From positions 256,001-320,000 of the forward strand of contig CAVYTA010000007.1 of assembly GCA_963771355.1 (NCBI GenBank): 64,000 nt of DNA, in the 5' to 3' direction. Each line of letters opens with the position of its first letter. Positions within the stretch are counted from its first letter, which is position 1. The position numbers and the translations under genes were made by a program. Under the pieces are notes generated by a model. The model was not told the DNA's origin, searched no databases, and saw nothing but the letters and a program-made list of their open reading frames with translations. The DNA comes from an uncultured Candidatus Rokubacteria bacterium (GTDB lineage Bacteria; Methylomirabilota; Methylomirabilia; Rokubacteriales; CSP1-6). Below, one piece after another: positions 1-64,000 of the stretch.

Positions 1-3
1 CGC

Positions 4-678
4 TCAGCGGAGCAGCGCGCGCAGGGCGGTGAGGGCTTCCCCGGCAAGGCCGGCCACGCGGGCCCGGCCCCGCGCGCCCGCGGCGAGATCGTGGGCCGCG
101 CCCTCGGCCACCACCAGCGCGGTCGGGGCGGACAGGCTCTGCCGCGCCGTCTCCAGCTCGGGCACCGTGGCAAAGGGATCGCGCGTGCCCTGGACGAACA
201 CCACCGGGATGGTCAGCGCGGGAAAATGCGCGGTGCGGAGCTCGCGCGGCCGCTCCGGCGGGTGCAGCGGATAGGAGAGGAGCAGCAGCGCGTCGGCGAG
301 CCCGGGCGCCTCCGCCGCGAGCATGGAGGCCTGGCGGCCGCCGTAGGAGTGGCCGCCCAGCACGAGGCGTCCGGGGGCGAAGGCGCGAAGCGCGGTCACG
401 GCATTCCGCAGTCCCGCGCGGTCGCGCTCGGCCCGCCCGCGCGGGGGCGGCCCGGTAGCCCGCTCCTGGCGAAAGGCCAGATCGCAGCGCAGCACCGTCC
501 AGCCCGCGTCGGTGAAGGCGGCCGCCATCTCGACGAGCACCGGCGCCTCGGCATTGCCACCGGCGCCGTGGGCGAGCACGAGGCCGTCGCCGTGGGCATC
601 GGCCGGGCGATGCAGCCAGCCCCGCACCGGCGGACCGGGCAGGCAATGGTCGTCGAAGCGCGTGACGGAGGGCGGCAC
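4..678 (-). CDS. alpha/beta hydrolase (KANL3/Tex30-like)
   Basis: HGAGG, GGHSYGG nucleophile elbow, [15 protein letters not shown] and a C-terminal His; GTG start chosen at 678. Confidence 0.8.
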
Positions 679-760
679 GGGCCCCGATCTTGCCCCCACC
701 CGGCGAGTCAGGCAAGATGGTCGAGCAGAGACGTCAATACGGTTCGATGAGGAGATCCCC

Positions 761-1945
761 ATGGCAGACGCCGTCATCGTCTCGACCGCACGCACCCCGA
801 TCGGCCGCGCCTATCGCGGCGCGTTCAACAATACCCACGGCGCCACCCTCGCCGGCCACGTCATCGCCAGCGCCGTCCAGCGTGCGGGCATCGAGCCCGG
901 CGAGGTGGAGGACGTGATCCTCGGCTGCGCGCTGCCCGAGGGCGCCACCGGGCAGAACATCGCCCGCCAGGCCGCGCTGCGCGCCGGCCTGCCGGTGACC
1001 ACGGGCGGCGTGACGGTGAACCGCTTCTGCTCCTCCGGCATGCAGGCCATCGCCATGGCCGCCCAGCGCGTCATCGTGGACCGGGTGCCCATCATGGCCG
1101 CCGGCGGCGTGGAGTCCATCAGCCTCGTGCAGAACGAGCACTTCAACAATTTCCGCATCCACGAGCCCTGGCTGGACGAGCACAAGCCCGAGGTCTACAT
1201 GCCCATGATCGAGACCGCGGAGGTGGTGGCCAAGCGCTACTACGTCACCCGCGAGGTCCAGGACGAGTACGCGCTGGCGAGCCAGCAGCGGACGGCGGCC
1301 GGGCAGAAGTCCGGGCGATTCGCCGCCGAGATCGTCCCGCTCACCACGAAGAAGATCGTGCAGGACAAGACCACCGGGGAGACGCGCGAGGAGGAAGTGA
1401 CGCTCGCCCAGGACGAGGGCAATCGCCCCGACACCACCCTGGCCGGGCTCGCCGCCCTCAAGCCGGTGATGGGCGAGAAGGGCTTCATCACCGCGGGCAA
1501 CGCCAGCCAGCTCTCCGACGGCGCCTCCGCCTGCATCGTGATGGACGCCCGCCTCGCCGAGCAGCGGAATCTCAAGCCGCTCGGCATCTTCCGCGGCTAC
1601 ACGGTGGCCGCCTGCGAGCCCGACGAGATGGGCATCGGCCCGGTATTCGCGGTGCCGCGCCTCCTCGAGCGCTTCGGCCTCAAGATGGACCAGATCGACC
1701 TCTGGGAGCTGAACGAGGCCTTCGCGGTGCAGGTGGTGTACTGCCGCGACCGCCTGGGCATCCCGATGGACCGGCTCAACGTGGACGGCGGCGCCATCTC
1801 CATCGGCCATCCTTATGGAATGTCGGGCTCGCGCATGGTCGGCCACGCCCTCATCGAGGGCAAGCGGCGCGGCGCGAAGTACGTCGTCTGCACCATGTGC
1901 ATCGGCGGCGGGATGGGGGCGGCGGGGCTCTTCGAGGTCGCCTGA
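761..1945 (+). CDS. acetyl-CoA C-acyltransferase (thiolase)
   Basis: NRFCSSG, NEAFA, GHPYG and CIGGGMG motifs; GAGGAG RBS before ATG 761. Confidence 0.95.
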
Positions 1946-3033
1946 TGCACGTCGGCCTCGCGGCGGTATTCCAGAACCCCGGCCGGGCGCGCACCGACTT
2001 CGAGGTCTACCAGGGGGAGCTGCGTCTGGCCGACCTCGCCGAGCCTCTGGGCTTCGAGTCGGTGTGGGGGGTGGAGCACCACTTCACCGACTACACCATG
2101 TGCCCGGACGTCCTGCAGTTCCTCACCTACATGGCGGGGCGGACCGAGCGCATCCAGCTCGGCTCCATGGTGGTGGTGCTGCCCTGGCACGACCCCATGC
2201 GGGTGGCGGAGGAGATCGCCATGCTCGACAACATCTCGGGCGGGCGTCTCATCCTGGGGCTCGGCCGGGGCGCGGGCAAGGTGGAGTTCGACGGCTTTCG
2301 GCAGTCGATGGACGAGTCGCGTCCGCGCTTCGTGGAGAGCGCCCAGATGCTGCTGCGCGGGCTGGAGACGGGCTTCTGCGAATACGACGGCACCTACGTG
2401 CAGCAGCCGCGCGCGGCCATCCGGCCCGCGCCCTTCAAGTCGTTCCGCGGCCGCACCTATGCGGCGGCGGTGTCGCCGGAGTCGGCGCGCATCATGGCCG
2501 AGCTGGGGGTGGGCATCCTGATCATCCCCCAGAAGCCCTGGGCGGAAGTGGCCCGCGAGCTGGACGACTACCGCGCGCTCTACCGAGGGGTCAACGGCGT
2601 GGAGGCGCCGCCGCCCATCTCCGCGGGCTGGACCTTCTGCGACGAGAGCGCGGACCGGGCCCGCGAGCTGGCGCGCCGGTACATCGGCGGCTATTTCCAG
2701 TCGGTGCTCGCGCACTACCGGTTCGGCGACGACCACCTCGTCAAGACCAAGGGCTACGAGTACTACGGCAAGATGACCGAGAAGATCCACACCTACGGGG
2801 AGGACACCGTGGTGGACTTCTTCGTGAACCTCCAGGTGTGGGGCACGCCGGAGCAGTGCTACGAGAAGATCCTCGACATCCGGCGGCGCACCGGCAACAC
2901 GCACTTCGTGGGCGTCTTCTCCTATGCCGGCATGCCGTGGGCGGAGGCGGAGCGCAACATGCGCCTGTTCGCGCGAGACGTCATGCCCGCGCTGCAGAAG
3001 CTCGAGCAGCCGACGGAGCCGGCGGCGCGATGA
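1945..3033 (+). CDS. LLM-class flavin-dependent oxidoreductase
   Basis: WGVEHHF, PWHDPMRVAEE, GRLILGLGRG; TGATG overlap with thiolase. Confidence 0.9.
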   Translation: MHVGLAAVFQNPGRARTDFEVYQGELRLADLAEPLGFESVWGVEHHFTDYTMCPDVLQFLTYMAGRTERIQLGSMVVVLPWHDPMRVAEEIAMLDNISGGRLILGLGRGAGKVEFDGFRQSMDESRPRFVESAQMLLRGLETGFCEYDGTYVQQPRAAIRPAPFKSFRGRTYAAAVSPESARIMAELGVGILIIPQKPWAEVARELDDYRALYRGVNGVEAPPPISAGWTFCDESADRARELARRYIGGYFQSVLAHYRFGDDHLVKTKGYEYYGKMTEKIHTYGEDTVVDFFVNLQVWGTPEQCYEKILDIRRRTGNTHFVGVFSYAGMPWAEAERNMRLFARDVMPALQKLEQPTEPAAR

Positions 3034-4628
3034 GCGCGACCGTCACCCCCGCCGCCCTCGGCACCCTGATGAGCGGGACGGTGCCCCATGCCGTGCTCGA
3101 CCTGCGCGAGCGCGCCGCCTACGAGCGGGGCCACATCTACTGGACCACGTCCCTGCCGCGGCGCCTCCTGGAGACGCGCCTGCCCTCCCTGGTGACGGCC
3201 CCCTCCACGCCCATCGTCCTGATCGACGAGGACGGGAGCCTCTCCGAGCTCGCCCGGCCCACGCTGGCGGCCATGGGCTACACCGACGTCCGCGTCCTCG
3301 CCGGCGGTCTGAGCGCCTGGCGGGCGGGGGATCGGCCCACCGTGCAGGGCCTCAACGTGCCGAGCAAGGTGTTCGGGGAGCGCGCGCTGCACGAGTTCAA
3401 GACCCCGCAGGTGTCCTGCCCGGAGCTCGCCAAGCGGCTCGCCAGCGGCCACGACATGGTGATCGTGGACTCGCGCACGCCCGAGGAGTATCACCGCGGC
3501 TGCATCCCCGGCGCCTGGAGCATGCCCGGGGGCGAGCTGGTGCTGCGCATCGGCGAGGTGGTGGCGCGGCCCGACCAGACCATCGTGGTCCACTGCGGCG
3601 GGCGCACGCGCTCCTATATCGGAGCGGAGTCGCTGCGCCGCATGGGCCTGCCCAACCCCATCATCGCGCTCGAGAACGGGACGATGGGATGGCAGCTGGC
3701 GGGGCTGGAGCTCGAGCGGGGCGCCGAGCGCTGGGCGCCGGCTCCCTCCCCGCGCGGCCGGGCGGTGGCCGCCGAGGTAGCGGGCCGAGTGGCCAGGAGC
3801 GACGGCCTTCGCGGGGTGACGGCAGACGAGCTCAAGGACATGCAGGCGCGCCGCGCGGACGAGAACCTTTACGTCTTCGACGTGCGCACTACCGAGGAGT
3901 ACGCGGCGGGACATCCCGCGGGGGCGGTGTGGGCGCCCGGCGGCCAGGCGGTGCAGGCCATCGACGACTACCTCGCGGTGCGTGGCGCCCAGATCGTCTT
4001 CGTCTGCGACGATGGCAGCCGGGCCGCGCTGACCGCGGCATGGTACGGGCGCCTGGGCTTCCGCAAGGTCGCCTACCTCGAGGGCGGGCTTCCCGCGTGG
4101 CAGGCGGCGGGCGGCGCCCTCGAGGCGGGCCATCCCGTCCCTGCGACCTGGGGGCTGGAGGCCGCGTGGGCCGGCGTGGCGACGGTAGCGCCCGGCGCGC
4201 TGGGCGCTGCCCTCGTGCTCAGCGTTGATCCCAGCGACGTCTATCTCCGCGCGCACGTGCCCGGGGCGGCCTGGCTCTGCCGGAGCCGCCTCGAGACGCG
4301 CATCGGCGCCGTGGCCCCGAACCGGGCCCGGGCGCTGGTGCTGACCTGCGCCGACGGCGCGCAGTCCACCCTCGCCGCCGCCACGCTCGCGCGCCTCGGA
4401 TACTCGTCGGTCCGCGTCCTCGCGGGCGGGGTGCGCGCCTGGCAGGCGGCGGGGCAGCCGGTGGAGGCGGGTCCGACCCGGCTCCTCGACGAGGCGGACG
4501 ACGTGGTGCTCAAGCCCTACGAGCGCGGCCGCGCGGCCATGGAGGCCTATCTCCGCTGGGAGGAGGCACTCGACCTCGAGGGCCGGAGCCCGCACGCGTT
4601 GCTCCCCGACGCGCGCGCGCGGCGATGA
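3030..4628 (+). CDS. four-domain rhodanese-related sulfurtransferase
   Basis: repeated D(V/L/S)R..EY..GHIPGA and LxGG..AW motifs; HCGGRTRS loop; ATGA overlap. Confidence 0.85.
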   Translation: MSATVTPAALGTLMSGTVPHAVLDLRERAAYERGHIYWTTSLPRRLLETRLPSLVTAPSTPIVLIDEDGSLSELARPTLAAMGYTDVRVLAGGLSAWRAGDRPTVQGLNVPSKVFGERALHEFKTPQVSCPELAKRLASGHDMVIVDSRTPEEYHRGCIPGAWSMPGGELVLRIGEVVARPDQTIVVHCGGRTRSYIGAESLRRMGLPNPIIALENGTMGWQLAGLELERGAERWAPAPSPRGRAVAAEVAGRVARSDGLRGVTADELKDMQARRADENLYVFDVRTTEEYAAGHPAGAVWAPGGQAVQAIDDYLAVRGAQIVFVCDDGSRAALTAAWYGRLGFRKVAYLEGGLPAWQAAGGALEAGHPVPATWGLEAAWAGVATVAPGALGAALVLSVDPSDVYLRAHVPGAAWLCRSRLETRIGAVAPNRARALVLTCADGAQSTLAAATLARLGYSSVRVLAGGVRAWQAAGQPVEAGPTRLLDEADDVVLKPYERGRAAMEAYLRWEEALDLEGRSPHALLPDARARR

Positions 4629-5473
4629 GCCCGGAGGCGCTTCCGCTCACCGTGAGCACGGAGTGGCTCGCCGCCCACCTGGGCGAGCCCGACCTGCGCG
4701 TGGTCGACGGGACGAATTATCTCCCGCATCTCAAGCGCGACGCCCACGCCGAGTACCGGCAGGCGCATATTCCCGGCGCCGTCTTCTTCGCCGTGGACGA
4801 GATCGCCGACACCTCGTCGCCGCTGCCCCACATGCTGCCCTCGCCGGAGGACTTCGCCAAGGCCATCGGCGCCCTCGGCATCGGCGACGGCGATCGCGTG
4901 GTGGCCTATGGCGGCAAGGGCATGATCGCCTCCGCGCGGGTGTGGTGGACCTTCCGCGTGTTCGGCTTCGAGCGCGTGAGCATCCTCGACGGCGGGCTGC
5001 CCAAGTGGCGCGCGGAGGGCCGCCCGCTCGAGGCGGGCGAGACGACGCCCGCCCCGCGCCGCTTCACCGCGCGCTTCCGGCCCGAGCTGGTGCGCGACCT
5101 CACCCAGTTGCGCGACAACCTCGAGCGTCCGCGCGAGCAGGTCGTGGACGCGCGCTCGCGCGGCCGATTCGCCGGCACCGAGGCCGAGCCGCGCGCCGGG
5201 CTGCGCGCGGGCCATATTCCCGCCAGTCGCAATCTTCCCTACGCGGAGCTCTTCGCCAAGGACGACACCCTGCTGCCGCCGGACGTGCTGCGGCACGCCT
5301 TCGAGGGCGAGGGGATCGACCTGGCCCGGCCCATCACCGCCACCTGCGGCTCCGGGGTCAGCGCCTGCGTGCTGGCGCTGGGCCTGGCCACGTTGGGTCG
5401 CCGGGACGTGGCCGTCTACGATGGCTCGTGGGCCGAGTGGGGCGGGCGCGCCGACACCCCGATCGAGAAGTAG
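4625..5473 (+). CDS. sseA: 3-mercaptopyruvate sulfurtransferase
   Basis: HIPGA, PHMLP, DARSRGRF, CGSGVSA active loop, YDGSWAEW. Confidence 0.92.
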   Translation: MSPEALPLTVSTEWLAAHLGEPDLRVVDGTNYLPHLKRDAHAEYRQAHIPGAVFFAVDEIADTSSPLPHMLPSPEDFAKAIGALGIGDGDRVVAYGGKGMIASARVWWTFRVFGFERVSILDGGLPKWRAEGRPLEAGETTPAPRRFTARFRPELVRDLTQLRDNLERPREQVVDARSRGRFAGTEAEPRAGLRAGHIPASRNLPYAELFAKDDTLLPPDVLRHAFEGEGIDLARPITATCGSGVSACVLALGLATLGRRDVAVYDGSWAEWGGRADTPIEK

Positions 5474-5513
5474 CCGCCCGCGCCGGGCCGATCTCGCGTC
5501 GCGCCCCGGCGAG

Positions 5514-7094
5514 TCAGTTGATACGTTTCGTCCGGCCGCCCCACTCCCGGTCGCGCAGCACGAACTTCTGGATCTTCCCGGTGGAGGTCTTGGGGAGATC
5601 GCCGAACTCCACCGCCGCGGGCGCCTTGAAGTGGGCGATGTGCTGCTTGCAGAACTCGATGATCTCGGCCTCGGTGGCGGCGCCGCCGGGCTTGAGGGTC
5701 ACGAAGGCCTTGGGCCGCTCGCCCCATTTTTCATCCGGGATGGCCACCACCGCGCACTCCATCACCGCGGGATGGCGCGCCACCGTCTGCTCCACCTCGA
5801 TGGTGGAGATGTTCTCGCCGCCCGAGATGATGATGTCCTTCTTCCGGTCGCGCAGCTCGATGTAGCCGTTGGGGTGCCAGACCCCGATATCCCCGGAGTG
5901 GAACCAGCCGCCGCGGAAGGACTCCGCGGTCGCCTCCGGATTGTCGAAGTAGCCCTTGGCCACGTTGTTGCCGACCATGATGACCTCGCCGAGCGTCTGG
6001 CCGTCGCGGGGGACGTCGCCCATCTGCTCGTCCACCACGCGCACGAGGTCGAAGATCGCATAGCCCTGGCCCTGCCGCGCGGCGAGGCCGGCCTGCTCAT
6101 CGGGCGGCAGCTGGTCCCACTCCGGATGCCACTCGCAGACGGTGTGGGGCCCGTAGGTCTCGGTGAGGCCGTAGACGTGCACGGGGCGGAGGTTGAGCTC
6201 CTTGAGCTTGGCCAACAAGGTGGGGGAGGGGGGCGCGCCCGCCACCGTCACCGTCACCGGGCGCGCGAGCCGGTGCGCGGACGGATGATTGACCACCCCG
6301 ATCTGCACGGTGGGGGCGCCGTTGTAGTGGGTCACGCTTTCGGACTCGAGCAGCTCCCAGATCCGGCCCGCCTCCACGCGCCGCAGGCAGATATGGGTGC
6401 CGCCCACCGTGGTGACGCCCCAGGTGAAGCACCAGCCATTGCAGTGAAACATGGGCAGCGTCCAGAGATAGCGGGTATCGAAGCTCATGCCGGACTCGAT
6501 CACCTCGCCCACCGCGTTCACCCAGGCACCGCGGTGGCTGTACATCACCCCCTTGGGCCGTCCGGTGGTGCCCGAGGTGTAGTTGATCGAGATGGTCTCT
6601 TCCTCGTCCTCCAGCCAGCTCTCGACGGGCGCGGGGGAGCCGGTGGCGAGGAAGTCCTCGTAGGGATCGCCCGGCGCGCCGGTGTCGTCCACCCGCACCA
6701 CCCGCAGCCCGGTGAGGTCCAGCGGCTTCACCACCGATTCGAACTCGGCGTCCACGAAGAGGAACTTCGAGCCGGAGTGCTTGAGGATATAGCCGATCTC
6801 GTCGGTGGACAGCCGGATGTTGATCGCGACCAGGATGCCGCCGGCCGCGGGCACGCCGTAGTGCGCCTCCAGCATCGCCGGGATATTGGGGCAGAGAAAC
6901 GCCACGCGATCGTGCTTGGCCAGGCCCGCCGCGCGGAGCGCCGAGGCGAGACGGTGCACCCGCTCCTGATGCTGGCGGTAGCTGTAGCGCCGAGCCCCGT
7001 GGATGACGGCGACCTTGTCCGGGAAGACATAGGCGCTCCGCTCGAGGAAGCTCAGCGGGGTGAGCTCGGTGCGGTAGACGTTCTTGCGCTTCAT
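5514..7094 (-). CDS. acyl-CoA synthetase (AMP-binding)
   Basis: YTSGTTGRPKG, YGLTE, FHSGD, KTSTGKIQK. Confidence 0.93.
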   Translation of the reverse strand: MKRKNVYRTELTPLSFLERSAYVFPDKVAVIHGARRYSYRQHQERVHRLASALRAAGLAKHDRVAFLCPNIPAMLEAHYGVPAAGGILVAINIRLSTDEIGYILKHSGSKFLFVDAEFESVVKPLDLTGLRVVRVDDTGAPGDPYEDFLATGSPAPVESWLEDEEETISINYTSGTTGRPKGVMYSHRGAWVNAVGEVIESGMSFDTRYLWTLPMFHCNGWCFTWGVTTVGGTHICLRRVEAGRIWELLESESVTHYNGAPTVQIGVVNHPSAHRLARPVTVTVAGAPPSPTLLAKLKELNLRPVHVYGLTETYGPHTVCEWHPEWDQLPPDEQAGLAARQGQGYAIFDLVRVVDEQMGDVPRDGQTLGEVIMVGNNVAKGYFDNPEATAESFRGGWFHSGDIGVWHPNGYIELRDRKKDIIISGGENISTIEVEQTVARHPAVMECAVVAIPDEKWGERPKAFVTLKPGGAATEAEIIEFCKQHIAHFKAPAAVEFGDLPKTSTGKIQKFVLRDREWGGRTKRIN

Positions 7095-7202
7095 GTCGAG
7101 GCCTCCACGATGGGGACGAGATGGCGGGCACGCGCCCGACCAAGTCTACCGAGCGCGGGCGACCTTTGCCAGCGCCTTGGCGGCGCGTGCTACCGTGCGC
7201 GG

Positions 7203-7925
7203 GTGAGCCTGGACTGGATCGCCGCCGCCGGCATCGTCGCGGCGGCCAGCTTCGTCCAGGGGCTGGCCGGCTTCGGCATCGGGCTGGTGGCCCTTGCCTT
7301 CCTGCCCTTTCTCATCTCGCCGACCGACGCCGTCGTCCTGACGACCCTCTACGCCACCGTGTTCTGCGCGGTGATCTTCGTCCCGCTGCGGCGCGATTTC
7401 CTGGTGGAGGGCGTCGACATGTTGCTGGTCGGAAGCGTTCTCGGGACACCGCTAGGGGTCTGGGTGCTGACGCGCGTGTCCGCGTCCCAGCTCGCGCGGC
7501 TCATCGGCGCCGTCCTCGTCCTGATCGTGGCGCTCGAGTGGAGCGGTCTCAACCCCCGGCAGCTGCCGGGTCGCGCGTGGGGCCTCGCGGCCGGCCTGCT
7601 CTCGGGCGTGGTGGGCGGCGCGGTGGGCACACCGGGTCCGCCCGCCCTCCTCTACATGGCCGCCCAGGGCTGGAGCCCGCGGACCATCAAGGCCAATCTC
7701 CAGGCCTTCCTGGTGATGAACCAGCTGGTCATCCTCATCGGTTACTGGTGGGCGGGCCTCCTCACGCGCGAGGTGTGGCGGTTCGCCGCCGTTTTCGCGG
7801 TGCCCGCGGCGATCGGGCTCCTCGCCGGCATGAGTGTCTTCGATCACGTCGACCCGCCGCGCTTCCGCCGCATCGTCTTCGGTATCCTGCTCGCCTCGGG
7901 CGTGGTGCTCCTCGTGCGCGGCTAA
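7203..7925 (+). CDS. TauE/SafE (TSUP) family transporter
   Basis: multi-TM; GLAGFGIG and GGAVGTPGPP repeats. Confidence 0.85.
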   Translation: MSLDWIAAAGIVAAASFVQGLAGFGIGLVALAFLPFLISPTDAVVLTTLYATVFCAVIFVPLRRDFLVEGVDMLLVGSVLGTPLGVWVLTRVSASQLARLIGAVLVLIVALEWSGLNPRQLPGRAWGLAAGLLSGVVGGAVGTPGPPALLYMAAQGWSPRTIKANLQAFLVMNQLVILIGYWWAGLLTREVWRFAAVFAVPAAIGLLAGMSVFDHVDPPRFRRIVFGILLASGVVLLVRG

Positions 7926-8005
7926 CGGCGGGGGGTGACTCTACCGTCTGGACACGGCGCGCCGCTTGGCCTAACGTGGCGGCGCGTGTGAAGGGGGGAG
8001 GCGCC

Positions 8006-8779
8006 ATGGAGCGGCGGTTCGTGGACAAGGTGGTGGTCGTCACGGGAGCGGCGGGGGGCATCGGTCGCGCGGCGGCGACCCGCCTCGGTGCCGAGGGGGC
8101 GCGGCTCGTCCTGGTGGACGTCAACGCGGGCGGCCTCGCCGAGACCATGGCCGCGGTGGAGCGCGCCGGCGGCCGGGCGCTGGTGGTGGAGGCCGACGTC
8201 ACGCGCCTCGCCGAGGTGCAGCGCTACGTGGCGGCGTCGGTCGAGCGCTGGGGCGGCATCGACGGCTTCTTCAACAACGCGGGCATCCTGGGCGTGGTGA
8301 GCCCCCTGGTGGACTATCCGGAGACCACCTTCGACCGGGTCATCGCGGTGAACGTGAAGAGCGTCTGGCTCGGGCTCAAGGTGGTGGCCCCGACCATGAT
8401 CGCGCGGGGGGGCGGCGTGATCGTCAATACCGCGTCCATCGCCGGGCTGCGCGGCTCCCCGAACCTCGTGGCCTATACCGCCAGCAAGCACGCGGTGATC
8501 GGGCTCACCCGTACCGCGGCCATCGAGCTGGCCCGGCAGGGCGTGCGGGTGAACGCGGTGTGCCCGGCCCCCATCGAGACGGCGATGACGGACGCGCTGG
8601 AGGGCGGCTTCAATCCGAAAGATCCGCGGGCCGCCCACGACCGTCTCGCCGCCACCATCCCCATGCGCCGCTATGGCAAGCCCGACGAGGTGGCGGCGCT
8701 GGTGGCTTTTCTCATGAGCCCGGAGGCGTCCTACATCAACGGCGGCATCTACACGGTCGACGGCGGGGCGATGTCCTAG
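8006..8779 (+). CDS. SDR family oxidoreductase
   Basis: TGAAGGIG, NNAG, YTASK, VDGG. Confidence 0.93.
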   Translation: MERRFVDKVVVVTGAAGGIGRAAATRLGAEGARLVLVDVNAGGLAETMAAVERAGGRALVVEADVTRLAEVQRYVAASVERWGGIDGFFNNAGILGVVSPLVDYPETTFDRVIAVNVKSVWLGLKVVAPTMIARGGGVIVNTASIAGLRGSPNLVAYTASKHAVIGLTRTAAIELARQGVRVNAVCPAPIETAMTDALEGGFNPKDPRAAHDRLAATIPMRRYGKPDEVAALVAFLMSPEASYINGGIYTVDGGAMS

Positions 8780-8807
8780 TGGATGGCCGGGCGACGAGAG
8801 GGAGGTC

Positions 8808-9392
8808 GTGATGCGGATCGGGATCCTGCTCTTCGAGGGCGCGGAAGAGCTCGACTGGGCCGGGCCCTGGGAGGTGCTGGCCGCGTGGGCGCACCAGCAT
8901 CAGGACGGCGTCGAGGTCTTCACGATCGCGCAGACGACCGCCCCGGTGACCTGCGCGAAAGGCCTCCGCGTGCTCCCGGACAAGACCGTCGCTGAAGCGG
9001 GCGCGCTCGACGTCGTGATCGTGCCGGGTGGTCGCGGCACCCGCGCGCTGATCGAGGACAAGGTGACGCATGACTGGCTTCATGGCCTCGCCGCGCGCGG
9101 CACGCTGGTCACCAGCGTGTGCACGGGCTCGCTGGTGCTCGCCGGCGCCGGGCTGCTCCGGAACCGTCCGGCGACGACGTGGTGGGGTGCCCTCGACCGG
9201 CTGCGCGAGCTCGACGGGACGATCGAGGTGCGACCCAACGCGCGCTTCGTCGACAGTGGCGCGGTGGTCACCGCGGCCGGGGTGTCGGCCGGCATCGACA
9301 TGGCCCTGCACCTGGTCGCGCGCCTGCACTCCGTGGAGCGCGCCCGCGAGGTGCGCCGCTACATCCAGTACGATCCCGAGCCGCCGGTCTAG
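8808..9392 (+). CDS. DJ-1/PfpI family protein
   Basis: EELDWAGP, VPGG, SVCTGS, AGVSAGID. Confidence 0.9.
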   Translation: MMRIGILLFEGAEELDWAGPWEVLAAWAHQHQDGVEVFTIAQTTAPVTCAKGLRVLPDKTVAEAGALDVVIVPGGRGTRALIEDKVTHDWLHGLAARGTLVTSVCTGSLVLAGAGLLRNRPATTWWGALDRLRELDGTIEVRPNARFVDSGAVVTAAGVSAGIDMALHLVARLHSVERAREVRRYIQYDPEPPV

Positions 9393-10844
9393 CTAGCGCG
9401 GCAGGCGCGGAGGCTCGGCGCAGGTGCGCTCGACGTCCTCCACCGTCTTGGGGGTGCCCGCGGTGAGGACGTCGTTGCCGGCGGCGGTGACGAGCACGTC
9501 GTCCTCGATGCGGATGCCGATGCCGCGGTACTCGGGCGGAATCGGATGGACGATCTTTTCCGCGCGCGCCTTCTCCTCCTCCTCGATCTTCTTTGCCGCG
9601 GCCATGCCCAGCCGGAAGCGGCGCTCCCACATCTCTTCCTCGCTGTACTCGCGGAGGTGGAACGTCGCCGACTCCCGCTCGGGATCGACGTAGAGACCCG
9701 GCTCCACCGTGAGCACCATGCCGGGCTCCAGAGGCCGCGACTGGCGGCCGAGCTTGTAGTCGCCCACGTCGTGCACGTCCATGCCGAGCCAGTGGCCGGT
9801 GCCGTGCATGTAGAACTCGCGATAGTGGTGCATGGCCAGCGACTCCTCGAGGCCCCGGGGCAAGAGGCCGAGGGCCACCAGCCCTTCGGTGAGCACGCGC
9901 CGGGCCGCGTCATGCACCGCCTCGTAGCGGGCGCCGGGCCGCGCCGCCGCGATTCCCGCCAGCTGGGCGCGCAGCACCACCTCGTACATGCGACGCTGGG
10001 GGGTGGTGAAGCGGCCGTTCACGGGGAAGGTCCGGGTGATGTCGGCGGCGTGATAGCCCCACTCGCAGCCCGCGTCGATGAGGAGGAGGTCACCGTCCTC
10101 CATCCGTCGCCGGTTCTCGTTGTAGTGGAGGATGCAGGCGTTGGGCCCGGAGGCCACGATGGAGGGATAGGCATTGCGCGGGGAGCCGCCCTTGCGGAAG
10201 ACGAACTCCAGCGCCGCCTGCACCTCGTACTCGTACTGGCCCGGCTGCGCGAAGCGCATGGCCTCGACGTGAGCGTCGCGGCTGATCTCGCAGGCGCGAC
10301 GCTGGCGGGCCAGCTCCTCGGGGGCGCGGCGCAGGCGCAGCTCGTGGAGGATGGGCCCCGGGTCCTCGATGCGCACGGGGGCGGTGAAGCCGCGCACCCG
10401 GATCCCGCGCATCTCCGACACCAGGCGCGTGACGCGGGCGTCGTAGTGGGGATTGCCCAGCCGGTACACGAGGCTGGCGCGGTCGATCGCGTACTCCCGG
10501 AGCCGTGCGTCCAGCTCGTCGATGGTGTAGGCGGCATCGGCGCCGTAGGCGGCGATGGCCCCCTCCACCCCGGCCCGGCGCCCGGTCCAGATCTCCTGCT
10601 CCCGGTCGCGCGGCCGCACGAAGAGGACGAAGCGCTCCTTGGCGTGGGAAGGATTGAAGACCGCCACCGCGTCGGGCTCGTCGAAGCCGGTGAGGAAGTA
10701 GAAGTCGGAGTCCTGTCGGAACTCGAAGTCGGTATCGGCGTTGCGGGCCGCCTCGCGGGCGCCGGGGATGATGGCGAGCGCATCGCCCACCGCCTCCGCG
10801 AAGCGACGCCGGCGCTCGAGGAAGGGGACCAGGTCGGCGGCCAT
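9393..10844 (-). CDS. pepP: Xaa-Pro aminopeptidase
   Basis: FRQDSDFYFLTG, DITRTFP, HWLGMDVHD, EPGLY, GIRIEDD. Confidence 0.93.
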   Translation of the reverse strand: MAADLVPFLERRRRFAEAVGDALAIIPGAREAARNADTDFEFRQDSDFYFLTGFDEPDAVAVFNPSHAKERFVLFVRPRDREQEIWTGRRAGVEGAIAAYGADAAYTIDELDARLREYAIDRASLVYRLGNPHYDARVTRLVSEMRGIRVRGFTAPVRIEDPGPILHELRLRRAPEELARQRRACEISRDAHVEAMRFAQPGQYEYEVQAALEFVFRKGGSPRNAYPSIVASGPNACILHYNENRRRMEDGDLLLIDAGCEWGYHAADITRTFPVNGRFTTPQRRMYEVVLRAQLAGIAAARPGARYEAVHDAARRVLTEGLVALGLLPRGLEESLAMHHYREFYMHGTGHWLGMDVHDVGDYKLGRQSRPLEPGMVLTVEPGLYVDPERESATFHLREYSEEEMWERRFRLGMAAAKKIEEEEKARAEKIVHPIPPEYRGIGIRIEDDVLVTAAGNDVLTAGTPKTVEDVERTCAEPPRLPR

Positions 10845-10847
10845 GAC

Positions 10848-12014
10848 TCAGGCTCCCGCGCGGCGCTCGCGCTCCGCCACGTGCTTCTGGGCGGCCAGCA
10901 CCTTGGCCTGGCGGCCGGCGTCCATCAGCTCGGTGCGGCGGGAGGCGGCCCAGTTCATGCTGCTCTCGCGCCCGGCGTTGTCGCCGTTGAAGTGGGGGAG
11001 CACGTAGCGGGCGATGAGCTCGTAGCTCCGGATCGTCTGCGGGAAGTCGGCCCAGTTGTGCGCCATCTGGAGCAGGCAGCCGAAGCCGCCCGAATGCTGC
11101 TGCATCTCGGCGATGCGCCGGGTGGCGTCGTCGGGATCGCCGATCACCGCCAGGCCGGCGGCGATGAACTGCTCCACCTGCTCATCGGGAGTGCCGGTGA
11201 GCTCGAAGGGCAGCGCGATCACGTGCGTGTAGTAGTAGAGATACTTCTTGAGCCCGAAGCGGATGTTCTCCAGCGCCTGCGCGCGCGTCTCCGCCACGTG
11301 CATCGGCACCACCAGCCGCCAGGCGTCGCGGGAGGCGGTATGGCCGTGCTCGCGCGCCGTCTCGCTCCAGATCTGCCAGGTGTTGGGCAGCGCCATGTAG
11401 CCGGCGGTGGAGGTGGCGCCGATGGAGAGCAGGCCCATGCCGTACTTGCCGGCCAGCTTCGGCCCCGAGGGGGAGATCATCGCCGCCGCCGCCATCTCGA
11501 TGTGCGGGCGGCTCCACGGGCGGAGCTGCAGGCGCGCGTCCAGCAGCGAGAACCAGTCGGACTTGTGGGTCACCGTCTCGCCCCGGAGGAGCGGGAGGAT
11601 GACGGACAGCGCCTCGTCCTGCATGTCGCGCTGGCGTAGGGGATCGATGCCCAGCATCACCGCGTCCGAGGGCAGCGCCCCCGGGCCCACCCCGAACATC
11701 GCGCGCCCGCGCGTCTGGTGGTCGAGCTGCTGCATCCGGTCGGCCACGATGTACGGGTGGTGGTAGGGCAACGACACCACGCCGGTGCCGAGCCGGATGT
11801 GCCGGGTCCGCTCGGCGGCGGCGGCGATGAACAGCTCGGGCGAGGCGATGATCTCGTAGCCCGCGGAATGGTGCTCTCCCACCCAGGCCTCGTCGTAGCC
11901 GAGGCGATCGAGATGCTCGATGAGCTGGAAGTCACGCTCGATGGCGAGCGTCGGATTCTCGTCCACGGGATGGAAGGGCGCGAGGAAGATGCCGGCGCGG
12001 AGACGGTCGGTCAT
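10848..12014 (-). CDS. LLM-class flavin-dependent monooxygenase (limonene monooxygenase-like)
   Basis: GIFLAPFHP, WVGEHHSAG, LGTGVVSLPYHHP, GVGPGALPSD. Confidence 0.88.
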   Translation of the reverse strand: MTDRLRAGIFLAPFHPVDENPTLAIERDFQLIEHLDRLGYDEAWVGEHHSAGYEIIASPELFIAAAAERTRHIRLGTGVVSLPYHHPYIVADRMQQLDHQTRGRAMFGVGPGALPSDAVMLGIDPLRQRDMQDEALSVILPLLRGETVTHKSDWFSLLDARLQLRPWSRPHIEMAAAAMISPSGPKLAGKYGMGLLSIGATSTAGYMALPNTWQIWSETAREHGHTASRDAWRLVVPMHVAETRAQALENIRFGLKKYLYYYTHVIALPFELTGTPDEQVEQFIAAGLAVIGDPDDATRRIAEMQQHSGGFGCLLQMAHNWADFPQTIRSYELIARYVLPHFNGDNAGRESSMNWAASRRTELMDAGRQAKVLAAQKHVAERERRAGA

Positions 12015-12049
12015 GAGGCCCCCTTTTTTCAGGGCTCTAGCGTACCATG

Positions 12050-12078
12050 TTGACAGCCCCGCGAGAGTGCGGAACAAT
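12050..12078 (+). promoter_or_regulatory. putative sigma-70 promoter for the lyase-leuCD operon
   Basis: TTGACA-N17-AACAAT. Confidence 0.5.
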
Positions 12079-12154
12079 CCCGTTCGCCTCGAGTTTTCCG
12101 CGCGAGTCGGACACCGATCACCGAGGGCCCGGGCCCCGGAAAGGACTGCCGCCG

Positions 12155-13018
12155 ATGCGCAGCACCACGCGTCTCCGCCAGCTGCTCGCCGCGCCCGGTC
12201 TCATCGTGGCGCCCGGCGCCTATGACGGCTTCTCCGCGCGCCTCATCGAGGCGGCCGGCTTCTCGGTCGTGTACATGACCGGCGCCGGCACCGCGGCCTC
12301 CCACCTCGGGCAGCCGGATCTCGGCCTCGCCACCCTCACCGAGATGGCGAACCACGCCGCGCACCTCGCGAGCGCGGTCTCGCTCCCGGTGATCGCGGAC
12401 GCCGATACCGGGTACGGCAACGCGCTCAATGCGGTGCGGACGGTGCGGGAGTACGAGCGCGCGGGGGTGGCGGGGCTGCACATGGAAGACCAGGTGGCGC
12501 CCAAGAAGTGCGGCCACATTGCGGGGAAGCTCGTGGTGCCGGTGCGGGAGTTCGCCGAGAAGATCCGCGCCGCCTCCGAGTACCGGACGGATCCCGACTT
12601 CGTCATCATCGCGCGTACGGACGCGCGGGCGGTCACCAGCCTGGACGACGCCATCGAGCGCGGCAACCGCTACGCGGAGGCGGGCGCGGACCTCATCTTC
12701 GTGGAAGCCCCGCAGACGATGGACGAGATCCGCCGGGTGGCCCGGGAAGTGAAGGCGCCGCTGCTCGCCAACATGGTGCAGGGCGGAAAGACGCCCCGCG
12801 TGCCCACCGACGAGCTCGAGCGCCTCGGGTTCCGGATCGTCATCTTCCCCGCGGTGTGCATGGCCGCCGCCATTCCCGCCATCGAGCACGCGCTCGGGCT
12901 CCTCAAGGAGCGCGGCACCGACTGGCACGAGGGGCCGGTGCTCGCCCCCATGGACATCTTCCGGAAGGTCGGCTTCGACTGGTGGCATGCCGTCGAGGAG
13001 AAGTACACCGGCGCCTGA
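12155..13018 (+). CDS. isocitrate lyase/PEP mutase family C-C lyase (methylisocitrate/dimethylmalate lyase-like)
   Basis: [28 protein letters not shown]. Confidence 0.88.
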
Positions 13019-13025
13019 GCCATCC

Positions 13026-14438
13026 ATGAGCCCGGCCCCGCGCACGCTGTTCGAGAAGATCTGGAGCCGCCACGTCGTGACGGAGGGCGCCGGCGAGGTG
13101 AGCCTGCTCTACGTCGACCGGCTCCTCATGCATGACGGCGCCGTGCATACTTTCGACCGCCTCCGGAAGGCAGGACGGGCGGTACGCCGTCCGGATTCCA
13201 TCGCCGCCACCGCCGACCACTACGTGCCCACCGCGGGGGGGCGAGGCGCCATCGCGAACACGGAGGTCCGTGGCATGGTGGAGGCGATGGGGCGCCACAC
13301 CGCGGAGCTCGGGATCCCGTACTTCCCGCCCGGCGACACCCGTCAGGGGATCGTGCACGTCATGGGCCCCGAGCAGGGCTTCACCCTGCCGGGAATCACG
13401 CTGGTCTGCGGCGACTCCCACACCGCCACCCACGGGGCCTTCGGCTGCCTGGCCTTCGGCATCGGCTCCTCGGAGCTGGAGCACGTGCTGGCCACCTCGT
13501 GCCTCTGGCAGATGAAGCCGCGCGCGATGCGGATCCGCGTGGAGGGCGCCTGCCCGCCCGGCGTCGCCGCCAAGGACGTGATCCTCGCCATCATCGCGCG
13601 GATCAGCGCCGCCGGGGGCACCGGGCACGTGATCGAGTACGCGGGCCCGGCCATCGCCGCGATGTCCATGGAAGAACGGATGACGGTGTGCAACATGTCC
13701 ATCGAGGCCGGCGCCCGGGCGGGCATGGTGGCGCCCGACGCCCGCACCTACGCCTTCCTCGAGGGCCGGCCCTTCGCGCCCGCGGGCGCGCGCTGGGAGG
13801 AGGCGGTCGCCTTCTGGAAGACGCTGCCTACCGACGAGGACGCCACCTTCGACGCCGAGGTGACGCTCGACGCCTCCGCGCTCGCACCGACGGTCACCTG
13901 GGGCACCAGCCCCCAGGAAGCGCTGCCCATCACCGGACGCGTGCCGGATCCCGCCGACAGCCCGGATCCCGCCCGCCGCGCGGCGGTCGAGCGCATGCTC
14001 GCCTACATGGGGCTGGCCGCGAACACGCCGCTGACCGCGATCAGGATCGACCGCGTGTTCGTGGGCTCGTGCACCAACAGCCGTCTGGAGGACCTCCGCG
14101 CCGCCGCCGAAGTCGCGCGCGGGCGCCGCGTGGTGGTCCCGGCGTGGGCGGTGCCGGGCTCGGGGCTGATCAAGCAGGCCGCGGAGGCGGAGGGGCTCGA
14201 CCGCGTCTTCCGCGAGGCCGGCTTCGAGTGGCGCGAGCCGGGGTGCTCGATGTGCATCGGCATGAACGGCGACATCGGCCGCCCCGGCGAGCGGGTGGCG
14301 TCGACCTCGAACCGGAACTTCGAGGGCCGCCAGGGCAAGGGCGTGCGGACGCACCTCATGAGTCCCGCCATGGCGGCGGCCGCCGCCGTCACCGGCCGGC
14401 TCACCGACGTGCGGGCGCTCGTCCGCGAGGGGGCGTGA
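13026..14438 (+). CDS. leuC: 3-isopropylmalate dehydratase-like large subunit
   Basis: [36 protein letters not shown]. Confidence 0.85.
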
Positions 14439-14440
14439 GG

Positions 14441-15052
14441 GTGGACGCCTTCACCACGCTCACCGCGGGGGCGGTGCCCTTCGACTTCGTCAACGTCGAC
14501 ACCGACCGGATCATTCCCGCGCGCTTCCTCCACAAGCCGCGCGGCGACGAGTATGCCGGCCTGCTCTTCCACGACGTGCGGTTCGACGAGGACGGCCACG
14601 AGCGGGCGGATTTCATCCTCAACCAGCCTGCCTTCCGCTCCGCGCGCGTCCTGGTGGCGAACGACAACTTCGGCTGCGGCTCCTCGCGCGAGCACGCGGT
14701 GTGGGCCTTGGCCGCCTACGGGATCCGCGCGGTGATCGCGCCATCCTTCGGGGACATCTTCTTCAACAACTGCTTCAAGGTGGGCGTGCTTCCGGTGGTG
14801 GTGACCCCGGAGACCGCCGCCGCCCTGCGACGCCAGCTGCACGCCATGCCGGGGGCGATGGTGACGGTCGATCTCGAGGCGCAGTCCGTGACCGCGCCGG
14901 ACGGCACCGTGATCCCGTTCGCGGTGGACGCGTTCCGCCGGCAGGGCCTCCTGCGCGGTCAGGACGAGATCGCCCTCACCCTGGAGCTCGCGCCCGCCAT
15001 CGCGGCCTTCGAGGGCCGGCGCCTCGCGGAGGAGCCCTGGCTGACCCGATGA
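14441..15052 (+). CDS. leuD: 3-isopropylmalate dehydratase-like small subunit
   Basis: NVDTDRIIPARFL, NFGCGSSREHA, SFGDIFFNN. Confidence 0.88.
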   Translation: MDAFTTLTAGAVPFDFVNVDTDRIIPARFLHKPRGDEYAGLLFHDVRFDEDGHERADFILNQPAFRSARVLVANDNFGCGSSREHAVWALAAYGIRAVIAPSFGDIFFNNCFKVGVLPVVVTPETAAALRRQLHAMPGAMVTVDLEAQSVTAPDGTVIPFAVDAFRRQGLLRGQDEIALTLELAPAIAAFEGRRLAEEPWLTR

Positions 15053-15915
15053 AGACACCGCTCTCGGTCTACCTCCCGTTCAATCGCGACGCGCTCCGCG
15101 GCGCCTTCGAGCCCGCCAAGAGCGGCGCGGTCCCGCCCACCCTGGAAGGCCACTGGCTGATCGTGCAGGATCAAGGTCTCCTGGTGGAGCCCGCCGGCGA
15201 GGGATTCCGTCTGCCCCGGGGCGCCGCGCCCAAGGGGCTGGGCGACGTCGCCGCCGAGCCGCTGTGGCTGGGGCAGTGGCACGGCGAGCCGTGCTGGGTG
15301 GTCGGGCTTGCCCGCGACGCCACCCCGCCCGCCGGCCTGCAGCGTGAGACGCTGGTGCCGATGCGCGGCACGAAGCTGCCCGACGAGCTCCTCTCGCTGG
15401 GCGGCATGGCCATGCAGGGCCTCTGGTGGGAGAGCACCAGCGGCCACTGTCCTCGCTGCGGCACGCGCACCGAGCGCATCGCCGGCGAGTGGGGCCGGCG
15501 CTGTGGCAGCTGCCGCTACGAGCATTACCCGCATCTGCATCCCGCCGTCATCGTGCTGGTCAAGGACGGCGACCGCGTGCTCCTCGCGCGCAAGCGCGAG
15601 TGGGCGCCGGGGCGCTATGCGCTGGTGGCCGGCTTCGTCGACAACGGCGAGTCCCTCGAGGGCGCGGTCGCTCGCGAGGTGAAGGAAGAAGTCGGCGTGG
15701 ACGTCACCGACATCCAGTACGTGGGCAGCCAGAACTGGCCGTTCCCCAGCCAGATCATGCTGGGCTTCGTCGCCACCTACGCCGGCGGCACGGTGGCGGT
15801 CGATCAGGAGGAGCTGGACGACGCGCGCTGGTTTCCCGCCGACGCGCTGCCCGACGGCCCCTCGCGTCACAGCATCGCGCGCTTCATCCTGGACACGCAC
15901 GCGCGGGGCCGCTAG
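15049..15915 (+). CDS. nudC: NAD(H) diphosphatase
   Basis: CxxCG...CxxC Zn ribbon, AGFVDNGESLE..REVKEE Nudix box, SQNWPFP. Confidence 0.9.
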   Translation: MKTPLSVYLPFNRDALRGAFEPAKSGAVPPTLEGHWLIVQDQGLLVEPAGEGFRLPRGAAPKGLGDVAAEPLWLGQWHGEPCWVVGLARDATPPAGLQRETLVPMRGTKLPDELLSLGGMAMQGLWWESTSGHCPRCGTRTERIAGEWGRRCGSCRYEHYPHLHPAVIVLVKDGDRVLLARKREWAPGRYALVAGFVDNGESLEGAVAREVKEEVGVDVTDIQYVGSQNWPFPSQIMLGFVATYAGGTVAVDQEELDDARWFPADALPDGPSRHSIARFILDTHARGR

Positions 15916-15956
15916 CCTCGCGTCCCTCTCACGTCACTCTCACAGGAGATCGCCCC

Positions 15957-16304
15957 ATGAGCATCACACGCTTGAGCGTCGGGCCACGCATCGCGGGCGC
16001 CGTCGTCCACGGTGACACCGTCTACCTCGCCGGACAGGTCGCCGCCGACGCCTCCGCGGGCGTGAAGGGCCAGACGGAGCAGATCCTGAAAAAGTTCGAC
16101 GAGCTGCTCGCGGCGGGGGGCTCGAGCAAGGCCAAGCTGCTGTCCGTCACGGTGTGGCTCGCGAACATGGGCAGCTACGACGAGATGAACGCGGCGTGGG
16201 ACGCGTGGGTGGATCCCAACGGCAAGCCGGCGCGGGCGACAGTGGAGTCGCGCCTCGCCAACCCAAAGTACCTGGTCGAAATCGCGGGAATCGCGGCGCG
16301 CTGA
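15957..16304 (+). CDS. RidA family protein
   Basis: VYLAGQV, MNAAWDAW, PARATV, LVEI; AGGAG RBS. Confidence 0.9.
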   Translation: MSITRLSVGPRIAGAVVHGDTVYLAGQVAADASAGVKGQTEQILKKFDELLAAGGSSKAKLLSVTVWLANMGSYDEMNAAWDAWVDPNGKPARATVESRLANPKYLVEIAGIAAR

Positions 16305-16328
16305 CCGCCTCCCGCGTAACATGTAACA

Positions 16329-16359
16329 GTGTAAGACTTTCCGTTGGAATCGTGTAAGA
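16329..16359 (+). promoter_or_regulatory. candidate enhancer (direct repeat GTGTAAGA x2)
   Basis: GTGTAAGA at 16329 and 16352 in an AT-rich patch about 95-125 bp upstream of a sigma-54 site. Confidence 0.4.
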
Positions 16360-16452
16360 AATTCTCGCGGGCCATTGGGGGGCGTCATGCCCGGCGGCGG
16401 AGCCTCGTCGGCGCACATCGTAGCCAACACCAATTATTCTCGACTCGAAAGG

Positions 16453-16468
16453 TGGCACGACGCCTGCT
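16453..16468 (+). promoter_or_regulatory. sigma-54 promoter
   Basis: TGGCACGACGCCTGCT: GG-N10-GC. Confidence 0.6.
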
Positions 16469-16482
16469 GTTGTTGCGCCTCC

Positions 16483-17181
16483 ATGAATGCACTACTCGCT
16501 CCCCGGACACCCGCCTCGTCTCCGCCCTCGTCTCCCGCCTTTCCCTCCGCGCCGTACGTGCGTGGCGGCGTGCTCGCTGCCGTGCGCCGACTGCGGTACG
16601 AGGTCTACTGTCTCGAGCGACGGTTCGTGGACGCCGCCACCTGCGCGGAAGGGCAGGAGAGCGACGAGTACGATCCCCACGCGGTGCACTTCGCGGCGAC
16701 CACCCCGTCGGGCTCGGTGGTGGCCACGCTCCGGCTGGTACTCGATTCGCCGCTGGGGTTTCCACTGGAAGCGCATGCGGACGGATTGATCGAGACGCGG
16801 CCGGGGACGGAGCGGACGCGCACCGGGGAGATCTCACGCCTCATCGTGGCGCCGGACTATCGCGCCGGCACCATCCGCCAGCCGCTGATGCTGTTAGGCC
16901 TGTTCCGGCACCTGTACGAGGAGTGCTGCCGGCTGGGCCTCGCCTACCTGGTGGCCGGCATGGAGGGCAGCCTCGCGCGCCTGCTCCGGCGCCTCGGCAT
17001 TCTCTTCCTGCCTCTCGGCGCCGCCATCAACTATTTTGGCGAGGTGGTGCCCTACGGCGCCACGGTGGCGTCGATGCGGCGAGGGTACGAGGAGGTCCTC
17101 GACTACGAGCGGACCTGCCTGATCGGAAGCGCCTCCCCATTCCGCTACTTCCGCGTGAGCGCGAAGGACCTTACCCGCTGA
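16483..17181 (+). CDS. PEP-CTERM/exosortase system-associated acyltransferase (GNAT/LuxI-like, N-acyl amino acid synthase type)
   Basis: LRYEVYCLE, ESDEYD, RLV..FPLE, GEISRL, MEGSLARLL, INYFG.VVPY. Confidence 0.75.
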   Translation: MNALLAPRTPASSPPSSPAFPSAPYVRGGVLAAVRRLRYEVYCLERRFVDAATCAEGQESDEYDPHAVHFAATTPSGSVVATLRLVLDSPLGFPLEAHADGLIETRPGTERTRTGEISRLIVAPDYRAGTIRQPLMLLGLFRHLYEECCRLGLAYLVAGMEGSLARLLRRLGILFLPLGAAINYFGEVVPYGATVASMRRGYEEVLDYERTCLIGSASPFRYFRVSAKDLTR

Positions 17182-17185
17182 GGGA

Positions 17186-18784
17186 CTAGATCCCGCGGCG
17201 GTAGACGATCTCGCCGCCGACCATGGTGAGGGCAGGGACGATGTCCTTGATCCGGCCCTCGGGACAGGTGAAGACGTCCTCGTCGAGCGCGACGAGATCG
17301 GCCCGCTTGCCGGCCTCCAGCGTGCCGGTCTCCCCTTCCTGGTGCGCGGCCTCTGCATTCCAGCTGGTGAAGGAGCGCACCGCCTCCTCGCGGGTCATGC
17401 GCTGGCCGGGTTGCCAGCCGCGATCCGCTCCGCTCCGCGGCCGCCGGGTCACCGCGGCGAAAATGCCGTGGAAGGGATTCGGGTCCTCGACGGGAAAGTC
17501 GGAGCCGCCCGCGATGCGCACTCCGGTGGCGAGGAGCGAGCGCCAGGCATAAGCGCCCCGCAGGCGGTCCGCGCCCAGGCGCTCCACCGCCCAGGGCATG
17601 TCGGAGGTGCAGTGCGTGGCCTGCATGCTCGGCATGACCCCCAGCCGCGCGAAGCGCCCGATATCGTCCGCGGCGAGGATCTGGGCATGCTCGATCCGCA
17701 GCCGGAGGGCCCGCGCGGCGGGACGCTCGCCCAGCACGCGCTCGAAGGTGTCGAGGACGAGGGTGTTGGCGCGATCGCCGATGGCGTGGACGCAGACCTG
17801 GAAGCCCCGTGCCGCCGCGTCCGCGGTGAGCCGATAGAGCTCGTCGGGCGGGATCAGCACCAGGCCGGTATTCTCCGGATCATCGCAGTAGGGGTGGTGG
17901 AGCGCGGCGCCGCGCGAGCCGAGCGCGCCGTCCGCGAGGAGCTTCAGCGCACGCACCACCACGCGGTCATCGCCCATGACCTCGGGCCCGCGGGCCCGGT
18001 AGTGATCCCACGTGGCCTCGTCGCGCCCGGCCACCGCCGCATAGTTGCGGAACGGGAAGTGCCCGCGCTCGACCAGCCGCCGGTAGGCGGCGAGGGTGCG
18101 GAGGTCCACGCCCATCTCATGGAGCCCGGTGAGACCCTTGGCCAGGCATTCCCCGATGGCGTCGCGAACCGCCGCGTCGAAGCGCGCGTCGTCGGGCGGC
18201 GGATGCACCTTCTGGACGAGACGCTGCGCCGTGTCCACCAGGAGCCCGGTGGGCTCGCCGCGAGGGTCGCGGACGACGATGCCGCCGGTGGGATCGCGCG
18301 TCTCGCGCGTGATGCCGGACGCGGCCAGCGCGGCCGAGTTGACCCAGGTGGCGTGGCCGTCGATCCGGACCAGCGCCACCGGGTGATCCGGCGCGGCGCG
18401 GTCGAGGGAGGCGCGGCTGGGCATCCGCATGCCCGGCCAGCGGTTCTGATCCCAGCCGCGTCCGCCGAGCCACTGGCCCTTGGGCATCCGCGCCGCGGCC
18501 TGCCCCACGCGGGTCGCGATCGCCTCCTCGGACGCGATCCCTCCCACGTCGAGGGTGAGCCGCGCCCGGGCCAGGTACATGAGATGCGCGTGACCGTCCA
18601 CGAGGCCGGGGAGCACGGCGCGACCGTCGAGATCGAGCACGGGCTCCGCCGCGGGCGCGTTGACCTCCGACCGCCGGCCGCAGAAGACGATACGGCCGTC
18701 GCGGAGGAGCAGAGTATCGGCAACGGCGGGGGCCGCCGGGAGGCCGTCCGTCATGGGATAGATCCGCGAATTGGTGAGCAGCAT
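17186..18784 (-). CDS. amidohydrolase 3 family (YtcJ-like)
   Basis: PGLVDGHAH, RIDGH, ADGALGSRGA, HAIGD, RIEHAQ, GSDFPVE. Confidence 0.9.
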   Translation of the reverse strand: MLLTNSRIYPMTDGLPAAPAVADTLLLRDGRIVFCGRRSEVNAPAAEPVLDLDGRAVLPGLVDGHAHLMYLARARLTLDVGGIASEEAIATRVGQAAARMPKGQWLGGRGWDQNRWPGMRMPSRASLDRAAPDHPVALVRIDGHATWVNSAALAASGITRETRDPTGGIVVRDPRGEPTGLLVDTAQRLVQKVHPPPDDARFDAAVRDAIGECLAKGLTGLHEMGVDLRTLAAYRRLVERGHFPFRNYAAVAGRDEATWDHYRARGPEVMGDDRVVVRALKLLADGALGSRGAALHHPYCDDPENTGLVLIPPDELYRLTADAAARGFQVCVHAIGDRANTLVLDTFERVLGERPAARALRLRIEHAQILAADDIGRFARLGVMPSMQATHCTSDMPWAVERLGADRLRGAYAWRSLLATGVRIAGGSDFPVEDPNPFHGIFAAVTRRPRSGADRGWQPGQRMTREEAVRSFTSWNAEAAHQEGETGTLEAGKRADLVALDEDVFTCPEGRIKDIVPALTMVGGEIVYRRGI

Positions 18785-18864
18785 CCGTCGATGATGGGGC
18801 CGATCTCCCCGGCAAGGCAAGGCCCGCGCGCCCGGTTGCGGTATCCTGGGACCCGGAATTTCCC

Positions 18865-20187
18865 GTGACCATCGCCGCCCGCTCCTCCACCTTCGCTTCC
18901 GACGCGACGGACGCCTTCGCCCGCCGCCACCTGCGCCACAATCTGCTGGCGCTGGGCATGGACTTCGGGTTCTTCATGGTCGCGCTCTCGTTCGCGGGAC
19001 AGGCCACCATCCTGCCCGCCTTCGCCGCGCATCTCGGCGCGCCCAACGTCGTGATCGGCGCCATTCCCGCGCTCATGACCGTCGGGTGGTACCTGCCGCC
19101 CCTCTTCGTGGCGGGGTACACGCAATCGCTCGCGCAGAAGCTCCCGTTCATCGTGCGGTACACGCTCTGGGAGCGCGCGCCGTACCTGATCCTGGCCGTG
19201 GCCGCCTTCACCCTCGCCGTCCCCGCGCCCGGGCTCACGCTCGTCCTGCTCCTCGCCATGCTGCTGGTCATCGCGGCGACGGGCGGCGTGCTCATGCCCG
19301 CCTGGATGGACGTGGTCGCCGGCGCCATCCCCACCACGCTTCGTGGCCGCTTCTTCGCGTTCGCGGGGGTGGGGGCCAGCGTGGCGGGACTGGGCGCCGG
19401 CCTGGTCACGGCGTGGCTACTCTCGACGGTGCCGGCTCCGCGGAGCTACGGCCTCTGCTTCCTCCTCTGCGCGGTGTTCATGGCCGTCTCCTACGCCGCG
19501 CTCACCACGGTCCGGGAGCCGCCGCCGGCGGCGGGGCCGTCCGTCATCTCGATGCGCGGACAGCTGCGGCGGGTACCCGCGATACTCCGCGGCGACGCCA
19601 ACCTCGCCTGGTACCTCGCCGCGCGCGCCTGCGCTGCGGTGGGGACCATGGCGGGCGGGTTCTATACCGTCTACGCGCTCACCGTGCTCGGCGCGCCTGC
19701 CTGGCAGGCGGGCGTGTTCACCACCTTCATGGTCGCGGGGAAGATCGTGGGAGACCTGGTGCTGGGCTGGGTCGCCGACCACCTGGGACACCGGCTCGTC
19801 CTCATCACCGGCGTGGTGGCCACGATGGCGGGCAATGCGCTGGCGCTCCTGAGCCCCTCCATCGAGGCGTTCGGCGTGGTGTTCGCGCTGCTCGGCGTGC
19901 ATCTGGCCGCGAACAATGTCTCCGGGCTCAACGTGCTGCTGGAGTTCGCGCCCAGCGCGGCCGAACGGCCCACCTATATCGGCCTGGGTCTGACCACGGT
20001 GGCGCCGCTGGCCTTCGCGGCGCCGATCCTTGCCGGGCTGAGTGCCGACGCCTGGGGTTTTCCCGCGGTCTTCGTGGCGGCCGGCCTGTTTGGCCTGGCC
20101 GCGCTCGTCCTGCTCCTTGCGCGTGTGCGCGACCCGCGACACCTGGTAGAGACGCCGCATGTGGTGGAGATCCCGCATGGCGGCTGA
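18865..20187 (+). CDS. MFS transporter
   Basis: about 12 hydrophobic segments; GWVADHLGHR motif. Confidence 0.82.
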   Translation: MTIAARSSTFASDATDAFARRHLRHNLLALGMDFGFFMVALSFAGQATILPAFAAHLGAPNVVIGAIPALMTVGWYLPPLFVAGYTQSLAQKLPFIVRYTLWERAPYLILAVAAFTLAVPAPGLTLVLLLAMLLVIAATGGVLMPAWMDVVAGAIPTTLRGRFFAFAGVGASVAGLGAGLVTAWLLSTVPAPRSYGLCFLLCAVFMAVSYAALTTVREPPPAAGPSVISMRGQLRRVPAILRGDANLAWYLAARACAAVGTMAGGFYTVYALTVLGAPAWQAGVFTTFMVAGKIVGDLVLGWVADHLGHRLVLITGVVATMAGNALALLSPSIEAFGVVFALLGVHLAANNVSGLNVLLEFAPSAAERPTYIGLGLTTVAPLAFAAPILAGLSADAWGFPAVFVAAGLFGLAALVLLLARVRDPRHLVETPHVVEIPHGG

Positions 20188-20776
20188 GACCCCCTGGGAT
20201 CAGCGCCTGGCGCGATGGCTGGTGCGGCCGTTCGCGCGGACCCCCCTGCGTCCCAATCACATCACCACGCTGAGCCTGGCCCTGGGCGTGGCCGCGGGCC
20301 TGCTCTTCGCCCGCGGGGAGACTCGCGCCGCCGGCTGGGGCGCCGCCCTCTTCATGCTCGCGCGGTTCGTGGACCACGCCGACGGGGAGCTGGCCCGCCT
20401 CACCGGAAAAACGTCGCGGATCGGCTACTACTACGACTATGTGGCGGGCGCGCTGTCGTCGGTGGCGCTGTTCGCCGGCATCGGCGTCGGTTATGCCGGC
20501 CGCCCGCTCGGCGGCTGGGCGCTCGCCCTGGGTCTTGCCGCCTCCGTGGCTGCGCTCGCCGCGATGGGATTCGGGCTCGCGGCGGACGCGCGCCGAGGCT
20601 CCGGCGACGGGCCCTATCCGCAGTGGGGGCCCTTCGAGCTCGAGGACGGCATCTACCTCATCGGCCCCATCACCTGGCTCGGGGGCCTCGCGGCATTCTT
20701 CATGCTGGGCGCCCTCGGGCAGATCGTCTTCTCCGCGCTCCGGCTGCGCGAGCTCCGGCACGCCGCCCGCCGGTGA
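20177..20776 (+). CDS. CDP-alcohol phosphatidyltransferase family protein
   Basis: PNHIT, DHADGELAR...G...D signature. Confidence 0.85.
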   Translation: MAAETPWDQRLARWLVRPFARTPLRPNHITTLSLALGVAAGLLFARGETRAAGWGAALFMLARFVDHADGELARLTGKTSRIGYYYDYVAGALSSVALFAGIGVGYAGRPLGGWALALGLAASVAALAAMGFGLAADARRGSGDGPYPQWGPFELEDGIYLIGPITWLGGLAAFFMLGALGQIVFSALRLRELRHAARR

Positions 20777-20836
20777 CGCCATCGCTGGAAAGTCCCTCCC
20801 CGCGGGGGCACACTTGAGTCGGGAGGGAACGCCGCG

Positions 20837-21580
20837 ATGGATTTGAGGCGACGGGGACTGCTATTGGGGAGCGGACTCTTGCTGCTTGCCCCCCGCCGGG
20901 CCTGGAGCCAGGGCGCGCTCGAGCGCGAGCACGCCCCGCGGCTCGCCATGCCGATCCTGGCCGAGGATTCGGCGGCGGTGCCGCTCGAGGTCTCGGTGGA
21001 GCACCCCATGGAGCCCGATCACTTCATCCGCTCCATCGAGGTCACGCTCGACAAGGACCCCGTGCCCTGGAAGGGCAAGTTCCTCTTCACCCCCGGCAAT
21101 GGCCGCGCCTGGGCGGCCTTCACCATGCGCTCGGGCGCCGGCGGCCTGGTGCGCGCGGTGGCGGAGTGCTCGCGGCACGGGAAGTTCACCGCCACGCGCG
21201 AGGTCCGGGTGGCCGAGGGCGGCTGCGCCACCGCGGCGCCGGTGGACCGGGCCCGCATGGGGAACCCGCAGCTGCGGCTGCCCGGCTCGCTCCGGCCGGG
21301 GCAGGTCGTCGAGGTCAAGACCAAGGTGGACCACGACTCGCAGACCGGGCTCGCGCTCAAGGGTGGGAAACACGTGCGCGAGGCGCCGGAGTTCTTCATC
21401 AAGGAGATGCTCGTCTATCTCGATGCCGAGAAGATCAGCGAGTTCCAGATGGGCTCGGCCATCAGCGCCAATCCGTTGATCCGCTTCCCCCTCAAGATCA
21501 CGAGGAGCGGCACCGTCCGGGTGGTGTTCGTGAACAGCGAGGGTCAGCGCTGGGAGGCTTCCCAGCCCGTCCGTGTCTAG
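20837..21580 (+). CDS. Tat-exported SoxY-SoxZ-like fusion with a superoxide-reductase-like His4Cys motif set
   Basis: LRRRGLL signal; PILAEDSAAVP, DKDPVP and EVRVAEGGC (SoxY-like); VEVKTKVDH..TG and AISANPLIRF (SoxZ-like). Confidence 0.75.
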   Translation: MDLRRRGLLLGSGLLLLAPRRAWSQGALEREHAPRLAMPILAEDSAAVPLEVSVEHPMEPDHFIRSIEVTLDKDPVPWKGKFLFTPGNGRAWAAFTMRSGAGGLVRAVAECSRHGKFTATREVRVAEGGCATAAPVDRARMGNPQLRLPGSLRPGQVVEVKTKVDHDSQTGLALKGGKHVREAPEFFIKEMLVYLDAEKISEFQMGSAISANPLIRFPLKITRSGTVRVVFVNSEGQRWEASQPVRV

Positions 21581-21595
21581 CGGGGAACGCCGGTC

Positions 21596-22804
21596 TCAGG
21601 GTTGCTTGCCCAGCGCGATGGCGCCCAGCGCGGCCAGGCGGTCGATCTCCCCGCGGTCGAGACCGAGCTCGCCCAGGACCTCCGCGGTGTGCTGCCCCAG
21701 GAGCGGCGCGGGCCGCGAGATGCGCGCGGGCGTGCCGCCGGCGCGGACCGGGAAGCCCACCATGCGCACGGTGCCGTAGCCCGGCTGCTCCATCTCCGCC
21801 ACCATTCCCAGGTGGCGAACCTGCGGATCCTCGAACACCTCGTCGAACTCGTAGATCGGGCCCGCCGCGATCTGCGCCTTCTCGAAGCGCGCCACCCACT
21901 CGGCGGTCGACTGGCCCGCGAGCACGGTCTCCACCCGCGCCTTCATCTCGGCGTGGTGGGCGAGTCGCTCCAGATTGGTGGCGAAGCGGGGAGCGGTGCG
22001 GAGCACCTCGTCGCCGAGCACGCCGCAGAAGCGCTCCCACTGGTCGGGGCTCAGGAGCACCACGTTGAGGTAGCCGTCGCCCGTCCGGTAGGCTTCCGCG
22101 GGGGTGAGGTTCGGATTCCGGTTACCCTCGCGGCGGGGCCGCTGGCCGGAGTCGAAATAGTGCGCGACGGGATCGGGCAGCATCGCGATGGTCGAGGCGA
22201 GGAGGTTCACGTCGAGGTGCTGGCCGCGGCCGGAGCGCGCGCGGTGCACGAGAGCGGCCTGGACCATGCCGAAGGTGAGGAAGGACGCGGCGAGGTCGGA
22301 GATGGAGCCGCCGGCGCGGGTGGGCGGATCGCCGGGATGGCCGGTGAGCGCCATGATGCCGGCCATGCCCTGGGCGATGAGGTTGTAGCCCGGCCGGCGC
22401 GCGAGCGGCCCATCCTGGCCGAAGCCGGTGACGGACGCGTACACGATGCCGGGATTGGCCGCGCTCACCGCCGCGTACCCGAGGCCCTGGCGCTCCGCCA
22501 CCCCGGGCAGGAAGTTCTCGATGAGCACGTCGGCGCGCCGGGCCAGCGCGAAGGCGACGCGGCGTCCCTCCGGGTGGGCGAGGTCCACCGCGATGCCGCG
22601 CTTGCTGCGATTGACCGCGGCGAAGGCCGCGCTCATACTGCCGTCGCCGCGGATGGCGCGGAAGTCGTCGCCGCGCCCGGGCCGCTCGAGCTTGATCACG
22701 TCCGCACCGAGATCGCCCATGAGCATGGCACTGTAGGGACCGGCGATGACACGCGAGCAGTCGAGGACACGCAGGCCCTCGAGCATGGCGGGGCGGTCGG
22801 TCAT
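21596..22804 (-). CDS. CaiB/BaiF family CoA transferase
   Basis: LEGLRVLD, DLGADVIKLE, NRSKR, ENFLPG, APLLGQHT. Confidence 0.92.
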   Translation of the reverse strand: MTDRPAMLEGLRVLDCSRVIAGPYSAMLMGDLGADVIKLERPGRGDDFRAIRGDGSMSAAFAAVNRSKRGIAVDLAHPEGRRVAFALARRADVLIENFLPGVAERQGLGYAAVSAANPGIVYASVTGFGQDGPLARRPGYNLIAQGMAGIMALTGHPGDPPTRAGGSISDLAASFLTFGMVQAALVHRARSGRGQHLDVNLLASTIAMLPDPVAHYFDSGQRPRREGNRNPNLTPAEAYRTGDGYLNVVLLSPDQWERFCGVLGDEVLRTAPRFATNLERLAHHAEMKARVETVLAGQSTAEWVARFEKAQIAAGPIYEFDEVFEDPQVRHLGMVAEMEQPGYGTVRMVGFPVRAGGTPARISRPAPLLGQHTAEVLGELGLDRGEIDRLAALGAIALGKQP

Positions 22805-22926
22805 GGCGGTGTCATCGTGTTAGCAGCGCCGTCCCGGCAAGTCAAGTCCAGGGAACCGGCGGGCCGCCACCCCCGTTTTCATGGGCGGTATCGTCTGCTT
22901 CCCTTCACCCCAATCCAGGAGGCCAC

Positions 22927-23766
22927 ATGTTCAACCCGCTCAGCCGGCGAGAAGTGCTCCGCTTCGGCGCGTACACCACCGTTGGAGGGGTGCTCACCCC
23001 GGGGATCTCGATGGCGCAGGCCATCGTCACCGACAGCAAGGGCCTGGTCACTCGCGACGTGACGCTCACCGTCGGCGGCGTCGCCATTCCCGCCTACGAG
23101 GCGCGGCCCGAGGCGGCGGGGCGGTACCCGGTGGTCGTCGCCATCTCCGGATTCACCGGGAACAGCGAGCATCACAAGGACGTCGTGCGCCGGCTCGCCC
23201 TGGCCGGCTACTACGCGATCGCGCCGGAGCTCTACCATCGGGAAGGCGGAATGCAAGGGAAGGACTTCGCCGAGATGGGTAAGATCGCGGGCTCGGTGAC
23301 GCGCGCCCAGTACCTCGGCGATATCCGCGCCGCCGCCGACTTCGCCCGCGGGCAGTCGTGGGCCCGCGCGGACCGACTGGGTGTCACCGGCTTTTGCGGC
23401 GGCGGCGCCCTCACGCTGCACACCGCGGCGGAGTATCCTGGGGTCTCCGCGGCGGCGCCGTGGTACGGCCATGTCAAGCGGGTCTATCGGGACGCGCCCG
23501 GTGTCGACGCATTCAGCCTCATCGATCGCATCACCATGCCGGTGCTGGGCCTCTACGGGGACGCCGACCCGGGTATCCCCTCGGACGACGTGAAGCGCTT
23601 CGAGTCCGAGCTCCGGAAGCGGAACCCGAACGTCGAGTTCGTCCTCTACCCCGGCGCGCCGCATGCCTTCTTCTCGGACGACCGGCCGCAGGTCTACAAG
23701 AAGGAGGCGTCGGAGGACGCCTGGAAGCGGCTCCTCGCGTTCTTCGGCCAGCACCTTCGGGCCTGA
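22927..23766 (+). CDS. dienelactone hydrolase family protein, Tat signal
   Basis: SRREVL; GFCGGG nucleophile; HAFF. Confidence 0.88.
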   Translation: MFNPLSRREVLRFGAYTTVGGVLTPGISMAQAIVTDSKGLVTRDVTLTVGGVAIPAYEARPEAAGRYPVVVAISGFTGNSEHHKDVVRRLALAGYYAIAPELYHREGGMQGKDFAEMGKIAGSVTRAQYLGDIRAAADFARGQSWARADRLGVTGFCGGGALTLHTAAEYPGVSAAAPWYGHVKRVYRDAPGVDAFSLIDRITMPVLGLYGDADPGIPSDDVKRFESELRKRNPNVEFVLYPGAPHAFFSDDRPQVYKKEASEDAWKRLLAFFGQHLRA

Positions 23767-23851
23767 TCGGGCGCTCCCGCCGGCCTGCGCTCCGGAGGTC
23801 CTGGGCGATCTCCGGAGCGCAGATATTTCGCCTCCCAGAACTATCGCCCAT

Positions 23852-23865
23852 TGCCATTCTTGGCA
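23852..23865. promoter_or_regulatory. palindromic enhancer candidate
   Basis: TGCCA-TTCT-TGGCA perfect inverted repeat about 95 bp upstream of a sigma-54 site. Confidence 0.5.
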
Positions 23866-23958
23866 GTGTGTCCGCACGAACTGTCAGTTCTTCCGCCTGA
23901 TCGTGGGCTGACGGTTCCTTTTTCCCTGTATTTTCGGCGACTTCTTCATCTCTCCCGG

Positions 23959-23974
23959 TGGCACGGTTGTTGCG
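23959..23974 (+). promoter_or_regulatory. sigma-54 promoter
   Basis: TGGCACGGTTGTTGCG near-consensus -24/-12. Confidence 0.75.
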
Positions 23975-24043
23975 GTGTCGACGGACCGCGCCCGCTTGTG
24001 AGGGGGCGCACGCACACGAACCGCGCGGGAGCGCGCAGGAGCC

Positions 24044-25033
24044 ATGGACCAGGATCTGGATCGCGAGGTCGCCTTCGTCGGGCAGCGGGTCAAGCAGAAG
24101 ATCTGCATTGCCCTGACGCTCTCGTCCGTCATCCCGCTCCTCATCCTGACGTACGCGATCTATGCCAATGTCTTCCCCCACCTGGATCCCGCCACCAGCC
24201 ATCGCGACCTGCTGTGGTTCGAGGCGCTGGTCATCTTCACCGGGCTCCTCATGGCGGCGGGCGGCTTCGTGGTGTGGGACCTCGCCAGCGCGGTGGCGCG
24301 CACGGCGGAGATGGTCACGGAGGCGCAGCGCGTGGAGACCTTCAGCGCCGTCCGGCACGACGAAGTGGGGACCTTGATGAACTCCTTCTCCCGCATGCTC
24401 GCGACCATCGAGGACCAGGCGGGCGAGATCAACCAGTTCGCCCAGCGGCTCGAGGGCGCCTACAAGGAGCTCGAGTTCACCAACGCCCGACTCAAGGAGT
24501 TCTCCTTCAAGGACGACGTGACCGGCCTCTACAACCGGCGGTTCTTCACCATCCGCCTCGAGGAAGAGGCGTCCCGCTTCCGCCGCTTCAACCACCCGGT
24601 GTCGGTGGTGCTGCTCGACCTCGACGGGTTCAAGCGGATCAACGATGAGCTGGGTCACGGGGCGGGGGACGACACCCTCCGCGTGATGGCGGACCTGCTG
24701 CTCAAGTACTCGCGGGGCATCAACGTCATCTGCCGCTGGGGCGGCGACGAGTTCGCGGTGCTCCTGGTGGAGACGACCAAGGCGGGGGCCCAGCTCTATG
24801 CCGAGCGCCTGCGCCAGGTCCTCGCCGCGTATCCGTTCGCGCACGGGCGCCAGATCACGGCCAGCTTCGGAATCGCCGCCCTCCCCGAAGACGTGGCGCC
24901 CAGCTCGGAGGACATCATCCAGGCCGCCGACGAGGCTCTCTACTCGGCGAAGCGGTCCGGCAGGAACCGGGTCTGCATGTTCGAGGACATCGCGGCCGCG
25001 CCTCGTGTCGAGCCCGAGGTGGAGCGAGTTTGA
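24044..25033 (+). CDS. membrane diguanylate cyclase (2 TM, HAMP-like, GGDEF)
   Basis: TGLYNRR, DLDGFK.IND, RWGGDEF, AKRSGRN. Confidence 0.93.
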   Translation: MDQDLDREVAFVGQRVKQKICIALTLSSVIPLLILTYAIYANVFPHLDPATSHRDLLWFEALVIFTGLLMAAGGFVVWDLASAVARTAEMVTEAQRVETFSAVRHDEVGTLMNSFSRMLATIEDQAGEINQFAQRLEGAYKELEFTNARLKEFSFKDDVTGLYNRRFFTIRLEEEASRFRRFNHPVSVVLLDLDGFKRINDELGHGAGDDTLRVMADLLLKYSRGINVICRWGGDEFAVLLVETTKAGAQLYAERLRQVLAAYPFAHGRQITASFGIAALPEDVAPSSEDIIQAADEALYSAKRSGRNRVCMFEDIAAAPRVEPEVERV

Positions 25034-26091
25034 GCCAGGCCGCCCATCCCCGCGGCGTCCTGATCGTCGACGACGACCGCCACATCCGCGACATCCTGCG
25101 TGAGCTCTTCCTCTCCAGCGGGTACGACGCGCGGGTGGCCGCCGACGGCAAGGAGGGGCTGGAGGTCTTCGACGCCGACCGGCCGCTCCTCACCGTGACC
25201 GACGTGCACATGCCGGTCATGGACGGGGTGGAGCTCCTCAAGAAGGCCCGCGCCCTCGACCCCGACGCCGCTTTCCTCGTCCTCACCGGCGTGGCCAACG
25301 TCCAGACCGCGGTGGAGAGCCTGAAGTTCGGGGCCTTCGACTTCATCATGAAGCCGGTTCACATGGACGAGATGCTCATCGCCGCCGAGCGCGCGCTGCA
25401 GCACCGGCAGCTCCTCATCGAGCGGCGGGAGCACCACGTCACCCTGGAGCGGAAGGTGGAGGAGGCCACGCGCGAGCTGGAATCCACCTTGCGCGAGCTG
25501 GAAAATACCTACCGGACCACGCTGGAGGCGCTCGGCTCGGCCATCGACACCCGCGACCTCGGTACCCACGCCCATTCCCGCCGCGTGCGCGGCTACTCAC
25601 TGACGCTGGCGCAGGCCCACGGCTTTCCCGCCGCCGGGCTGCGCGACCTCGAGCACGGCGTGCTCCTTCACGACATCGGAAAGATCGGCATCCCCGACGC
25701 CATCCTGCTCAAGCCGGGGCCGCTCACCCCGGCGGAGTGGAAGATCATGAGGACGCACCCCGAGATCGGACGGCAGCTCGTCGAGCAGGTGCCGTTCCTC
25801 CGTGGCGCGGTGCCCATCGTCTACCATCACCACGAGCGCTGGGACGGCACCGGCTACCCGCTGGGGCTCAAGGGGGACGACATCCCGCTGGGCGCGCGCA
25901 TCTTCGCGCTGGCGGACGCGTTCGACGCCATGACCTTCGACCGCCCGTACTCCCAGGCCATCCCGCTGGAGGACGCGCGGCGCGAGATCCAGCGGTCCGC
26001 GGGCACCCACTTCGACCCGCGCGTGGTGGAGACCTTCCTCCGCCTCCCGCTCGAGGTCTTCGAGACCATCCGCAGACAGTCGGTCGAGTAG
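25030..26091 (+). CDS. response regulator with HD-GYP phosphodiesterase
   Basis: REC (IVDDD, DVHMP, KP) plus HDIGK and HHERWDGTGYP. Confidence 0.93.
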   Translation: MSQAAHPRGVLIVDDDRHIRDILRELFLSSGYDARVAADGKEGLEVFDADRPLLTVTDVHMPVMDGVELLKKARALDPDAAFLVLTGVANVQTAVESLKFGAFDFIMKPVHMDEMLIAAERALQHRQLLIERREHHVTLERKVEEATRELESTLRELENTYRTTLEALGSAIDTRDLGTHAHSRRVRGYSLTLAQAHGFPAAGLRDLEHGVLLHDIGKIGIPDAILLKPGPLTPAEWKIMRTHPEIGRQLVEQVPFLRGAVPIVYHHHERWDGTGYPLGLKGDDIPLGARIFALADAFDAMTFDRPYSQAIPLEDARREIQRSAGTHFDPRVVETFLRLPLEVFETIRRQSVE

Positions 26092-26174
26092 TTCCGCCCT
26101 TCCCGGACCCCGCTCCCCCTCCCGATCGGTGCGGAATCTAGACTCCCCTGGACGCGTTGGGGTAGGATGCCGCA

Positions 26175-26411
26175 ATGCCTCGCTACCTCTTCATCGTGGC
26201 GAAGGACCATCCCGAGCTCTGCGGGCATCTGGCGCGCGAGTTCATGGGCGAGGCCGGGGTGGAGGTCGTGCTCGACCGTCGCCGCGCGGACCGAGGCCGG
26301 CGAGGCCTCGAGGATACCGACGAAGATCGGCGTGGCACGGAGCGGCGCTCGCATCCGTCCATCCAGCAGGAGCTGGCCGCGCTCAACTTCGCGCTCATCC
26401 GCGCGGAGTGA
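26175..26411 (+). CDS. small Arg-rich hypothetical protein
   Basis: 78 aa with a GC3-rich frame; TAGGAT -10 six nt upstream; DRRRADR and DRRGTERR motifs. Confidence 0.7.
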   Translation: MPRYLFIVAKDHPELCGHLAREFMGEAGVEVVLDRRRADRGRRGLEDTDEDRRGTERRSHPSIQQELAALNFALIRAE

Positions 26412-26462
26412 GCGCGGGCACGCACCGGCGGCGCCGTCCGGCCGCCGCGGAGGACTGAGACG

Positions 26463-27524
26463 GTGCGGCCCATCGACGCGATCCTCGACACCGCCATCGC
26501 CCTCAACGCGACCGACATCCATCTTCAGGCGGGACTGCCGCCGGTCTACCGGGTCCAGAAGCGACTCGTCCAGAAGGGCGGCGCCCGGCTCGGCCCTCAG
26601 GAGACGGAGGAGCTGGTCTTCTCGCTGATGACCGACCAGCAGAAGCGGATCTTCCGCGAGAAGCTCGATCACGACTTCTCCTGCGCGGTGCCGGGCCGGG
26701 CGCGCTTCCGGGTCAACGCCTTCCGGCAGCGCGACTCGGTGGCGGCGGCCCTGCGGCGCATCCCCTTCGAGATCCCGTCCTTCGAGAGCCTGGGCCTGCC
26801 CGCCAGCATGGCGGATCTCGCCCAGCTGCGGCGCGGCTTCGTGCTCATCACCGGCGCGGCGGGGCATGGGAAGTCGACCACCCTCGCCGCCCTCATCGAT
26901 CGGATCAACAGCGAGCGGCAGGTCCACGTGGTGACCATCGAGGATCCGATCGAGTACCTCTTCGTCCACAAGCAGAGCGTGGTGGTGCAGCGGGAGCTCG
27001 GCACCGACGTGGAGAGCTTCGCGGGCGGCCTCCGCGCCGCCCTCCGCGAGGATCCCGACGTGGTCCTCGTGGGCGAGATGCGCGACTTCCAGACCATCGA
27101 GGCCGCGCTGACCGCGGCGGAGACTGGCCACCTGGTCTTCAGCACGCTGCACACCAAGACGCCCGCCCAGGCCATCGACCGGATCGTGGATGTGTTCCCG
27201 CCGCACCAGCAAGGGCAGGTCCGCGTGCAGCTCGCGAACGTGCTCCACGCCGTCGTGACCCAGCAGCTCCTCGTGCGGAAGGACGGCGAGGGGCTGGTGG
27301 TGGCGGTGGAGCAGCTCATGGCGAACCCCGCGGTGTGCAACCTCATCCGGCAGGGCAAGACCTTCCAGTTGCCCTCGCTCATCCAGACCGGCGCCGCGGC
27401 GGGGATGGTGACGATGGAGCAATCGCTGAAGTCGCTGTGCGAGCGTGGCCTGGTCACCTACGAGGAGGCCCTGGAGCACGCCTTCGACGCGCACGAGCTC
27501 GCGCGTCTCATGGGACGCAGCTAG
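26463..27524 (+). CDS. pilT: type IV pilus retraction ATPase
   Basis: GHGKST, TIEDPIE, LREDPDVVLVGEMRD, AAETGH, STLHT, NLIR. Confidence 0.9.
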   Translation: MRPIDAILDTAIALNATDIHLQAGLPPVYRVQKRLVQKGGARLGPQETEELVFSLMTDQQKRIFREKLDHDFSCAVPGRARFRVNAFRQRDSVAAALRRIPFEIPSFESLGLPASMADLAQLRRGFVLITGAAGHGKSTTLAALIDRINSERQVHVVTIEDPIEYLFVHKQSVVVQRELGTDVESFAGGLRAALREDPDVVLVGEMRDFQTIEAALTAAETGHLVFSTLHTKTPAQAIDRIVDVFPPHQQGQVRVQLANVLHAVVTQQLLVRKDGEGLVVAVEQLMANPAVCNLIRQGKTFQLPSLIQTGAAAGMVTMEQSLKSLCERGLVTYEEALEHAFDAHELARLMGRS

Positions 27525-27554
27525 ACGCTCGGCCATCGCGCGCTTTCCCTCCTG

Positions 27555-29357
27555 GTGGCGCTGGCGGCGATGGCGCCGTTCCTGCCCGTGCTGGGCGCCG
27601 GCTTCGTCAACTGGGACGACGAGGCGCTGCTCGTCGCGGAGACCGGCTACCGGGCGCCGGGGGCTCTGCGCTGGGCGCTGGCCTCCACCGCCATGGGCCA
27701 CTGGAGCCCGCTCGCCTGGCTCTCCTTCGCCCTCGACTACCGGCTCGGCGGCCTCGATCCCCGCGTCTTTCACGCCACCAGCCTGACGTTGCATGGGCTC
27801 AACGCCGCCCTCTTCTATGGCCTGGCCCGGCGGCTCCTGGCCGCCGCCGGGCCGGAGCGCGCTGACCCGGTTCAGGCCTGGGGCGCCGCGCTCGCGGCGC
27901 TCGTCTTCGCCGTGCACCCGCTGCGGGCGGAGCCGGTGGCCTGGATCTCGGACCGTCGTGACCTGCTCTGTACGGCATTTCTGCTGCTGGCGCTCATCGC
28001 CTATGTTCGGGGCGTGCGCGCGGGGGGGCCGCTCGCGCCCGGCTGGGGGCTCGCGTCGCTGGCGGCCTTTGCGGGGGCGCTCGGCTCGAAAGGCATCGCC
28101 GTGGTGCTTCCGCTCCTCCTCCTCGTCCTCGACTGGTATCCGCTGGGCCGCGCCGGGCGAGGCTGGCGCGCGCTCGTGCGCGAGAAAGCTTCGTACGTGG
28201 CGGTGGCCCTAGCGGGCGCCGTCGTCACGTGGCTGGCGGTGTGGGCCGATGCCGCGCCCCTCGGCTATCGAGAGTACGGTCCCCTGGCACGCCTCGCGTT
28301 GGCGGGGCACGCGGCCTGGCAATTGCTCGTGCGGCACCTGTGGCCCGTCGGGCTCTCCCCGCTCTACGAGCTGCCCGCCGAAGTGCGGCTCCTGACCCCC
28401 CGCTTCCTGGTTCCGTTACTCGCCGTGGGCGCGCTCACCGCCACGCTGGTCCAGCTCCGTCACCGCTGGCCCGCCGGTCTCGCCGCCTGGCTGGCCTCGC
28501 TCATCGCGTTGGCCCCGGTGAGCGGCATCGTGCTGGCGGGCCGGCACGTGGGGGCCGATCGCTATACCTATCTGGCGGGTCTGGGACTGGCGCTTCTCGC
28601 CGGCGGGGGCGGGGTCCATCTCGTCGCGCGCCGATCCCCGACGGCGCGCCGGATCGCCGGCGTCGCCGCGGCGCTGCTTCTGGTGGGGCTGGGATCCCTC
28701 GCGTGGCAACAGACCCTTCACTGGCGCGACTCGGAGCGCCTGTGGCGTCGGGCGGTGGCGGTGGAGCCCGACTGCGCGTCCTGCCTCAACAACCTGGGCC
28801 GTGCCCTCATGCGCGCGGACAGCCGGCGGCCGGCCCGGGACGCCGAGGCGGAGGTGCTGTTCCGGCGGGCGCTCACGCTGCGACCGGATCAGCCCGGCCC
28901 CTATCTCAATCTGGGCGCGCTGCTCGTCGGCCTGGGACGGCATGGCGAGGCCGAGACCGTGTTCCGCGAGATCGCGAGACGCTGGCCGGCCCTGGCGGAC
29001 GGCCCCGCCGGCCTGGCGGCGGTGAGCCGCGCGCGCGGCGACGAGGTCGCGGCCGCGGCGCTGCTGCGACAGGCGCTCGTGCTGGATCCCGGTTTCACCG
29101 GGGCCCGGGTGGAGCTGGGCCGGCTGCTGAACAATCGCGGGGTCGCCGCCGCGCGGGCCGGCCGTCTCCGGGAGTCGGCCGCCTTGCTCCGGGAGTCGGT
29201 GGGGCTGCTCCGGGCCGACCCCGAGCCATTGCGCAATCTTCGACAGGTGCTTCGCGCCCTCCGCGCCGCGGGCGACGAGACGGCGGCGCTGCGCGAGCTC
29301 GAGGCCCTCCGCGCCCTGGATCCGGCGCTGGCCGAGTCGGCCGGGCGGGAGCTTTAA
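27555..29357 (+). CDS. TMTC-like GT-C glycosyltransferase with C-terminal TPRs (paralog 1); start uncertain
   Basis: FVNWDD, HWSPL, FAVHPLRAEPVAW..R.D, ADRYTYL, then TPR helices. Confidence 0.8.
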   Translation: MALAAMAPFLPVLGAGFVNWDDEALLVAETGYRAPGALRWALASTAMGHWSPLAWLSFALDYRLGGLDPRVFHATSLTLHGLNAALFYGLARRLLAAAGPERADPVQAWGAALAALVFAVHPLRAEPVAWISDRRDLLCTAFLLLALIAYVRGVRAGGPLAPGWGLASLAAFAGALGSKGIAVVLPLLLLVLDWYPLGRAGRGWRALVREKASYVAVALAGAVVTWLAVWADAAPLGYREYGPLARLALAGHAAWQLLVRHLWPVGLSPLYELPAEVRLLTPRFLVPLLAVGALTATLVQLRHRWPAGLAAWLASLIALAPVSGIVLAGRHVGADRYTYLAGLGLALLAGGGGVHLVARRSPTARRIAGVAAALLLVGLGSLAWQQTLHWRDSERLWRRAVAVEPDCASCLNNLGRALMRADSRRPARDAEAEVLFRRALTLRPDQPGPYLNLGALLVGLGRHGEAETVFREIARRWPALADGPAGLAAVSRARGDEVAAAALLRQALVLDPGFTGARVELGRLLNNRGVAAARAGRLRESAALLRESVGLLRADPEPLRNLRQVLRALRAAGDETAALRELEALRALDPALAESAGREL

Positions 29358-29476
29358 GGGGCCTCTTGTGTTCATCCGGGTTTCCTGATACGGAAAGCCC
29401 AGGCTGGCGCCCGCACCGGCTCCCCACGAGCTCGAGAACAACCGGCGGCACCCGGAACCCCCAAGGAGACCTAGCC

Positions 29477-29863
29477 ATGGCTCAGGTGAAGCAGCTCACC
29501 CTGACCGCGCTATCCAAGCCCGGGGTGCTCGCCAGGATCTGCGGGGTGCTCTCGGACGCTGGGGTCAACCTGGTGGCCATCTGCGCGGCGGATGGCGATG
29601 GCCGCAGCAAGCTCCGGATGCTGGTCTCCGACCCCGCCCGGGCCAAGCAGGCGCTGGCGGCCGCCAAGATCCGGTGCGGCGAGGAGCCCGCCCTGCTGCT
29701 CACCCTGGACGACAAGCCGGGGAGCCTCGGGCGCGTGGTCGCGCGCCTGGCCGCGGCGAAGATCAACATCAAGTGCACCTACGCCACCACCGGGGGCGGC
29801 GGCACCGCCCAGGTCGTCCTCGTCGTCCCCAATCCGGACAAGGCGGAACGGGCCCTGGCCTGA
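29477..29863 (+). CDS. tandem ACT-domain protein
   Basis: KPGVLA..AGVNL and DKPGSLG..AKINI; AAGGAG RBS. Confidence 0.85.
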   Translation: MAQVKQLTLTALSKPGVLARICGVLSDAGVNLVAICAADGDGRSKLRMLVSDPARAKQALAAAKIRCGEEPALLLTLDDKPGSLGRVVARLAAAKINIKCTYATTGGGGTAQVVLVVPNPDKAERALA

Positions 29864-29867
29864 GACC

Positions 29868-30065
29868 GTGCGACTGAAGCGAGAGGACGTCGAGCGGATG
29901 ATGTCGGAGCGCCCGGCGGGCACCGCTCTCGAGGAGGCGCTGGAGGTGTTCGAGGTGTTCGCCAGCGGGACCCTGGCCGATGAGGTCTACATTCTCGACG
30001 ATGTGAGCGGCAAGCGCATCGCCATCGCGCCGGCGGCGCTGAAGGCGAAGTACAGAAAGGAGTGA
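29868..30065 (+). CDS. small hypothetical protein (65 aa)
   Basis: fills the gap between operon genes with typical codon bias. Confidence 0.6.
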   Translation: MRLKREDVERMMSERPAGTALEEALEVFEVFASGTLADEVYILDDVSGKRIAIAPAALKAKYRKE

Positions 30066-30071
30066 CCCCCC

Positions 30072-30899
30072 ATGGCCATCATCGTCATCTCCCATGAGAT
30101 CGGAGCGGGCGGTCCCGAGATCGGGCAAGCCCTCGGGGAGCGGCTCGGGTACCGGTGCGTCGGGCAAGATCTGATCGTCGACGTCGCGCGCCGCTACGGG
30201 CTCCTCGAGGAGAAGCTGTCGCATCTGGACGAGGCCAAGCCCTCGCTGTTCGAGCGCTTCGACGCAGAGACCCGACGGTACATCACCGTGATCCAGACCG
30301 CGCTCTACGAGTTCGCCGAGCACGACAACGTGATCCTGCTCGGCCGGGGCGGGCAGTGGCTCCTGCGGGGTATCCCTCACGTGCTGCGCGTGCGGGTGAT
30401 GGCGCCCTTCGACCTGCGCGTGAAGCGGCTGGGCAAGAAGATGGCCGGCCAGATGGGCGAGCAGACCAATCAGCGCACCGTCACCGACATGGTGCGACGG
30501 GACGACATGGAGAAGATCGGCCGGATGCGCTACCTCTACGAGGTGGACATCCGCGATCCCGCCCTCTACGACGTGGTCATCAACACCGAGAAGCTCCCCC
30601 ACGACTCCGCGGTGGAGGTGATCGCGGGCCTGGTGCGGCGACCAGAGATGGCCACCGGCGACGCGGGCTCCCGTCTGGTCTCCGACCGCGCGCTCGCCTC
30701 GCGCGTGCAGGTGGCCCTCGCCACCCACCCGGAGACGCGGAAGTACCGCACCACGGTGGAAGCCAAGGACGGCGTGGTGACCCTCGAGGGGACGGCCGCC
30801 CTCGAGGACGCGGTGGAAGTGGCCCGCGGCGTGACCGGCGTGCGCGAGGTGCGCACGCAGCAAGTGGAGATTCCCCCGATCCCGCCGTTCGTGGCGTAG
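30072..30899 (+). CDS. cytidylate kinase-like family protein with C-terminal BON domain
   Basis: ISHEIGAGG, ILLGRGG, YDVVINT; DRALASRVQ..DGVVTLEG..GVREV. Confidence 0.8.
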   Translation: MAIIVISHEIGAGGPEIGQALGERLGYRCVGQDLIVDVARRYGLLEEKLSHLDEAKPSLFERFDAETRRYITVIQTALYEFAEHDNVILLGRGGQWLLRGIPHVLRVRVMAPFDLRVKRLGKKMAGQMGEQTNQRTVTDMVRRDDMEKIGRMRYLYEVDIRDPALYDVVINTEKLPHDSAVEVIAGLVRRPEMATGDAGSRLVSDRALASRVQVALATHPETRKYRTTVEAKDGVVTLEGTAALEDAVEVARGVTGVREVRTQQVEIPPIPPFVA

Positions 30900-30959
30900 G
30901 CGCGCCCGGGCGGGTTCGCCCCGTCGCCATTCCAACCGTTCAGCCGCCGGCGGAGAAGG

Positions 30960-32147
30960 TCAGCCGCCGGTCGAGGGGCGGTCGGAGCGGGAGCGGTCCT
31001 CGGGGATCTCGCCCACCGTCGCCGTGACGGTCACCTTCTGCTTCTTGCGCCAGACCTCGAGGGTCACCGGCTTGCCCACGGGGGTCTCCGCCACCAGCCG
31101 CTGGAACTGGTGGAAGTCCTCTACCGGCGTCTTCTCGTAAGACAAGATCACGTCGCCCTGGACGAGTCCCGCCTTCGCGGCCGGGCTCCCGGGAATGGTC
31201 GAGGCGACGAGCGCGCCTTCGTTGCGGGGCAGCCCGAGGGACTGCACCAGCTCCTTCGAGAGCGGCTGAAGCGCCACGCCGAGCCAGCCGCGCACCACCT
31301 TGCCCTTCTCCACCAGTTGATCCACCACGCGCTTCACCATGTTCACCGGGATGGCGAACCCGATGCCCTGGCCCGCCGCGACGATGGCGGTATTGATGCC
31401 GATCACCTGGCCCTTGAGATTGATGAGCGGGCCGCCGGAATTGCCCGGGTTGATCGAGGCATCGGTCTGGATGAAGTTCTCGTAGGTGGCCACGCCCACG
31501 TCGGAGCGGCCGGTGGCGCTGATGACCCCCACCGTCACCGTCTGGTCGAGCCCGAAGGGATTGCCGATGGCGATGGCCCACTCGCCGACCTTGAGGGCGT
31601 CCGAGTCGCCCAGCGCGGCCACCCGCAGCTCGTGCCCGGGGTCGAAGCGGACGAGGGCGAGGTCGGTCTTGGGATCCACGCCCAGCACCTTGCCCCGATA
31701 CTCCTTCTTGTCCGACAGCCGCACCGAGATCTCGTCGGCGCCCTTGATCACGTGGAAGTTGGTGAGGACGAGTCCCCGCTTGTCGATGATGACGCCCGAC
31801 CCGAGGCTGGGCTGGCGGAACTCCGGCCGCTGTCCGGGAGTGTCCGTGCCGAAGAACTGCTTGAAGAAGTCCTGGAGGAACGGATCGTCGCCGGGCTGAG
31901 GGGCGATCGGCCGGCGGGCCTTGGAGCGGTGCACGGTGCCGATATTCACCACCGCGGGCCCGAGCTGCTGCGCCACGCCCACGAAGGTGGCCTGCAGCGT
32001 CTCGGGCAAGGCAGGGCCCGCTACCGCGCGCGCGGCTGACGGCACGGGCGTTCCGGCGGTGATGCGATCCCGGACGAGGTAGCCGGTGAGGGCAGACGCC
32101 AGCACCAGGATGAAGCCGATGAGTCCACCGAGGAGGGCGCGGTTCAT
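30960..32147 (-). CDS. HtrA/DegP family serine protease (one PDZ)
   Basis: LTNFHV, KTDLA, INPGNSGGPL, GIGFAIP, PDZ. Confidence 0.92.
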   Translation of the reverse strand: MNRALLGGLIGFILVLASALTGYLVRDRITAGTPVPSAARAVAGPALPETLQATFVGVAQQLGPAVVNIGTVHRSKARRPIAPQPGDDPFLQDFFKQFFGTDTPGQRPEFRQPSLGSGVIIDKRGLVLTNFHVIKGADEISVRLSDKKEYRGKVLGVDPKTDLALVRFDPGHELRVAALGDSDALKVGEWAIAIGNPFGLDQTVTVGVISATGRSDVGVATYENFIQTDASINPGNSGGPLINLKGQVIGINTAIVAAGQGIGFAIPVNMVKRVVDQLVEKGKVVRGWLGVALQPLSKELVQSLGLPRNEGALVASTIPGSPAAKAGLVQGDVILSYEKTPVEDFHQFQRLVAETPVGKPVTLEVWRKKQKVTVTATVGEIPEDRSRSDRPSTGG

Positions 32148-32168
32148 GTCACTGGCTGCGGGTGGGCG

Positions 32169-32198
32169 ATGATACTCACCGCCCGCGCGGGGTGTCAA
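32169..32198 (-). promoter_or_regulatory. putative sigma-70 promoter of htrA
   Basis: TTGACA-N18-TATCAT on the minus strand. Confidence 0.55.
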
Positions 32199-32339
32199 GC
32201 AACGCCCCCCATCGTCTCGCTCGACGATTTTTGAAGTCAGCACCCCAAATTGTGGCTGCCGGCGACTTCACGCCTGGCGGAGCAATGTCCAACTGAATGA
32301 TTTCCCTGGATTATTTCAGGTCGAATAAGCTTCGATGAC

Positions 32340-32355
32340 GGGCATGGCACTTGCT
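32340..32355 (+). promoter_or_regulatory. sigma-54 promoter of major pilin
   Basis: GGGCATGGCACTTGCT: GG-N10-GC, preceded by an AT-rich tract. Confidence 0.7.
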
Positions 32356-32438
32356 AGCATTGAGGACCGTACAGGTCGGCGACGCAGCTTGCGTACCGAC
32401 CGAACTTATAAACCTAATTGAATGTGGGAGGATCGATG

Positions 32439-32936
32439 ATGTTCACCTCAATGATGAAGGCGTTTCGCAGGACGGGGCGCGAGGAGGGATTCACCCTCGT
32501 CGAGCTTCTGATCGTGATCCTCATCGTCGGCATTCTCGCGGCGGTGGCAATTCCTCTGTACCTGGGGTACACGAAGGATGCCAAGCTGGCTGAAGGCAAG
32601 GCGCTCCTGGGCTCGGTGATGACGGCACTGCAGGGATGCGTGCAGGCCAAGGGCTCCGGGCAGAGCTGCTCGGTCAGCGAGATCGTCAATCGCGTCGGTG
32701 TCAGCACGGCCGGCGTGACGGGCGATGGGCGGTGGACGGTGACGACCTCGGGGAGCCTCGCGGTGTCCTCGACCTCGCCGCCGACCTTCAGCGGTACCAT
32801 TCAGGCGGTCGGCACGGGTGCCGACACGGCCGCGCTCTCGCTGGGCATGTTCCCGACCACGACCGGTGTCTTCCTCCGTTGCAACTCCTCCAGCAGCACG
32901 CCGCCGTCGGGTCCCACCGCCGGCGAGCCCTGCTAG
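32439..32936 (+). CDS. pilA: type IVa major pilin
   Basis: REEG|FTLVELLIVILIVGILAAVAIP class III signal; GGGAGG RBS; four Cys. Confidence 0.9.
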   Translation: MFTSMMKAFRRTGREEGFTLVELLIVILIVGILAAVAIPLYLGYTKDAKLAEGKALLGSVMTALQGCVQAKGSGQSCSVSEIVNRVGVSTAGVTGDGRWTVTTSGSLAVSSTSPPTFSGTIQAVGTGADTAALSLGMFPTTTGVFLRCNSSSSTPPSGPTAGEPC

Positions 32937-32955
32937 CCGAATTTCGTCGCAGCAC

Positions 32956-32988
32956 CCGGGGGTGACGGGGATGACCCGCCACCCCCGG
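32956..32988 (+). terminator. GC-rich stem-loop after pilin
   Basis: CCGGGGGTGACGGG/GATGA/CCCGCCACCCCCGG, 13 of 14 pairs; no clear U-tract. Confidence 0.55.
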
Positions 32989-33014
32989 CGTCATTCCCCC
33001 TCCTCTCGTCACCC

Positions 33015-34982
33015 ATGACCCCGCCCGGCACCGCCCCGATCGTCCGTGGCTTTCCGCGCTGGATCGACGGCACCCTCGTCATCCTCGCGGCGGTCGCCGC
33101 GTTTCTCCCCGGCATATTCGGCGGCTTCCTCGGCTGGGACGACGATCAGAACTTTCTCGAGAATCCCGGCTATCGGGGCCTGGGTCCCCGCCAGCTCGGG
33201 TGGATGCTCACCACCTTCCACATGGGGCACTGGAAGCCGCTCACCTGGCTCACCCATGGCGTGGACTGGGCGCTGTGGGGGATGCACCCGCTCGGCTACA
33301 AGGCGGGGAGCATCGCGCTGCACGTCGCCGCCACCCTGGCGTTTCTCGCGCTGGCGCGTCGGCTCCTGCGCCTGGCGCAGCCGGGGTACCCGCTCGACGC
33401 GGTGCGAGCGGGAGCTCTCGGCGCCGCGCTGCTCTTTGCCGTGCATCCGTTGCGCGTGGAGCCGGTGGCCTGGCTGAGCGCGCGCGGCGATCTCGTGGCC
33501 GGGCTCGTCGCATTCCTCAGCGTGCTGGCATATCTCCGGGGGACGCGGGCCGGGTACTGGATGTCCGTCGGCCTGTTCGCGGTGGCGCTCACGGGGAAAT
33601 CCATGCCCGTGACCCTGCCGCTCGTGCTCCTCGTCCTCGATGTCTACCCGCTCCGCCGGCTCGGCCCCTTCGCGGAAGGCGGCCCGTCCATCGGCGGCTG
33701 GTGGAATCCGCCGGCCCGGCGGATCTATCTCGAGAAGGCGCCTTTCCTCGTCCTGTCCGCCGCGGCCACCATCATGGCTGTCCTCGCGCGGATCGAGTTC
33801 GGAAGCCTCGCCGAGGTCAACGAGGTGGGGTGGGGCGCGCGCCTGGCTGCCAGCGTGTACGCGCTTGCCTTCCCCCTCTGGAAGATGGTGATCCCCGTAG
33901 GTCTCTCGCCTCTCTACGACCTCCGGGCGGCGCTGGGCCGCGGCCCCTGGCCCTTCGTCATGGCCGGCACGGCCGTCGCCGGGCTCACCGCGCTGGCGGT
34001 GGCGCGCGCCCGCCGCTGGCCGGCCTTCGCGGCGGTGTGGGCGTCCTACGTGATCATGCTGCTGCCGGTGTCGGGCCTCGTCCAGAACGGCCCTCAGATC
34101 GCAGCGGACCGCTATACCTATCTGGCCGGCGGAGGCTGGGCGCTGCTCGCCGGCGGTGGGCTCGCCTGGTGCGCCGCGCACGTGACGGCCCGCTCGCCGC
34201 GCGCCGCGCTCGCGCGGGGCGTGCTGGGTCTCATGGTGGCCGCCACGCTCGTCCTGGTGAGCGCAAGCGCGTGGCAGGCCCTCATCTGGCACAACTCGGT
34301 CACGCTCTGGTCGCGCGTGGTGGAGCTGGAGCCGGACGGCGCCATCGCGCGGACCGGGCTCGGCACCGCGCTGCTGGCCGACGGCCGGCCGCTCGAGGCC
34401 GCGGCCCACTACCGCCGCGCGCTGGAGATCTTCCCGCGGCTGCCCGAGGCGAATCTCGGGCTGGCTCTGATCCTGGCCGGCGAGGGCCGGGGCGCGGAGG
34501 CGCTGCTCCACGGGCGCCAGGCGGTGGCGCGTCAGCCGCAGCGGGCGGGATTCCGGATGGTGTTCGCCGAGATCCTCTGGGGCGCGGACCGGCGCGAGGA
34601 GTCGCTCGCCGAGCTGCGCGAAGGCGCGCGGCTGGCCCCCGCTGTCCCGCTCTTTCCCTACCTGCTCGCGGTCAAGCTCGCCCGGATGGGACGGGGACCG
34701 GAGGCCATCGCCGCGCTCGAGGAGGGCCGCCGGCTCGAGCGCGCCGCGTACCTCTCGGGTCTCGAGGGCGATCGATTCACGGCGCTGGTGTACGAGTCGA
34801 TCGATCCCCCCACCGCCGTGGCCGCCTGGCAGCGCTACGTGATCGCGCTGAGCCGGGTGCCGCGGCCGACGGCGCTGCAGCTCAGCCAGCTTGCGTATGG
34901 TATCGCCGCGCTCGACGCGCTCACGAAGAGCTCGGCGCCGCCCCGGGCGCTCCCCCCGGCGCCCTCAGGGACCTCTCGGTAG
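33015..34982 (+). CDS. TMTC-like GT-C glycosyltransferase with TPRs (paralog 2)
   Basis: FLGWDD, HWKPLTW, FAVHPLRVEPVAW, AADRYTYL, TPRs. Confidence 0.82.
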   Translation: MTPPGTAPIVRGFPRWIDGTLVILAAVAAFLPGIFGGFLGWDDDQNFLENPGYRGLGPRQLGWMLTTFHMGHWKPLTWLTHGVDWALWGMHPLGYKAGSIALHVAATLAFLALARRLLRLAQPGYPLDAVRAGALGAALLFAVHPLRVEPVAWLSARGDLVAGLVAFLSVLAYLRGTRAGYWMSVGLFAVALTGKSMPVTLPLVLLVLDVYPLRRLGPFAEGGPSIGGWWNPPARRIYLEKAPFLVLSAAATIMAVLARIEFGSLAEVNEVGWGARLAASVYALAFPLWKMVIPVGLSPLYDLRAALGRGPWPFVMAGTAVAGLTALAVARARRWPAFAAVWASYVIMLLPVSGLVQNGPQIAADRYTYLAGGGWALLAGGGLAWCAAHVTARSPRAALARGVLGLMVAATLVLVSASAWQALIWHNSVTLWSRVVELEPDGAIARTGLGTALLADGRPLEAAAHYRRALEIFPRLPEANLGLALILAGEGRGAEALLHGRQAVARQPQRAGFRMVFAEILWGADRREESLAELREGARLAPAVPLFPYLLAVKLARMGRGPEAIAALEEGRRLERAAYLSGLEGDRFTALVYESIDPPTAVAAWQRYVIALSRVPRPTALQLSQLAYGIAALDALTKSSAPPRALPPAPSGTSR

Positions 34983-35089
34983 GGCAACTCGCCACCACCT
35001 CGGGCGCAGCTCCACGTGCTCTCCGATACGCCGCAGCGGCCGTCACGCCGCCGACCCAGCGCAACCGGCGGGCGGGCGGGGAGCCACGC

Positions 35090-37069
35090 TCAGCTCGGCT
35101 CCGCCGCGCAGCCGTCCAGCTCGACCGGCCGTACGCCCAGCGCGGCCGCGGCACGCCGCGCATTGGCACAGGCGTCGGTCGCGCGCGGCACCAGGCGCAG
35201 CGCGTGGACGAAGGCGTCCATGGCCTCCGCGTAGCGGCCGCGCGCTGCGTAGGTGACGCCGAGGTTGTTCCAGGCGGCCGCGAGCTGCGGATCGAGCCGG
35301 ACGGCGAGCCGGTACAGCTCCTCCGCCTCGGCATCGCCCCGATACTGCTGGAGCAGCACGGCGAGCAGGAAGGCCAGACGGGCCCGCGCGTCCGGGATCT
35401 CCTCTGGCACCGCCAGGATCGCCGCGCGCAGCTCCCAGACGTGATAGCGGGACCAGACCGACGCGCGCTCGACCGCGGCGGCGAGCGCGGCCGCGGCCTC
35501 GCTGCGCGCGCCGTGGGCCTGTAGCAGCGTGCCCAGACGGATCCAGGCCACGGGGTGGTCGGGGTCCAAGGTGAGCGCCTCGCGAAGGCGGCGCTCCGCC
35601 TCCACGGGCCGCCCGGCCTGCTGCTCCACGAGGCCGACGTGCAGGACGAACTGGGCGCGCAGCGCCGGCAGGGTGACGGGCACCCGCGCGAGCGAGGCCT
35701 CGAAGTGCGCGCGGGCCTCGTCGAAGCGGCGGGCCTCGGCCAGCGCCCAGCCGAGGTAGAAGAGCGGGACGTCGCTGTCCGGGTCCGCCCAGGCGGCATG
35801 GCGCCAGAGCGCCACGGAGTCGTGCCAGACCGCGAGCTGTCGCTGCGTGAGGAGGCCGAGCCCGACGAGCAGCAGGAGCGTGGCGACCAGCGCGAGGCGG
35901 CCGAGGCGTGTGGTCAGTCGCCCGGCGCGCCAGGCGCGCCACCCCCAGGGCAGCCCCGCGCCCGCCACGATCGCCCAGCCGATCAAGGGCAGGTAGGAGT
36001 AGCGATCGGCCGCGATCTGCGGGCCGTTCGGCAAGATGCCCGCCGCGGGAATGAGCAAGGCGACATAGGCCACCCAGGCCGTGAGGCCCGCCGGCCAACG
36101 GCGGCGCAGGGCCATCAGGGCCACGGTGAGCGCGAGCGTGACCGCGCCCGGCACGAGGTAGCGGGCGGTGAGGGGCTCGACGGGATGGTAGAGGGTGTAG
36201 AGCGGTGACAGGGGCCACGGCCACAGCGTCTTGCCCAGATAGAACGCGAGGCCGTAGCCGGTGAGCGCCAGCCGCGGGGGAAGGCTGGCCGCCTCCACGG
36301 GCGCGAGGATGCCCCGGCCGAAGGCGATCGCCAGCATGATCCCCGCCGCGGCGACGGCCACCACCACGAAGGGGAGCTTCTCGACGAGTACGGGGACGAG
36401 GGTCCGCCGGGAGAGCCGTCGCAGCGGATAGATGTCGAGGGCCAGCAGGACAATCGGCAAACCCACCACGATGGACTTGGCGAACGCGGCCAGGAGGAAG
36501 GCCCCCGCCGAGGCAGCCAGCCAGCCCGCGTGCGCCCGGCCCGATGGCCCTGCGCGCCGCGCCGCGGTCAGGTAGGCGAGGACGGAGACCAGAGCGAAGC
36601 ATCCGCTCACCACATCGCGGCGCTCGGTGACCCACGCCACCGATTCCACGCGCAGCGGGTGCAGCGCGAAGAGGAGCGCGGCGGAGGCGGCGCCGAGGTG
36701 AAGGGGGAATCGATCGTCGTCACGGATGGGGGCGAAGCCGAGCGCGAGGAGCTGGAGGGCCACGGCATAGACCAGCACCGCGTTGGTGGCGTGGAACATG
36801 AGGGAGGTCAGATGGTAGCCCGCCGGATTCATGCCCCAGAGGGCATGGTCCAGGCCCAGGGTCAGCCACGTCACCGGGATGTAGTGCCCCATGTGGACGG
36901 CGGTGAGCATCCACCGGAGCTCGGCCGCGCCGAGGCCGCGATAGTGCGGGTTGCCCAGGAAGTTCTCGGCGTCGTCCCAGTTGAGGAAGTCCGCGTCGAG
37001 GGCGGGCAGGAAGGCAGCGAGAGCCCCCGCGAAGACCAGGACGGGAAGGCTTCTCACGAGCGCGCGCAC
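35090..37069 (-). CDS. TMTC-like GT-C glycosyltransferase with TPRs (paralog 3)
   Basis: FLNWDD, HYIPVTW, FALHPLRVESVAWVTERRD, AADRYSYL, AWNNLG. Confidence 0.85.
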   Translation of the reverse strand: MRALVRSLPVLVFAGALAAFLPALDADFLNWDDAENFLGNPHYRGLGAAELRWMLTAVHMGHYIPVTWLTLGLDHALWGMNPAGYHLTSLMFHATNAVLVYAVALQLLALGFAPIRDDDRFPLHLGAASAALLFALHPLRVESVAWVTERRDVVSGCFALVSVLAYLTAARRAGPSGRAHAGWLAASAGAFLLAAFAKSIVVGLPIVLLALDIYPLRRLSRRTLVPVLVEKLPFVVVAVAAAGIMLAIAFGRGILAPVEAASLPPRLALTGYGLAFYLGKTLWPWPLSPLYTLYHPVEPLTARYLVPGAVTLALTVALMALRRRWPAGLTAWVAYVALLIPAAGILPNGPQIAADRYSYLPLIGWAIVAGAGLPWGWRAWRAGRLTTRLGRLALVATLLLLVGLGLLTQRQLAVWHDSVALWRHAAWADPDSDVPLFYLGWALAEARRFDEARAHFEASLARVPVTLPALRAQFVLHVGLVEQQAGRPVEAERRLREALTLDPDHPVAWIRLGTLLQAHGARSEAAAALAAAVERASVWSRYHVWELRAAILAVPEEIPDARARLAFLLAVLLQQYRGDAEAEELYRLAVRLDPQLAAAWNNLGVTYAARGRYAEAMDAFVHALRLVPRATDACANARRAAAALGVRPVELDGCAAEPS

Positions 37070-37090
37070 GACGATCCTATTTTAACGTTG

Positions 37091-37119
37091 TTGACCCTTC
37101 CCGCGCCGGGCGTTAAGAT
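37091..37119 (+). promoter_or_regulatory. putative sigma-70 promoter
   Basis: TTGACC-N17-TAAGAT. Confidence 0.6.
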
Positions 37120-37128
37120 TCCGCCAGG

Positions 37129-37512
37129 TTGGCCACGAGTGCGGGCAAAATTCTGGTGGTGGACGACGAGCCCGAGGTGCGGCTCGTGCTCACCGAATTC
37201 CTCGAGAGCCGGGGCTATGAAGTCGCGGTGGCCGCGAGCGGCGCCGAGGCCCTCGCCATGGTGGACGCCGCCAAGCCGCACGTGGTCCTGCTGGACGTGA
37301 CCATGCCCGAGATGGACGGCATGGAGACCCTCAAGCGCCTGGCCGCCGACAACCCCGGGCTGCCCATCATCATGGTGACGGCCAATGCGGACGTGGACGT
37401 CACCTCGCGACTCCTCGCGCTGGGCGCCGCCGACTATATCCCGAAGCCGTTCGACCTCGACTATCTCGGCCAGGCGGTCAGCATCCAGGTCTCGGCCGCG
37501 CTCGACCTCTGA
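37129..37512 (+). CDS. single-domain response regulator
   Basis: ILVVDDE, LLDVTMP, MVTA, KPF. Confidence 0.9.
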   Translation: MATSAGKILVVDDEPEVRLVLTEFLESRGYEVAVAASGAEALAMVDAAKPHVVLLDVTMPEMDGMETLKRLAADNPGLPIIMVTANADVDVTSRLLALGAADYIPKPFDLDYLGQAVSIQVSAALDL

Positions 37513-37997
37513 TCCTCGCCCTGCTGGTCGGGGCCCTCCTGATACTGGGGGGCTGCGCCTCGATCAACGAAGTTCCGGTCCAGCGCGCCACCATCGGGCC
37601 CCGGGCGGACTCGATCTACAATGCCCGGTTCGTCCGCGGCTACGCGCGCCTGCCCACCTTCGACGAGACGTCCAAGTTTCGCGACGACCTCGCCAGGCGG
37701 GTGAGCGACTACTTGACCAAGCATCCGGACATCGCCACCTCGCCCCGCGCCAGCCAGTTCCGCTTCGAGCGGCGCGTCGACCTCGGCATGAACAAGGAGG
37801 AGGTCACCCTGCTGCTCGGGGCGCCGGACGCGGTGACCGCCGATGCCGAGCGGATGAAGGCCTCGGCGGCGATCTTCTGGCCGGAGGTCTCGAAGCAGGC
37901 GAAGGAGATGTGGACGTATCCGTCCGGCTGGTCGCTCTATTTCGACGCGGACCGTCTGGTGGACATCACCGTGACGGGGAAGCCGCCGATCGAGTAG
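37509..37997 (+). CDS. putative lipoprotein, SmpA/BamE-like; possible CTG start
   Basis: frame open upstream of the called ORF: LILALLVGALLILGG-C lipobox; GMNKEEV.LLLGAP and W.Y...LYF. Confidence 0.6.
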   Translation: MILALLVGALLILGGCASINEVPVQRATIGPRADSIYNARFVRGYARLPTFDETSKFRDDLARRVSDYLTKHPDIATSPRASQFRFERRVDLGMNKEEVTLLLGAPDAVTADAERMKASAAIFWPEVSKQAKEMWTYPSGWSLYFDADRLVDITVTGKPPIE

Positions 37998-39900
37998 GGT
38001 CCGCCTCCTCGAGAACGGTGTAGATCTTCACCGGCACTTCCTTGCCCTTCACCGTGACCTCGCCGAGGTAGCGCGTCCGGAAGAGGTCCTTCACCTCCAT
38101 CCACGTCGCCTCGCTGATCACGATGGGCACGTCGAAGTCCTTGGTGATGCTCTCCAGCCGCGAGCCGAGGTTGACGGTATCGCCGATGGCGGTGTACTCC
38201 AGCCGCTGCTCGGAGCCGAGCGTGCCCACCACCGCGTCCCCGGTGTGGATGCCGACCCCGCACCGGAGGGGGGCGCCGAGCCGGGGGCCGAAGCGCGCCG
38301 CCAGCCCCTCCAGCCGGCGCTGGAACTCCAGCGCGGTGCGCACGGCCTGGGCGGCGTGATCCGGCGCCTCGAAGGGCACGTTGTAGAGCGCCATGATGGC
38401 GTCGCCGATGTACTTGTCCACGGTGCCGCCGTGCGTGAACACCGCGTCCGTCATCACGGTGAGGTACTCGCGCAGGAACTCCACCACGTCCTCGGGTGCG
38501 AGCCGCTCCGACAGGGTGGTGAAGCCGCGGATGTCGGAGAAGAGCACGGTCAGACGCCGCCGGCCGGACTGCAGCGACTCGCCGGCGTCCTGGCTGCGCA
38601 CGATCTCGCGCACCACCGAGGGCGAGAAGAAGCGCGAGAGCCGGCGCTTCTCGCGCTGCTCGCTGACGAAGTTCCGCACGGCGGCGCCGGTGTACGCCAG
38701 CGGCAAGGGCCAGGGGCACCGTCACCACCCCCATCCACAGATGCCCCAGGCGGAAGACGCGATGGGTCGAGGCCGAGATAGACGACACAGAGCGCCCGCG
38801 ACGGCGGCGAAGGCCGGGGACGGGCCGCATCGTGCGCGCCACCAGCACCGCCACCGCTCCCGCCGCCACCGTGAGCGCGTCGACGATGCGCGGGACGGAT
38901 CGGGCGGATGGGCGCGCCGGTCAGCAGGGTCTCGAGCACGTTGGCGTGGATCTCCACGCCCGGCATGTTCGTCCGCGGCGCGAAGGGCGTGGCGAAGAGA
39001 TCGTGCAGCGTCGGGGTCGTCGCGCCGACGAGGACGATCTTGCCGGTGAAGGTATCGGGCGCGACCTCGCCGGCCAGGACGCGGTGGTAGGAGATGGTGA
39101 GGAACGTTCGCGGCGCGCCCGCGATAGTTGATGAGGAACTCGTCCGCCGGCAGCGGACGGGGCGGAACGAGGCCGCTCCGCGCGGCCTGCTCGAGGAGCA
39201 GCAGGCTGAAGCTCGGCAGCTCGATCTCCGGCACCTCGGTCTCCGGCACCTCGAAGTCGGGCCGCACGCGCAGGAGCAGCGACACGCGACGCACGAAGGC
39301 GTCGGCGTCGAAGTCGAAGTTGACGAAGCCGAAGCCGCAGGGCAGGCGGTGGGCGCCGGCCGAGGCGCCGGGCCGCGGGGGCGCGGGCCGTGCGCAGTCC
39401 GCGGTGGCGTCGCGGAAGAGCTTGATGGGCGGGATTGAAGTCGAGCCTGGTGAACCCGGGCTCGACGACCTGGCCTGTAGGCGGCGGCGAGGACGACGCT
39501 CTGCGCTCGCGCGATGGCGGCGGCGAGCGCGGCGTCGTCCGCCGGATCCCCGGGCCGAGGGCTCCGCGAAGAGGAGTCGAGACCGATGGCGACGGGCCGC
39601 GCGCGGCTGACGATCTCGATGAACTTGCGCGTGCTCGGTCCGGGGCCAGGGCCAGGCAATGTCGCGCGCGCCGTACGATCGAAGGAGTCGTCGTCGATCG
39701 CCGACGATCACGATGGGGGACGCCGGGGAGCGAGGCCCGCGCAGATCGAACTGGCTATCCAGCGCCTTGAGCTCGGCGACGTTGAAGTAGCTGAAATAGC
39801 CGAAATAGCCCAGGGGGTCCACCCACGAGGCCAGCACGACCACCAGGCCCAGGAGGCCACCCGCGAGGAGGTGCCGCGCGGCCGGGCCGAGGAATCTCAC
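37966..39900 (-). pseudogene. CHASE2-domain class III adenylate cyclase with multiple frameshifts (decay or sequencing error)
   Basis: intact cyclase (FSDIRGFT, DKYIGD, YTAIGDTVN); CHASE2 motifs (WPWPR, D.DAFVRR, GKIVLVG, PGVEIHAN) split across three frames. Confidence 0.8.
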
Positions 39901-39985
39901 CGGGCTCAGACTAGCACGCGGCCGGAGGCCTCCCAAGGAAGCACGGATCTTGGAGGCAGCGCGGGGACCGCGCTACAGTGGGCGC

Positions 39986-40378
39986 ATGCGATTCGCGACC
40001 CTGCTCCGCGTGGTGATCTTCCTCGCGGTCTTCGGGTGGGCCGGCTACACGGCGGCGATGATCGCCATGGACTACTTCAGCACGTCGGGCATGGTGGGCC
40101 AGATCGTGGTCGACGCCGTCACCAAGCGCAAGGTCGGCGTGGCCGCGGGCGGCTCGACCGCCGCCACGCCGGAGATCGCGAACGACGTGCGCGGGATGAT
40201 CGTGCGCGAGTCGCGGCGGCTCGGGCTGCCGGTGGAGGAGGCGACGATCAAGGTCACGCCGGCGTCCTATGCCGTCCAGGTCGCCATGCAGTGGAAGCAT
40301 CCGGTCGTCCTCTACGGAGACACCCGGCTCTTCGACGTCACGCTCTGGATGGACCGGAGCTTCGATACGGGTTTCTAG
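39986..40378 (+). CDS. single-TM hypothetical protein (DUF4845/pilin-like architecture)
   Basis: N-terminal TM then small alpha/beta domain; TACAGT -10 six nt upstream. Confidence 0.55.
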   Translation: MRFATLLRVVIFLAVFGWAGYTAAMIAMDYFSTSGMVGQIVVDAVTKRKVGVAAGGSTAATPEIANDVRGMIVRESRRLGLPVEEATIKVTPASYAVQVAMQWKHPVVLYGDTRLFDVTLWMDRSFDTGF

Positions 40379-40521
40379 TTCCCCCGGTCGACCGCGGAAT
40401 TTCTGCGCGGAAGGGATCTCGACGGTCCTCGTGGACGTAAGGCCTTGAATTGGTTCGTGAAACCAGCCTGTCTTCTCTTGCTCAGCGCTCGAGGTGTGTG
40501 ACAGCTCGAGCGATTCATAGG

Positions 40522-40537
40522 TGGCACACGACTTGCT
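40522..40537 (+). promoter_or_regulatory. sigma-54 promoter of PEP-CTERM gene
   Basis: TGGCACACGACTTGCT near-perfect -24/-12. Confidence 0.8.
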
Positions 40538-40577
40538 CTTCTCTTGGTAAGACGTCCATTTTCAGAGGAGCGCACAC

Positions 40578-41273
40578 ATGAGGATTACCAAGGTAATAGT
40601 CGGCGGGGCCCTCGGTCTCGCCTTGCTGGCGGGGGCTCTTTCGAGCCCGGCGGCCGCGGTCCCCCTCGTCTTGACGTTCGAGGGATTGCAGAACACCGAA
40701 GACGTGAACGCATTCTACAACGGCGGGACGGGAAGCCTCGGGAGCGGTCCCGGAACCAATTTCGGGATCCAGTTCAGCAACGCCGTCGCGTTCATCGATA
40801 GCGATGCGGGGGGGACGGGCAATTTCGGCGGCGAGCCCTCGCCCTCGACGGCAATCACGTTCCTCGGCGCCAGCGCGACCACCATGAACGTCGCGGCGGG
40901 ATTCGACACCGGGTTTTCGTTCTTCTACTCGGCGATCGCCGCCCCCGGGGTGGTGCGAGTCTGGAGCGATCTGGATGGGACCGGCACTCTGCTGGTCGAG
41001 CTGGATCTGGCGCTCACGCCGTTCCAAGGCGCGCCGGATCCGACCGGCGCCTTCAGCCCGTTCCTCCCCTTTGGCGTGACCTTCGATGGGATCGCCCGCT
41101 CCGTGGACTTTTCCGGGTCGTCCAACCAGATCGGGTTCGACAACATCACGCTCGGCTCCGAGCGCCCCATCGGCGCGGCCCAAGCGGTCCCCGAACCTGG
41201 TAGCCTCCTCCTCCTGGCTGCGGGCCTCGCCGGGGTCGGACTCCTCGCCAGGCTGAGGGCGTTCTGTAAATAA
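40578..41273 (+). CDS. PEP-CTERM sorting domain protein
   Basis: signal peptide; C-terminal VPEPGSLLLLAAGLAGVGLLARLR. Confidence 0.92.
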   Translation: MRITKVIVGGALGLALLAGALSSPAAAVPLVLTFEGLQNTEDVNAFYNGGTGSLGSGPGTNFGIQFSNAVAFIDSDAGGTGNFGGEPSPSTAITFLGASATTMNVAAGFDTGFSFFYSAIAAPGVVRVWSDLDGTGTLLVELDLALTPFQGAPDPTGAFSPFLPFGVTFDGIARSVDFSGSSNQIGFDNITLGSERPIGAAQAVPEPGSLLLLAAGLAGVGLLARLRAFCK

Positions 41274-41380
41274 GGGACTACACAACGATATTTTCGCTCG
41301 ATCGGACGCCGGGGCTCGGCCGGCGCCGCTGTGTTCCCGGGGACCTCCTTTGCTACACTCGACAGAGAGGTAATTCGGCC

Positions 41381-41857
41381 ATGGGATCTCGCGCCGGAGC
41401 ATCGCGGATCACACTGCAAGACCAGCGCGGCGTCTCGATTCTCGAGGTGCTGATCGCCGCGCTGCTCCTCGGCATGGCCTCGGCGGGCGTCGCCGTCATG
41501 TTCGGCACCGGCCAGGCCTTCATCGTGGGCGAGGGCGATAACCGCATTGCGGCCGCGCTGGCGCGGCAAGCGGTCGAGCAAGTGCGCGCGTCCGGCTTCG
41601 GGAACCCCCTGGTCGCCGTCGATCCGCGCGAGGAGCTGACCTTCACCGCGGTGCCCTATGCCGGCGTCCATCCCGGCTATGAGCGGACCATCACCATCAC
41701 GTCCGTGTGCGCCAACAACTATCTGCCCGCCTGCTCGCCGCCCACGCCGATCGAGGCCAAGCTCATCACCGTCACCGTGCGGGCGACCCAGGGCGTGCAG
41801 GGTGCCGACGTGTCGGCTTCACCGGTGGTCTTGCGCTCGGTCATGGTGCTCAAGTGA
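41381..41857 (+). CDS. minor pilin, PilV-like
   Basis: DQRG|VSILEVLIA prepilin motif with E5. Confidence 0.82.
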   Translation: MGSRAGASRITLQDQRGVSILEVLIAALLLGMASAGVAVMFGTGQAFIVGEGDNRIAAALARQAVEQVRASGFGNPLVAVDPREELTFTAVPYAGVHPGYERTITITSVCANNYLPACSPPTPIEAKLITVTVRATQGVQGADVSASPVVLRSVMVLK

Positions 41858-42495
41858 TCAAGGGCCTCGCACGGCTCTGGCGTGACCGTCGGGGCGTGAC
41901 CCTGGTCGAGCTGCTCATCGCCACCGCCATCTTCACCATCGTGGCCGTCGCCATCGGGTCCCTCTACGTCTCGACCCAGCGCGCCTTCGACTACGGCAGC
42001 GCCCAGGCCTACGCGCAACGGCAGGGCACCATGATTCAGGAGGACCTCCAGCGCCGGCTCCAGCGCGCGGTGGACTTCGCCGTCACCGGATGCGGATCCG
42101 CCACCGCCACCGCCTCCGTCCGCTACAGCCTCCCCGACGGAACCGACTGGTGCCTCCACCAGGACCAGAAAGTGGGCGACACCTTCCCCCAGCTCTATGT
42201 CTGCTCGCTCAACTCGGCGATTCCCCTCTTCAGCGGTGGCTTCGCCTGCAGCTCCACCTCGGTTCAGAGCCTCACCGGCCAGGCCCAGGCGATGAACGAG
42301 TCCGCCCGCAAGCTCGGCACTCAGCTCCGCGTCGCGAGCAGCACCTTCGTCAGCGTGTCCACCATGAACGGCTCCGCCATGGCGGGGCGTGCGCTCGACG
42401 TGCGCTTCGACCTCTACGACGGCGTCATGTACAACCTGAATCCGGCCAGCTACACGGGCATGCGCTTCGGCTTCACCACCACGCTGAGGAACTGA
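41854..42495 (+). CDS. minor pilin, PilW-like
   Basis: DRRG|VTLVELLIA; GTGA overlap. Confidence 0.82.
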   Translation: MIKGLARLWRDRRGVTLVELLIATAIFTIVAVAIGSLYVSTQRAFDYGSAQAYAQRQGTMIQEDLQRRLQRAVDFAVTGCGSATATASVRYSLPDGTDWCLHQDQKVGDTFPQLYVCSLNSAIPLFSGGFACSSTSVQSLTGQAQAMNESARKLGTQLRVASSTFVSVSTMNGSAMAGRALDVRFDLYDGVMYNLNPASYTGMRFGFTTTLRN

Positions 42496-44603
42496 TGACC
42501 CGCCCGACCCCGCCGTCCCCGTGTGCGCTCGCCGGCCAGCGGGGCAGCGTCATCCTGATCAGCATCGTGCTCGTCTTCGTGATGACCCTGCTCGGCCTTG
42601 CGCTCTTCGAGCTGGGCGCGATCGAGAACCGCATGTCGCTCTCCAGCGCCGCCGACGCGCGCGCGTTCGAGGTGGCGCAGGGGGGGATCGAGCGGGCCCT
42701 CCGCGAGCTCCAGGATGGCTTCGACGCTGACACCCAGGGGAGCGAGAGCTGGGCCGACAACGACGGCGTGCGGGCCCCCATCTGCTCCGCGTCCTGCGTC
42801 ACCGGGGCGTATCGGCCGATGACCCTCGCCAATACCAGCTTCCCCGGCGGAGGCAGCTACGCCGTTGAGATCATGCTGGTGACGGTGGCGCAGGCCAACG
42901 CGACCTCGCCGTATCCGATCGGCCTCAGCTGCTTCAGCAACGCGGCCAATGTCTGCACGAACCTCGTCTTCGTCCGCAGCACGGGAACGGTGACGGACAG
43001 CCCGGCGGGGGGCGCCACCTCGCCCGCGCCGGCCGGCTATACCGCGGTGAAGACGCTCCAGGTGCTGGCCCGGGCCTATGCGCCGTCCGTGTTCGCCAAT
43101 GGCGTCGTGGCCGGCACGCCCTCCGCGCTCCAGCCGGTGAACGGTAATGTCCTCATCTCGGGCTCGGCGCAGATTCTCGGCGCCCCCGTGGGGGCCCTGT
43201 CCGCCATCAACTGGAACGGCGTGAACGCCGGCTTGCGAAATGATCTGAGCAATCTGATCGCCGACGCTCAGATCCTTCGCCGGCTGCCCGCCCAGCAAGC
43301 CGTTTGCGCGCCTACCGCCGTGCCGTGCGCCGTGCCGAACGTGTACTCGCTCGGGGCCGGGGCCCAGGTGGCCCGCCCGACCGGCATCGCCGCGATCACC
43401 CTCGCGGGCGGGGCCGCCATCGGCGGGGCCGCCGGCGCCGCCTACGCTACCGGCGGCAGCACGCCCGGCTCGCTCGCGGGCAAGGGGCCGCTCGATTCCA
43501 TCTTCGTCGCCGATGGCTGCCAGAACAGCACGTGCGCCGATAGCTACGCGGTCACTGCCCCCTCGCAGCTTCCGATCGTCGACATGGGGGCCATCGGCCG
43601 CGCGTATCCCGAGAACCCGGTGGCGCCGTTCCCCACGCTGACGAGCCCGGTGCGCATCGCCGGCGTCACTTACGGGACCGGGCTCCAGAACTACTTCTCG
43701 ACACGCGCGGCCAACATGACGGCCATGCTGTCCGCCAACGACATGCCCGGAACCGTTGGCGGTCTTACCTCGAGTACCAGCAACTGCTCCAATTCGGCGT
43801 GCAGTCCCATCACCGGCTTCACGAACAAAGATGGCGCGGCACGGCTGGGGCGGATCTGCTGGACTCGCAATTCGGGGACCCTCACCTTCGGCGTGTCCAC
43901 CGCCGGCGATCCCTGCAACTCGCCCGCTACCGCGGCCGACCCGCTGCTGGTCTACAACACCAGCGCGAACGGCTGGCGAATCGATCGAGGAGCCTTCTCC
44001 CGGTCCGACACCACCTGTCCAGGGACGCAGATCTGCTACACCGGCGTTGCGATCATCTACAATGCCAACTCGGTGTCGATCGAGGAGACGGTGACGAGCC
44101 TCTGCGGCGTCGCCAATTCGAACTGCACCGCCGGGAACGAGAAGTTTCCGACCAACGATCTCATGGCGCTCCTCACGCCCGGCAATGTCAGCGTGGCCGC
44201 GACGACGACCAATGTCGTCGCGCGCGTGATGGCCATGCTCTACGCGGGGACGGACTTCGTCTCGCGCTCGGTGGTGCCGGCGACCCCCACGCGTATCGTG
44301 GGCGGCGTGGCAGCCAGTCGCTTCTGTTTCGGTGGCGGGGGGGCCTGCCCCGGCGGTACCTCGAACGCCCCCGAGATCTACCAGGCGCCACTGAACGGCT
44401 CGTCGTTGAACGCGACCCCGCCGGTGGCCCATGACGCACGTGGGCTGCCCAATGAGCTCCTCGCCCTAGCGCCGTCGCTCAATGGTCAGGCGCCGAAGCA
44501 CTGGCGGGTGGAAAGCGTGCCCCGCCTGTGGCTCGAGTGCCGGCCCATCGCGCCCTCGGCGACCCTGCCCACCACGCCCACCGGCGCCTGCGGCTACAAC
44601 TAG
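42495..44603 (+). CDS. large PilX-like minor pilin with Cys-rich extension (702 aa)
   Basis: QRG|SVILISIV lacking E5, AFEVAQGGIE PilX N-terminus, VRSTG; TGATG overlap. Confidence 0.8.
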   Translation: MTRPTPPSPCALAGQRGSVILISIVLVFVMTLLGLALFELGAIENRMSLSSAADARAFEVAQGGIERALRELQDGFDADTQGSESWADNDGVRAPICSASCVTGAYRPMTLANTSFPGGGSYAVEIMLVTVAQANATSPYPIGLSCFSNAANVCTNLVFVRSTGTVTDSPAGGATSPAPAGYTAVKTLQVLARAYAPSVFANGVVAGTPSALQPVNGNVLISGSAQILGAPVGALSAINWNGVNAGLRNDLSNLIADAQILRRLPAQQAVCAPTAVPCAVPNVYSLGAGAQVARPTGIAAITLAGGAAIGGAAGAAYATGGSTPGSLAGKGPLDSIFVADGCQNSTCADSYAVTAPSQLPIVDMGAIGRAYPENPVAPFPTLTSPVRIAGVTYGTGLQNYFSTRAANMTAMLSANDMPGTVGGLTSSTSNCSNSACSPITGFTNKDGAARLGRICWTRNSGTLTFGVSTAGDPCNSPATAADPLLVYNTSANGWRIDRGAFSRSDTTCPGTQICYTGVAIIYNANSVSIEETVTSLCGVANSNCTAGNEKFPTNDLMALLTPGNVSVAATTTNVVARVMAMLYAGTDFVSRSVVPATPTRIVGGVAASRFCFGGGGACPGGTSNAPEIYQAPLNGSSLNATPPVAHDARGLPNELLALAPSLNGQAPKHWRVESVPRLWLECRPIAPSATLPTTPTGACGYN

Positions 44604-44610
44604 CCGCTCG

Positions 44611-44633
44611 GGAGCCCGTCCGCTCCGGTTTTT
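44611..44633 (+). terminator. possible weak intrinsic terminator
   Basis: GGAGC-N6-GCTCC followed by GGTTTTT. Confidence 0.35.
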
Positions 44634-44720
44634 CCTTGGGAGTCCGCAGTTTACGTTGATATCATCGGTCACCTTGGTACCGCTGTCTCCGCCGACGCTA
44701 AACGTCTGTCCCGAGATCCC

Positions 44721-45752
44721 ATGACCCCCAATTTCCTTCGCCGGCACCGGGTGGTGGGGCTGGACGTCGGCCACGGGTCCGTCAAGGCGCTGGCGCTGGA
44801 GCGTCGAGGCTCCCAAGAGATCGTGGTGGGGCGTGGGCTGACCCGGCTGGAGGGCAATCCCGACTCGCGACAGGTCGGGCAGGCCATCCACGCGGCACTT
44901 GCCGCCGCGGGGGCGGACGGCCAGCCGGTGATCGCGGCCGTGGGTGGTCCCGAGGTGGTCATCCGCCAGGTGTCGCTGCCGCCGGTGCCGCTCGCCCGCA
45001 TCCTCCCCGCGCTGGAGATCCAGCACCGCGAGCTCGGCCTGCTCCCGCCCGCCGAGTCCGTGATGGACGCCCAGGTGCTCCGCCGCGCCAAGGATGGCGT
45101 CACGTCCGAGATCCTCGCCATCTGCGCGCCGCGCGTCCTGGTCGACGAGCGTACGAAGCTCCTCCAGCAGGCGGGCGTGAGGCTCCAGACGCTCGACGTG
45201 GAGCCGCTCGCGCTGCTGAACGCGGCGATCTACATCACCCAGCTCGAGCCGGGCGAGCTCCTGGTCCTGCTCAATGTCGGCCGACGGTCGTCCTCGCTCT
45301 GTCTCTTCAGCGAGCAGGGGCCGGTGGTCTCGCGCTACCTCGACATCGGCGCCGAGGCCTTCTTCGAGCAGCTGCGCGGTCCCGGCGGAGGAGCGGTCTA
45401 CTCCCCCGAGGCGATGGCGCGGGCGCTGGCGCCCAGCGAGCTGGAGGGAGCCCAGTTCGCCTGCCGCGATCTCGTCGATCGCATCGCCGAGGACATCCGC
45501 CTCTCGCTGACGTTCTACCGGACCGAGTACGACCGCGAGAGCCTGCCCCGCTACGCCATCGGCGGGTGGACGGAGCTGCCCCCCCTGGGCCGCTGGCTCG
45601 CGCAGCGAATCGGGCTCAACGCGCCGCTCGAGGTGATGGACCCGTTCAGGGCGGTGGAGGTGAAGATCACGCCGGCGGCGCCGGCGCGGGAGACCGGTGA
45701 CACCGGCCCCCAGTACCTCCAGGCCTTCGGGCTCGCATTGAGGGGCCTGTGA
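44721..45752 (+). CDS. pilM: type IV pilus assembly protein PilM-like
   Basis: VGLDVGHGSVK, LDVEPLAL, LNVG, IRLSLTFY, DPF. Confidence 0.8.
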   Translation: MTPNFLRRHRVVGLDVGHGSVKALALERRGSQEIVVGRGLTRLEGNPDSRQVGQAIHAALAAAGADGQPVIAAVGGPEVVIRQVSLPPVPLARILPALEIQHRELGLLPPAESVMDAQVLRRAKDGVTSEILAICAPRVLVDERTKLLQQAGVRLQTLDVEPLALLNAAIYITQLEPGELLVLLNVGRRSSSLCLFSEQGPVVSRYLDIGAEAFFEQLRGPGGGAVYSPEAMARALAPSELEGAQFACRDLVDRIAEDIRLSLTFYRTEYDRESLPRYAIGGWTELPPLGRWLAQRIGLNAPLEVMDPFRAVEVKITPAAPARETGDTGPQYLQAFGLALRGL

Positions 45753-46384
45753 CTCGCCGCTTCAGCATCGACCTCATTCATCCCGGCCAGCTCTCCCTGA
45801 CCTGGCAGGAATGGTTCGTCGGCAATCAGGGCGCGCGGCGCCTGGCGGCGGTCGCCCTCGCCGGCATCCTCGTGCTGGTGCTCATCATGGTCGGCGGCAT
45901 CCTGCCGACCTACTGGCGCCTGTCGTCGGATCTCAACGCCATCCCGCGCCTCCAGAAGGACCTGGCGGCGTCGGAGGGCGACCTCAATGTCCTGCGGACC
46001 AACCTGCAGGCTCTCACGCTGGAGGCGCGGCGCCAGGTGCGCTGGGCCGGGCTCCTGGGCGCCCTCAGCCAGCACATTCCGCCCACCATACGCCTGCAGA
46101 CGGTGGAGGCGTCGCGGCCCGCGCCGGCGGCGGGCGCCGCTCAGCCGCCCCCGGACGCGAAGGCGGAGGGCGTGCTGCGCATCGAGTCGGTCACGCCGGT
46201 GCGCTCGGGCAGCCAGCCGCTCCTGGAGGTGGCGCAGTTCATGGCCGGGCTCATGCGCGATCCCGCCGTGAATAAGCGGTTCCAGCTCAAGAGCTGGGAC
46301 ATCAAGCCGCCCGGCGGCGGGAGCGCGGAAGACGAGACCCAGTACCTCAACATCACCATCCTGCTCTCGGAGCGCGCCCAGTGA
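45749..46384 (+). CDS. pilN: PilN-like alignment protein
   Basis: SIDLI N-terminal motif, TM, coiled coil, W..LL..LS..IP. Confidence 0.7.
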   Translation: MTRRFSIDLIHPGQLSLTWQEWFVGNQGARRLAAVALAGILVLVLIMVGGILPTYWRLSSDLNAIPRLQKDLAASEGDLNVLRTNLQALTLEARRQVRWAGLLGALSQHIPPTIRLQTVEASRPAPAAGAAQPPPDAKAEGVLRIESVTPVRSGSQPLLEVAQFMAGLMRDPAVNKRFQLKSWDIKPPGGGSAEDETQYLNITILLSERAQ

Positions 46385-47365
46385 GAGGCCGCCCGCTCGC
46401 CCTCGCCTGGGTCGCGCTGGCGGTCGTCCTCGTGGTCCTCATCGGGGTGGCGCTCACGCAGTGGCGCTCGCTGGCCAGCCGCGGCCAGCGCGCATCGACC
46501 GAGCGGGTCCTCCTCGCCAATGAGATCCGGGCGAAGGAAGACCAGATCGTCACCTTGATGCGCGCCAACGTGGGATTGCTCCAGGAGATGCAGTGGACGT
46601 CGGCGGGCGGCGACCCGGCCGCCTTTCTCACCCGGCTGGCCGACCTCGCGCGCGAGAAGCGCATGAAGGTGATCGGCATCGGTCCCCTCGAGCGGTCCGC
46701 CACCGCGCAGTTCAACAAGTCGTGGCACACCATCCAGGTCGTGGGCCCCTACCGCGAGCTGCGCGACCTCGCCGGGCGCGTGGAGACGGAGAAGGGCATC
46801 CTCGAGGACGTCACGGTGACGGCGATCAAGGATGGAGGCCGCCTGGGCGCGTCGCGGGCGGACGAGATCGAGGCTCGCTTCAAGATGACCGCGCTCGAGC
46901 TGACGCCGGACGCGCGCAAGGTGTTCGAGCGCGCGATGGCGGCGAGTGGCGGGGCGGCCGCGGGCGCGACCGCCCCGTCGCTGGCGCTGCCCCTGCCGGC
47001 GGCGCCGGCGGAGGTCGGGAGCGATGCGCGCGATCCCTTCGCCATGACTACGGCGATGCGCCGTCCGGCGCCGCCGGCAGGGGGCCGCCCGGCCGGCCGG
47101 CCCCTCCGCGGCCGGCCCCTCTCCGGCGGGGCCGGCCAGCGAGCCGCGCCCGGTGGGGTTCGAGCTGAAGGGGATCGTGGCCTTTCCCGGCGGCTATCTC
47201 GCCATCGTGAACAATCAGATCGTCAAGACCGGCGACACGGTCCTGGGCCACCGCGTCGAGCGGATCGCCGAGGACATGGTCGTCTTTCGCGAACCGGGCG
47301 GCGGCACCCGACAGGTGACCCTTCCCGGCCTGACCGAGGGGCCCCCCGGCGGGCCGAGGAGGTGA
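46381..47365 (+). CDS. PilO-like plus PilP/MshK-like fusion interrupted by an apparent +1 frameshift near 47080-47084
   Basis: TM, coiled coil, V.GPY.EL; RDPF; C-terminal ELKGIV..AIVNNQIVKTGD in the +1 frame. Confidence 0.65.
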
Positions 47366-47373
47366 GGGACGCC

Positions 47374-49053
47374 ATGCAGGTCCGCATCCGTCGACTGGTG
47401 GGATTGCTCGTTCTCGCCCTGCTGGCGCTGCCCGCCGCCGCCCTCGCCCAGGGGCCGTGCGCCGATCGGCTGCCGACCGAGCGCATCACGCTCAACCTGC
47501 GCGATGCCAACGTCCAGACCACGCTGCGCCTCCTCGCCCAGCAGTACCGCGTCAACATGGTCGTCACCGACGAGGTGAAGGGCACCATCACGCTCGACTT
47601 CTACCAGGTGCCCGCGCGTGACATCTTCCAGGTGGTGATCGACGCCGCCAATCTCCAGTGCGTGGAGGTCGGCGGCGTGCTGCGCGTGTCGAGCTTCTCC
47701 CGCCTCCGCGCGGAGGACGAGGAGCGGCGTAACGCGGCCGCGGAGCGCGGGCGGCGAGAGGCGGAGGCGGCCAAGAAGCAGGTGGAGGCCGACCGCGACC
47801 GGGACGACTTCGAGAAGGTGAAGGCGCGCGGCGCGGTCAAGGAGAAAACTATCCGCCTCTCCTACGCGAATGCGGAGGAGGTGGCCAAGACCATCCTCGG
47901 CATCCTCGGCCTGCCGCCGGAAGGTGCGCTGCCGCCCGCGGCGCCCATTCCCGGCGCGTACCTGCCGCCGCCCCCCATCAATATCCCGTCCACGCCGCCG
48001 CCCCCGCCCACCTCGCCCTTCGCGTCCACCGCCCTGGTCTCGCTCCCGGCCGAGGCCCTGGCCAAGGGGCTCACCGTGCGGGCCTACAAGCCCACCAATT
48101 CGGTGTTCATCCGCTACTACGAGCACGACCTCGAGCGGATCGAGAAGCTGATCAAGGAGCAGCTCGACATCCCGCTGCCCCAGGTGCAGATCGCCGCCAC
48201 CATGGTCATCACCACCCAGAACGCGCTGGAGCAGCTGGGCGTGCAATGGGGCGGCGCGGCCATCGGGAAGACGGCCGACGGCCGGGGACCCGCGGTGGTG
48301 GGCTCCGGCTTCGCCACCCCGCGCACCACCGGGACCGCGGGAACCGGCGTGGTGAACGGCCCCTTCAGCCCCAACACCAACTTCACCGGCTCCGATCTCC
48401 TGCCGGTGGCGCCCTCCACCGGGCTGCCCCTCGGCCAGAACCTCGTCAACCTCCCCACCTCGTTCCTGCCCACCCTGGCCAACCCCGCGATGGGAGTGCT
48501 CTTCGGCCTGGTGGGCGCGAACTACAACGTGAGCCTCGCCATCCAGGCCCTCGAGCTGCAGGGGAAGGCCCGGAAGATCTCGGAGCCCAAGATCGTCACG
48601 GTGGAGAACGCCACCGCCGAGATCTCCCGCGGATTCGAGGTGCCGTTCACGAGCTCCCCCACCGCGGACGTCTCCAACGTGCAGTTCAAGGACGCCCTGC
48701 TGCGATTGCAGGTGACGCCCAACGTGATCTACGCCGACGGCGTGACCAAGATCCGCATGAAGATCCTCGTGGAGAACAACGAGCCGGACTTCACGCGGTC
48801 CATCAGCGGCAACCCGCCCATCTTCAAGCGGCGGACCGAGACGGAGGTGGTGGTGCAGGAGGGCGAGAAGCTGGTGATCGGCGGCGTCATGCTCGACAAC
48901 TCGTCCAAGACCATCCGCAGCGTGCCGGTGCTGAGCAGGATCCCCATTTTCGGCTGGCTGTTCAAGTCCCGCGAGCTCAACTCCGACGGCGAGGAGCTGG
49001 TGGTCGTGCTGACGCCTTCGGTGGTCTCCTCCGGCCAGACGGCGGGGAGGTAG
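47374..49053 (+). CDS. pilQ: secretin (PilQ/MshL-like), no AMIN domains
   Basis: signal peptide; ITLNLRDA, LSYANAEEV, LDIPLPQVQI, VPVLSRIPIFGWLFKS. Confidence 0.88.
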   Translation: MQVRIRRLVGLLVLALLALPAAALAQGPCADRLPTERITLNLRDANVQTTLRLLAQQYRVNMVVTDEVKGTITLDFYQVPARDIFQVVIDAANLQCVEVGGVLRVSSFSRLRAEDEERRNAAAERGRREAEAAKKQVEADRDRDDFEKVKARGAVKEKTIRLSYANAEEVAKTILGILGLPPEGALPPAAPIPGAYLPPPPINIPSTPPPPPTSPFASTALVSLPAEALAKGLTVRAYKPTNSVFIRYYEHDLERIEKLIKEQLDIPLPQVQIAATMVITTQNALEQLGVQWGGAAIGKTADGRGPAVVGSGFATPRTTGTAGTGVVNGPFSPNTNFTGSDLLPVAPSTGLPLGQNLVNLPTSFLPTLANPAMGVLFGLVGANYNVSLAIQALELQGKARKISEPKIVTVENATAEISRGFEVPFTSSPTADVSNVQFKDALLRLQVTPNVIYADGVTKIRMKILVENNEPDFTRSISGNPPIFKRRTETEVVVQEGEKLVIGGVMLDNSSKTIRSVPVLSRIPIFGWLFKSRELNSDGEELVVVLTPSVVSSGQTAGR

Positions 49054-49057
49054 CGCG

Positions 49058-50791
49058 ATGTACGAAGCCTTCTTCAGCCTCGACGACTCGCCCTTCGTCC
49101 TCACGCCCGATCCTCGGTTCCTGCTCCGCTCGAAGAGCCATCACGAGATCCTCTCCACCCTCCTCTACGGGATCACCAGCCAGAAGGGCCTGATCGCCCT
49201 CATCGGCGACGTGGGGACCGGGAAGACCACGCTGTGCCGGGCCCTGCTGCGCGAGCTGCCCGGCGAGGTGCAGAGCGCGCTGGTCCTCAACCCGCACCTC
49301 TCGGAGGCCGAGCTGGTGGGGACCATCCTCGACGACCTCGGGATCGAGCGGCGCGGATCCACCAAGGGTGAGCTCATGACCACCCTGAACCAGCACCTCC
49401 TCGCCGCGGGGGCGGACGGCAAGACGGTGGTGGTCGTCCTCGACGAGGCCCAGCAGATGACCGACGAGGCCCTCGAGCAGATCCGCATCCTCTCCACGCT
49501 GGAGACGGCCACCCGCAAGCTGCTCCAGATCGTGCTCGCCGGGCAACCGGAGCTGGAGGAAAAGCTCCAGCGTCGCGAGCTGCGGCAGCTCGACCAGCGG
49601 ATCGGCATCCGCTGCTACCTCGAGCCCCTGAGCCGGAAGGATACGTATCGCTACATCGAGCACCGGCTGCGCGTCGCCGGACTCCCCGGCTCGGTGCCCT
49701 TCACCCGCGCGGCGATGGCGCGCATCTTCCACTACAGCGGGGGCGTGCCCCGCGTCATCAACCTCGTGTGCGACCGGGCCCTCATGGCCGCCTTCGGCGC
49801 GCGCGCGCGCGAGATCACGCCGGCCATGGTGCGTACGGCGGCGCGGAACCTGGAGGGGCGGAGCGGGGGGCGGCGACGACGGGCCCGCGTTCCCCAGCGG
49901 CCCATCCTTCGCCGGCTCGCGACGGCGGCGGGGCTCACCGGGCTCGTGGTCCTGGGCGGTGCGGCGGCCGGCTCGCAGCTCTCGGGCTGGACCCTGCCGT
50001 CGCTGCGGCTGGGCGCCGCCGACTCCACGGCGTCGGCGCCGCCGTCCCCGTCCGCTCCCGTCGCGCTCGCCGCGCTGGTGCCGGTGACGACCGCACCCGC
50101 AGCTCCCCTCCTGCCCGCGTCCCCGGTACCGGTCTCGCCGCCGGAGGCGACGTCACCGGCGGAGCCGGCGCGGAGCCTCCTCGCGCGGCTGCTGCGCCTC
50201 TGGGGCGTGAGCGACGAGCTCGGCGCGCCCGTCGTCGCCGCGTGGCCGGTGGACGCGGGCGGAGGGCCGGACATCGCGGCGGTGGCCGGGCGCTATCACC
50301 TCACCGCCACCGTGCTCCGCGACGTCTCCGTGAGCGACCTGCGCGCGGTGGGCTTGCCCGCGATCGTCGAGCTCGGCGAGCGCGGCGCCGTGCGCCCGTA
50401 TCTCGTACGCCGGCTCGAGCGGGACGCCGCCACCCTCATCGCCCCGACGGGTGAGGAGTCGCGAGTGCCCCTCGAGCGACTGGAGGCGGCGTGGACCCGC
50501 TCCGCCTGGGTGCTCTGGCGGAACGTCGATCTGCTGCCCGTCGATCCCGCCGAGGCGATGTCGCCCACGGTGGTGGCCACGGTGGCGCTGCGCCTTGCCA
50601 AGCTCGGGCATCTCACGGGGGCGCTGTCCACCGTCCCCGATGGGCGCTTCCAGGCGGCGGTGCGCAGCTTCCAGCGCGCGGCCGGCCTCCAGGAGGATGG
50701 CGTGGTGGGGCCGCGCACGACCCTGGCCCTCGCCCGCGCCACCACGGCGCCGTTCGGGCCCAGTCTCATCGATCGCCGGCCATCCGGATGA
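49058..50791 (+). CDS. ExeA/GspA/MshM-like ATPase with C-terminal peptidoglycan-binding domain
   Basis: PFVLTPDPRF, GDVGTGKTT, DEAQ, GQPEL, GVPRVIN; AVRSFQ...DGVVGPRT. Confidence 0.9.
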   Translation: MYEAFFSLDDSPFVLTPDPRFLLRSKSHHEILSTLLYGITSQKGLIALIGDVGTGKTTLCRALLRELPGEVQSALVLNPHLSEAELVGTILDDLGIERRGSTKGELMTTLNQHLLAAGADGKTVVVVLDEAQQMTDEALEQIRILSTLETATRKLLQIVLAGQPELEEKLQRRELRQLDQRIGIRCYLEPLSRKDTYRYIEHRLRVAGLPGSVPFTRAAMARIFHYSGGVPRVINLVCDRALMAAFGARAREITPAMVRTAARNLEGRSGGRRRRARVPQRPILRRLATAAGLTGLVVLGGAAAGSQLSGWTLPSLRLGAADSTASAPPSPSAPVALAALVPVTTAPAAPLLPASPVPVSPPEATSPAEPARSLLARLLRLWGVSDELGAPVVAAWPVDAGGGPDIAAVAGRYHLTATVLRDVSVSDLRAVGLPAIVELGERGAVRPYLVRRLERDAATLIAPTGEESRVPLERLEAAWTRSAWVLWRNVDLLPVDPAEAMSPTVVATVALRLAKLGHLTGALSTVPDGRFQAAVRSFQRAAGLQEDGVVGPRTTLALARATTAPFGPSLIDRRPSG

Positions 50792-50801
50792 GGCGCCGCG
50801 C

Positions 50802-51449
50802 GTGAGCCGGCTCTTCGACAGGCTCGCCGGGCTCGACCGGGGCCGCGCGCGCCCGGCGGGAATGGGTAACCTCTCGATTCTAGAGCCGTCCCGGGGACGC
50901 AGAGGGTCATGGCGTCTGATCGGCTCTTTGGTTATCCTACTGTGTATGGTCGCCGTCCTGGCTGCGGTGTCGGCTCGCCTTCTGAACCCGGCGGCCGTAC
51001 CGGCCAGCCCCGTCCCCCCCGCCCCCTCCGTGCCGGTCTCCGAAACCGAGAGCCCCGTGGAACCGCTGCGCGCCTCCGTCTCCCCGCTGCTCGCCCAGGG
51101 CCTCGAGGCAGCGCAGCGAGGCGAGCTGGCCGATGCCGAGGGCTATTTCCGCCGGGCGGTGGCGCAGGACGCGGGAGACGCGGAGGCGTGGAACAGCCTC
51201 GGGGTGGTGCTCGTTCGCCAGGGGGAGCAAGCGCAGGGGGTGGAGGCGCTGCGGAAGGCCCTGCGGATGCAGCCGTCGCACATCGAGGCGCATCGGAATC
51301 TCGGCGTGGCGCTCGATCGACAGGGCCGGGCGGGAGAGGCCGCGGAGCACTACCGCTTCTTCCTCTCGCTCACCACCGATGCCCATCCCGGCCGCGGCGA
51401 CGTGCGCCGCCGGCTCCTCGAGCTGGGCTCGGTCCGCACCGGCGTATGA
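50802..51449 (+). CDS. TM plus TPR protein (ExeB/MshN-like)
   Basis: SRLFDRL N-terminus, TM, Pro-rich linker, AWNSLG/AHRNLG TPRs. Confidence 0.7.
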   Translation: MSRLFDRLAGLDRGRARPAGMGNLSILEPSRGRRGSWRLIGSLVILLCMVAVLAAVSARLLNPAAVPASPVPPAPSVPVSETESPVEPLRASVSPLLAQGLEAAQRGELADAEGYFRRAVAQDAGDAEAWNSLGVVLVRQGEQAQGVEALRKALRMQPSHIEAHRNLGVALDRQGRAGEAAEHYRFFLSLTTDAHPGRGDVRRRLLELGSVRTGV

Positions 51450-53176
51450 GCCTGGCCCCCGAACGCCGGGGCTGGATCACGCTGGGCCAGATGCTGGTCC
51501 AGGACGGAATCCTGACCGACCAGCAGGTCTCCGCCGCGCTCGAGCGGCAGCGGAAGAGCAAGGAGCGGCTCGGACAGGTCCTCATCGAGATGCGCCTCAT
51601 CGACGAGGAGGTCCTCCTCAAGTATCTCGGCGCCCAGTTCCGCAAGGAGCCGATCACCCGGCAGGAGCTCGCCGCCCTCGACCTGGACGTGGTGAAGCTC
51701 ATTCCCGAGGAAGTGGCGCGCCAGCACCGCGTGATCGCCGCCGAGCGCAACGGGCGCCGCCTCATCGTCGCCACCGCCGACCCGCTCAACGTGGTGGCCA
51801 TCGACGATCTCCGTCGCGCCACCGGCCTGGAGATCGACTTCCGTATCGGGCCCGGCAGCGCCATCCAGGAGGCCATCGAGCGCACCTACCGCCGGATGAT
51901 CTCCACCGAGGGCATCGACGAGGCGCTCCGCCAGGACCTGGGCCTCTCGGTGGGGCTCGCGGCCGCCGCCGAGGAGGCGGTGGACATCAAGCAGCTCCGC
52001 ACCCAGGCCGACGACCCGCCGGTGGTCAAGGTCGTGAACTACGTGCTGGGCCGGGCCGCCAGCGACACCGCCTCCGACATCCACGTGGAGCCCCACGAGG
52101 ATCGCACGCGCGTCCGCTATCGCGTCGACGGGCTACTCTTCGATCTCCTGGAGGTCCCGCGCGCGCTGCACCTGGCGGTGGTGTCGCGGCTCAAGATCAT
52201 CTCCCGGCTCGACATCGCCGAGCGGCGGCTACCCCAGGACGGCAGCTTCGCCTCCAAGATCCACGGCCGTGAGATCGACTTCCGCGTCTCCACGCTGCCC
52301 ACCATCTACGGCGAGAAGGTGGTGCTCCGGCTCCTGGAGAAGGAGGCGGTGGTCCAGCACTACACGCTGGAGAACCTGGGCTTCGAGCCGGACCAGCTCG
52401 ATTACTTCATGAAAGGCATCCGGCGGCCGTGGGGCATGGTGCTCCTCACCGGGCCCACCGGCAGCGGCAAGTCCACCACCCTGCACACCGCGATCAAGGC
52501 GATCAAGTCCCCCCGCAAGAACATCATCACCGTCGAGGACCCGGTGGAGTACCGGCAGCCGGGCATCCAGCAGGTGCAGGTCAAGACCGACATCGGCTTC
52601 GACTTCGCGCGGTCGCTCCGGTCCATCTTGCGGCAGGACCCCGACATCATCATGATCGGCGAGGTTCGCGACCAGGAGACGGCGCAGATCGCGGTGCGGG
52701 CGGCGCTCACCGGCCACCTCGTGCTCACGACCTTGCACACCAACGACGCGGTCTCCACCGTCACCCGCCTGATCAATATCGGCGTGGAGCCCTTCCTCGT
52801 CGCCACCGCGGTCAACGTGGCGGCGGCGCAGCGGCTGGTCCGGAAGATCTGTGCGGCCTGCAAGGAGGCCTACCGGCCCTCGGCCGAGGAAGCGGCCCTC
52901 TTCGGCCGTGACCCGGTCCCCGAGGTGCTCTACCGCGGGCGGGGCTGCAAGGCCTGCCGCAACATGGGGTTCTCGGGCCGCATGGCGCTCTACGAGGTGT
53001 TCTGGCTCAATGCCGCCGTCCGGCGCATGGTGCTCGACGGCGTCGACGGCGATACCCTTCGCCGCCACGCGATCGAAGGCGGCATGGTGACGCTCCGCCA
53101 GGCGGGATTCCGCCGGGCCGTCCAGGGGCACACGACGATCGAGGAGATCCTGGCCGTCGTGGCGGACCAGGAGTAG
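51446..53176 (+). CDS. pilB: pilus extension ATPase PilB/MshE with MshEN-like N-terminus
   Basis: DIAERRLPQDG, GPTGSGKSTT, LRQDPD, CxxC..CxxC. Confidence 0.92.
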   Translation: MSLAPERRGWITLGQMLVQDGILTDQQVSAALERQRKSKERLGQVLIEMRLIDEEVLLKYLGAQFRKEPITRQELAALDLDVVKLIPEEVARQHRVIAAERNGRRLIVATADPLNVVAIDDLRRATGLEIDFRIGPGSAIQEAIERTYRRMISTEGIDEALRQDLGLSVGLAAAAEEAVDIKQLRTQADDPPVVKVVNYVLGRAASDTASDIHVEPHEDRTRVRYRVDGLLFDLLEVPRALHLAVVSRLKIISRLDIAERRLPQDGSFASKIHGREIDFRVSTLPTIYGEKVVLRLLEKEAVVQHYTLENLGFEPDQLDYFMKGIRRPWGMVLLTGPTGSGKSTTLHTAIKAIKSPRKNIITVEDPVEYRQPGIQQVQVKTDIGFDFARSLRSILRQDPDIIMIGEVRDQETAQIAVRAALTGHLVLTTLHTNDAVSTVTRLINIGVEPFLVATAVNVAAAQRLVRKICAACKEAYRPSAEEAALFGRDPVPEVLYRGRGCKACRNMGFSGRMALYEVFWLNAAVRRMVLDGVDGDTLRRHAIEGGMVTLRQAGFRRAVQGHTTIEEILAVVADQE

Positions 53177-53180
53177 GGCG

Positions 53181-54443
53181 ATGCCCGTGTTCGAGTACGA
53201 GGTGGCGGACAGCGCGGGCGCGCTCTCGCGCGGCCGCGAGCAGGCGGAGAACGCGGGGGACCTCATCCACCGCTTTCGCGAGCAGGGGCGCTTCGTGCTG
53301 GCCATCCGTCCCACCTCCGGAGAGGGGGCCTTCGGCCGCGCCGCCTCGCTCGCCCTCGGCGAGTCCTTCCGCACCACCCTCCGGCGCCTGTCGAGCGGGG
53401 TGGGGCTGCCCACCATCGTCCTCTTCACCGGACAGCTCGCGGCCATGCTGGGCGGCGGCCTCCACCTCGTGCGCATCCTCACCTCGCTGGCGGCGGAGAC
53501 CACCAACGAGAAGTTCCGCAAGGTTCTCGCGGGCGTGCGCGACTCGATCACTTCGGGGTCGAGCTTCGCCGACGCGCTGGCCCTGCACCCGCACATCTTC
53601 GACCGCCTCTTCGTCGCGGTGGTGCGGGCGGGGGAGCTCTCCGGCTCGCTCCCGGTGGTGCTGGACACCCTCACCGTGTACCTCGAAAAAACGGCGAACC
53701 TCCGCCGTAAGGTCCGGGGCGCGATCGCGTATCCGGTGGTGATCCTCACCGTGGCCCTGGGCGTGGTCTTCATCATGGTCGTCAAGATCGTGCCCATCTT
53801 CGAGAACGTCTACGCGCGCGCCAACGCGGTGTTGCCGGCCCCCACGCGAACGCTCATCTGGGTGAGCGGCCTCGTCCGCGAGTACACGCTCCTGGTGTTC
53901 CTGGCCATCGTCCTCGGCCTCGTCGGCTTCTACTTCGCGCTGCAGACGGACGCGGGCCGCCGCCTCTTCGACCGCGGCAAGCTCTCGGTGCCGATGTTCG
54001 GGGGGCTCGTCCGCAAGGCCATCATGGCGCGGGTGTGCCGCACGCTCGGCGTGCTGCTCAACAGCGGCATCCCGCTCATCGAGGCCATGGAGACGGTATC
54101 CAAGGTGGCGGGCAACCGCATCATCGAGAACGCCCTCGTCACCGCCACGCAGCGGATGCGCGACGGCGGGACCATCGCCGCCACCCTGCGCGAGACCGGC
54201 CAGTTCCCGAGCATGGTCGTCCAGCTCGTGGCCACCGGCGAGGAGAGCGGCACGCTGCCGGCCATGCTCGGCAAGGCGGCGCTCTACTACGAGCAGCAGG
54301 TGGACAATGCGGTGGCCACGCTTTCCACCCTCATCGAGCCGGTGATGATCGTCGTGATGGGCGCCATCGCGGGCAGCATCATCTTCGCCCTGTACCTGCC
54401 CATCTTCACCCTCGGCCAGGCCCTCCGGGGCGGGGTGAGGTAG
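53181..54443 (+). CDS. pilC: inner-membrane platform protein PilC/GspF
   Basis: AGELSG, AIAYP, GEESG, LIEP, LYLPIF. Confidence 0.92.
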   Translation: MPVFEYEVADSAGALSRGREQAENAGDLIHRFREQGRFVLAIRPTSGEGAFGRAASLALGESFRTTLRRLSSGVGLPTIVLFTGQLAAMLGGGLHLVRILTSLAAETTNEKFRKVLAGVRDSITSGSSFADALALHPHIFDRLFVAVVRAGELSGSLPVVLDTLTVYLEKTANLRRKVRGAIAYPVVILTVALGVVFIMVVKIVPIFENVYARANAVLPAPTRTLIWVSGLVREYTLLVFLAIVLGLVGFYFALQTDAGRRLFDRGKLSVPMFGGLVRKAIMARVCRTLGVLLNSGIPLIEAMETVSKVAGNRIIENALVTATQRMRDGGTIAATLRETGQFPSMVVQLVATGEESGTLPAMLGKAALYYEQQVDNAVATLSTLIEPVMIVVMGAIAGSIIFALYLPIFTLGQALRGGVR

Positions 54444-54450
54444 GGAGGGC

Positions 54451-55911
54451 ATGGCGGCCTTCGATCCGTTCCGGCCGATGCGCGGCAGCTCGGCGCGGCT
54501 CTACGTCGTGATGCCGCTGCTCATGGCGGCGGCGGCGGCCGCGTCCGGTCTCTACGTGCTCTTCCTGGCGCGCCCGTTCATCAACAGCCTCAACGCCCAG
54601 CTCGCCGAGCGCGCGGCGGCGTGGCTCTTCTTCGGCACCGCGGCGGCGGGCAGCCTGGGCGCGCTGGCCGGCCTCGTCATCGGGCTCCGGGTGGCCGGGC
54701 GCATCCGCGGCATCACCCAGCGCGCGGAGGCGCTCACCGCCCGCGTGGACGACGGACCGGTCCCGTCCCGGCCCGCCGACGAGATCGGCGCTCTGGATGC
54801 CGCCGTCGGCCGGCTCACGCTCTCCATGGACCGCTTCATCCGCGACAGCGATATCCTCGCCCGGCTTCCCGAAGGCATGCTCCTCATGGGGCCGGGCGGC
54901 GACCTCCTCTCGTTCAACACCACCGCGGAGGTCGTTCTGGAATCCGCGCTGGAGCCGTTCCGCGGGGCTCCGCTGCTGTCCCCGCGCGGCCTCTTTCCGG
55001 TGGCGAACGGCAACGGCCAGCTCGCGCGCCTCCTCGACGACGCGCTGCTCGAGGAGCGCTCGCTGCACGTGGGCGAGGTGCACGTGTCGCCGGCCTCGGG
55101 CCGGGAGTTCGTGCTCGAGGTGACGGTGCAGCACCGCGAGTGGCGCCGCGACTCCACCGCGCTGATTCTTCTCTTTCGCGACGCCTCCGAGAAGCGGCGC
55201 ATCCGCGAGGAGATCCGCCGCGCGGACCAGCTCGCCTTCCTCGGCGGCATGGCCGCTCGGGTGGCGCACGAGATCCGGACCCCCATGGCCACCGTGCGGG
55301 GGCTGGTGGAGCTGCTCCAGTCGGACCTCCCCCAGGGGGACAGCACTCGCCGGGAGTACATCGACCGGGTGCTGCAGGCGGTGGACCGGCAGGATCGGCT
55401 CGTGGAAGACATGCTGACCCTGTCCCATCCCGAGCCCGAGAGCCTGGCGCCGGTGAACCTGCGTGAGCTGGTGGACGAGATCGTCCGCGACATGCCGAAG
55501 GACCCGCGCCTGCGCGTGCAGGGCCCGGCCGCGAGCGCGATCCCCGCCATCCCCGGCGACGCCTTCCGACTGCACGAGGTGTTCAACAACCTCATCCGGA
55601 ACGCGGTGGAGGCCACGCCGCCCAGCGGCGTGGTGGACGTGCGGGTGGAGGCGCCCGGGCGCGGGCTGGTGCGGGTCGTGGTCCGGAACACCGGCGGCGG
55701 CGTCCCCGTGGAGCTCCGGGAGCGGATCTTCCAGCCCTTCTTCACCACCAAGGTCAAGGGCACCGGGCTGGGGCTGGCCATCGCCAAGCACATCGTGGAC
55801 GCGCACCGCGGCACCCTCCGCGTGGAGAGCGACGGCAGCACCGAGACGCTCTTCGTGGTGGAGCTGCCGACAACGCAGCCCGCTTCCCCGTCGTCCGTAG
55901 TAAAGTCATGA
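54451..55911 (+). CDS. sensor histidine kinase (TM-HAMP-PAS), PilS-like by context
   Basis: AHEIRTP, NLIRNA, PFFTTK, GTGLGL. Confidence 0.88.
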   Translation: MAAFDPFRPMRGSSARLYVVMPLLMAAAAAASGLYVLFLARPFINSLNAQLAERAAAWLFFGTAAAGSLGALAGLVIGLRVAGRIRGITQRAEALTARVDDGPVPSRPADEIGALDAAVGRLTLSMDRFIRDSDILARLPEGMLLMGPGGDLLSFNTTAEVVLESALEPFRGAPLLSPRGLFPVANGNGQLARLLDDALLEERSLHVGEVHVSPASGREFVLEVTVQHREWRRDSTALILLFRDASEKRRIREEIRRADQLAFLGGMAARVAHEIRTPMATVRGLVELLQSDLPQGDSTRREYIDRVLQAVDRQDRLVEDMLTLSHPEPESLAPVNLRELVDEIVRDMPKDPRLRVQGPAASAIPAIPGDAFRLHEVFNNLIRNAVEATPPSGVVDVRVEAPGRGLVRVVVRNTGGGVPVELRERIFQPFFTTKVKGTGLGLAIAKHIVDAHRGTLRVESDGSTETLFVVELPTTQPASPSSVVKS

Positions 55912-55938
55912 TCGGGCTCGAAAGAAAGGTGAGGTCCC

Positions 55939-57312
<1,374 letters not shown>

Positions 57313-57339
57313 GCGGACCCGTTGGCCCAAGTCCCCCCC

Positions 57340-58203
57340 ATGACCGTCCGTAAAGCCGTCTTTCCCGCCGCCGGGCTCGGCACCCGGTTCCTCCCCGCCA
57401 CCAAGGCGCAGCCGAAGGAGATGCTGCCCCTGGTGGACAAGCCCACCATCCAGTACGTGGTGGAGGAGGCGGTGGCGTCGGGGCTCAACGAGCTGGTGCT
57501 GGTCACCGGCCGCAACAAGCGCGCCATCGAGGACCACTTCGACGCCGCCTTCGAGCTCGAGTACTACCTGCAGGACCGCGGCAAGACCGAGGAGCTCGCC
57601 CAGATCAAGACCATCTCGGAGCTGGCCACCGTCTCCTACGTCCGCCAGAAGGAGCCCCTCGGGCTCGGGCACGCCATCCTCTGCGCGCGCACCCTGGTGG
57701 GCGACGAGCCGTTCGGAGTCTTCCTCGGCGACGACATCATCGTGTCCCGCACCCCGTGCATGCGCCAGCTCCTGGACGTCTACGCGCGCTACCAGGGCCC
57801 CGTGGTCGCGGTCATGCGCATCCCGGGGCCGGACATCGGCCGCTACGGGGTGATCGTGCCCAAGCCCCTCGGCGGCAATGTCTACGAGGTGCTCGACATG
57901 GTGGAGAAGCCCGCGCCCGCGGACGCGCCGTCGGACCTGGCCATCATCGGACGCTATGTCCTCACGCCGGATCTCTTTCCCATCCTTGCCGAGACGCCGC
58001 CGGACTCGCGGGGCGAGGTCCAGCTCACCAACGGCCTCCGCACCCTGCAGCAGCGGCGCCCCATCTACGCGGTGGAATTCGAGGGGACCCGCTACGACAC
58101 CGGCGACAAGCTCGGCTTCCTCAAGGCCACCGTGGCCTTCGCCCTGGCGCGGCCCGATCTCGCCGACGATTTCCGGGCCTACCTCAAGGGCCTGGGCTTG
58201 TAG
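57340..58203 (+). CDS. galU: UTP-glucose-1-phosphate uridylyltransferase
   Basis: PAAGLGTRFLPATKAQPKEMLP, LGLGHA, VEKP. Confidence 0.95.
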   Translation: MTVRKAVFPAAGLGTRFLPATKAQPKEMLPLVDKPTIQYVVEEAVASGLNELVLVTGRNKRAIEDHFDAAFELEYYLQDRGKTEELAQIKTISELATVSYVRQKEPLGLGHAILCARTLVGDEPFGVFLGDDIIVSRTPCMRQLLDVYARYQGPVVAVMRIPGPDIGRYGVIVPKPLGGNVYEVLDMVEKPAPADAPSDLAIIGRYVLTPDLFPILAETPPDSRGEVQLTNGLRTLQQRRPIYAVEFEGTRYDTGDKLGFLKATVAFALARPDLADDFRAYLKGLGL

Positions 58204-58334
58204 GGACGAGGAAGTGCTTAGATGACGCGGAGTTCGCGCTCAATTCACCGGCCGGGTGGTTTGACTTCCCCCGGGCTTTCTGGGAAAATTCGCGCATCCG
58301 GAAGGGGTCCGGCCGGGCCGGCCTCCTGAATCCA

Positions 58335-59552
58335 ATGGCAAATCATCCCAAGCGGGCCTTCCACATCGCCTCCGAGCCCGACATCAAGTCGGGGGAGGTG
58401 TCGGACGTCTACTTCGCCCGCACCGTCGAGATCCTCCGCGCCAAGGGCATCAACAAGCGGGTCAAGGCCGAGATTCGCCTCAAGAGCTTCCCCCAGGCCG
58501 ACTGGTCCTTCGGCATCCTCGCCGGCATCGAGGAGGCGGCAATGCTCCTCGAGGGCATCCCCATCAACGTGTGGACCATGGACGAGGGCACCATCTTCGC
58601 GCCGTACGAGCCGGTGGTGGTGGTGGAGGGGAACTACCTCGACTGGGCCGTGTACGAGACCGCCCTCCTGGGCTTTCTCTGCCAGGCCTCCGGCATCGCC
58701 ACCAAGGCGGCGCGCTGCAAGCGCGCGGCGGGGGAGCGGCAGGTGATCTCCTTCGGGGCGCGTCGCATGCATCCGGCGCTGGCGCCCATGATCGAGCGCA
58801 ACGCCTTCATCGGCGGCTGCGACGGGGTGGCGGTGACCAAGGCCGCCGAGCTCATCGAGGCCGATCCCATGGGAACCATTCCCCATGCCCTCGTGCTCAT
58901 GTTCGGCGACACGGTGGAGGCGCTGCGCGCCTTCCACGAGGTGGTGGATCCCAAGGTGCGGCGCGTGGCCCTCATCGACACGCTGCAGGACGAGAAGTTC
59001 GAGGCCATCCGGGTGGCGGAGGCGCTGGGCAAGGATCTCTACGCGGTCCGGCTGGACACGCCGTCCTCCCGGCGCGGCGACTTCTTCCGCATCCTGGAGG
59101 AGGTGCGGTGGGAGCTGGACTTCCGCGGCTTCGAGCACGTCAAGATCCTCGCCTCGGGCGGTATCGACGAGTACGAGATCCTCAAGCTCAATTCCCTCGT
59201 GGACGGCTATGGTGTGGGGACCTCGATCGCCAACGCGCCGGTGCTGTCCTTCGCGCTGGACATCATGGAGATCGAGGGCCGGCCGATGGCCAAGCGCGGC
59301 AAGCAATCCGGCGCCAAGCAGGTGTGGCGCGTGCCCGGCACCGTGCAGAACCTGGTCCTGCCCGCGCACAAGCCGGCGCCCCGGGGTCCGGATGGCCGGT
59401 CCGCCGAGGCCCTCCTCAAGCCCCTCCTCACCGGCGGCCGCCTCGTCCGCGACCTCCCGCCCCCGCGCACGATCCGGGACTACGTGCTGGAGCAGATGGC
59501 GAAGATCGACATCGGCGCCTCCCGGGAGCGCGGCCTGCGCGGGGACTACTGA
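58335..59552 (+). CDS. pncB: nicotinate phosphoribosyltransferase
   Basis: DVYF, SFGARR, GTIPH, LIDT, VRLDT, ASGG, YGVGT. Confidence 0.88.
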   Translation: MANHPKRAFHIASEPDIKSGEVSDVYFARTVEILRAKGINKRVKAEIRLKSFPQADWSFGILAGIEEAAMLLEGIPINVWTMDEGTIFAPYEPVVVVEGNYLDWAVYETALLGFLCQASGIATKAARCKRAAGERQVISFGARRMHPALAPMIERNAFIGGCDGVAVTKAAELIEADPMGTIPHALVLMFGDTVEALRAFHEVVDPKVRRVALIDTLQDEKFEAIRVAEALGKDLYAVRLDTPSSRRGDFFRILEEVRWELDFRGFEHVKILASGGIDEYEILKLNSLVDGYGVGTSIANAPVLSFALDIMEIEGRPMAKRGKQSGAKQVWRVPGTVQNLVLPAHKPAPRGPDGRSAEALLKPLLTGGRLVRDLPPPRTIRDYVLEQMAKIDIGASRERGLRGDY

Positions 59553-59569
59553 GGGCCGGGCCCCACGCC

Positions 59570-60355
59570 ATGGGCGTGCTCGATGAGATCGTCGCCCACA
59601 AGCGTGAGGAGGTCGCGGCCCGCCGGGTCGCCCGCCCGCGCCGCGCCCTCGAGGCGGCGTGCCGGGAGCTCGCTCCCGCGCGCGATTTCGCGGAGGCGCT
59701 GGCGCCGGGCGGGGGCCGCCGCGTCCGCCTCATCGCCGAGGTGAAGAAGGCCTCGCCGTCCAAGGGCGTGCTCGACGCCGCCCTCGATCCCGCGGCCCAG
59801 GCGCGGACCTATGCCGACGCCGGCGCCGACGCGGTGTCCGTGCTCACCGATGCCCGCTGGTTCAAGGGCAGCCTCGACGACCTGGTGGCGGCGCGCGCGG
59901 CGGTGCCGGTCCCGGTGCTCCGGAAGGACTTCACGGTGGACGAGTATCAGCTCTGGGAGGCCCGCGCGGCGGGGGCCGATGCGGCGCTGCTCATCGTGGC
60001 CGCGCTCGACCGCGAGACCCTTCGCGATCTGCACTCGGCGGCCAAGGGCATCGGGCTGCACACGCTGGTGGAGGCGCATACCGCCGCGGAGCTGGAGGAG
60101 GCGCTGGCGCTGGGCGCGCGGGTGGTGGGCGTGAACAACCGCGACCTCCAATCGCTCCAGACGGACCTCGCCACCGCGCTCCGGCTCCTGCCCCTGGTGC
60201 CGCCGGGGCACGTGGCGGTGGCGGAGAGCGGCATCTTCACCCGCGACGACGTCGCGCGCATGGTCGGCGCGGGGGCGCACGCCGTGCTGGTGGGCGAGGC
60301 GCTGGTGCGCGCCGGCGACGTGGCCGCGAAGGTCCGCGAGCTCACGCTCGCGTGA
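59570..60355 (+). CDS. trpC: indole-3-glycerol phosphate synthase
   Basis: IAEVKKASPSKG, LRKDF, GVNNRDL, AESGI. Confidence 0.95.
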   Translation: MGVLDEIVAHKREEVAARRVARPRRALEAACRELAPARDFAEALAPGGGRRVRLIAEVKKASPSKGVLDAALDPAAQARTYADAGADAVSVLTDARWFKGSLDDLVAARAAVPVPVLRKDFTVDEYQLWEARAAGADAALLIVAALDRETLRDLHSAAKGIGLHTLVEAHTAAELEEALALGARVVGVNNRDLQSLQTDLATALRLLPLVPPGHVAVAESGIFTRDDVARMVGAGAHAVLVGEALVRAGDVAAKVRELTLA

Positions 60356-60366
60356 GGGCCGTCAGC

Positions 60367-60984
60367 ATGGTGCGGGTCAAAATCTGCGGGATCACGCGGG
60401 TCGAGGACGCCCGGCTCTGCGTGGAGGCGGGTGTCCACGCGCTGGGCTTCATCTTCGTCGAGAAGACGCCTCGCTTCGTCACCGCCGCCCAGGCTCGGGC
60501 CATCATTGCCACGCTCCCGCCCTTCGTGACCCCGGTGGGCATCTTCTGGGACCATGCCCCGGGCCACGTGAAGGCCGTCGCCGAGGAGTGCGGGCTGGCC
60601 GCGCTACAGTTCCACGGTGACGAAGCGCCGGAGGATCTCGCGCAGTACCGGCTGCCCGTGATCAAGACGGTCAAGGTGGACGGGCCCATTGCCCCCGAGC
60701 GCCTCGCGCGCTACCAGGTCGCCGCCTTCTTGCTCGACTCGCCCACGCGCTGGAGCGAGGGCGAGGCCCGGGTGCCCATCTCGTGGGAGGTGGCGCGGGA
60801 TGCCGCCGCCGCCGGGCACCGCATCGTGCTGTCGGCCGGTCTCACCCCGGACAACGTGGCCGCGGCGATCCGCGTGGCACGCCCCTACGCGGTGGACGTG
60901 AACTCCGGCGTCGAGGCGCGGCCGGGGGCGAAGGATCCCGACAAGGTGCGCCGCTTCATCGCCGCGGCGCGGGACGCGGGATGA
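60367..60984 (+). CDS. trpF: phosphoribosylanthranilate isomerase
   Basis: VKICGIT, QFHGDE, DVNSGVE. Confidence 0.93.
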
Positions 60985-62207
60985 CGGCGCGCGCCGTGGA
61001 CCCCGCCGCGCTTCCCGACGCCGACGGCCACTTCGGCCGCTTCGGCGGGCGCTTCGTCCCCGAGACGCTCATGGCGCCCCTCATCGAGCTGGAGCGCGCC
61101 TTCCGCGCCGCGCGCAAGGACCCCCGCTTCCGGCGCCGCCTGGGCGACCTCCTCCGGCACTACGCGGGCCGGCCCACCCCGCTCTACTTCGCCGAGCGCC
61201 TCACCCGGCACTGTGGCGGCGCGCGCATCTACCTCAAGAGAGAAGACCTCTGCCACACCGGGGCCCACAAGATCAACAATGTCCTGGGCCAGGCGCTCCT
61301 CGCCCAGCGCATGGGCAAGCAGCGCATCATCGCCGAGACCGGTGCCGGCCAGCACGGGGTGGCCTCGGCCACCGCCGCCGCGCTCCTCGGGCTGGACTGC
61401 GAGGTGTACATGGGGACCGTGGACGTCGAGCGCCAGGCGCTCAACGTCTTCCGCATGCGGCTCCTCGGCGCCAAGGTCATTCCCGTGGAGAGCGGCTCCC
61501 GGACGCTGAAGGACGCCGTCAACGAGGCCCTCCGCGACTGGGTCACCAATGTCCGCACGACCTATTACCTGCTCGGCTCGGTGATGGGACCGCATCCCTA
61601 CCCCATGATGGTGCGCGATTTCCACCGCGTGATCGGCGAGGAGACGCGCGTCCAGGTGCGCCGGCAGGCGGGACGGCTGCCCGATCTGCTGGTGGCCTGC
61701 GTGGGCGGCGGCTCCAATGCCATCGGGCTCTTCTGGCCCTTCATCAAGGACCGGCGCGTGCGCGTGGTGGGAGTGGAGCCCGGCGGCCACGGGCTCAAGA
61801 GCGGCAAGCATGGCGCGTCCATCACCGCGGGGGCGGTGGGCGTGCTCCACGGGAGCATGTCCTATCTGCTCCAGAACGACGACGGGCAGGTGACGGAGGC
61901 GCACTCGATCTCGGCCGGCCTCGACTATCCCGGCGTGGGTCCCGAGCACGCGTACTACAAGGACGCGGGGCGCTTCGAGTACGAGTCGTGCACCGATGAC
62001 GAAGCCCTGGAGGCGTTCCAGATTCTCACGCGGCTCGAGGGGCTCATGCCCGCGCTGGAGTCGGCGCACGCCATCGCGTACGCGATGCGGGCGGCGCGCG
62101 GGATGAAGAAGAGCGAGATCGTGGTGGTGGGGCTGTCGGGGCGCGGCGACAAGGACGTCCACACCGTCGGCCAGGTGCTGGACGGGCGAGGAAACGGGCA
62201 CCCATGA
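60981..62207 (+). CDS. trpB: tryptophan synthase beta subunit
   Basis: [30 protein letters not shown]. Confidence 0.97.
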
Positions 62208-63016
62208 GCCGCCTGGACGACACCTTCGCCGCCCTGCGCGCGCGCGGTGAGCGCGCCCTCGTCCCGTACTTCACCGCGGGCGATCCGTCGCTGGCCGTCA
62301 GCGCGCGACTCATCGTCGAGGCGGCGCGCCAGGGTGCCGACGTCATCGAGCTGGGCGTGCCGTTCTCGGACCCGGTCGCGGACGGGCCGGTGATCCAGCG
62401 GGGTACCCAGCGCGCGCTCGCCGCCGGCTCCACGCTCCCGCGCGTGCTCGAGATGGTCCGTGATCTCCGCGGCGAGGTCGCGGTCCCCATCGTCTTCTTC
62501 ACCTACTACAATCCCATCCTTGCCTTCGGCCTCAAGGCGTTCTGCCGGACCGCGGCGGAGGCCGGCGTCGCCGGCGTGTTCGTGGTCGACCTGCCCCCCG
62601 AGGAAGCGGGGCCGCTCCACGCCGAGGCCGATCCGCTGGGCTTCGATCTCATGCACTTCGTGGCCCCCACCACCCCGCCCGCGCGGATGCGGAAGATCGC
62701 CCAGGCCACCCGCGGCTTCATCTACCTCGTCTCGCTCACCGGGGTCACCGGCGTCCGCTCCGCCCTGCCGCCCGACCTGGTGGCGCTGCTCCGCACCCTG
62801 CGCGGCGTGACCACCAAGCCGGTCTGCGTGGGCTTCGGGATCGCGACGCCCGAGCAGGCGGAGATGGTGGGGCGCGTCGCGGACGGCGTGATCGTGGGCT
62901 CCGCCATCGTCCACCTCGTCGAGCGCCATGCCGGGTCCGCCGAGCTCGTGCCCGAGGTCGGTCGCTTCATCGCCTCCCTCAAGGCCCCGCTGCGGGCCCT
63001 CGGCGGCGGACGGTAG
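62204..63016 (+). CDS. trpA: tryptophan synthase alpha subunit
   Basis: [26 protein letters not shown]. Confidence 0.96.
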
Positions 63017-63021
63017 CCGCC

Positions 63022-63888
63022 ATGGCCTGGTTCTGGAAGAAGAAGGAAGAGGGGGAGGACGCGCCGCGCAAGAAGGTCCAGATCGCCGAGGGGCTCTGGG
63101 TCAAGTGCGACTCCTGCAAGGAGATCGTCTACCGCGCCGAGGTGGACCGGGCCGGGCGAGTCTGCCCCCGCTGCAAGTATCCCTTCCGCATCTCCGCCCG
63201 CGAGCGCATCGCCGCCATCCTGGACGCCGATTCCTTCGAGGAGCGCGACGTCGGGCTCACCTCGCGCGACCCCCTGGAGTTCAAGGACACCAAGCGCTAC
63301 AGCGACCGCGTCAAGTCCGCCCGCAAGTCCACCGGACTCGAGGAGGCGGTGATCACCGGCATGGGCCGCGTGGGCGGGCTCCCGGTGGTGCTGGCCGTCT
63401 TCGAGTTCGGCTTCCTGGGGGGCAGCATGGGCTCGGTGGTGGGGGAGAAGCTCACGCGGGCCATCGAGCTGGCCACGCAGAAGCGGGCGCCGCTCATCAT
63501 CGTGTCGGCCTCCGGCGGCGCCCGCATGCAGGAAGGCATTCTCTCGCTCATGCAGATGGCCAAGACCTCGGCGGCGCTGAACCGGCTCGCCGAGGAGCGC
63601 GTGCCCTATCTCTCGCTCCTCACCGATCCGACCACCGGCGGCGTCACCGCCAGCTTCGCCATGCTGGGGGACGTCATCCTCGCCGAGCCCCGCGCCCTCA
63701 TCGGCTTCGCGGGACCGCGCGTGATCGCCGAGACCATACGGCAGCCGCTCCCCGACGGCTTCCAGCGCTCGGAGTTCCTCCTCGAGCACGGCCAGCTCGA
63801 CATGGTCGTCGAGCGCCGCGAGCTCCGCGACACGCTCCGCCGCATCATCGCCTTCTTCGGAACAGGCCCCGTCCAGCCGTCTCCATGA
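63022..63888 (+). CDS. accD: acetyl-CoA carboxylase carboxyltransferase beta
   Basis: LWVKC..C zinc finger, GGSMG, SGGARMQEG, GFAGPRVI. Confidence 0.96.
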   Translation: MAWFWKKKEEGEDAPRKKVQIAEGLWVKCDSCKEIVYRAEVDRAGRVCPRCKYPFRISARERIAAILDADSFEERDVGLTSRDPLEFKDTKRYSDRVKSARKSTGLEEAVITGMGRVGGLPVVLAVFEFGFLGGSMGSVVGEKLTRAIELATQKRAPLIIVSASGGARMQEGILSLMQMAKTSAALNRLAEERVPYLSLLTDPTTGGVTASFAMLGDVILAEPRALIGFAGPRVIAETIRQPLPDGFQRSEFLLEHGQLDMVVERRELRDTLRRIIAFFGTGPVQPSP

Positions 63889-64000
63889 CGTATCGCGAGG
63901 CCGTGGCCCGGCTCCTCGCGCTGCGGGGCGGGGAGATGGCGGGCATGCGGCCGGGGCTGGCCCCCATCCAGGCCCTGCTCGACGCCGTCGGCAATCCCGA
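63885..64000 (+). CDS. folC: folylpolyglutamate synthase, 5' partial
   Basis: MTYREAVARL...MRPGL..I..LL..VGNP; usual position after accD; runs off the window. Confidence 0.75.
   Translation, partial: MTYREAVARLLALRGGEMAGMRPGLAPIQALLDAVGNP

Follow-up and report, generated by a model that had tools for sequence, protein, structure and literature searches.

A SoxY-SoxZ fusion protein of Rokubacteria carrying the complete metal ligand set of superoxide reductase

The gene under study, found in a window of 64,000 nucleotides (the whole stretch of DNA analyzed here) from an uncultured Candidatus Rokubacteria bacterium, encodes a SoxY-SoxZ fusion protein in which the SoxY-like domain carries the complete 4His/1Cys ligand set of superoxide reductase (SOR). 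Given the export signal, the presence of both SoxYZ halves and the conservation of all five SOR ligands, the protein likely is an exported, metal-bearing sulfur carrier, and the family that it represents is real, conserved, widespread and, apparently, undescribed. The gene consists of the following parts:

20837..21580 (+): whole gene, 247 aa, comprising Tat signal, metal-site SoxY domain, linker and SoxZ-like domain (ORF translation, HMMs, model)
20821..20827 (+): Shine-Dalgarno-like GGGAGGG, 9 bases ahead of the ATG (sequence)
20837..20908 (+): twin-arginine signal peptide, residues 1-24, with R5-R6 at 20849-20854 (conservation in homologs; predicted cleavage before Q25)
20909..21226 (+): SoxY-like domain with the ligand set of SOR centre II (HMMs, PDB match, conservation, fold)
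20930-32, 21002-04, 21020-22, 21167-69 and 21176-78 (+): codons of the ligands H32, H56, H62, C111 and H114, respectively (ORF translation)
21203..21226 (+): SoxY-type carrier arm V-R-V-A-E-G-G-C130, with the Cys codon at 21224-21226 (aligned to the Thermus SoxY arm)
21227..21259 (+): linker, residues 131-141, of lower model confidence, with invariant R138 (alignment, AlphaFold2 model)
21260..21577 (+): SoxZ-like domain, with invariant H166 (21332-34) within H-D-S-Q-T-G (HMM, conservation, fold, profile alignment)

Translation of the open reading frame places R5-R6, H32, H56-P-M, H62, C111-S-R-H114-G and GGC130 where the preliminary description, which was made from the sequence alone, had put them; the carrier arm is internal in the chain rather than C-terminal. 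The GC3 of the gene (0.93) is similar to that of the neighboring genes, and a promoter and terminator scan yielded no signal above shuffled sequence at the gene. Contigs of four RNA libraries from two studies match parts of the gene near-identically, with the whole 10 kb covered about evenly by libraries that may hold DNA. Elsewhere in the window, a FeeM/GNAT-like N-acyl amino acid synthase homolog is encoded at 16375-17181 (+) and a protein of the dienelactone hydrolase family, bearing a twin-arginine signal, at 22927-23766 (+).

The proposed fusion is borne out by the Pfam models for SoxY (79.1 bits versus a cut-off of 28.4; residues 34-130) and SoxZ (64 versus 25; residues 152-242), both of which exceed their cut-offs, and by fold matches for both domains. 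Desulfoferrodox (PF01880; 42.7 versus 22.2; residues 29-116) is likewise above its cut-off, in contrast to the SOR models TIGR00332 (20.6 versus 61.9) and TIGR00320 (18.9 versus 146.9). Indeed, all six NCBIfam matches of the protein fall below their cut-offs, including the best one, TIGR04557 (quinoprotein-associated SoxYZ fusion; 106.4 versus 140), and the canonical SoxY/SoxZ models TIGR04488 (61.8 versus 125) and TIGR04490 (52.3 versus 76). In a phmmer search against the PDB, three Ignicoccus SOR entries lead (E 3.8e-8 to 1.1e-7), followed by Thermus SoxY (7.4e-7). The phmmer alignment pairs all five ligands, H32, H56, H62, C111 and H114, with His, His, His, Cys and His of Ignicoccus SOR, respectively, and Cys130 aligns with the arm Cys of Thermus SoxY.

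These residues are near-invariant in an alignment of 121 rows (the query and the best 120 of 376 homologs), with H32 kept in 119, H56 in 120, and H62, C111 and H114 in all 121, at a mean column identity of 62% in a 114-row homolog subset. The arm Cys130 is present in 120 rows and H166 in all 121. When the protein was shuffled 20,000 times, a loose H..H-x5-H..C-x2-H pattern never arose; the ligand observation is real and no product of chance. The twin-Arg signal is similarly corroborated, with R5 and R6 present in 118 of the 121 rows within the consensus S/T-R-R-x-L/F-L and Ala at position 24 in 102. One detail of the preliminary description did not hold: its matching of 'EREH' with 'EKH' of SOR is out of register, the residue preceding H32 being Glu, not Lys (R30-E31-H32).

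AlphaFold2 modeled the whole protein with a mean pLDDT of 88.8 and residues 25-131 with one of 92.8. In these predicted models, the C domain matches SoxZ (Z 14.0), and the N domain alone is equally close to SoxY and SOR, matching Paracoccus SoxY with Z 14.3 (3.6 A, 96 residues) and Ignicoccus SOR 4BRV with Z 14.2 (2.0 A, 102 of 107 residues). The top 25 structure matches of the N domain all are SoxY, SOR or SoxZ (Z 10.6-14.3), with unrelated Ig folds following at 9.1 or below; against 48,161 representatives, the top eight again belong to these three families only (Z 9.9-12.7; next 8.8). The fold superposes on SOR, and this superposition suggests that the five ligands converge in space. C111 and H114 lie at the turn ahead of the last strand (115-125) and Cys130 lies beyond the far end of this strand, which means that metal and arm probably are at opposite ends of the domain and that action of the metal on the arm of the same chain is unlikely. 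By estimate rather than measurement, about 36 A (3.3 A per residue) separate the metal ligands from Cys130, versus a reach of at most about 18 A, which renders doubtful the earlier suggestion that the protein is possibly redox-active on its own Cys arm. Judging from the topology, the arm of the fusion would instead lie close to where the SoxZ-like domain begins, a region in which the invariant H166 is expected.

Taken together, the protein would work most like SoxYZ, and it falls outside canonical SoxY, TIGR04557 and, on present tests, SOR. With the SoxYZ proteins of Paracoccus (2OXG/2OX5), Thermus (4UWQ) and Chlorobium (2NNC), it shares both folds, the Tat signal and the V-x-V-x-x-G-G-C arm, and the profile scores of the metal-site domains are higher for SoxY (181) than for SOR (100). 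Unlike canonical SoxYZ, it is a single chain instead of the products of separate soxY and soxZ genes, with a tethered arm that lacks the GGCGG end; it falls below the cut-offs of both canonical models, and carries the full 4His/1Cys site, of which H32 and H114 occur in 0 of 67 ligand-less SoxYs. The genome that encodes it lacks soxA and soxB.

A profile search of 1.84 billion representatives produced 1,363 matches, the best 150 of which include distant fusions with all ligands and stand-alone SoxYs with all ligands that end in GGC, as well as ligand-less SoxYs and quinoprotein-type fusions. Named members belong to Rokubacteria/Methylomirabilota, Tectomicrobia, Armatimonadota and Nitrospirales, and in the ESM Atlas all three Pfams coincide in automatic clusters of 193, 74 and 62 members. 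Among 53 domains with all five ligands, de-replicated at 72%, the arm Cys is present in 50, and the 3 exceptions look truncated or frameshifted. No longer fused forms were found among 7,995 candidates of 488-2000 aa, which is weak evidence. In a second fused paralog of Rokubacteria (20 loci, L045-L064), the arm Cys is kept in 20/20 but the full ligand set in 9/20, suggesting that this paralog is being stripped of its ligands while the arm Cys stays. Its genes are arranged in the order ECF sigma/anti-sigma, metallophosphoesterase, SoxA/TsdA-type cytochrome, the fusion gene itself, CcoN-like oxidase subunit, cytochrome c and CtaG, with ECF sigma found at 15, the CcoN-like subunit at 19, cytochrome c at 18 and CtaG at 13 of the 20 loci.

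For the stand-alone metal-site SoxYs, which are distant from the fusion, we analyzed the best 80 of 247 confirmed loci (L085-L164). H32 and C111 with H114 are kept in 78 of these, and 76 are complete with the arm, two being cut before it and two having Asp at 114; the search pattern required H56 and favored H62, so the counts for these two residues are circular. Their cassette, which differs from that of the fusions, encodes YeeE, a beta-propeller, the metal-site SoxY, a SoxB-like hydrolase, a SoxZ-like protein, cytochrome c, DUF302, SCO1 and a thioredoxin-like protein, in this order; soxZ-like genes aside, yeeE is found at 50, the beta-propeller at 62, the SoxB-like hydrolase at 60 and SCO1 at 24 of the 80 loci. 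At one locus (L089), there is instead a plain pair of metal-site soxY and soxZ, near soxB-like and yeeE genes. His-rich beta-propellers occur both in Rokubacteria and in the marine cassette, but the two align poorly with each other.

The present genome is 99.8% complete, and the gene is its sole SoxY, SoxZ or Desulfoferrodox match; SoxA has no match in it, and the SoxB model reaches 129 versus a cut-off of 550. The initial remark that no soxABCDX or quinoprotein dehydrogenase gene is nearby is correct for the nine neighboring ORFs scanned, among which no sox or quinoprotein genes were found, but other contigs encode a SoxC-family protein and a PQQ alcohol dehydrogenase. The former, a molybdoenzyme, is accompanied by a small cytochrome c (SorAB/SoxCD-like; genome C1:44464-46240) in this genome devoid of soxA and soxB. 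Another contig carries an fccB-fccA-tauE-FeS/NrfD-Mo enzyme cluster (L168:7958-15310). The act-moeA genes directly abut yeeE-dprA-topA, with nothing in the slot that is filled by the gene in relatives, and the gene therefore probably moved out of this slot in the present genome. The alternative complex III-like operon and moeA lie directly against a reverse yeeE at L170:6554-15336 (genome C6 ~1137550-1146340), with cysteine synthase-like and MoaD/ThiS-like genes upstream, by inspection. The window neighbors, encoding MFS, CDP-alcohol phosphatidyltransferase, CoA transferase III and dienelactone hydrolase, were considered as partners and rejected because they recur only in the closest relatives.

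To characterize the neighborhoods across the family, we compared 44 orthologous loci from 42 genomes, gathered as sets of 37 and 7 and excluding fragments (L041-L044) and duplicate genomes; genes were counted within 5.5 kb by our own ORF calling, on contigs of which several are short, so that some may be missed, and the counts come from kin that are not independent, with no statistic claimed. All five ligands and the arm Cys are present in 39 of the 44 loci. The recurrent order is act-moeA, the gene, a propeller or fccBA, yeeE (reverse), dprA and topA, with moeA near 21 loci and act (alternative complex III-like) near 19 (either near 23), yeeE near 21, fccB near 12 and tauE near 3 (any of the three near 25), and a YVTN-type beta-propeller near 9. 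The sulfur-related setting is thus borne out in relatives; no sulfur gene lies within 5.5 kb of the present copy or of the four loci closest to it, and those four have none of the counted genes nearby. Six orthologues (L011, L032, L035, L037, L038 and L040) reside in copper-handling clusters, not sulfur clusters, with genes for SCO1, DsbD-like, CopA/HMA, multicopper oxidase and CusAB-like proteins. Across 145 genomes of the same order, an orthologue (E under 1e-80) was found in 39. Among these kin genomes, fccB is not enriched in carriers (30/39 versus 80/106 non-carriers), and soxB is rarer in them (11/39 versus 56/106).

The homology of SOR, SoxY and SoxZ is well supported by profile-profile comparisons from which all metal-site SoxYs, along with nine rows with partial ligand sets or damage, were excluded. 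A profile of 27 SORs matched 67 ligand-less SoxYs at 96.5% over 89 columns, 9 canonical GGCG-type SoxYs at 96.9%, 57 SoxYs lacking even H56 at 95.3% and 30 SoxZs at 96.2%, in sets where most SoxYs were collected by likeness to the profile of the query and the SORs are skewed to one clade; SoxY matched SoxZ at 94.5-96.3%. Reversed alignments gave less than 1% and unrelated beta-sandwich controls 0.05-28%. Because links of 94-97% are obtained without the hybrids, versus at most 28% for the controls, SOR, SoxY and SoxZ likely form one superfamily. The evolutionary link between SOR and SoxY that had been suspected at the outset, which is also backed by the fold tie, is accordingly strengthened and extends to SoxZ. 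Relics in the sequences are in keeping with this: the H-x-M of SoxZ aligns with the H-P-M loop of SOR, and in the present protein the place of this loop and of SoxZ H-x-M-E-T-G is occupied by the H-D-S-Q-T-G motif around H166. Among the 67 ligand-less SoxYs, H-P-M is found in 8 and Met in 31. A canonical Sulfurovum soxY within a soxXYZA operon (L207:1315-1791) retains H-P-M-x3-N-Y as a vestige of the SOR loop.

Of 169 candidate domains, 108 entered a phylogeny (12 damaged rows having been discarded beforehand) that was built on 90 columns with the ligand columns and the arm removed; it recovered SOR (support 97/91), SoxZ (100/98), ligand-less SoxY (100/98) and the union of ligand-less and metal-site SoxY (100/96), the bootstrap being not fully settled. 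The quinoprotein-type fusions fall within the ligand-less clade and the present protein outside it. Two changes of the metal-site state suffice on this unrooted tree. With a root toward SOR, this would agree with an ancestral site that both SoxZ and canonical SoxY have lost. Approximately unbiased (AU) tests on the careful tree reject neither the metal-site SoxYs as one clade (p 0.46) nor their union with SOR in one clade (p 0.23); on a quick tree, the p values were 0.70 and 0.585, respectively. The quick tree had pictured the metal-site SoxYs as a 'basal grade', which is not established, given that the AU tests reject no alternative. We infer that the site descends from the ancestor shared by SOR, SoxY and SoxZ and that canonical SoxY lost it, as opposed to a gain in the present protein.

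The best reading of the protein, to which we assign about an even chance, is that it carries sulfane sulfur in the periplasm and has, apart from this, a redox site that probably holds iron. The protein likely is exported folded to the periplasm; its 4His/1Cys site is predicted to bind a single metal ion, which probably is iron, and its Cys130 likely would carry sulfane sulfur. Cys130 would take persulfide or polysulfide sulfur, most plausibly from the FccBA flavocytochrome c sulfide dehydrogenase (FCSD); the recipient would be a YeeE-type importer or some other enzyme of the periplasm, and neither SoxAX nor SoxB would take part. FCSD is described as producing polysulfide in the periplasm (PMC9774590), the YeeE-like SoxT as importing sulfur (PMC11582611) and SoxYZ as bearing multi-sulfane adducts (PMC5336275). 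Located at the opposite end of the Y domain, the metal site would be a separate one-electron center with an open coordinate, probably ferrous, which may bind a small anion (HS-, polysulfide, or the superoxide that arises as reduced sulfur encounters oxygen) and may be re-set by a periplasmic cytochrome c; alternative complex III genes adjoin the gene in relatives. The sulfur-carrier reading is favored by the arm Cys accompanying the metal site in 50 of the 53 de-replicated domains and outlasting the ligands in the second paralog, and by the sulfur genes near more than half of the orthologous loci. The absence of sulfur genes around the present copy and its four closest loci, the lack of fccB enrichment and the lower frequency of soxB in carriers speak against it.

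The copper clusters and the company that the second paralog keeps fit metal or oxidase assembly equally well. An assembly factor would deliver Cu or Fe, or cofactor sulfur, to periplasm-facing respiratory enzymes, such as alternative complex III, the CcoN-like oxidase or copper proteins, with the arm Cys acting as the transfer thiol. The proximity of moeA or act in 23/44 loci, the six SCO1/DsbD/CopA clusters, the CcoN-like, cytochrome c and CtaG genes around the second paralog and SCO1 in the stand-alone loci are consistent with such a role, and sequence cannot separate Fe from Cu, Zn or Ni. We nevertheless consider it unlikely: sulfur genes (yeeE, fccBA, tauE, SoxB-like, SoxA/TsdA-type cytochromes) recur across unrelated cassettes, many Rokubacteriales do without the gene, and the ligands match the SOR Fe site exactly in their order.

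Rather improbable, in our assessment, is that the protein is a periplasmic SOR, with the fused arm and SoxZ domain supplying electrons from thiols or sulfane sulfur, even though it shares the fold, the PF01880 match and all five ligands, in the same order and spacing, with centre II of SOR, neelaredoxin and desulfoferrodoxin (Ignicoccus 4BK8/4BRV, Archaeoglobus 4BFF, Pyrococcus 1DO6). In SOR, the Lys before the first His attracts superoxide. This Lys was found in 9/9 SORs of the set analyzed versus 0/63 metal-site SoxY domains, where Glu (14) is the commonest residue, followed by Leu (12) and Ala (9). Its loss is not decisive against SOR identity, since wild-type Ignicoccus SOR has Thr before the first His; together with Nanoarchaeum SOR, which lacks the Glu according to the title of a work cited in PMC9916283 (a source of general SOR background), this indicates that solved SORs tolerate the loss of either residue. 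SOR centre II is described as Fe(His)4(Cys) with the sixth site open, and Tat-exported SORs, which have the Tat signal in common with the present protein, are a described class (TAT-SOR of SORGOdb; PMC3116461). In contrast to SOR, however, the present protein adds SoxY-specific motifs, the Cys arm and the SoxZ domain, scores far below the TIGR00332 cut-off and groups with SoxY in the best tree, although grouping with SOR is not rejected. Furthermore, the nearly complete genome encodes two Fe/Mn SODs but no rubredoxin was found in it, and the annotated neighbors include no recurring genes for oxidative stress.

Two genomes of the same class encode a true TAT-SOR (E-K-K-H ... C-N-L-H-G; L171:1489-1953 (-) and L172). 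A further secreted SOR-like protein, found at 28 Rokubacteriales loci (L173-L200) and absent from the present genome, retains four His, whereas its C-x2-H is changed to E-P-T/N-H in 28/28, the axial Cys being replaced by Pro with Glu preceding; several of its genes lie amid those for two-component signaling.

It is just as improbable that the metal site is structural or a relic in an ordinary orphan SoxYZ-like thiol carrier akin to the TIGR04557 fusions (treated in PMC12997753), which likewise are exported SoxY-SoxZ fusions with an internal arm Cys and no sox cluster: whereas TIGR04557 is the best NCBIfam match, the genome holds a PQQ alcohol dehydrogenase and the SoxC-family/cytochrome pair elsewhere and the second paralog repeatedly loses ligands, the TIGR04557 score is below cut-off and the ligands are near-invariant and kept in nearly all stand-alone loci, and those fusions lack metal ligands, belong to the ligand-less clade and adjoin PQQ dehydrogenases and SoxH, as opposed to act-moeA, fccBA, yeeE or a beta-propeller in the present family, with no PQQ dehydrogenase or SoxH-like hydrolase among the recurring neighbors of the 44 loci and no SoxYZ or SoxH gene seen, by inspection, beside the PQQ enzyme of this genome.

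Automatic annotation already stacks all three Pfams on these proteins, but no description of a SoxY with an SOR site was found in the full-text literature searched, which covers few subscription papers; SoxY/SoxYZ structure papers may mention the SOR fold likeness. Among the papers found, 'SoxY' and 'desulfoferrodoxin' occur together only in PMC9324843, where they are unconnected in the text available. By term look-up, 'superoxide' and 'desulfoferrodoxin' are absent from a SoxY family survey (PMC11237559) and a Sox evolution study (PMC13500833), and 'SoxY' from the SOR database paper (PMC3116461).

SoxYZ is usually viewed as a cofactor-free carrier and SOR as an antioxidant enzyme of anaerobes, and we found no paper joining them. 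Tentatively, and with somewhat less than even confidence, the family can be regarded as a surviving ancestral form that is both a sulfur carrier and an iron redox protein within a single SOR/SoxY/SoxZ superfamily, from which canonical SoxY arose by loss of the site. Such a protein would serve a SoxAX-independent route of periplasmic sulfur oxidation, in which the Fe(His4Cys) center of the carrier itself may bind and oxidize sulfide or polysulfide, or remove the superoxide made by that chemistry. A large family with both a sulfur arm and an SOR site would connect the emergence of Sox carriers with an iron enzyme, and it supplies a usable outgroup for SoxY trees as well as small proteins for a direct test of whether an Fe(His4Cys) center can do sulfur chemistry. 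In practice, the labels 'soxY/soxZ' and 'desulfoferrodoxin' in Rokubacteria and marine MAGs often denote the present family, not the Sox pathway or SOR.

Follow-up and report, generated by a model that had tools for sequence, protein, structure and literature searches.

A likely TfpW-type pilin O-glycosylation locus with three predicted GT-C/TPR transferases in an uncultured Rokubacteria bacterium

The pilus locus on contig CAVYTA010000007.1 of an uncultured Candidatus Rokubacteria bacterium (genome G000) is likely a TfpW-type pilin O-glycosylation system, with the identity of the sugar uncertain. The window, the whole stretch of DNA that was analysed, was 64,000 nt long. Three paralogous genes around pilA (labelled G1, G2 and G3) encode membrane proteins with TPR tails that are predicted to be GT-C glycosyltransferases. 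We suggest that G2, and likely G3 and G1, transfer a polyprenyl-phosphate-linked sugar, most likely D-arabinofuranose (D-Araf), to serines and threonines of the neighbouring pilin (probability about 0.45). At least one of the three quite probably glycosylates the pilin, and if so, we lean towards arabinofuranose as the sugar. G2 is the best candidate pilin glycosyltransferase among them. The features of the locus are as follows, in window positions.

26463..27524, forward strand: pilT, pilus retraction ATPase (TIGR01420, 455 bits, above cut-off)
27555..29357, forward strand: G1, GT-C-type membrane domain and TPR, 600 aa, starting 30 bp past pilT
32340..32355, forward strand: sigma-54-like GG-N10-GC motif upstream of pilA, read off the sequence, with two mismatches
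32436..32936, forward strand: pilA, major type IVa pilin, likely acceptor (N_methyl and TIGR02532 above cut-off)
32954..32991, forward strand: GC-rich hairpin in the gap between pilA and G2, with no U tail
33015..34982, forward strand: G2, GT-C membrane domain and TPR, 655 aa, starting 78 bp past pilA
35090..37069, reverse strand: G3, GT-C-type membrane domain and TPR, 659 aa, convergent with G2
40578..41273, forward strand: PEP-CTERM protein, possible further acceptor (PF07589 above cut-off)
41381..44603, forward strand: PilV-like, PilW-like and PilX-like minor pilins, possible further acceptors (N_methyl and PilX_N)
44721..57312, forward strand: remaining pilus operon (NCBIfam best matches, most below their cut-offs)
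57322..58203, forward strand: galU, UTP-glucose-1-phosphate uridylyltransferase (TIGR01099, 367 bits, above cut-off)

A sequence-only reading of this DNA had described three paralogs sharing WDD, HPLR.E.VAW and ADRY.YL motifs and TPR tails, one past pilT, one directly past pilA and one convergent. ORF calls, a motif check and Pfam confirmed the description, and the ORF coordinates confirmed the placement. G2 and G3 were 40% and 44% identical to G1, respectively. The WDD motif lay at residue 20 in G1, 41 in G2 and 31 in G3, and an acidic DD/DE motif was present in 142 of 149 relatives. Among the catalytic-type residues, D43 was invariant in 150 sequences, and D42, R157, D159, K195 and R366 were conserved at 90% or above. 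Pfam TPR models matched the C-terminal part of all three proteins, which was the only part named by Pfam and NCBIfam; the membrane domains matched no Pfam GT-C or DUF1736 model, even at E ≤ 1. A hydropathy scan found 8-9 segments above threshold, and about 11-12 long helices were counted by eye in the G2 model. The start of G1 is uncertain, as its first helix apparently begins upstream of the GTG and its reading frame is open from 27525, right past the pilT stop codon. In a quick tree of 72 of the 148 domains, relied on for its two supported clades only, G2 fell within a clade of pilA-downstream copies (98% SH-aLRT) and G3 in a clade of its own, with four rows from four genomes (99% SH-aLRT). 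G1 was the most divergent copy, with the longest end branch of the three in that tree (0.94).

The operon at 44721..57312 included PilM-like, PilQ-like secretin, AAA ATPase, PilB-like, PilC-like, sensor kinase and sigma-54 regulator genes, and a PilN-like gene assigned by position only. A motif scan found an exact sigma-54 consensus at 40522-40536, upstream of the PEP-CTERM gene, and the GG-N10-GC motif upstream of pilA is missing from the one-mismatch scan list because it has two mismatches. The hairpin between pilA and G2 (-30.7 kcal/mol, z -1.7) is not clearly beyond chance, 13 of 200 shuffles folding equally well. Metatranscriptome contigs from one rhizosphere study gave thin, even coverage of the locus, which is no evidence of expression or co-transcription since DNA carry-over is possible.

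The GT-C assignment was supported by the fold prediction, in which the 20 best matches of the G2 model all belonged to the GT-C clan. An AlphaFold model of G2 residues 1-430, built from a 150-sequence alignment, had a pLDDT of 95. VIA-align comparison with 48,161 chains returned these 20 matches at Z 9.2-19.7, including AglB (Z 19.7, rmsd 4.7 over 315), Pmt2 (19.1), STT3 (18.0) and ArnT (16.6), before Z dropped to 5.1 at rank 21; Foldseek was in accord. The fold was modelled for G2, whereas for G1 and G3 it follows from homology alone; the G1 model, from a 3-sequence alignment, had a mean pLDDT of 54 in the membrane domain and was unusable. Searching PDB sequences with a membrane-domain profile recovered no chain at E ≤ 1. 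A complex prediction for G2 with the pilin scored 0.00 and counts neither way.

The pilA ATG at 32436 is preceded by a GGAGG site, and the mature pilin begins with F1 at 32490. With 18 Ser and 18 Thr among its 148 residues (24.3%), it agrees with the earlier count of about 36, or about 24%. The PilA precursor ranked first in Ser/Thr content among 2,010 genes (4 of the 8 contigs; median 9.6%). In family-negative genomes, 24 proteins with a prepilin motif, a mixed set of pilins and pseudopilins, all stayed below 24.3% (median 14.7%, maximum 21.2%). The earlier reading had also called the minor pilins and the PEP-CTERM protein Ser/Thr-rich; at 13-18% and 15.6%, they do exceed the 90th percentile (12.4%) but are not extreme.

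The adjacency to pilA recurs in relatives. A close ortholog of PilA was found in 16 genomes, and a family gene lay directly downstream of it in 13 of these (same direction in 9, convergent in 4) and within 5 kb in 14. At least 13 of the 91 family genes, spread over 11 of 22 genomes, begin no more than 1 kb downstream of a same-strand prepilin motif, against 0.07 expected under random placement; for 66 of the 91, the nearest 10 kb held none of the listed prepilins, with 150 of 253 pilins listed and the assemblies fragmented. YfhO-like membrane proteins lay beside the same pilA in three relatives, one of which also carried a PMT_2 protein there.

The sequence-only reading had set this locus apart from TfpW-type enzymes, a contrast that fails against the TfpW preprint, where protein layout and gene position are the same as here. 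TfpW, from Pseudomonas aeruginosa group IV strains (P. paraeruginosa), is a 646-aa protein with 11 predicted helices, a DDX motif and a TPR tail; it is encoded directly past pilA and adds D-Araf from lipid-linked D-arabinofuranose to several pilin Ser/Thr residues (bioRxiv 10.1101/2020.04.19.049825). Several pilus-specific phages are reported to be blocked by this D-Araf (bioRxiv 10.1101/150227), and phage shielding, suggested by the sequence-only reading, may be a role here too. The likeness rests on published anatomy, compared by description: about 650 aa, a GT-C membrane domain, DDX in the first outer (periplasmic) loop, a C-terminal TPR region, a gene immediately downstream of pilA (G2, at 78 bp), and DPPR synthase, DprE1 and DprE2 in the genome, away from pilA. 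The locus is likely a variant of the known TfpW system and not a new kind. Unlike TfpW, G1 to G3 come from another phylum, there are three copies around one pilA and six in this genome, DprE1 and DprE2 are fused, and a search found no GtrA. The strict proline-rich motif of loop 4, YX6PFX7P, is absent from all three paralogs (Y-x6-P in G3 only) and was found in 1 of 149 close relatives and in 0 of 120 TMTC-like-subtype relatives, with the looser Y-x6-P-x9-P in 100 of the 149. A search for TfpW returned one weak archaeal match in plasmids and none in phages. None of 76 GTDB family loci was named as a pseudomonad or close relative, and no TfpW name appeared among the 120 matches listed in a homolog search from the TMTC-like subtype.

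Candidate donor genes lie outside the window. DPPR synthase and a fused DprE1-DprE2 gene were located at 324538-327617 of the contig, 4.5 kb beyond the window end, on the same strand as pilA and about 36 kb downstream of it. DPPR synthase scored 276.6 bits against NF008977 (cut-off 234). The fused gene matched solved structures of DprE1 (E 1e-73) and DprE2 (E 1e-30), and its two parts had DprE1 and DprE2 as best NCBIfam matches, though under the cut-offs (371 of 500 and 164 of 250). The locus is notable mainly for these arabinose donor genes. PMC11127046 describes three-component pentofuranose glycosylation, in which a PRPP-dependent polyprenyl-phosphoribose synthase and DprE1/E2 feed a GT-C enzyme; the same types of component are predicted here, but in the systems described there the acceptor is O-polysaccharide and the set includes a flippase. 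In the proposed route, DPPR synthase would load the lipid with phosphoribose taken from PRPP, the 5'-phosphate would be removed by a putative phosphatase, and DprE1-DprE2 would epimerise the lipid-linked ribose to arabinose. Transfer to pilin Ser/Thr in the periplasm would then depend on catalysis by the DD motif of the first outer loop. TPR tails may help to pick the acceptor, and the paralogs may divide sites or acceptors between the major and minor pilins. The galU gene, correctly placed past the pilus operon by the earlier reading, was set aside as a donor source because UDP-glucose is general-purpose and there is no GT2 in this locus.

We consider it somewhat unlikely that the same enzymes glycosylate the pilin from another lipid-linked donor, either a GT2-made hexose or modified sugar or ribofuranose from DPPR synthase alone, while the arabinose pathway serves LPS or another glycan. 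Searches for DprE1 came up empty in G002, G012, G021, G024 and G030, all of which have pilin-adjacent family genes, and DprE1 was missing from 32 of the 43 genomes that carry the family. DPPR synthase is common in the family (27/33) and is encoded in an operon with lptD, galU lies just past the pilus operon, and DprE1/E2 homologs serve O-polysaccharide side chains elsewhere (PMC11127046). G000 has several GT2 enzymes with weak matches to polyprenyl-phosphate sugar synthases, none of them over a donor-model cut-off, and G048 carries a sugar island with such a GT2 inside this same locus. However, DprE1 was present in all 16 genomes with this pilin versus 18 of 92 others, although these genomes are kin, DprE1 is fixed in whole genera, and one genus has it in 13 of 13 genomes without this pilin. 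DprE1 also lay on the pilA contig, 35-51 kb away, in G000, G049, G117, G118 and G048, and TfpW, the only characterised enzyme of such anatomy, uses D-Araf.

The acceptor may also differ from the one proposed. Broad O-glycosylation of exported proteins (PEP-CTERM proteins, adhesins, lipoproteins), nearer in role to animal TMTC and with the pilin as one acceptor or a minor one, is improbable. It would suit the size of the family (85,837 representatives at E ≤ 1e-10), its occurrence in tandem arrays, with up to 15 matches in a genome, the many copies at aroB-efp-accBC-liv or cobalamin loci, and the presence of a prepilin near only 7 of 76 loci across GTDB phyla, within the flanks fetched. It fits less well with the six copies in G000, five of which have a prepilin gene no more than about 5 kb away while the sixth follows pilQ by about 2 kb, or with a G2 clade that stays downstream of this pilA. 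Very improbable is a non-protein acceptor (lipid A or surface polysaccharide, as for ArnT or Gtr), or a set of non-catalytic pilus accessory proteins with a retained fold. The fold is uninformative on the acceptor, ArnT, ALG and Aft scoring nearly as high as protein-modifying enzymes, and the Glu and Asp proposed as TMTC metal ligands are missing. Yet conservation extends to the DD, RxD, K and R positions, the adjoining pilin is Ser/Thr-rich, and TMTC and TfpW, the two characterised GT-C and TPR families, both act in protein glycosylation.

The likeness to the animal protein O-mannosyltransferases TMTC1-4, CAZy family GT105, stood in part. G1 to G3 have the GT-C domain followed by a TPR tail and share with TMTC the motif order DD, RxD, K, [DE]RxxY, as mapped by motif order and through intermediate relatives. 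By the definitions of PMC7801869 (M1-M7), M1 DD (WDD), M3 RxD (RRD, RGD and RRD in G1, G2 and G3) and the M4 lysine (K179, K195 and K198) were kept. In contrast to TMTC1-4, all three paralogs had GH[WY]xP for M2 SHKSYRP, K[SG] for M4 KE, LY (SPLY) for M5 DW and DRxxY for M7 ERxxY, and they kept one proline of M6 PxxP (PVSG, PAAG). KE occurred in 2 of 149 close relatives, and 120 listed relatives of a TMTC-like subtype kept YRP (86), KE (96) and D[WY] (114). PF08409 (TMTC_DUF1736) matched neither G1 to G3 nor anything else in G000. A relative in G008 scored 28.2 bits for DUF1736 in one search and 24.6 in another (cut-off 27), and was found by a window-only profile at E 1.8e-31; ESM Atlas listed a chordate DUF1736 cluster at 0.93. 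The paralogs are remote kin of TMTC via bacterial relatives carrying DUF1736. Mannose is not supported, since several TMTC motifs and DUF1736 are missing, residues proposed for mannose or metal contact in TMTC differ, and the linked donor genes would make arabinofuranose. Nothing that we found pointed to a mannose donor or to cadherin-like acceptors for G1 to G3.

Prokaryotic full-length TMTC homologues were already noted by Eisenhaber et al. 2021, the accessible part of which gives no function, acceptor or gene context for them; G1 to G3 belong to the same large family, automatically labelled 'protein O-mannosyl-transferase' at JGI. Our literature search, with most subscription papers outside its reach, found no report linking TMTC with a bacterial pilin and no paper on type IV pilus glycosylation in Rokubacteria. 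A wider reading, which we hold to be rather unlikely, would place TfpW and animal TMTC1-4 at opposite ends of a single, very large bacterial family of protein O-glycosyltransferases guided by their TPRs. A motif-divergent subfamily without the TMTC mannose and metal ligands would here have switched to arabinofuranose, its paralogs sharing the major pilin, minor pilins and PEP-CTERM proteins. If true, this would offer a model, expressible in E. coli and with a soluble acceptor, of the way in which TMTC enzymes select sugar and site, and it would be the first known case of protein arabinosylation in this phylum. TfpW already provides a precedent for pilin glycosylation by a GT-C and TPR enzyme. 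The locus adds a complete candidate set of acceptor, three transferases and donor pathway from a lineage that is uncultured, together with evidence for a distant relationship between such genes and human TMTC1-4. The outcome for this set would tell whether motif changes predict the sugar across tens of thousands of clusters.

The window (C7:256001-320000) belongs to a genome of 5.5 Mb that is 99.8% complete and whose named homologs suggest Methylomirabilota/Rokubacteria. The three open reading frames, motifs and TPR tails noted in the sequence-only reading were all as described. They are paralogous genes coding for a membrane domain and TPRs, of which G1 follows pilT, G2 lies directly downstream of pilA and G3 is convergent with G2. 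The pilin had been called Ser/Thr-rich, and its measured content was 24.3%, the highest among 2,010 genes predicted from four of the eight contigs and above all 24 prepilin-motif proteins (a mixed set) from genomes without the family, by which we mean TMTC-like GT-C proteins with TPRs related to G1-G3. A full type IV pilus operon was found downstream, followed by galU.

G1 (window 27510-27560) was in the same frame as pilT, separated from it by a single TAG, and had no clear start before its first helix. Its orthologs in two relatives (G116 and G117) likewise lacked an ATG at that point, a third (G118) had neither pilT nor a G1 copy, and in G089 pilT was truncated. The pilT/G1 part of the locus may thus be decaying. 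A single 890 aa ORF (46381-49053) joined a PilO-like start, a stretch resembling a wrong frame and a PilQ-like secretin; a frameshift or a fault of assembly in the pilO/pilP/pilQ stretch is the probable cause. On the minus strand (37966-39936), CHASE2 and adenylate/guanylate cyclase domains occupied separate overlapping frames, likely representing one gene broken by frameshifts. Exact sigma-54 consensus sites preceded a GGDEF/HD-GYP pair (23959-23973) and the PEP-CTERM gene (40522-40536), but they are suggestive by position only, since a one-mismatch scan gave 4 sites against 3.4 expected.

Pfam and NCBIfam searches of G1-G3 recognised only the TPRs. A model of the G2 membrane domain, built on a 150-sequence alignment, reached a pLDDT of 95. 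Its top Foldseek matches were STT3, ArnT and Pmt, and in VIA-align ranks 1-20 were all GT-C-clan chains (Z 19.7 to 9.2, the next falling to 5.1). G2 is therefore a predicted GT-C protein, as had been proposed, and the same is predicted for G1 and G3 by homology. The fold leaves the acceptor unnamed.

Many relatives of G1-G3 carry the JGI label “protein O-mannosyl-transferase”, and the available text of Eisenhaber 2021 (PMC7801869) lists seven TMTC motifs and reports full-length prokaryotic TMTC homologues, giving no function for them. The family (85,837 representatives at E<=1e-10) splits into two subtypes. One keeps YRP, KE and D[WY]; by our reading, DUF1736 was present in 51 of its 120 listed members, and a profile from G1-G3 recovered 119 of these 120 listed members at E<1e-10. 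G1-G3 belong to the other, with GH[WY]xP, K[SG], SPLY and DRY, and had no DUF1736 match. Mapping TMTC motifs by their order and through intermediate relatives, with animal TMTCs compared only indirectly, we regard G1-G3 as remote TMTC kin on sequence grounds. Of the proposed TMTC-likeness this kinship stands, but several defining motifs and DUF1736 are missing. Mannose as the sugar is not supported, the motifs modelled against mannose and metal being among those not kept.

A closer likeness was found to TfpW, the Pseudomonas pilin D-arabinofuranosyltransferase. According to its preprint (10.1101/2020.04.19.049825), TfpW is a GT-C protein of 646 aa that is predicted to have 11 helices, bears DDX in periplasmic loop 1 and ends in TPRs; in several genera its gene comes right after pilA. 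It places D-arabinofuranose on multiple Ser/Thr residues, with DPPR synthase, DprE1 and DprE2 as suppliers; the accessible portion of PMC11194591 repeats the description. Since this layout of a GT-C domain with DDX and a TPR tail, encoded next to pilA, is also that predicted here, the contrast drawn earlier with TfpW-type enzymes fails. G1-G3 do not strictly match the TfpW proline-rich motif and were compared by description only, so we do not file them as TfpW members, though by analogy they likely work in the same way.

The genome holds six family copies. On contig C6, another type IVa pilus locus, likewise complete (2099452-2120874), had a TMTC-like gene of the YRP/KE/ER subtype directly downstream of a second pilA and another copy after pilQ-aroC-aroB, downstream of pilMNOPQ-aro genes; a further copy lay ~3 kb from a minor prepilin. 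Three additional PilA-like genes stood alone (C5:526054, C5:259832 and C6:1244389), and no family gene was found in the 9-10 kb examined around them. In the phylum sample the family occurred in 43 of 61 genomes. For 22 of these 43, adjacency was counted between the 91 listed matches that were near-complete and 150 of the 253 prepilin motifs. Thirteen of the 91 genes (11 genomes) came immediately after a prepilin gene in the same orientation, against an expected 0.07, bearing out the anticipated recurrence of the linkage, and 25 were within 10 kb (1.8 expected); 66 were not. These counts, like those given below for genomes sharing the pilin, are not independent because the genomes are kin. Outside this group the link was weak: of 76 GTDB loci, searched with up to 6 kb of flanking sequence, 7 had a prepilin motif nearby.

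Among 108 genomes of the taxonomic family, 18 matched the pilin, 16 after two weak matches (E about 1e-35) were set aside. A family gene was next to the pilin in the same direction in nine, convergent in four and only upstream in one; the remaining two had none and were on fragmented contigs. In a quick tree, pilA-downstream copies formed one supported clade and G3-like copies another. Beside the same pilA some relatives carried further genes, either for YfhO-like and PMT_2 proteins or forming an island for sugar synthesis. In three stretches from one genus (L157, L187 and L189), ~980 aa YfhO-like membrane proteins were encoded shortly before the orthologous pilA; in L187 the two TMTC-like genes were followed by one for a PMT_2 protein. 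The island in G048 (C10:112000-151999), inserted among pilin-flanking transferases, encoded a GDP-mannose dehydratase-like protein, an epimerase, an aminotransferase, a radical SAM protein, a GT2, a SIS isomerase and a PMT_2-like protein; a similar island in the source genome (C6:2134-2148 kb) had a family copy at a distance of 14-28 kb. On G086:C124 and G088:C248/C101 this pilA was present two or three times, partly in tandem.

Candidate donor genes began 4.5 kb past the window end (C7:324538-327617).

C7:324538-325419, co-oriented, just beyond the window: DPPR synthase, over the NF008977 cut-off
C7:325410-327617, co-oriented: fused DprE1-DprE2, best matches but below cut-offs; its two parts match solved DprE1 and DprE2 structures at E 1e-73 and 1e-30

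The candidate pathway at the locus is unusually complete. DprE1 was present in 34 of the 108 genomes, including all 16 with the pilin against 18 of the 92 others (13 of these 18 from one genus), and both weak pilin matches lacked it. Against arabinose, the DprE1 pattern tracks whole genera, pilin-adjacent family genes also occur in genomes without DprE1, DPPR synthase by itself has a wide distribution (31 of 61 genomes), GT2 donor candidates are present in the genome, no GtrA was found, and donors of this type are also used to modify O-polysaccharide (PMC11127046). In seven of eight DprE1-negative genomes examined, the gene after the synthase was of DUF362 type, once with an intein, which hints that the lipid-ribose precursor undergoes a different step there.

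We put the probability that the pilin is glycosylated by at least one copy at about 0.75. A lipid-linked sugar would be made in the cytoplasm, flipped across to the periplasm and transferred there by G2 to Ser/Thr of PilA. By analogy with TfpW, arabinofuranose is the leading candidate, at slightly under even odds. Another sugar on the pilin, with the sugar island at the G048 locus and the DprE1-negative genomes on its side and the donor genes near the locus against it, is unlikely. Broad protein glycosylation is more doubtful still; the weak link to prepilins across the GTDB loci favours it, and against it is the clade of copies that stay downstream of this pilA. Least probable is that the acceptor is not a protein or that the enzymes are inactive, and the adjacency to a Ser/Thr-rich pilin speaks against this.

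Within a coverage that leaves out most subscription journals, searches found no paper joining TMTC, bacteria and pilin and no treatment of this lineage. The locus is real and well linked to its pilin, and it resembles a known kind, that of TfpW, as a variant of its own. Phage shielding is reported for TfpW in the available parts of 10.1101/150227, PMC11841053 and PMC12369383, and by analogy this system may likewise shield its pili from phage.
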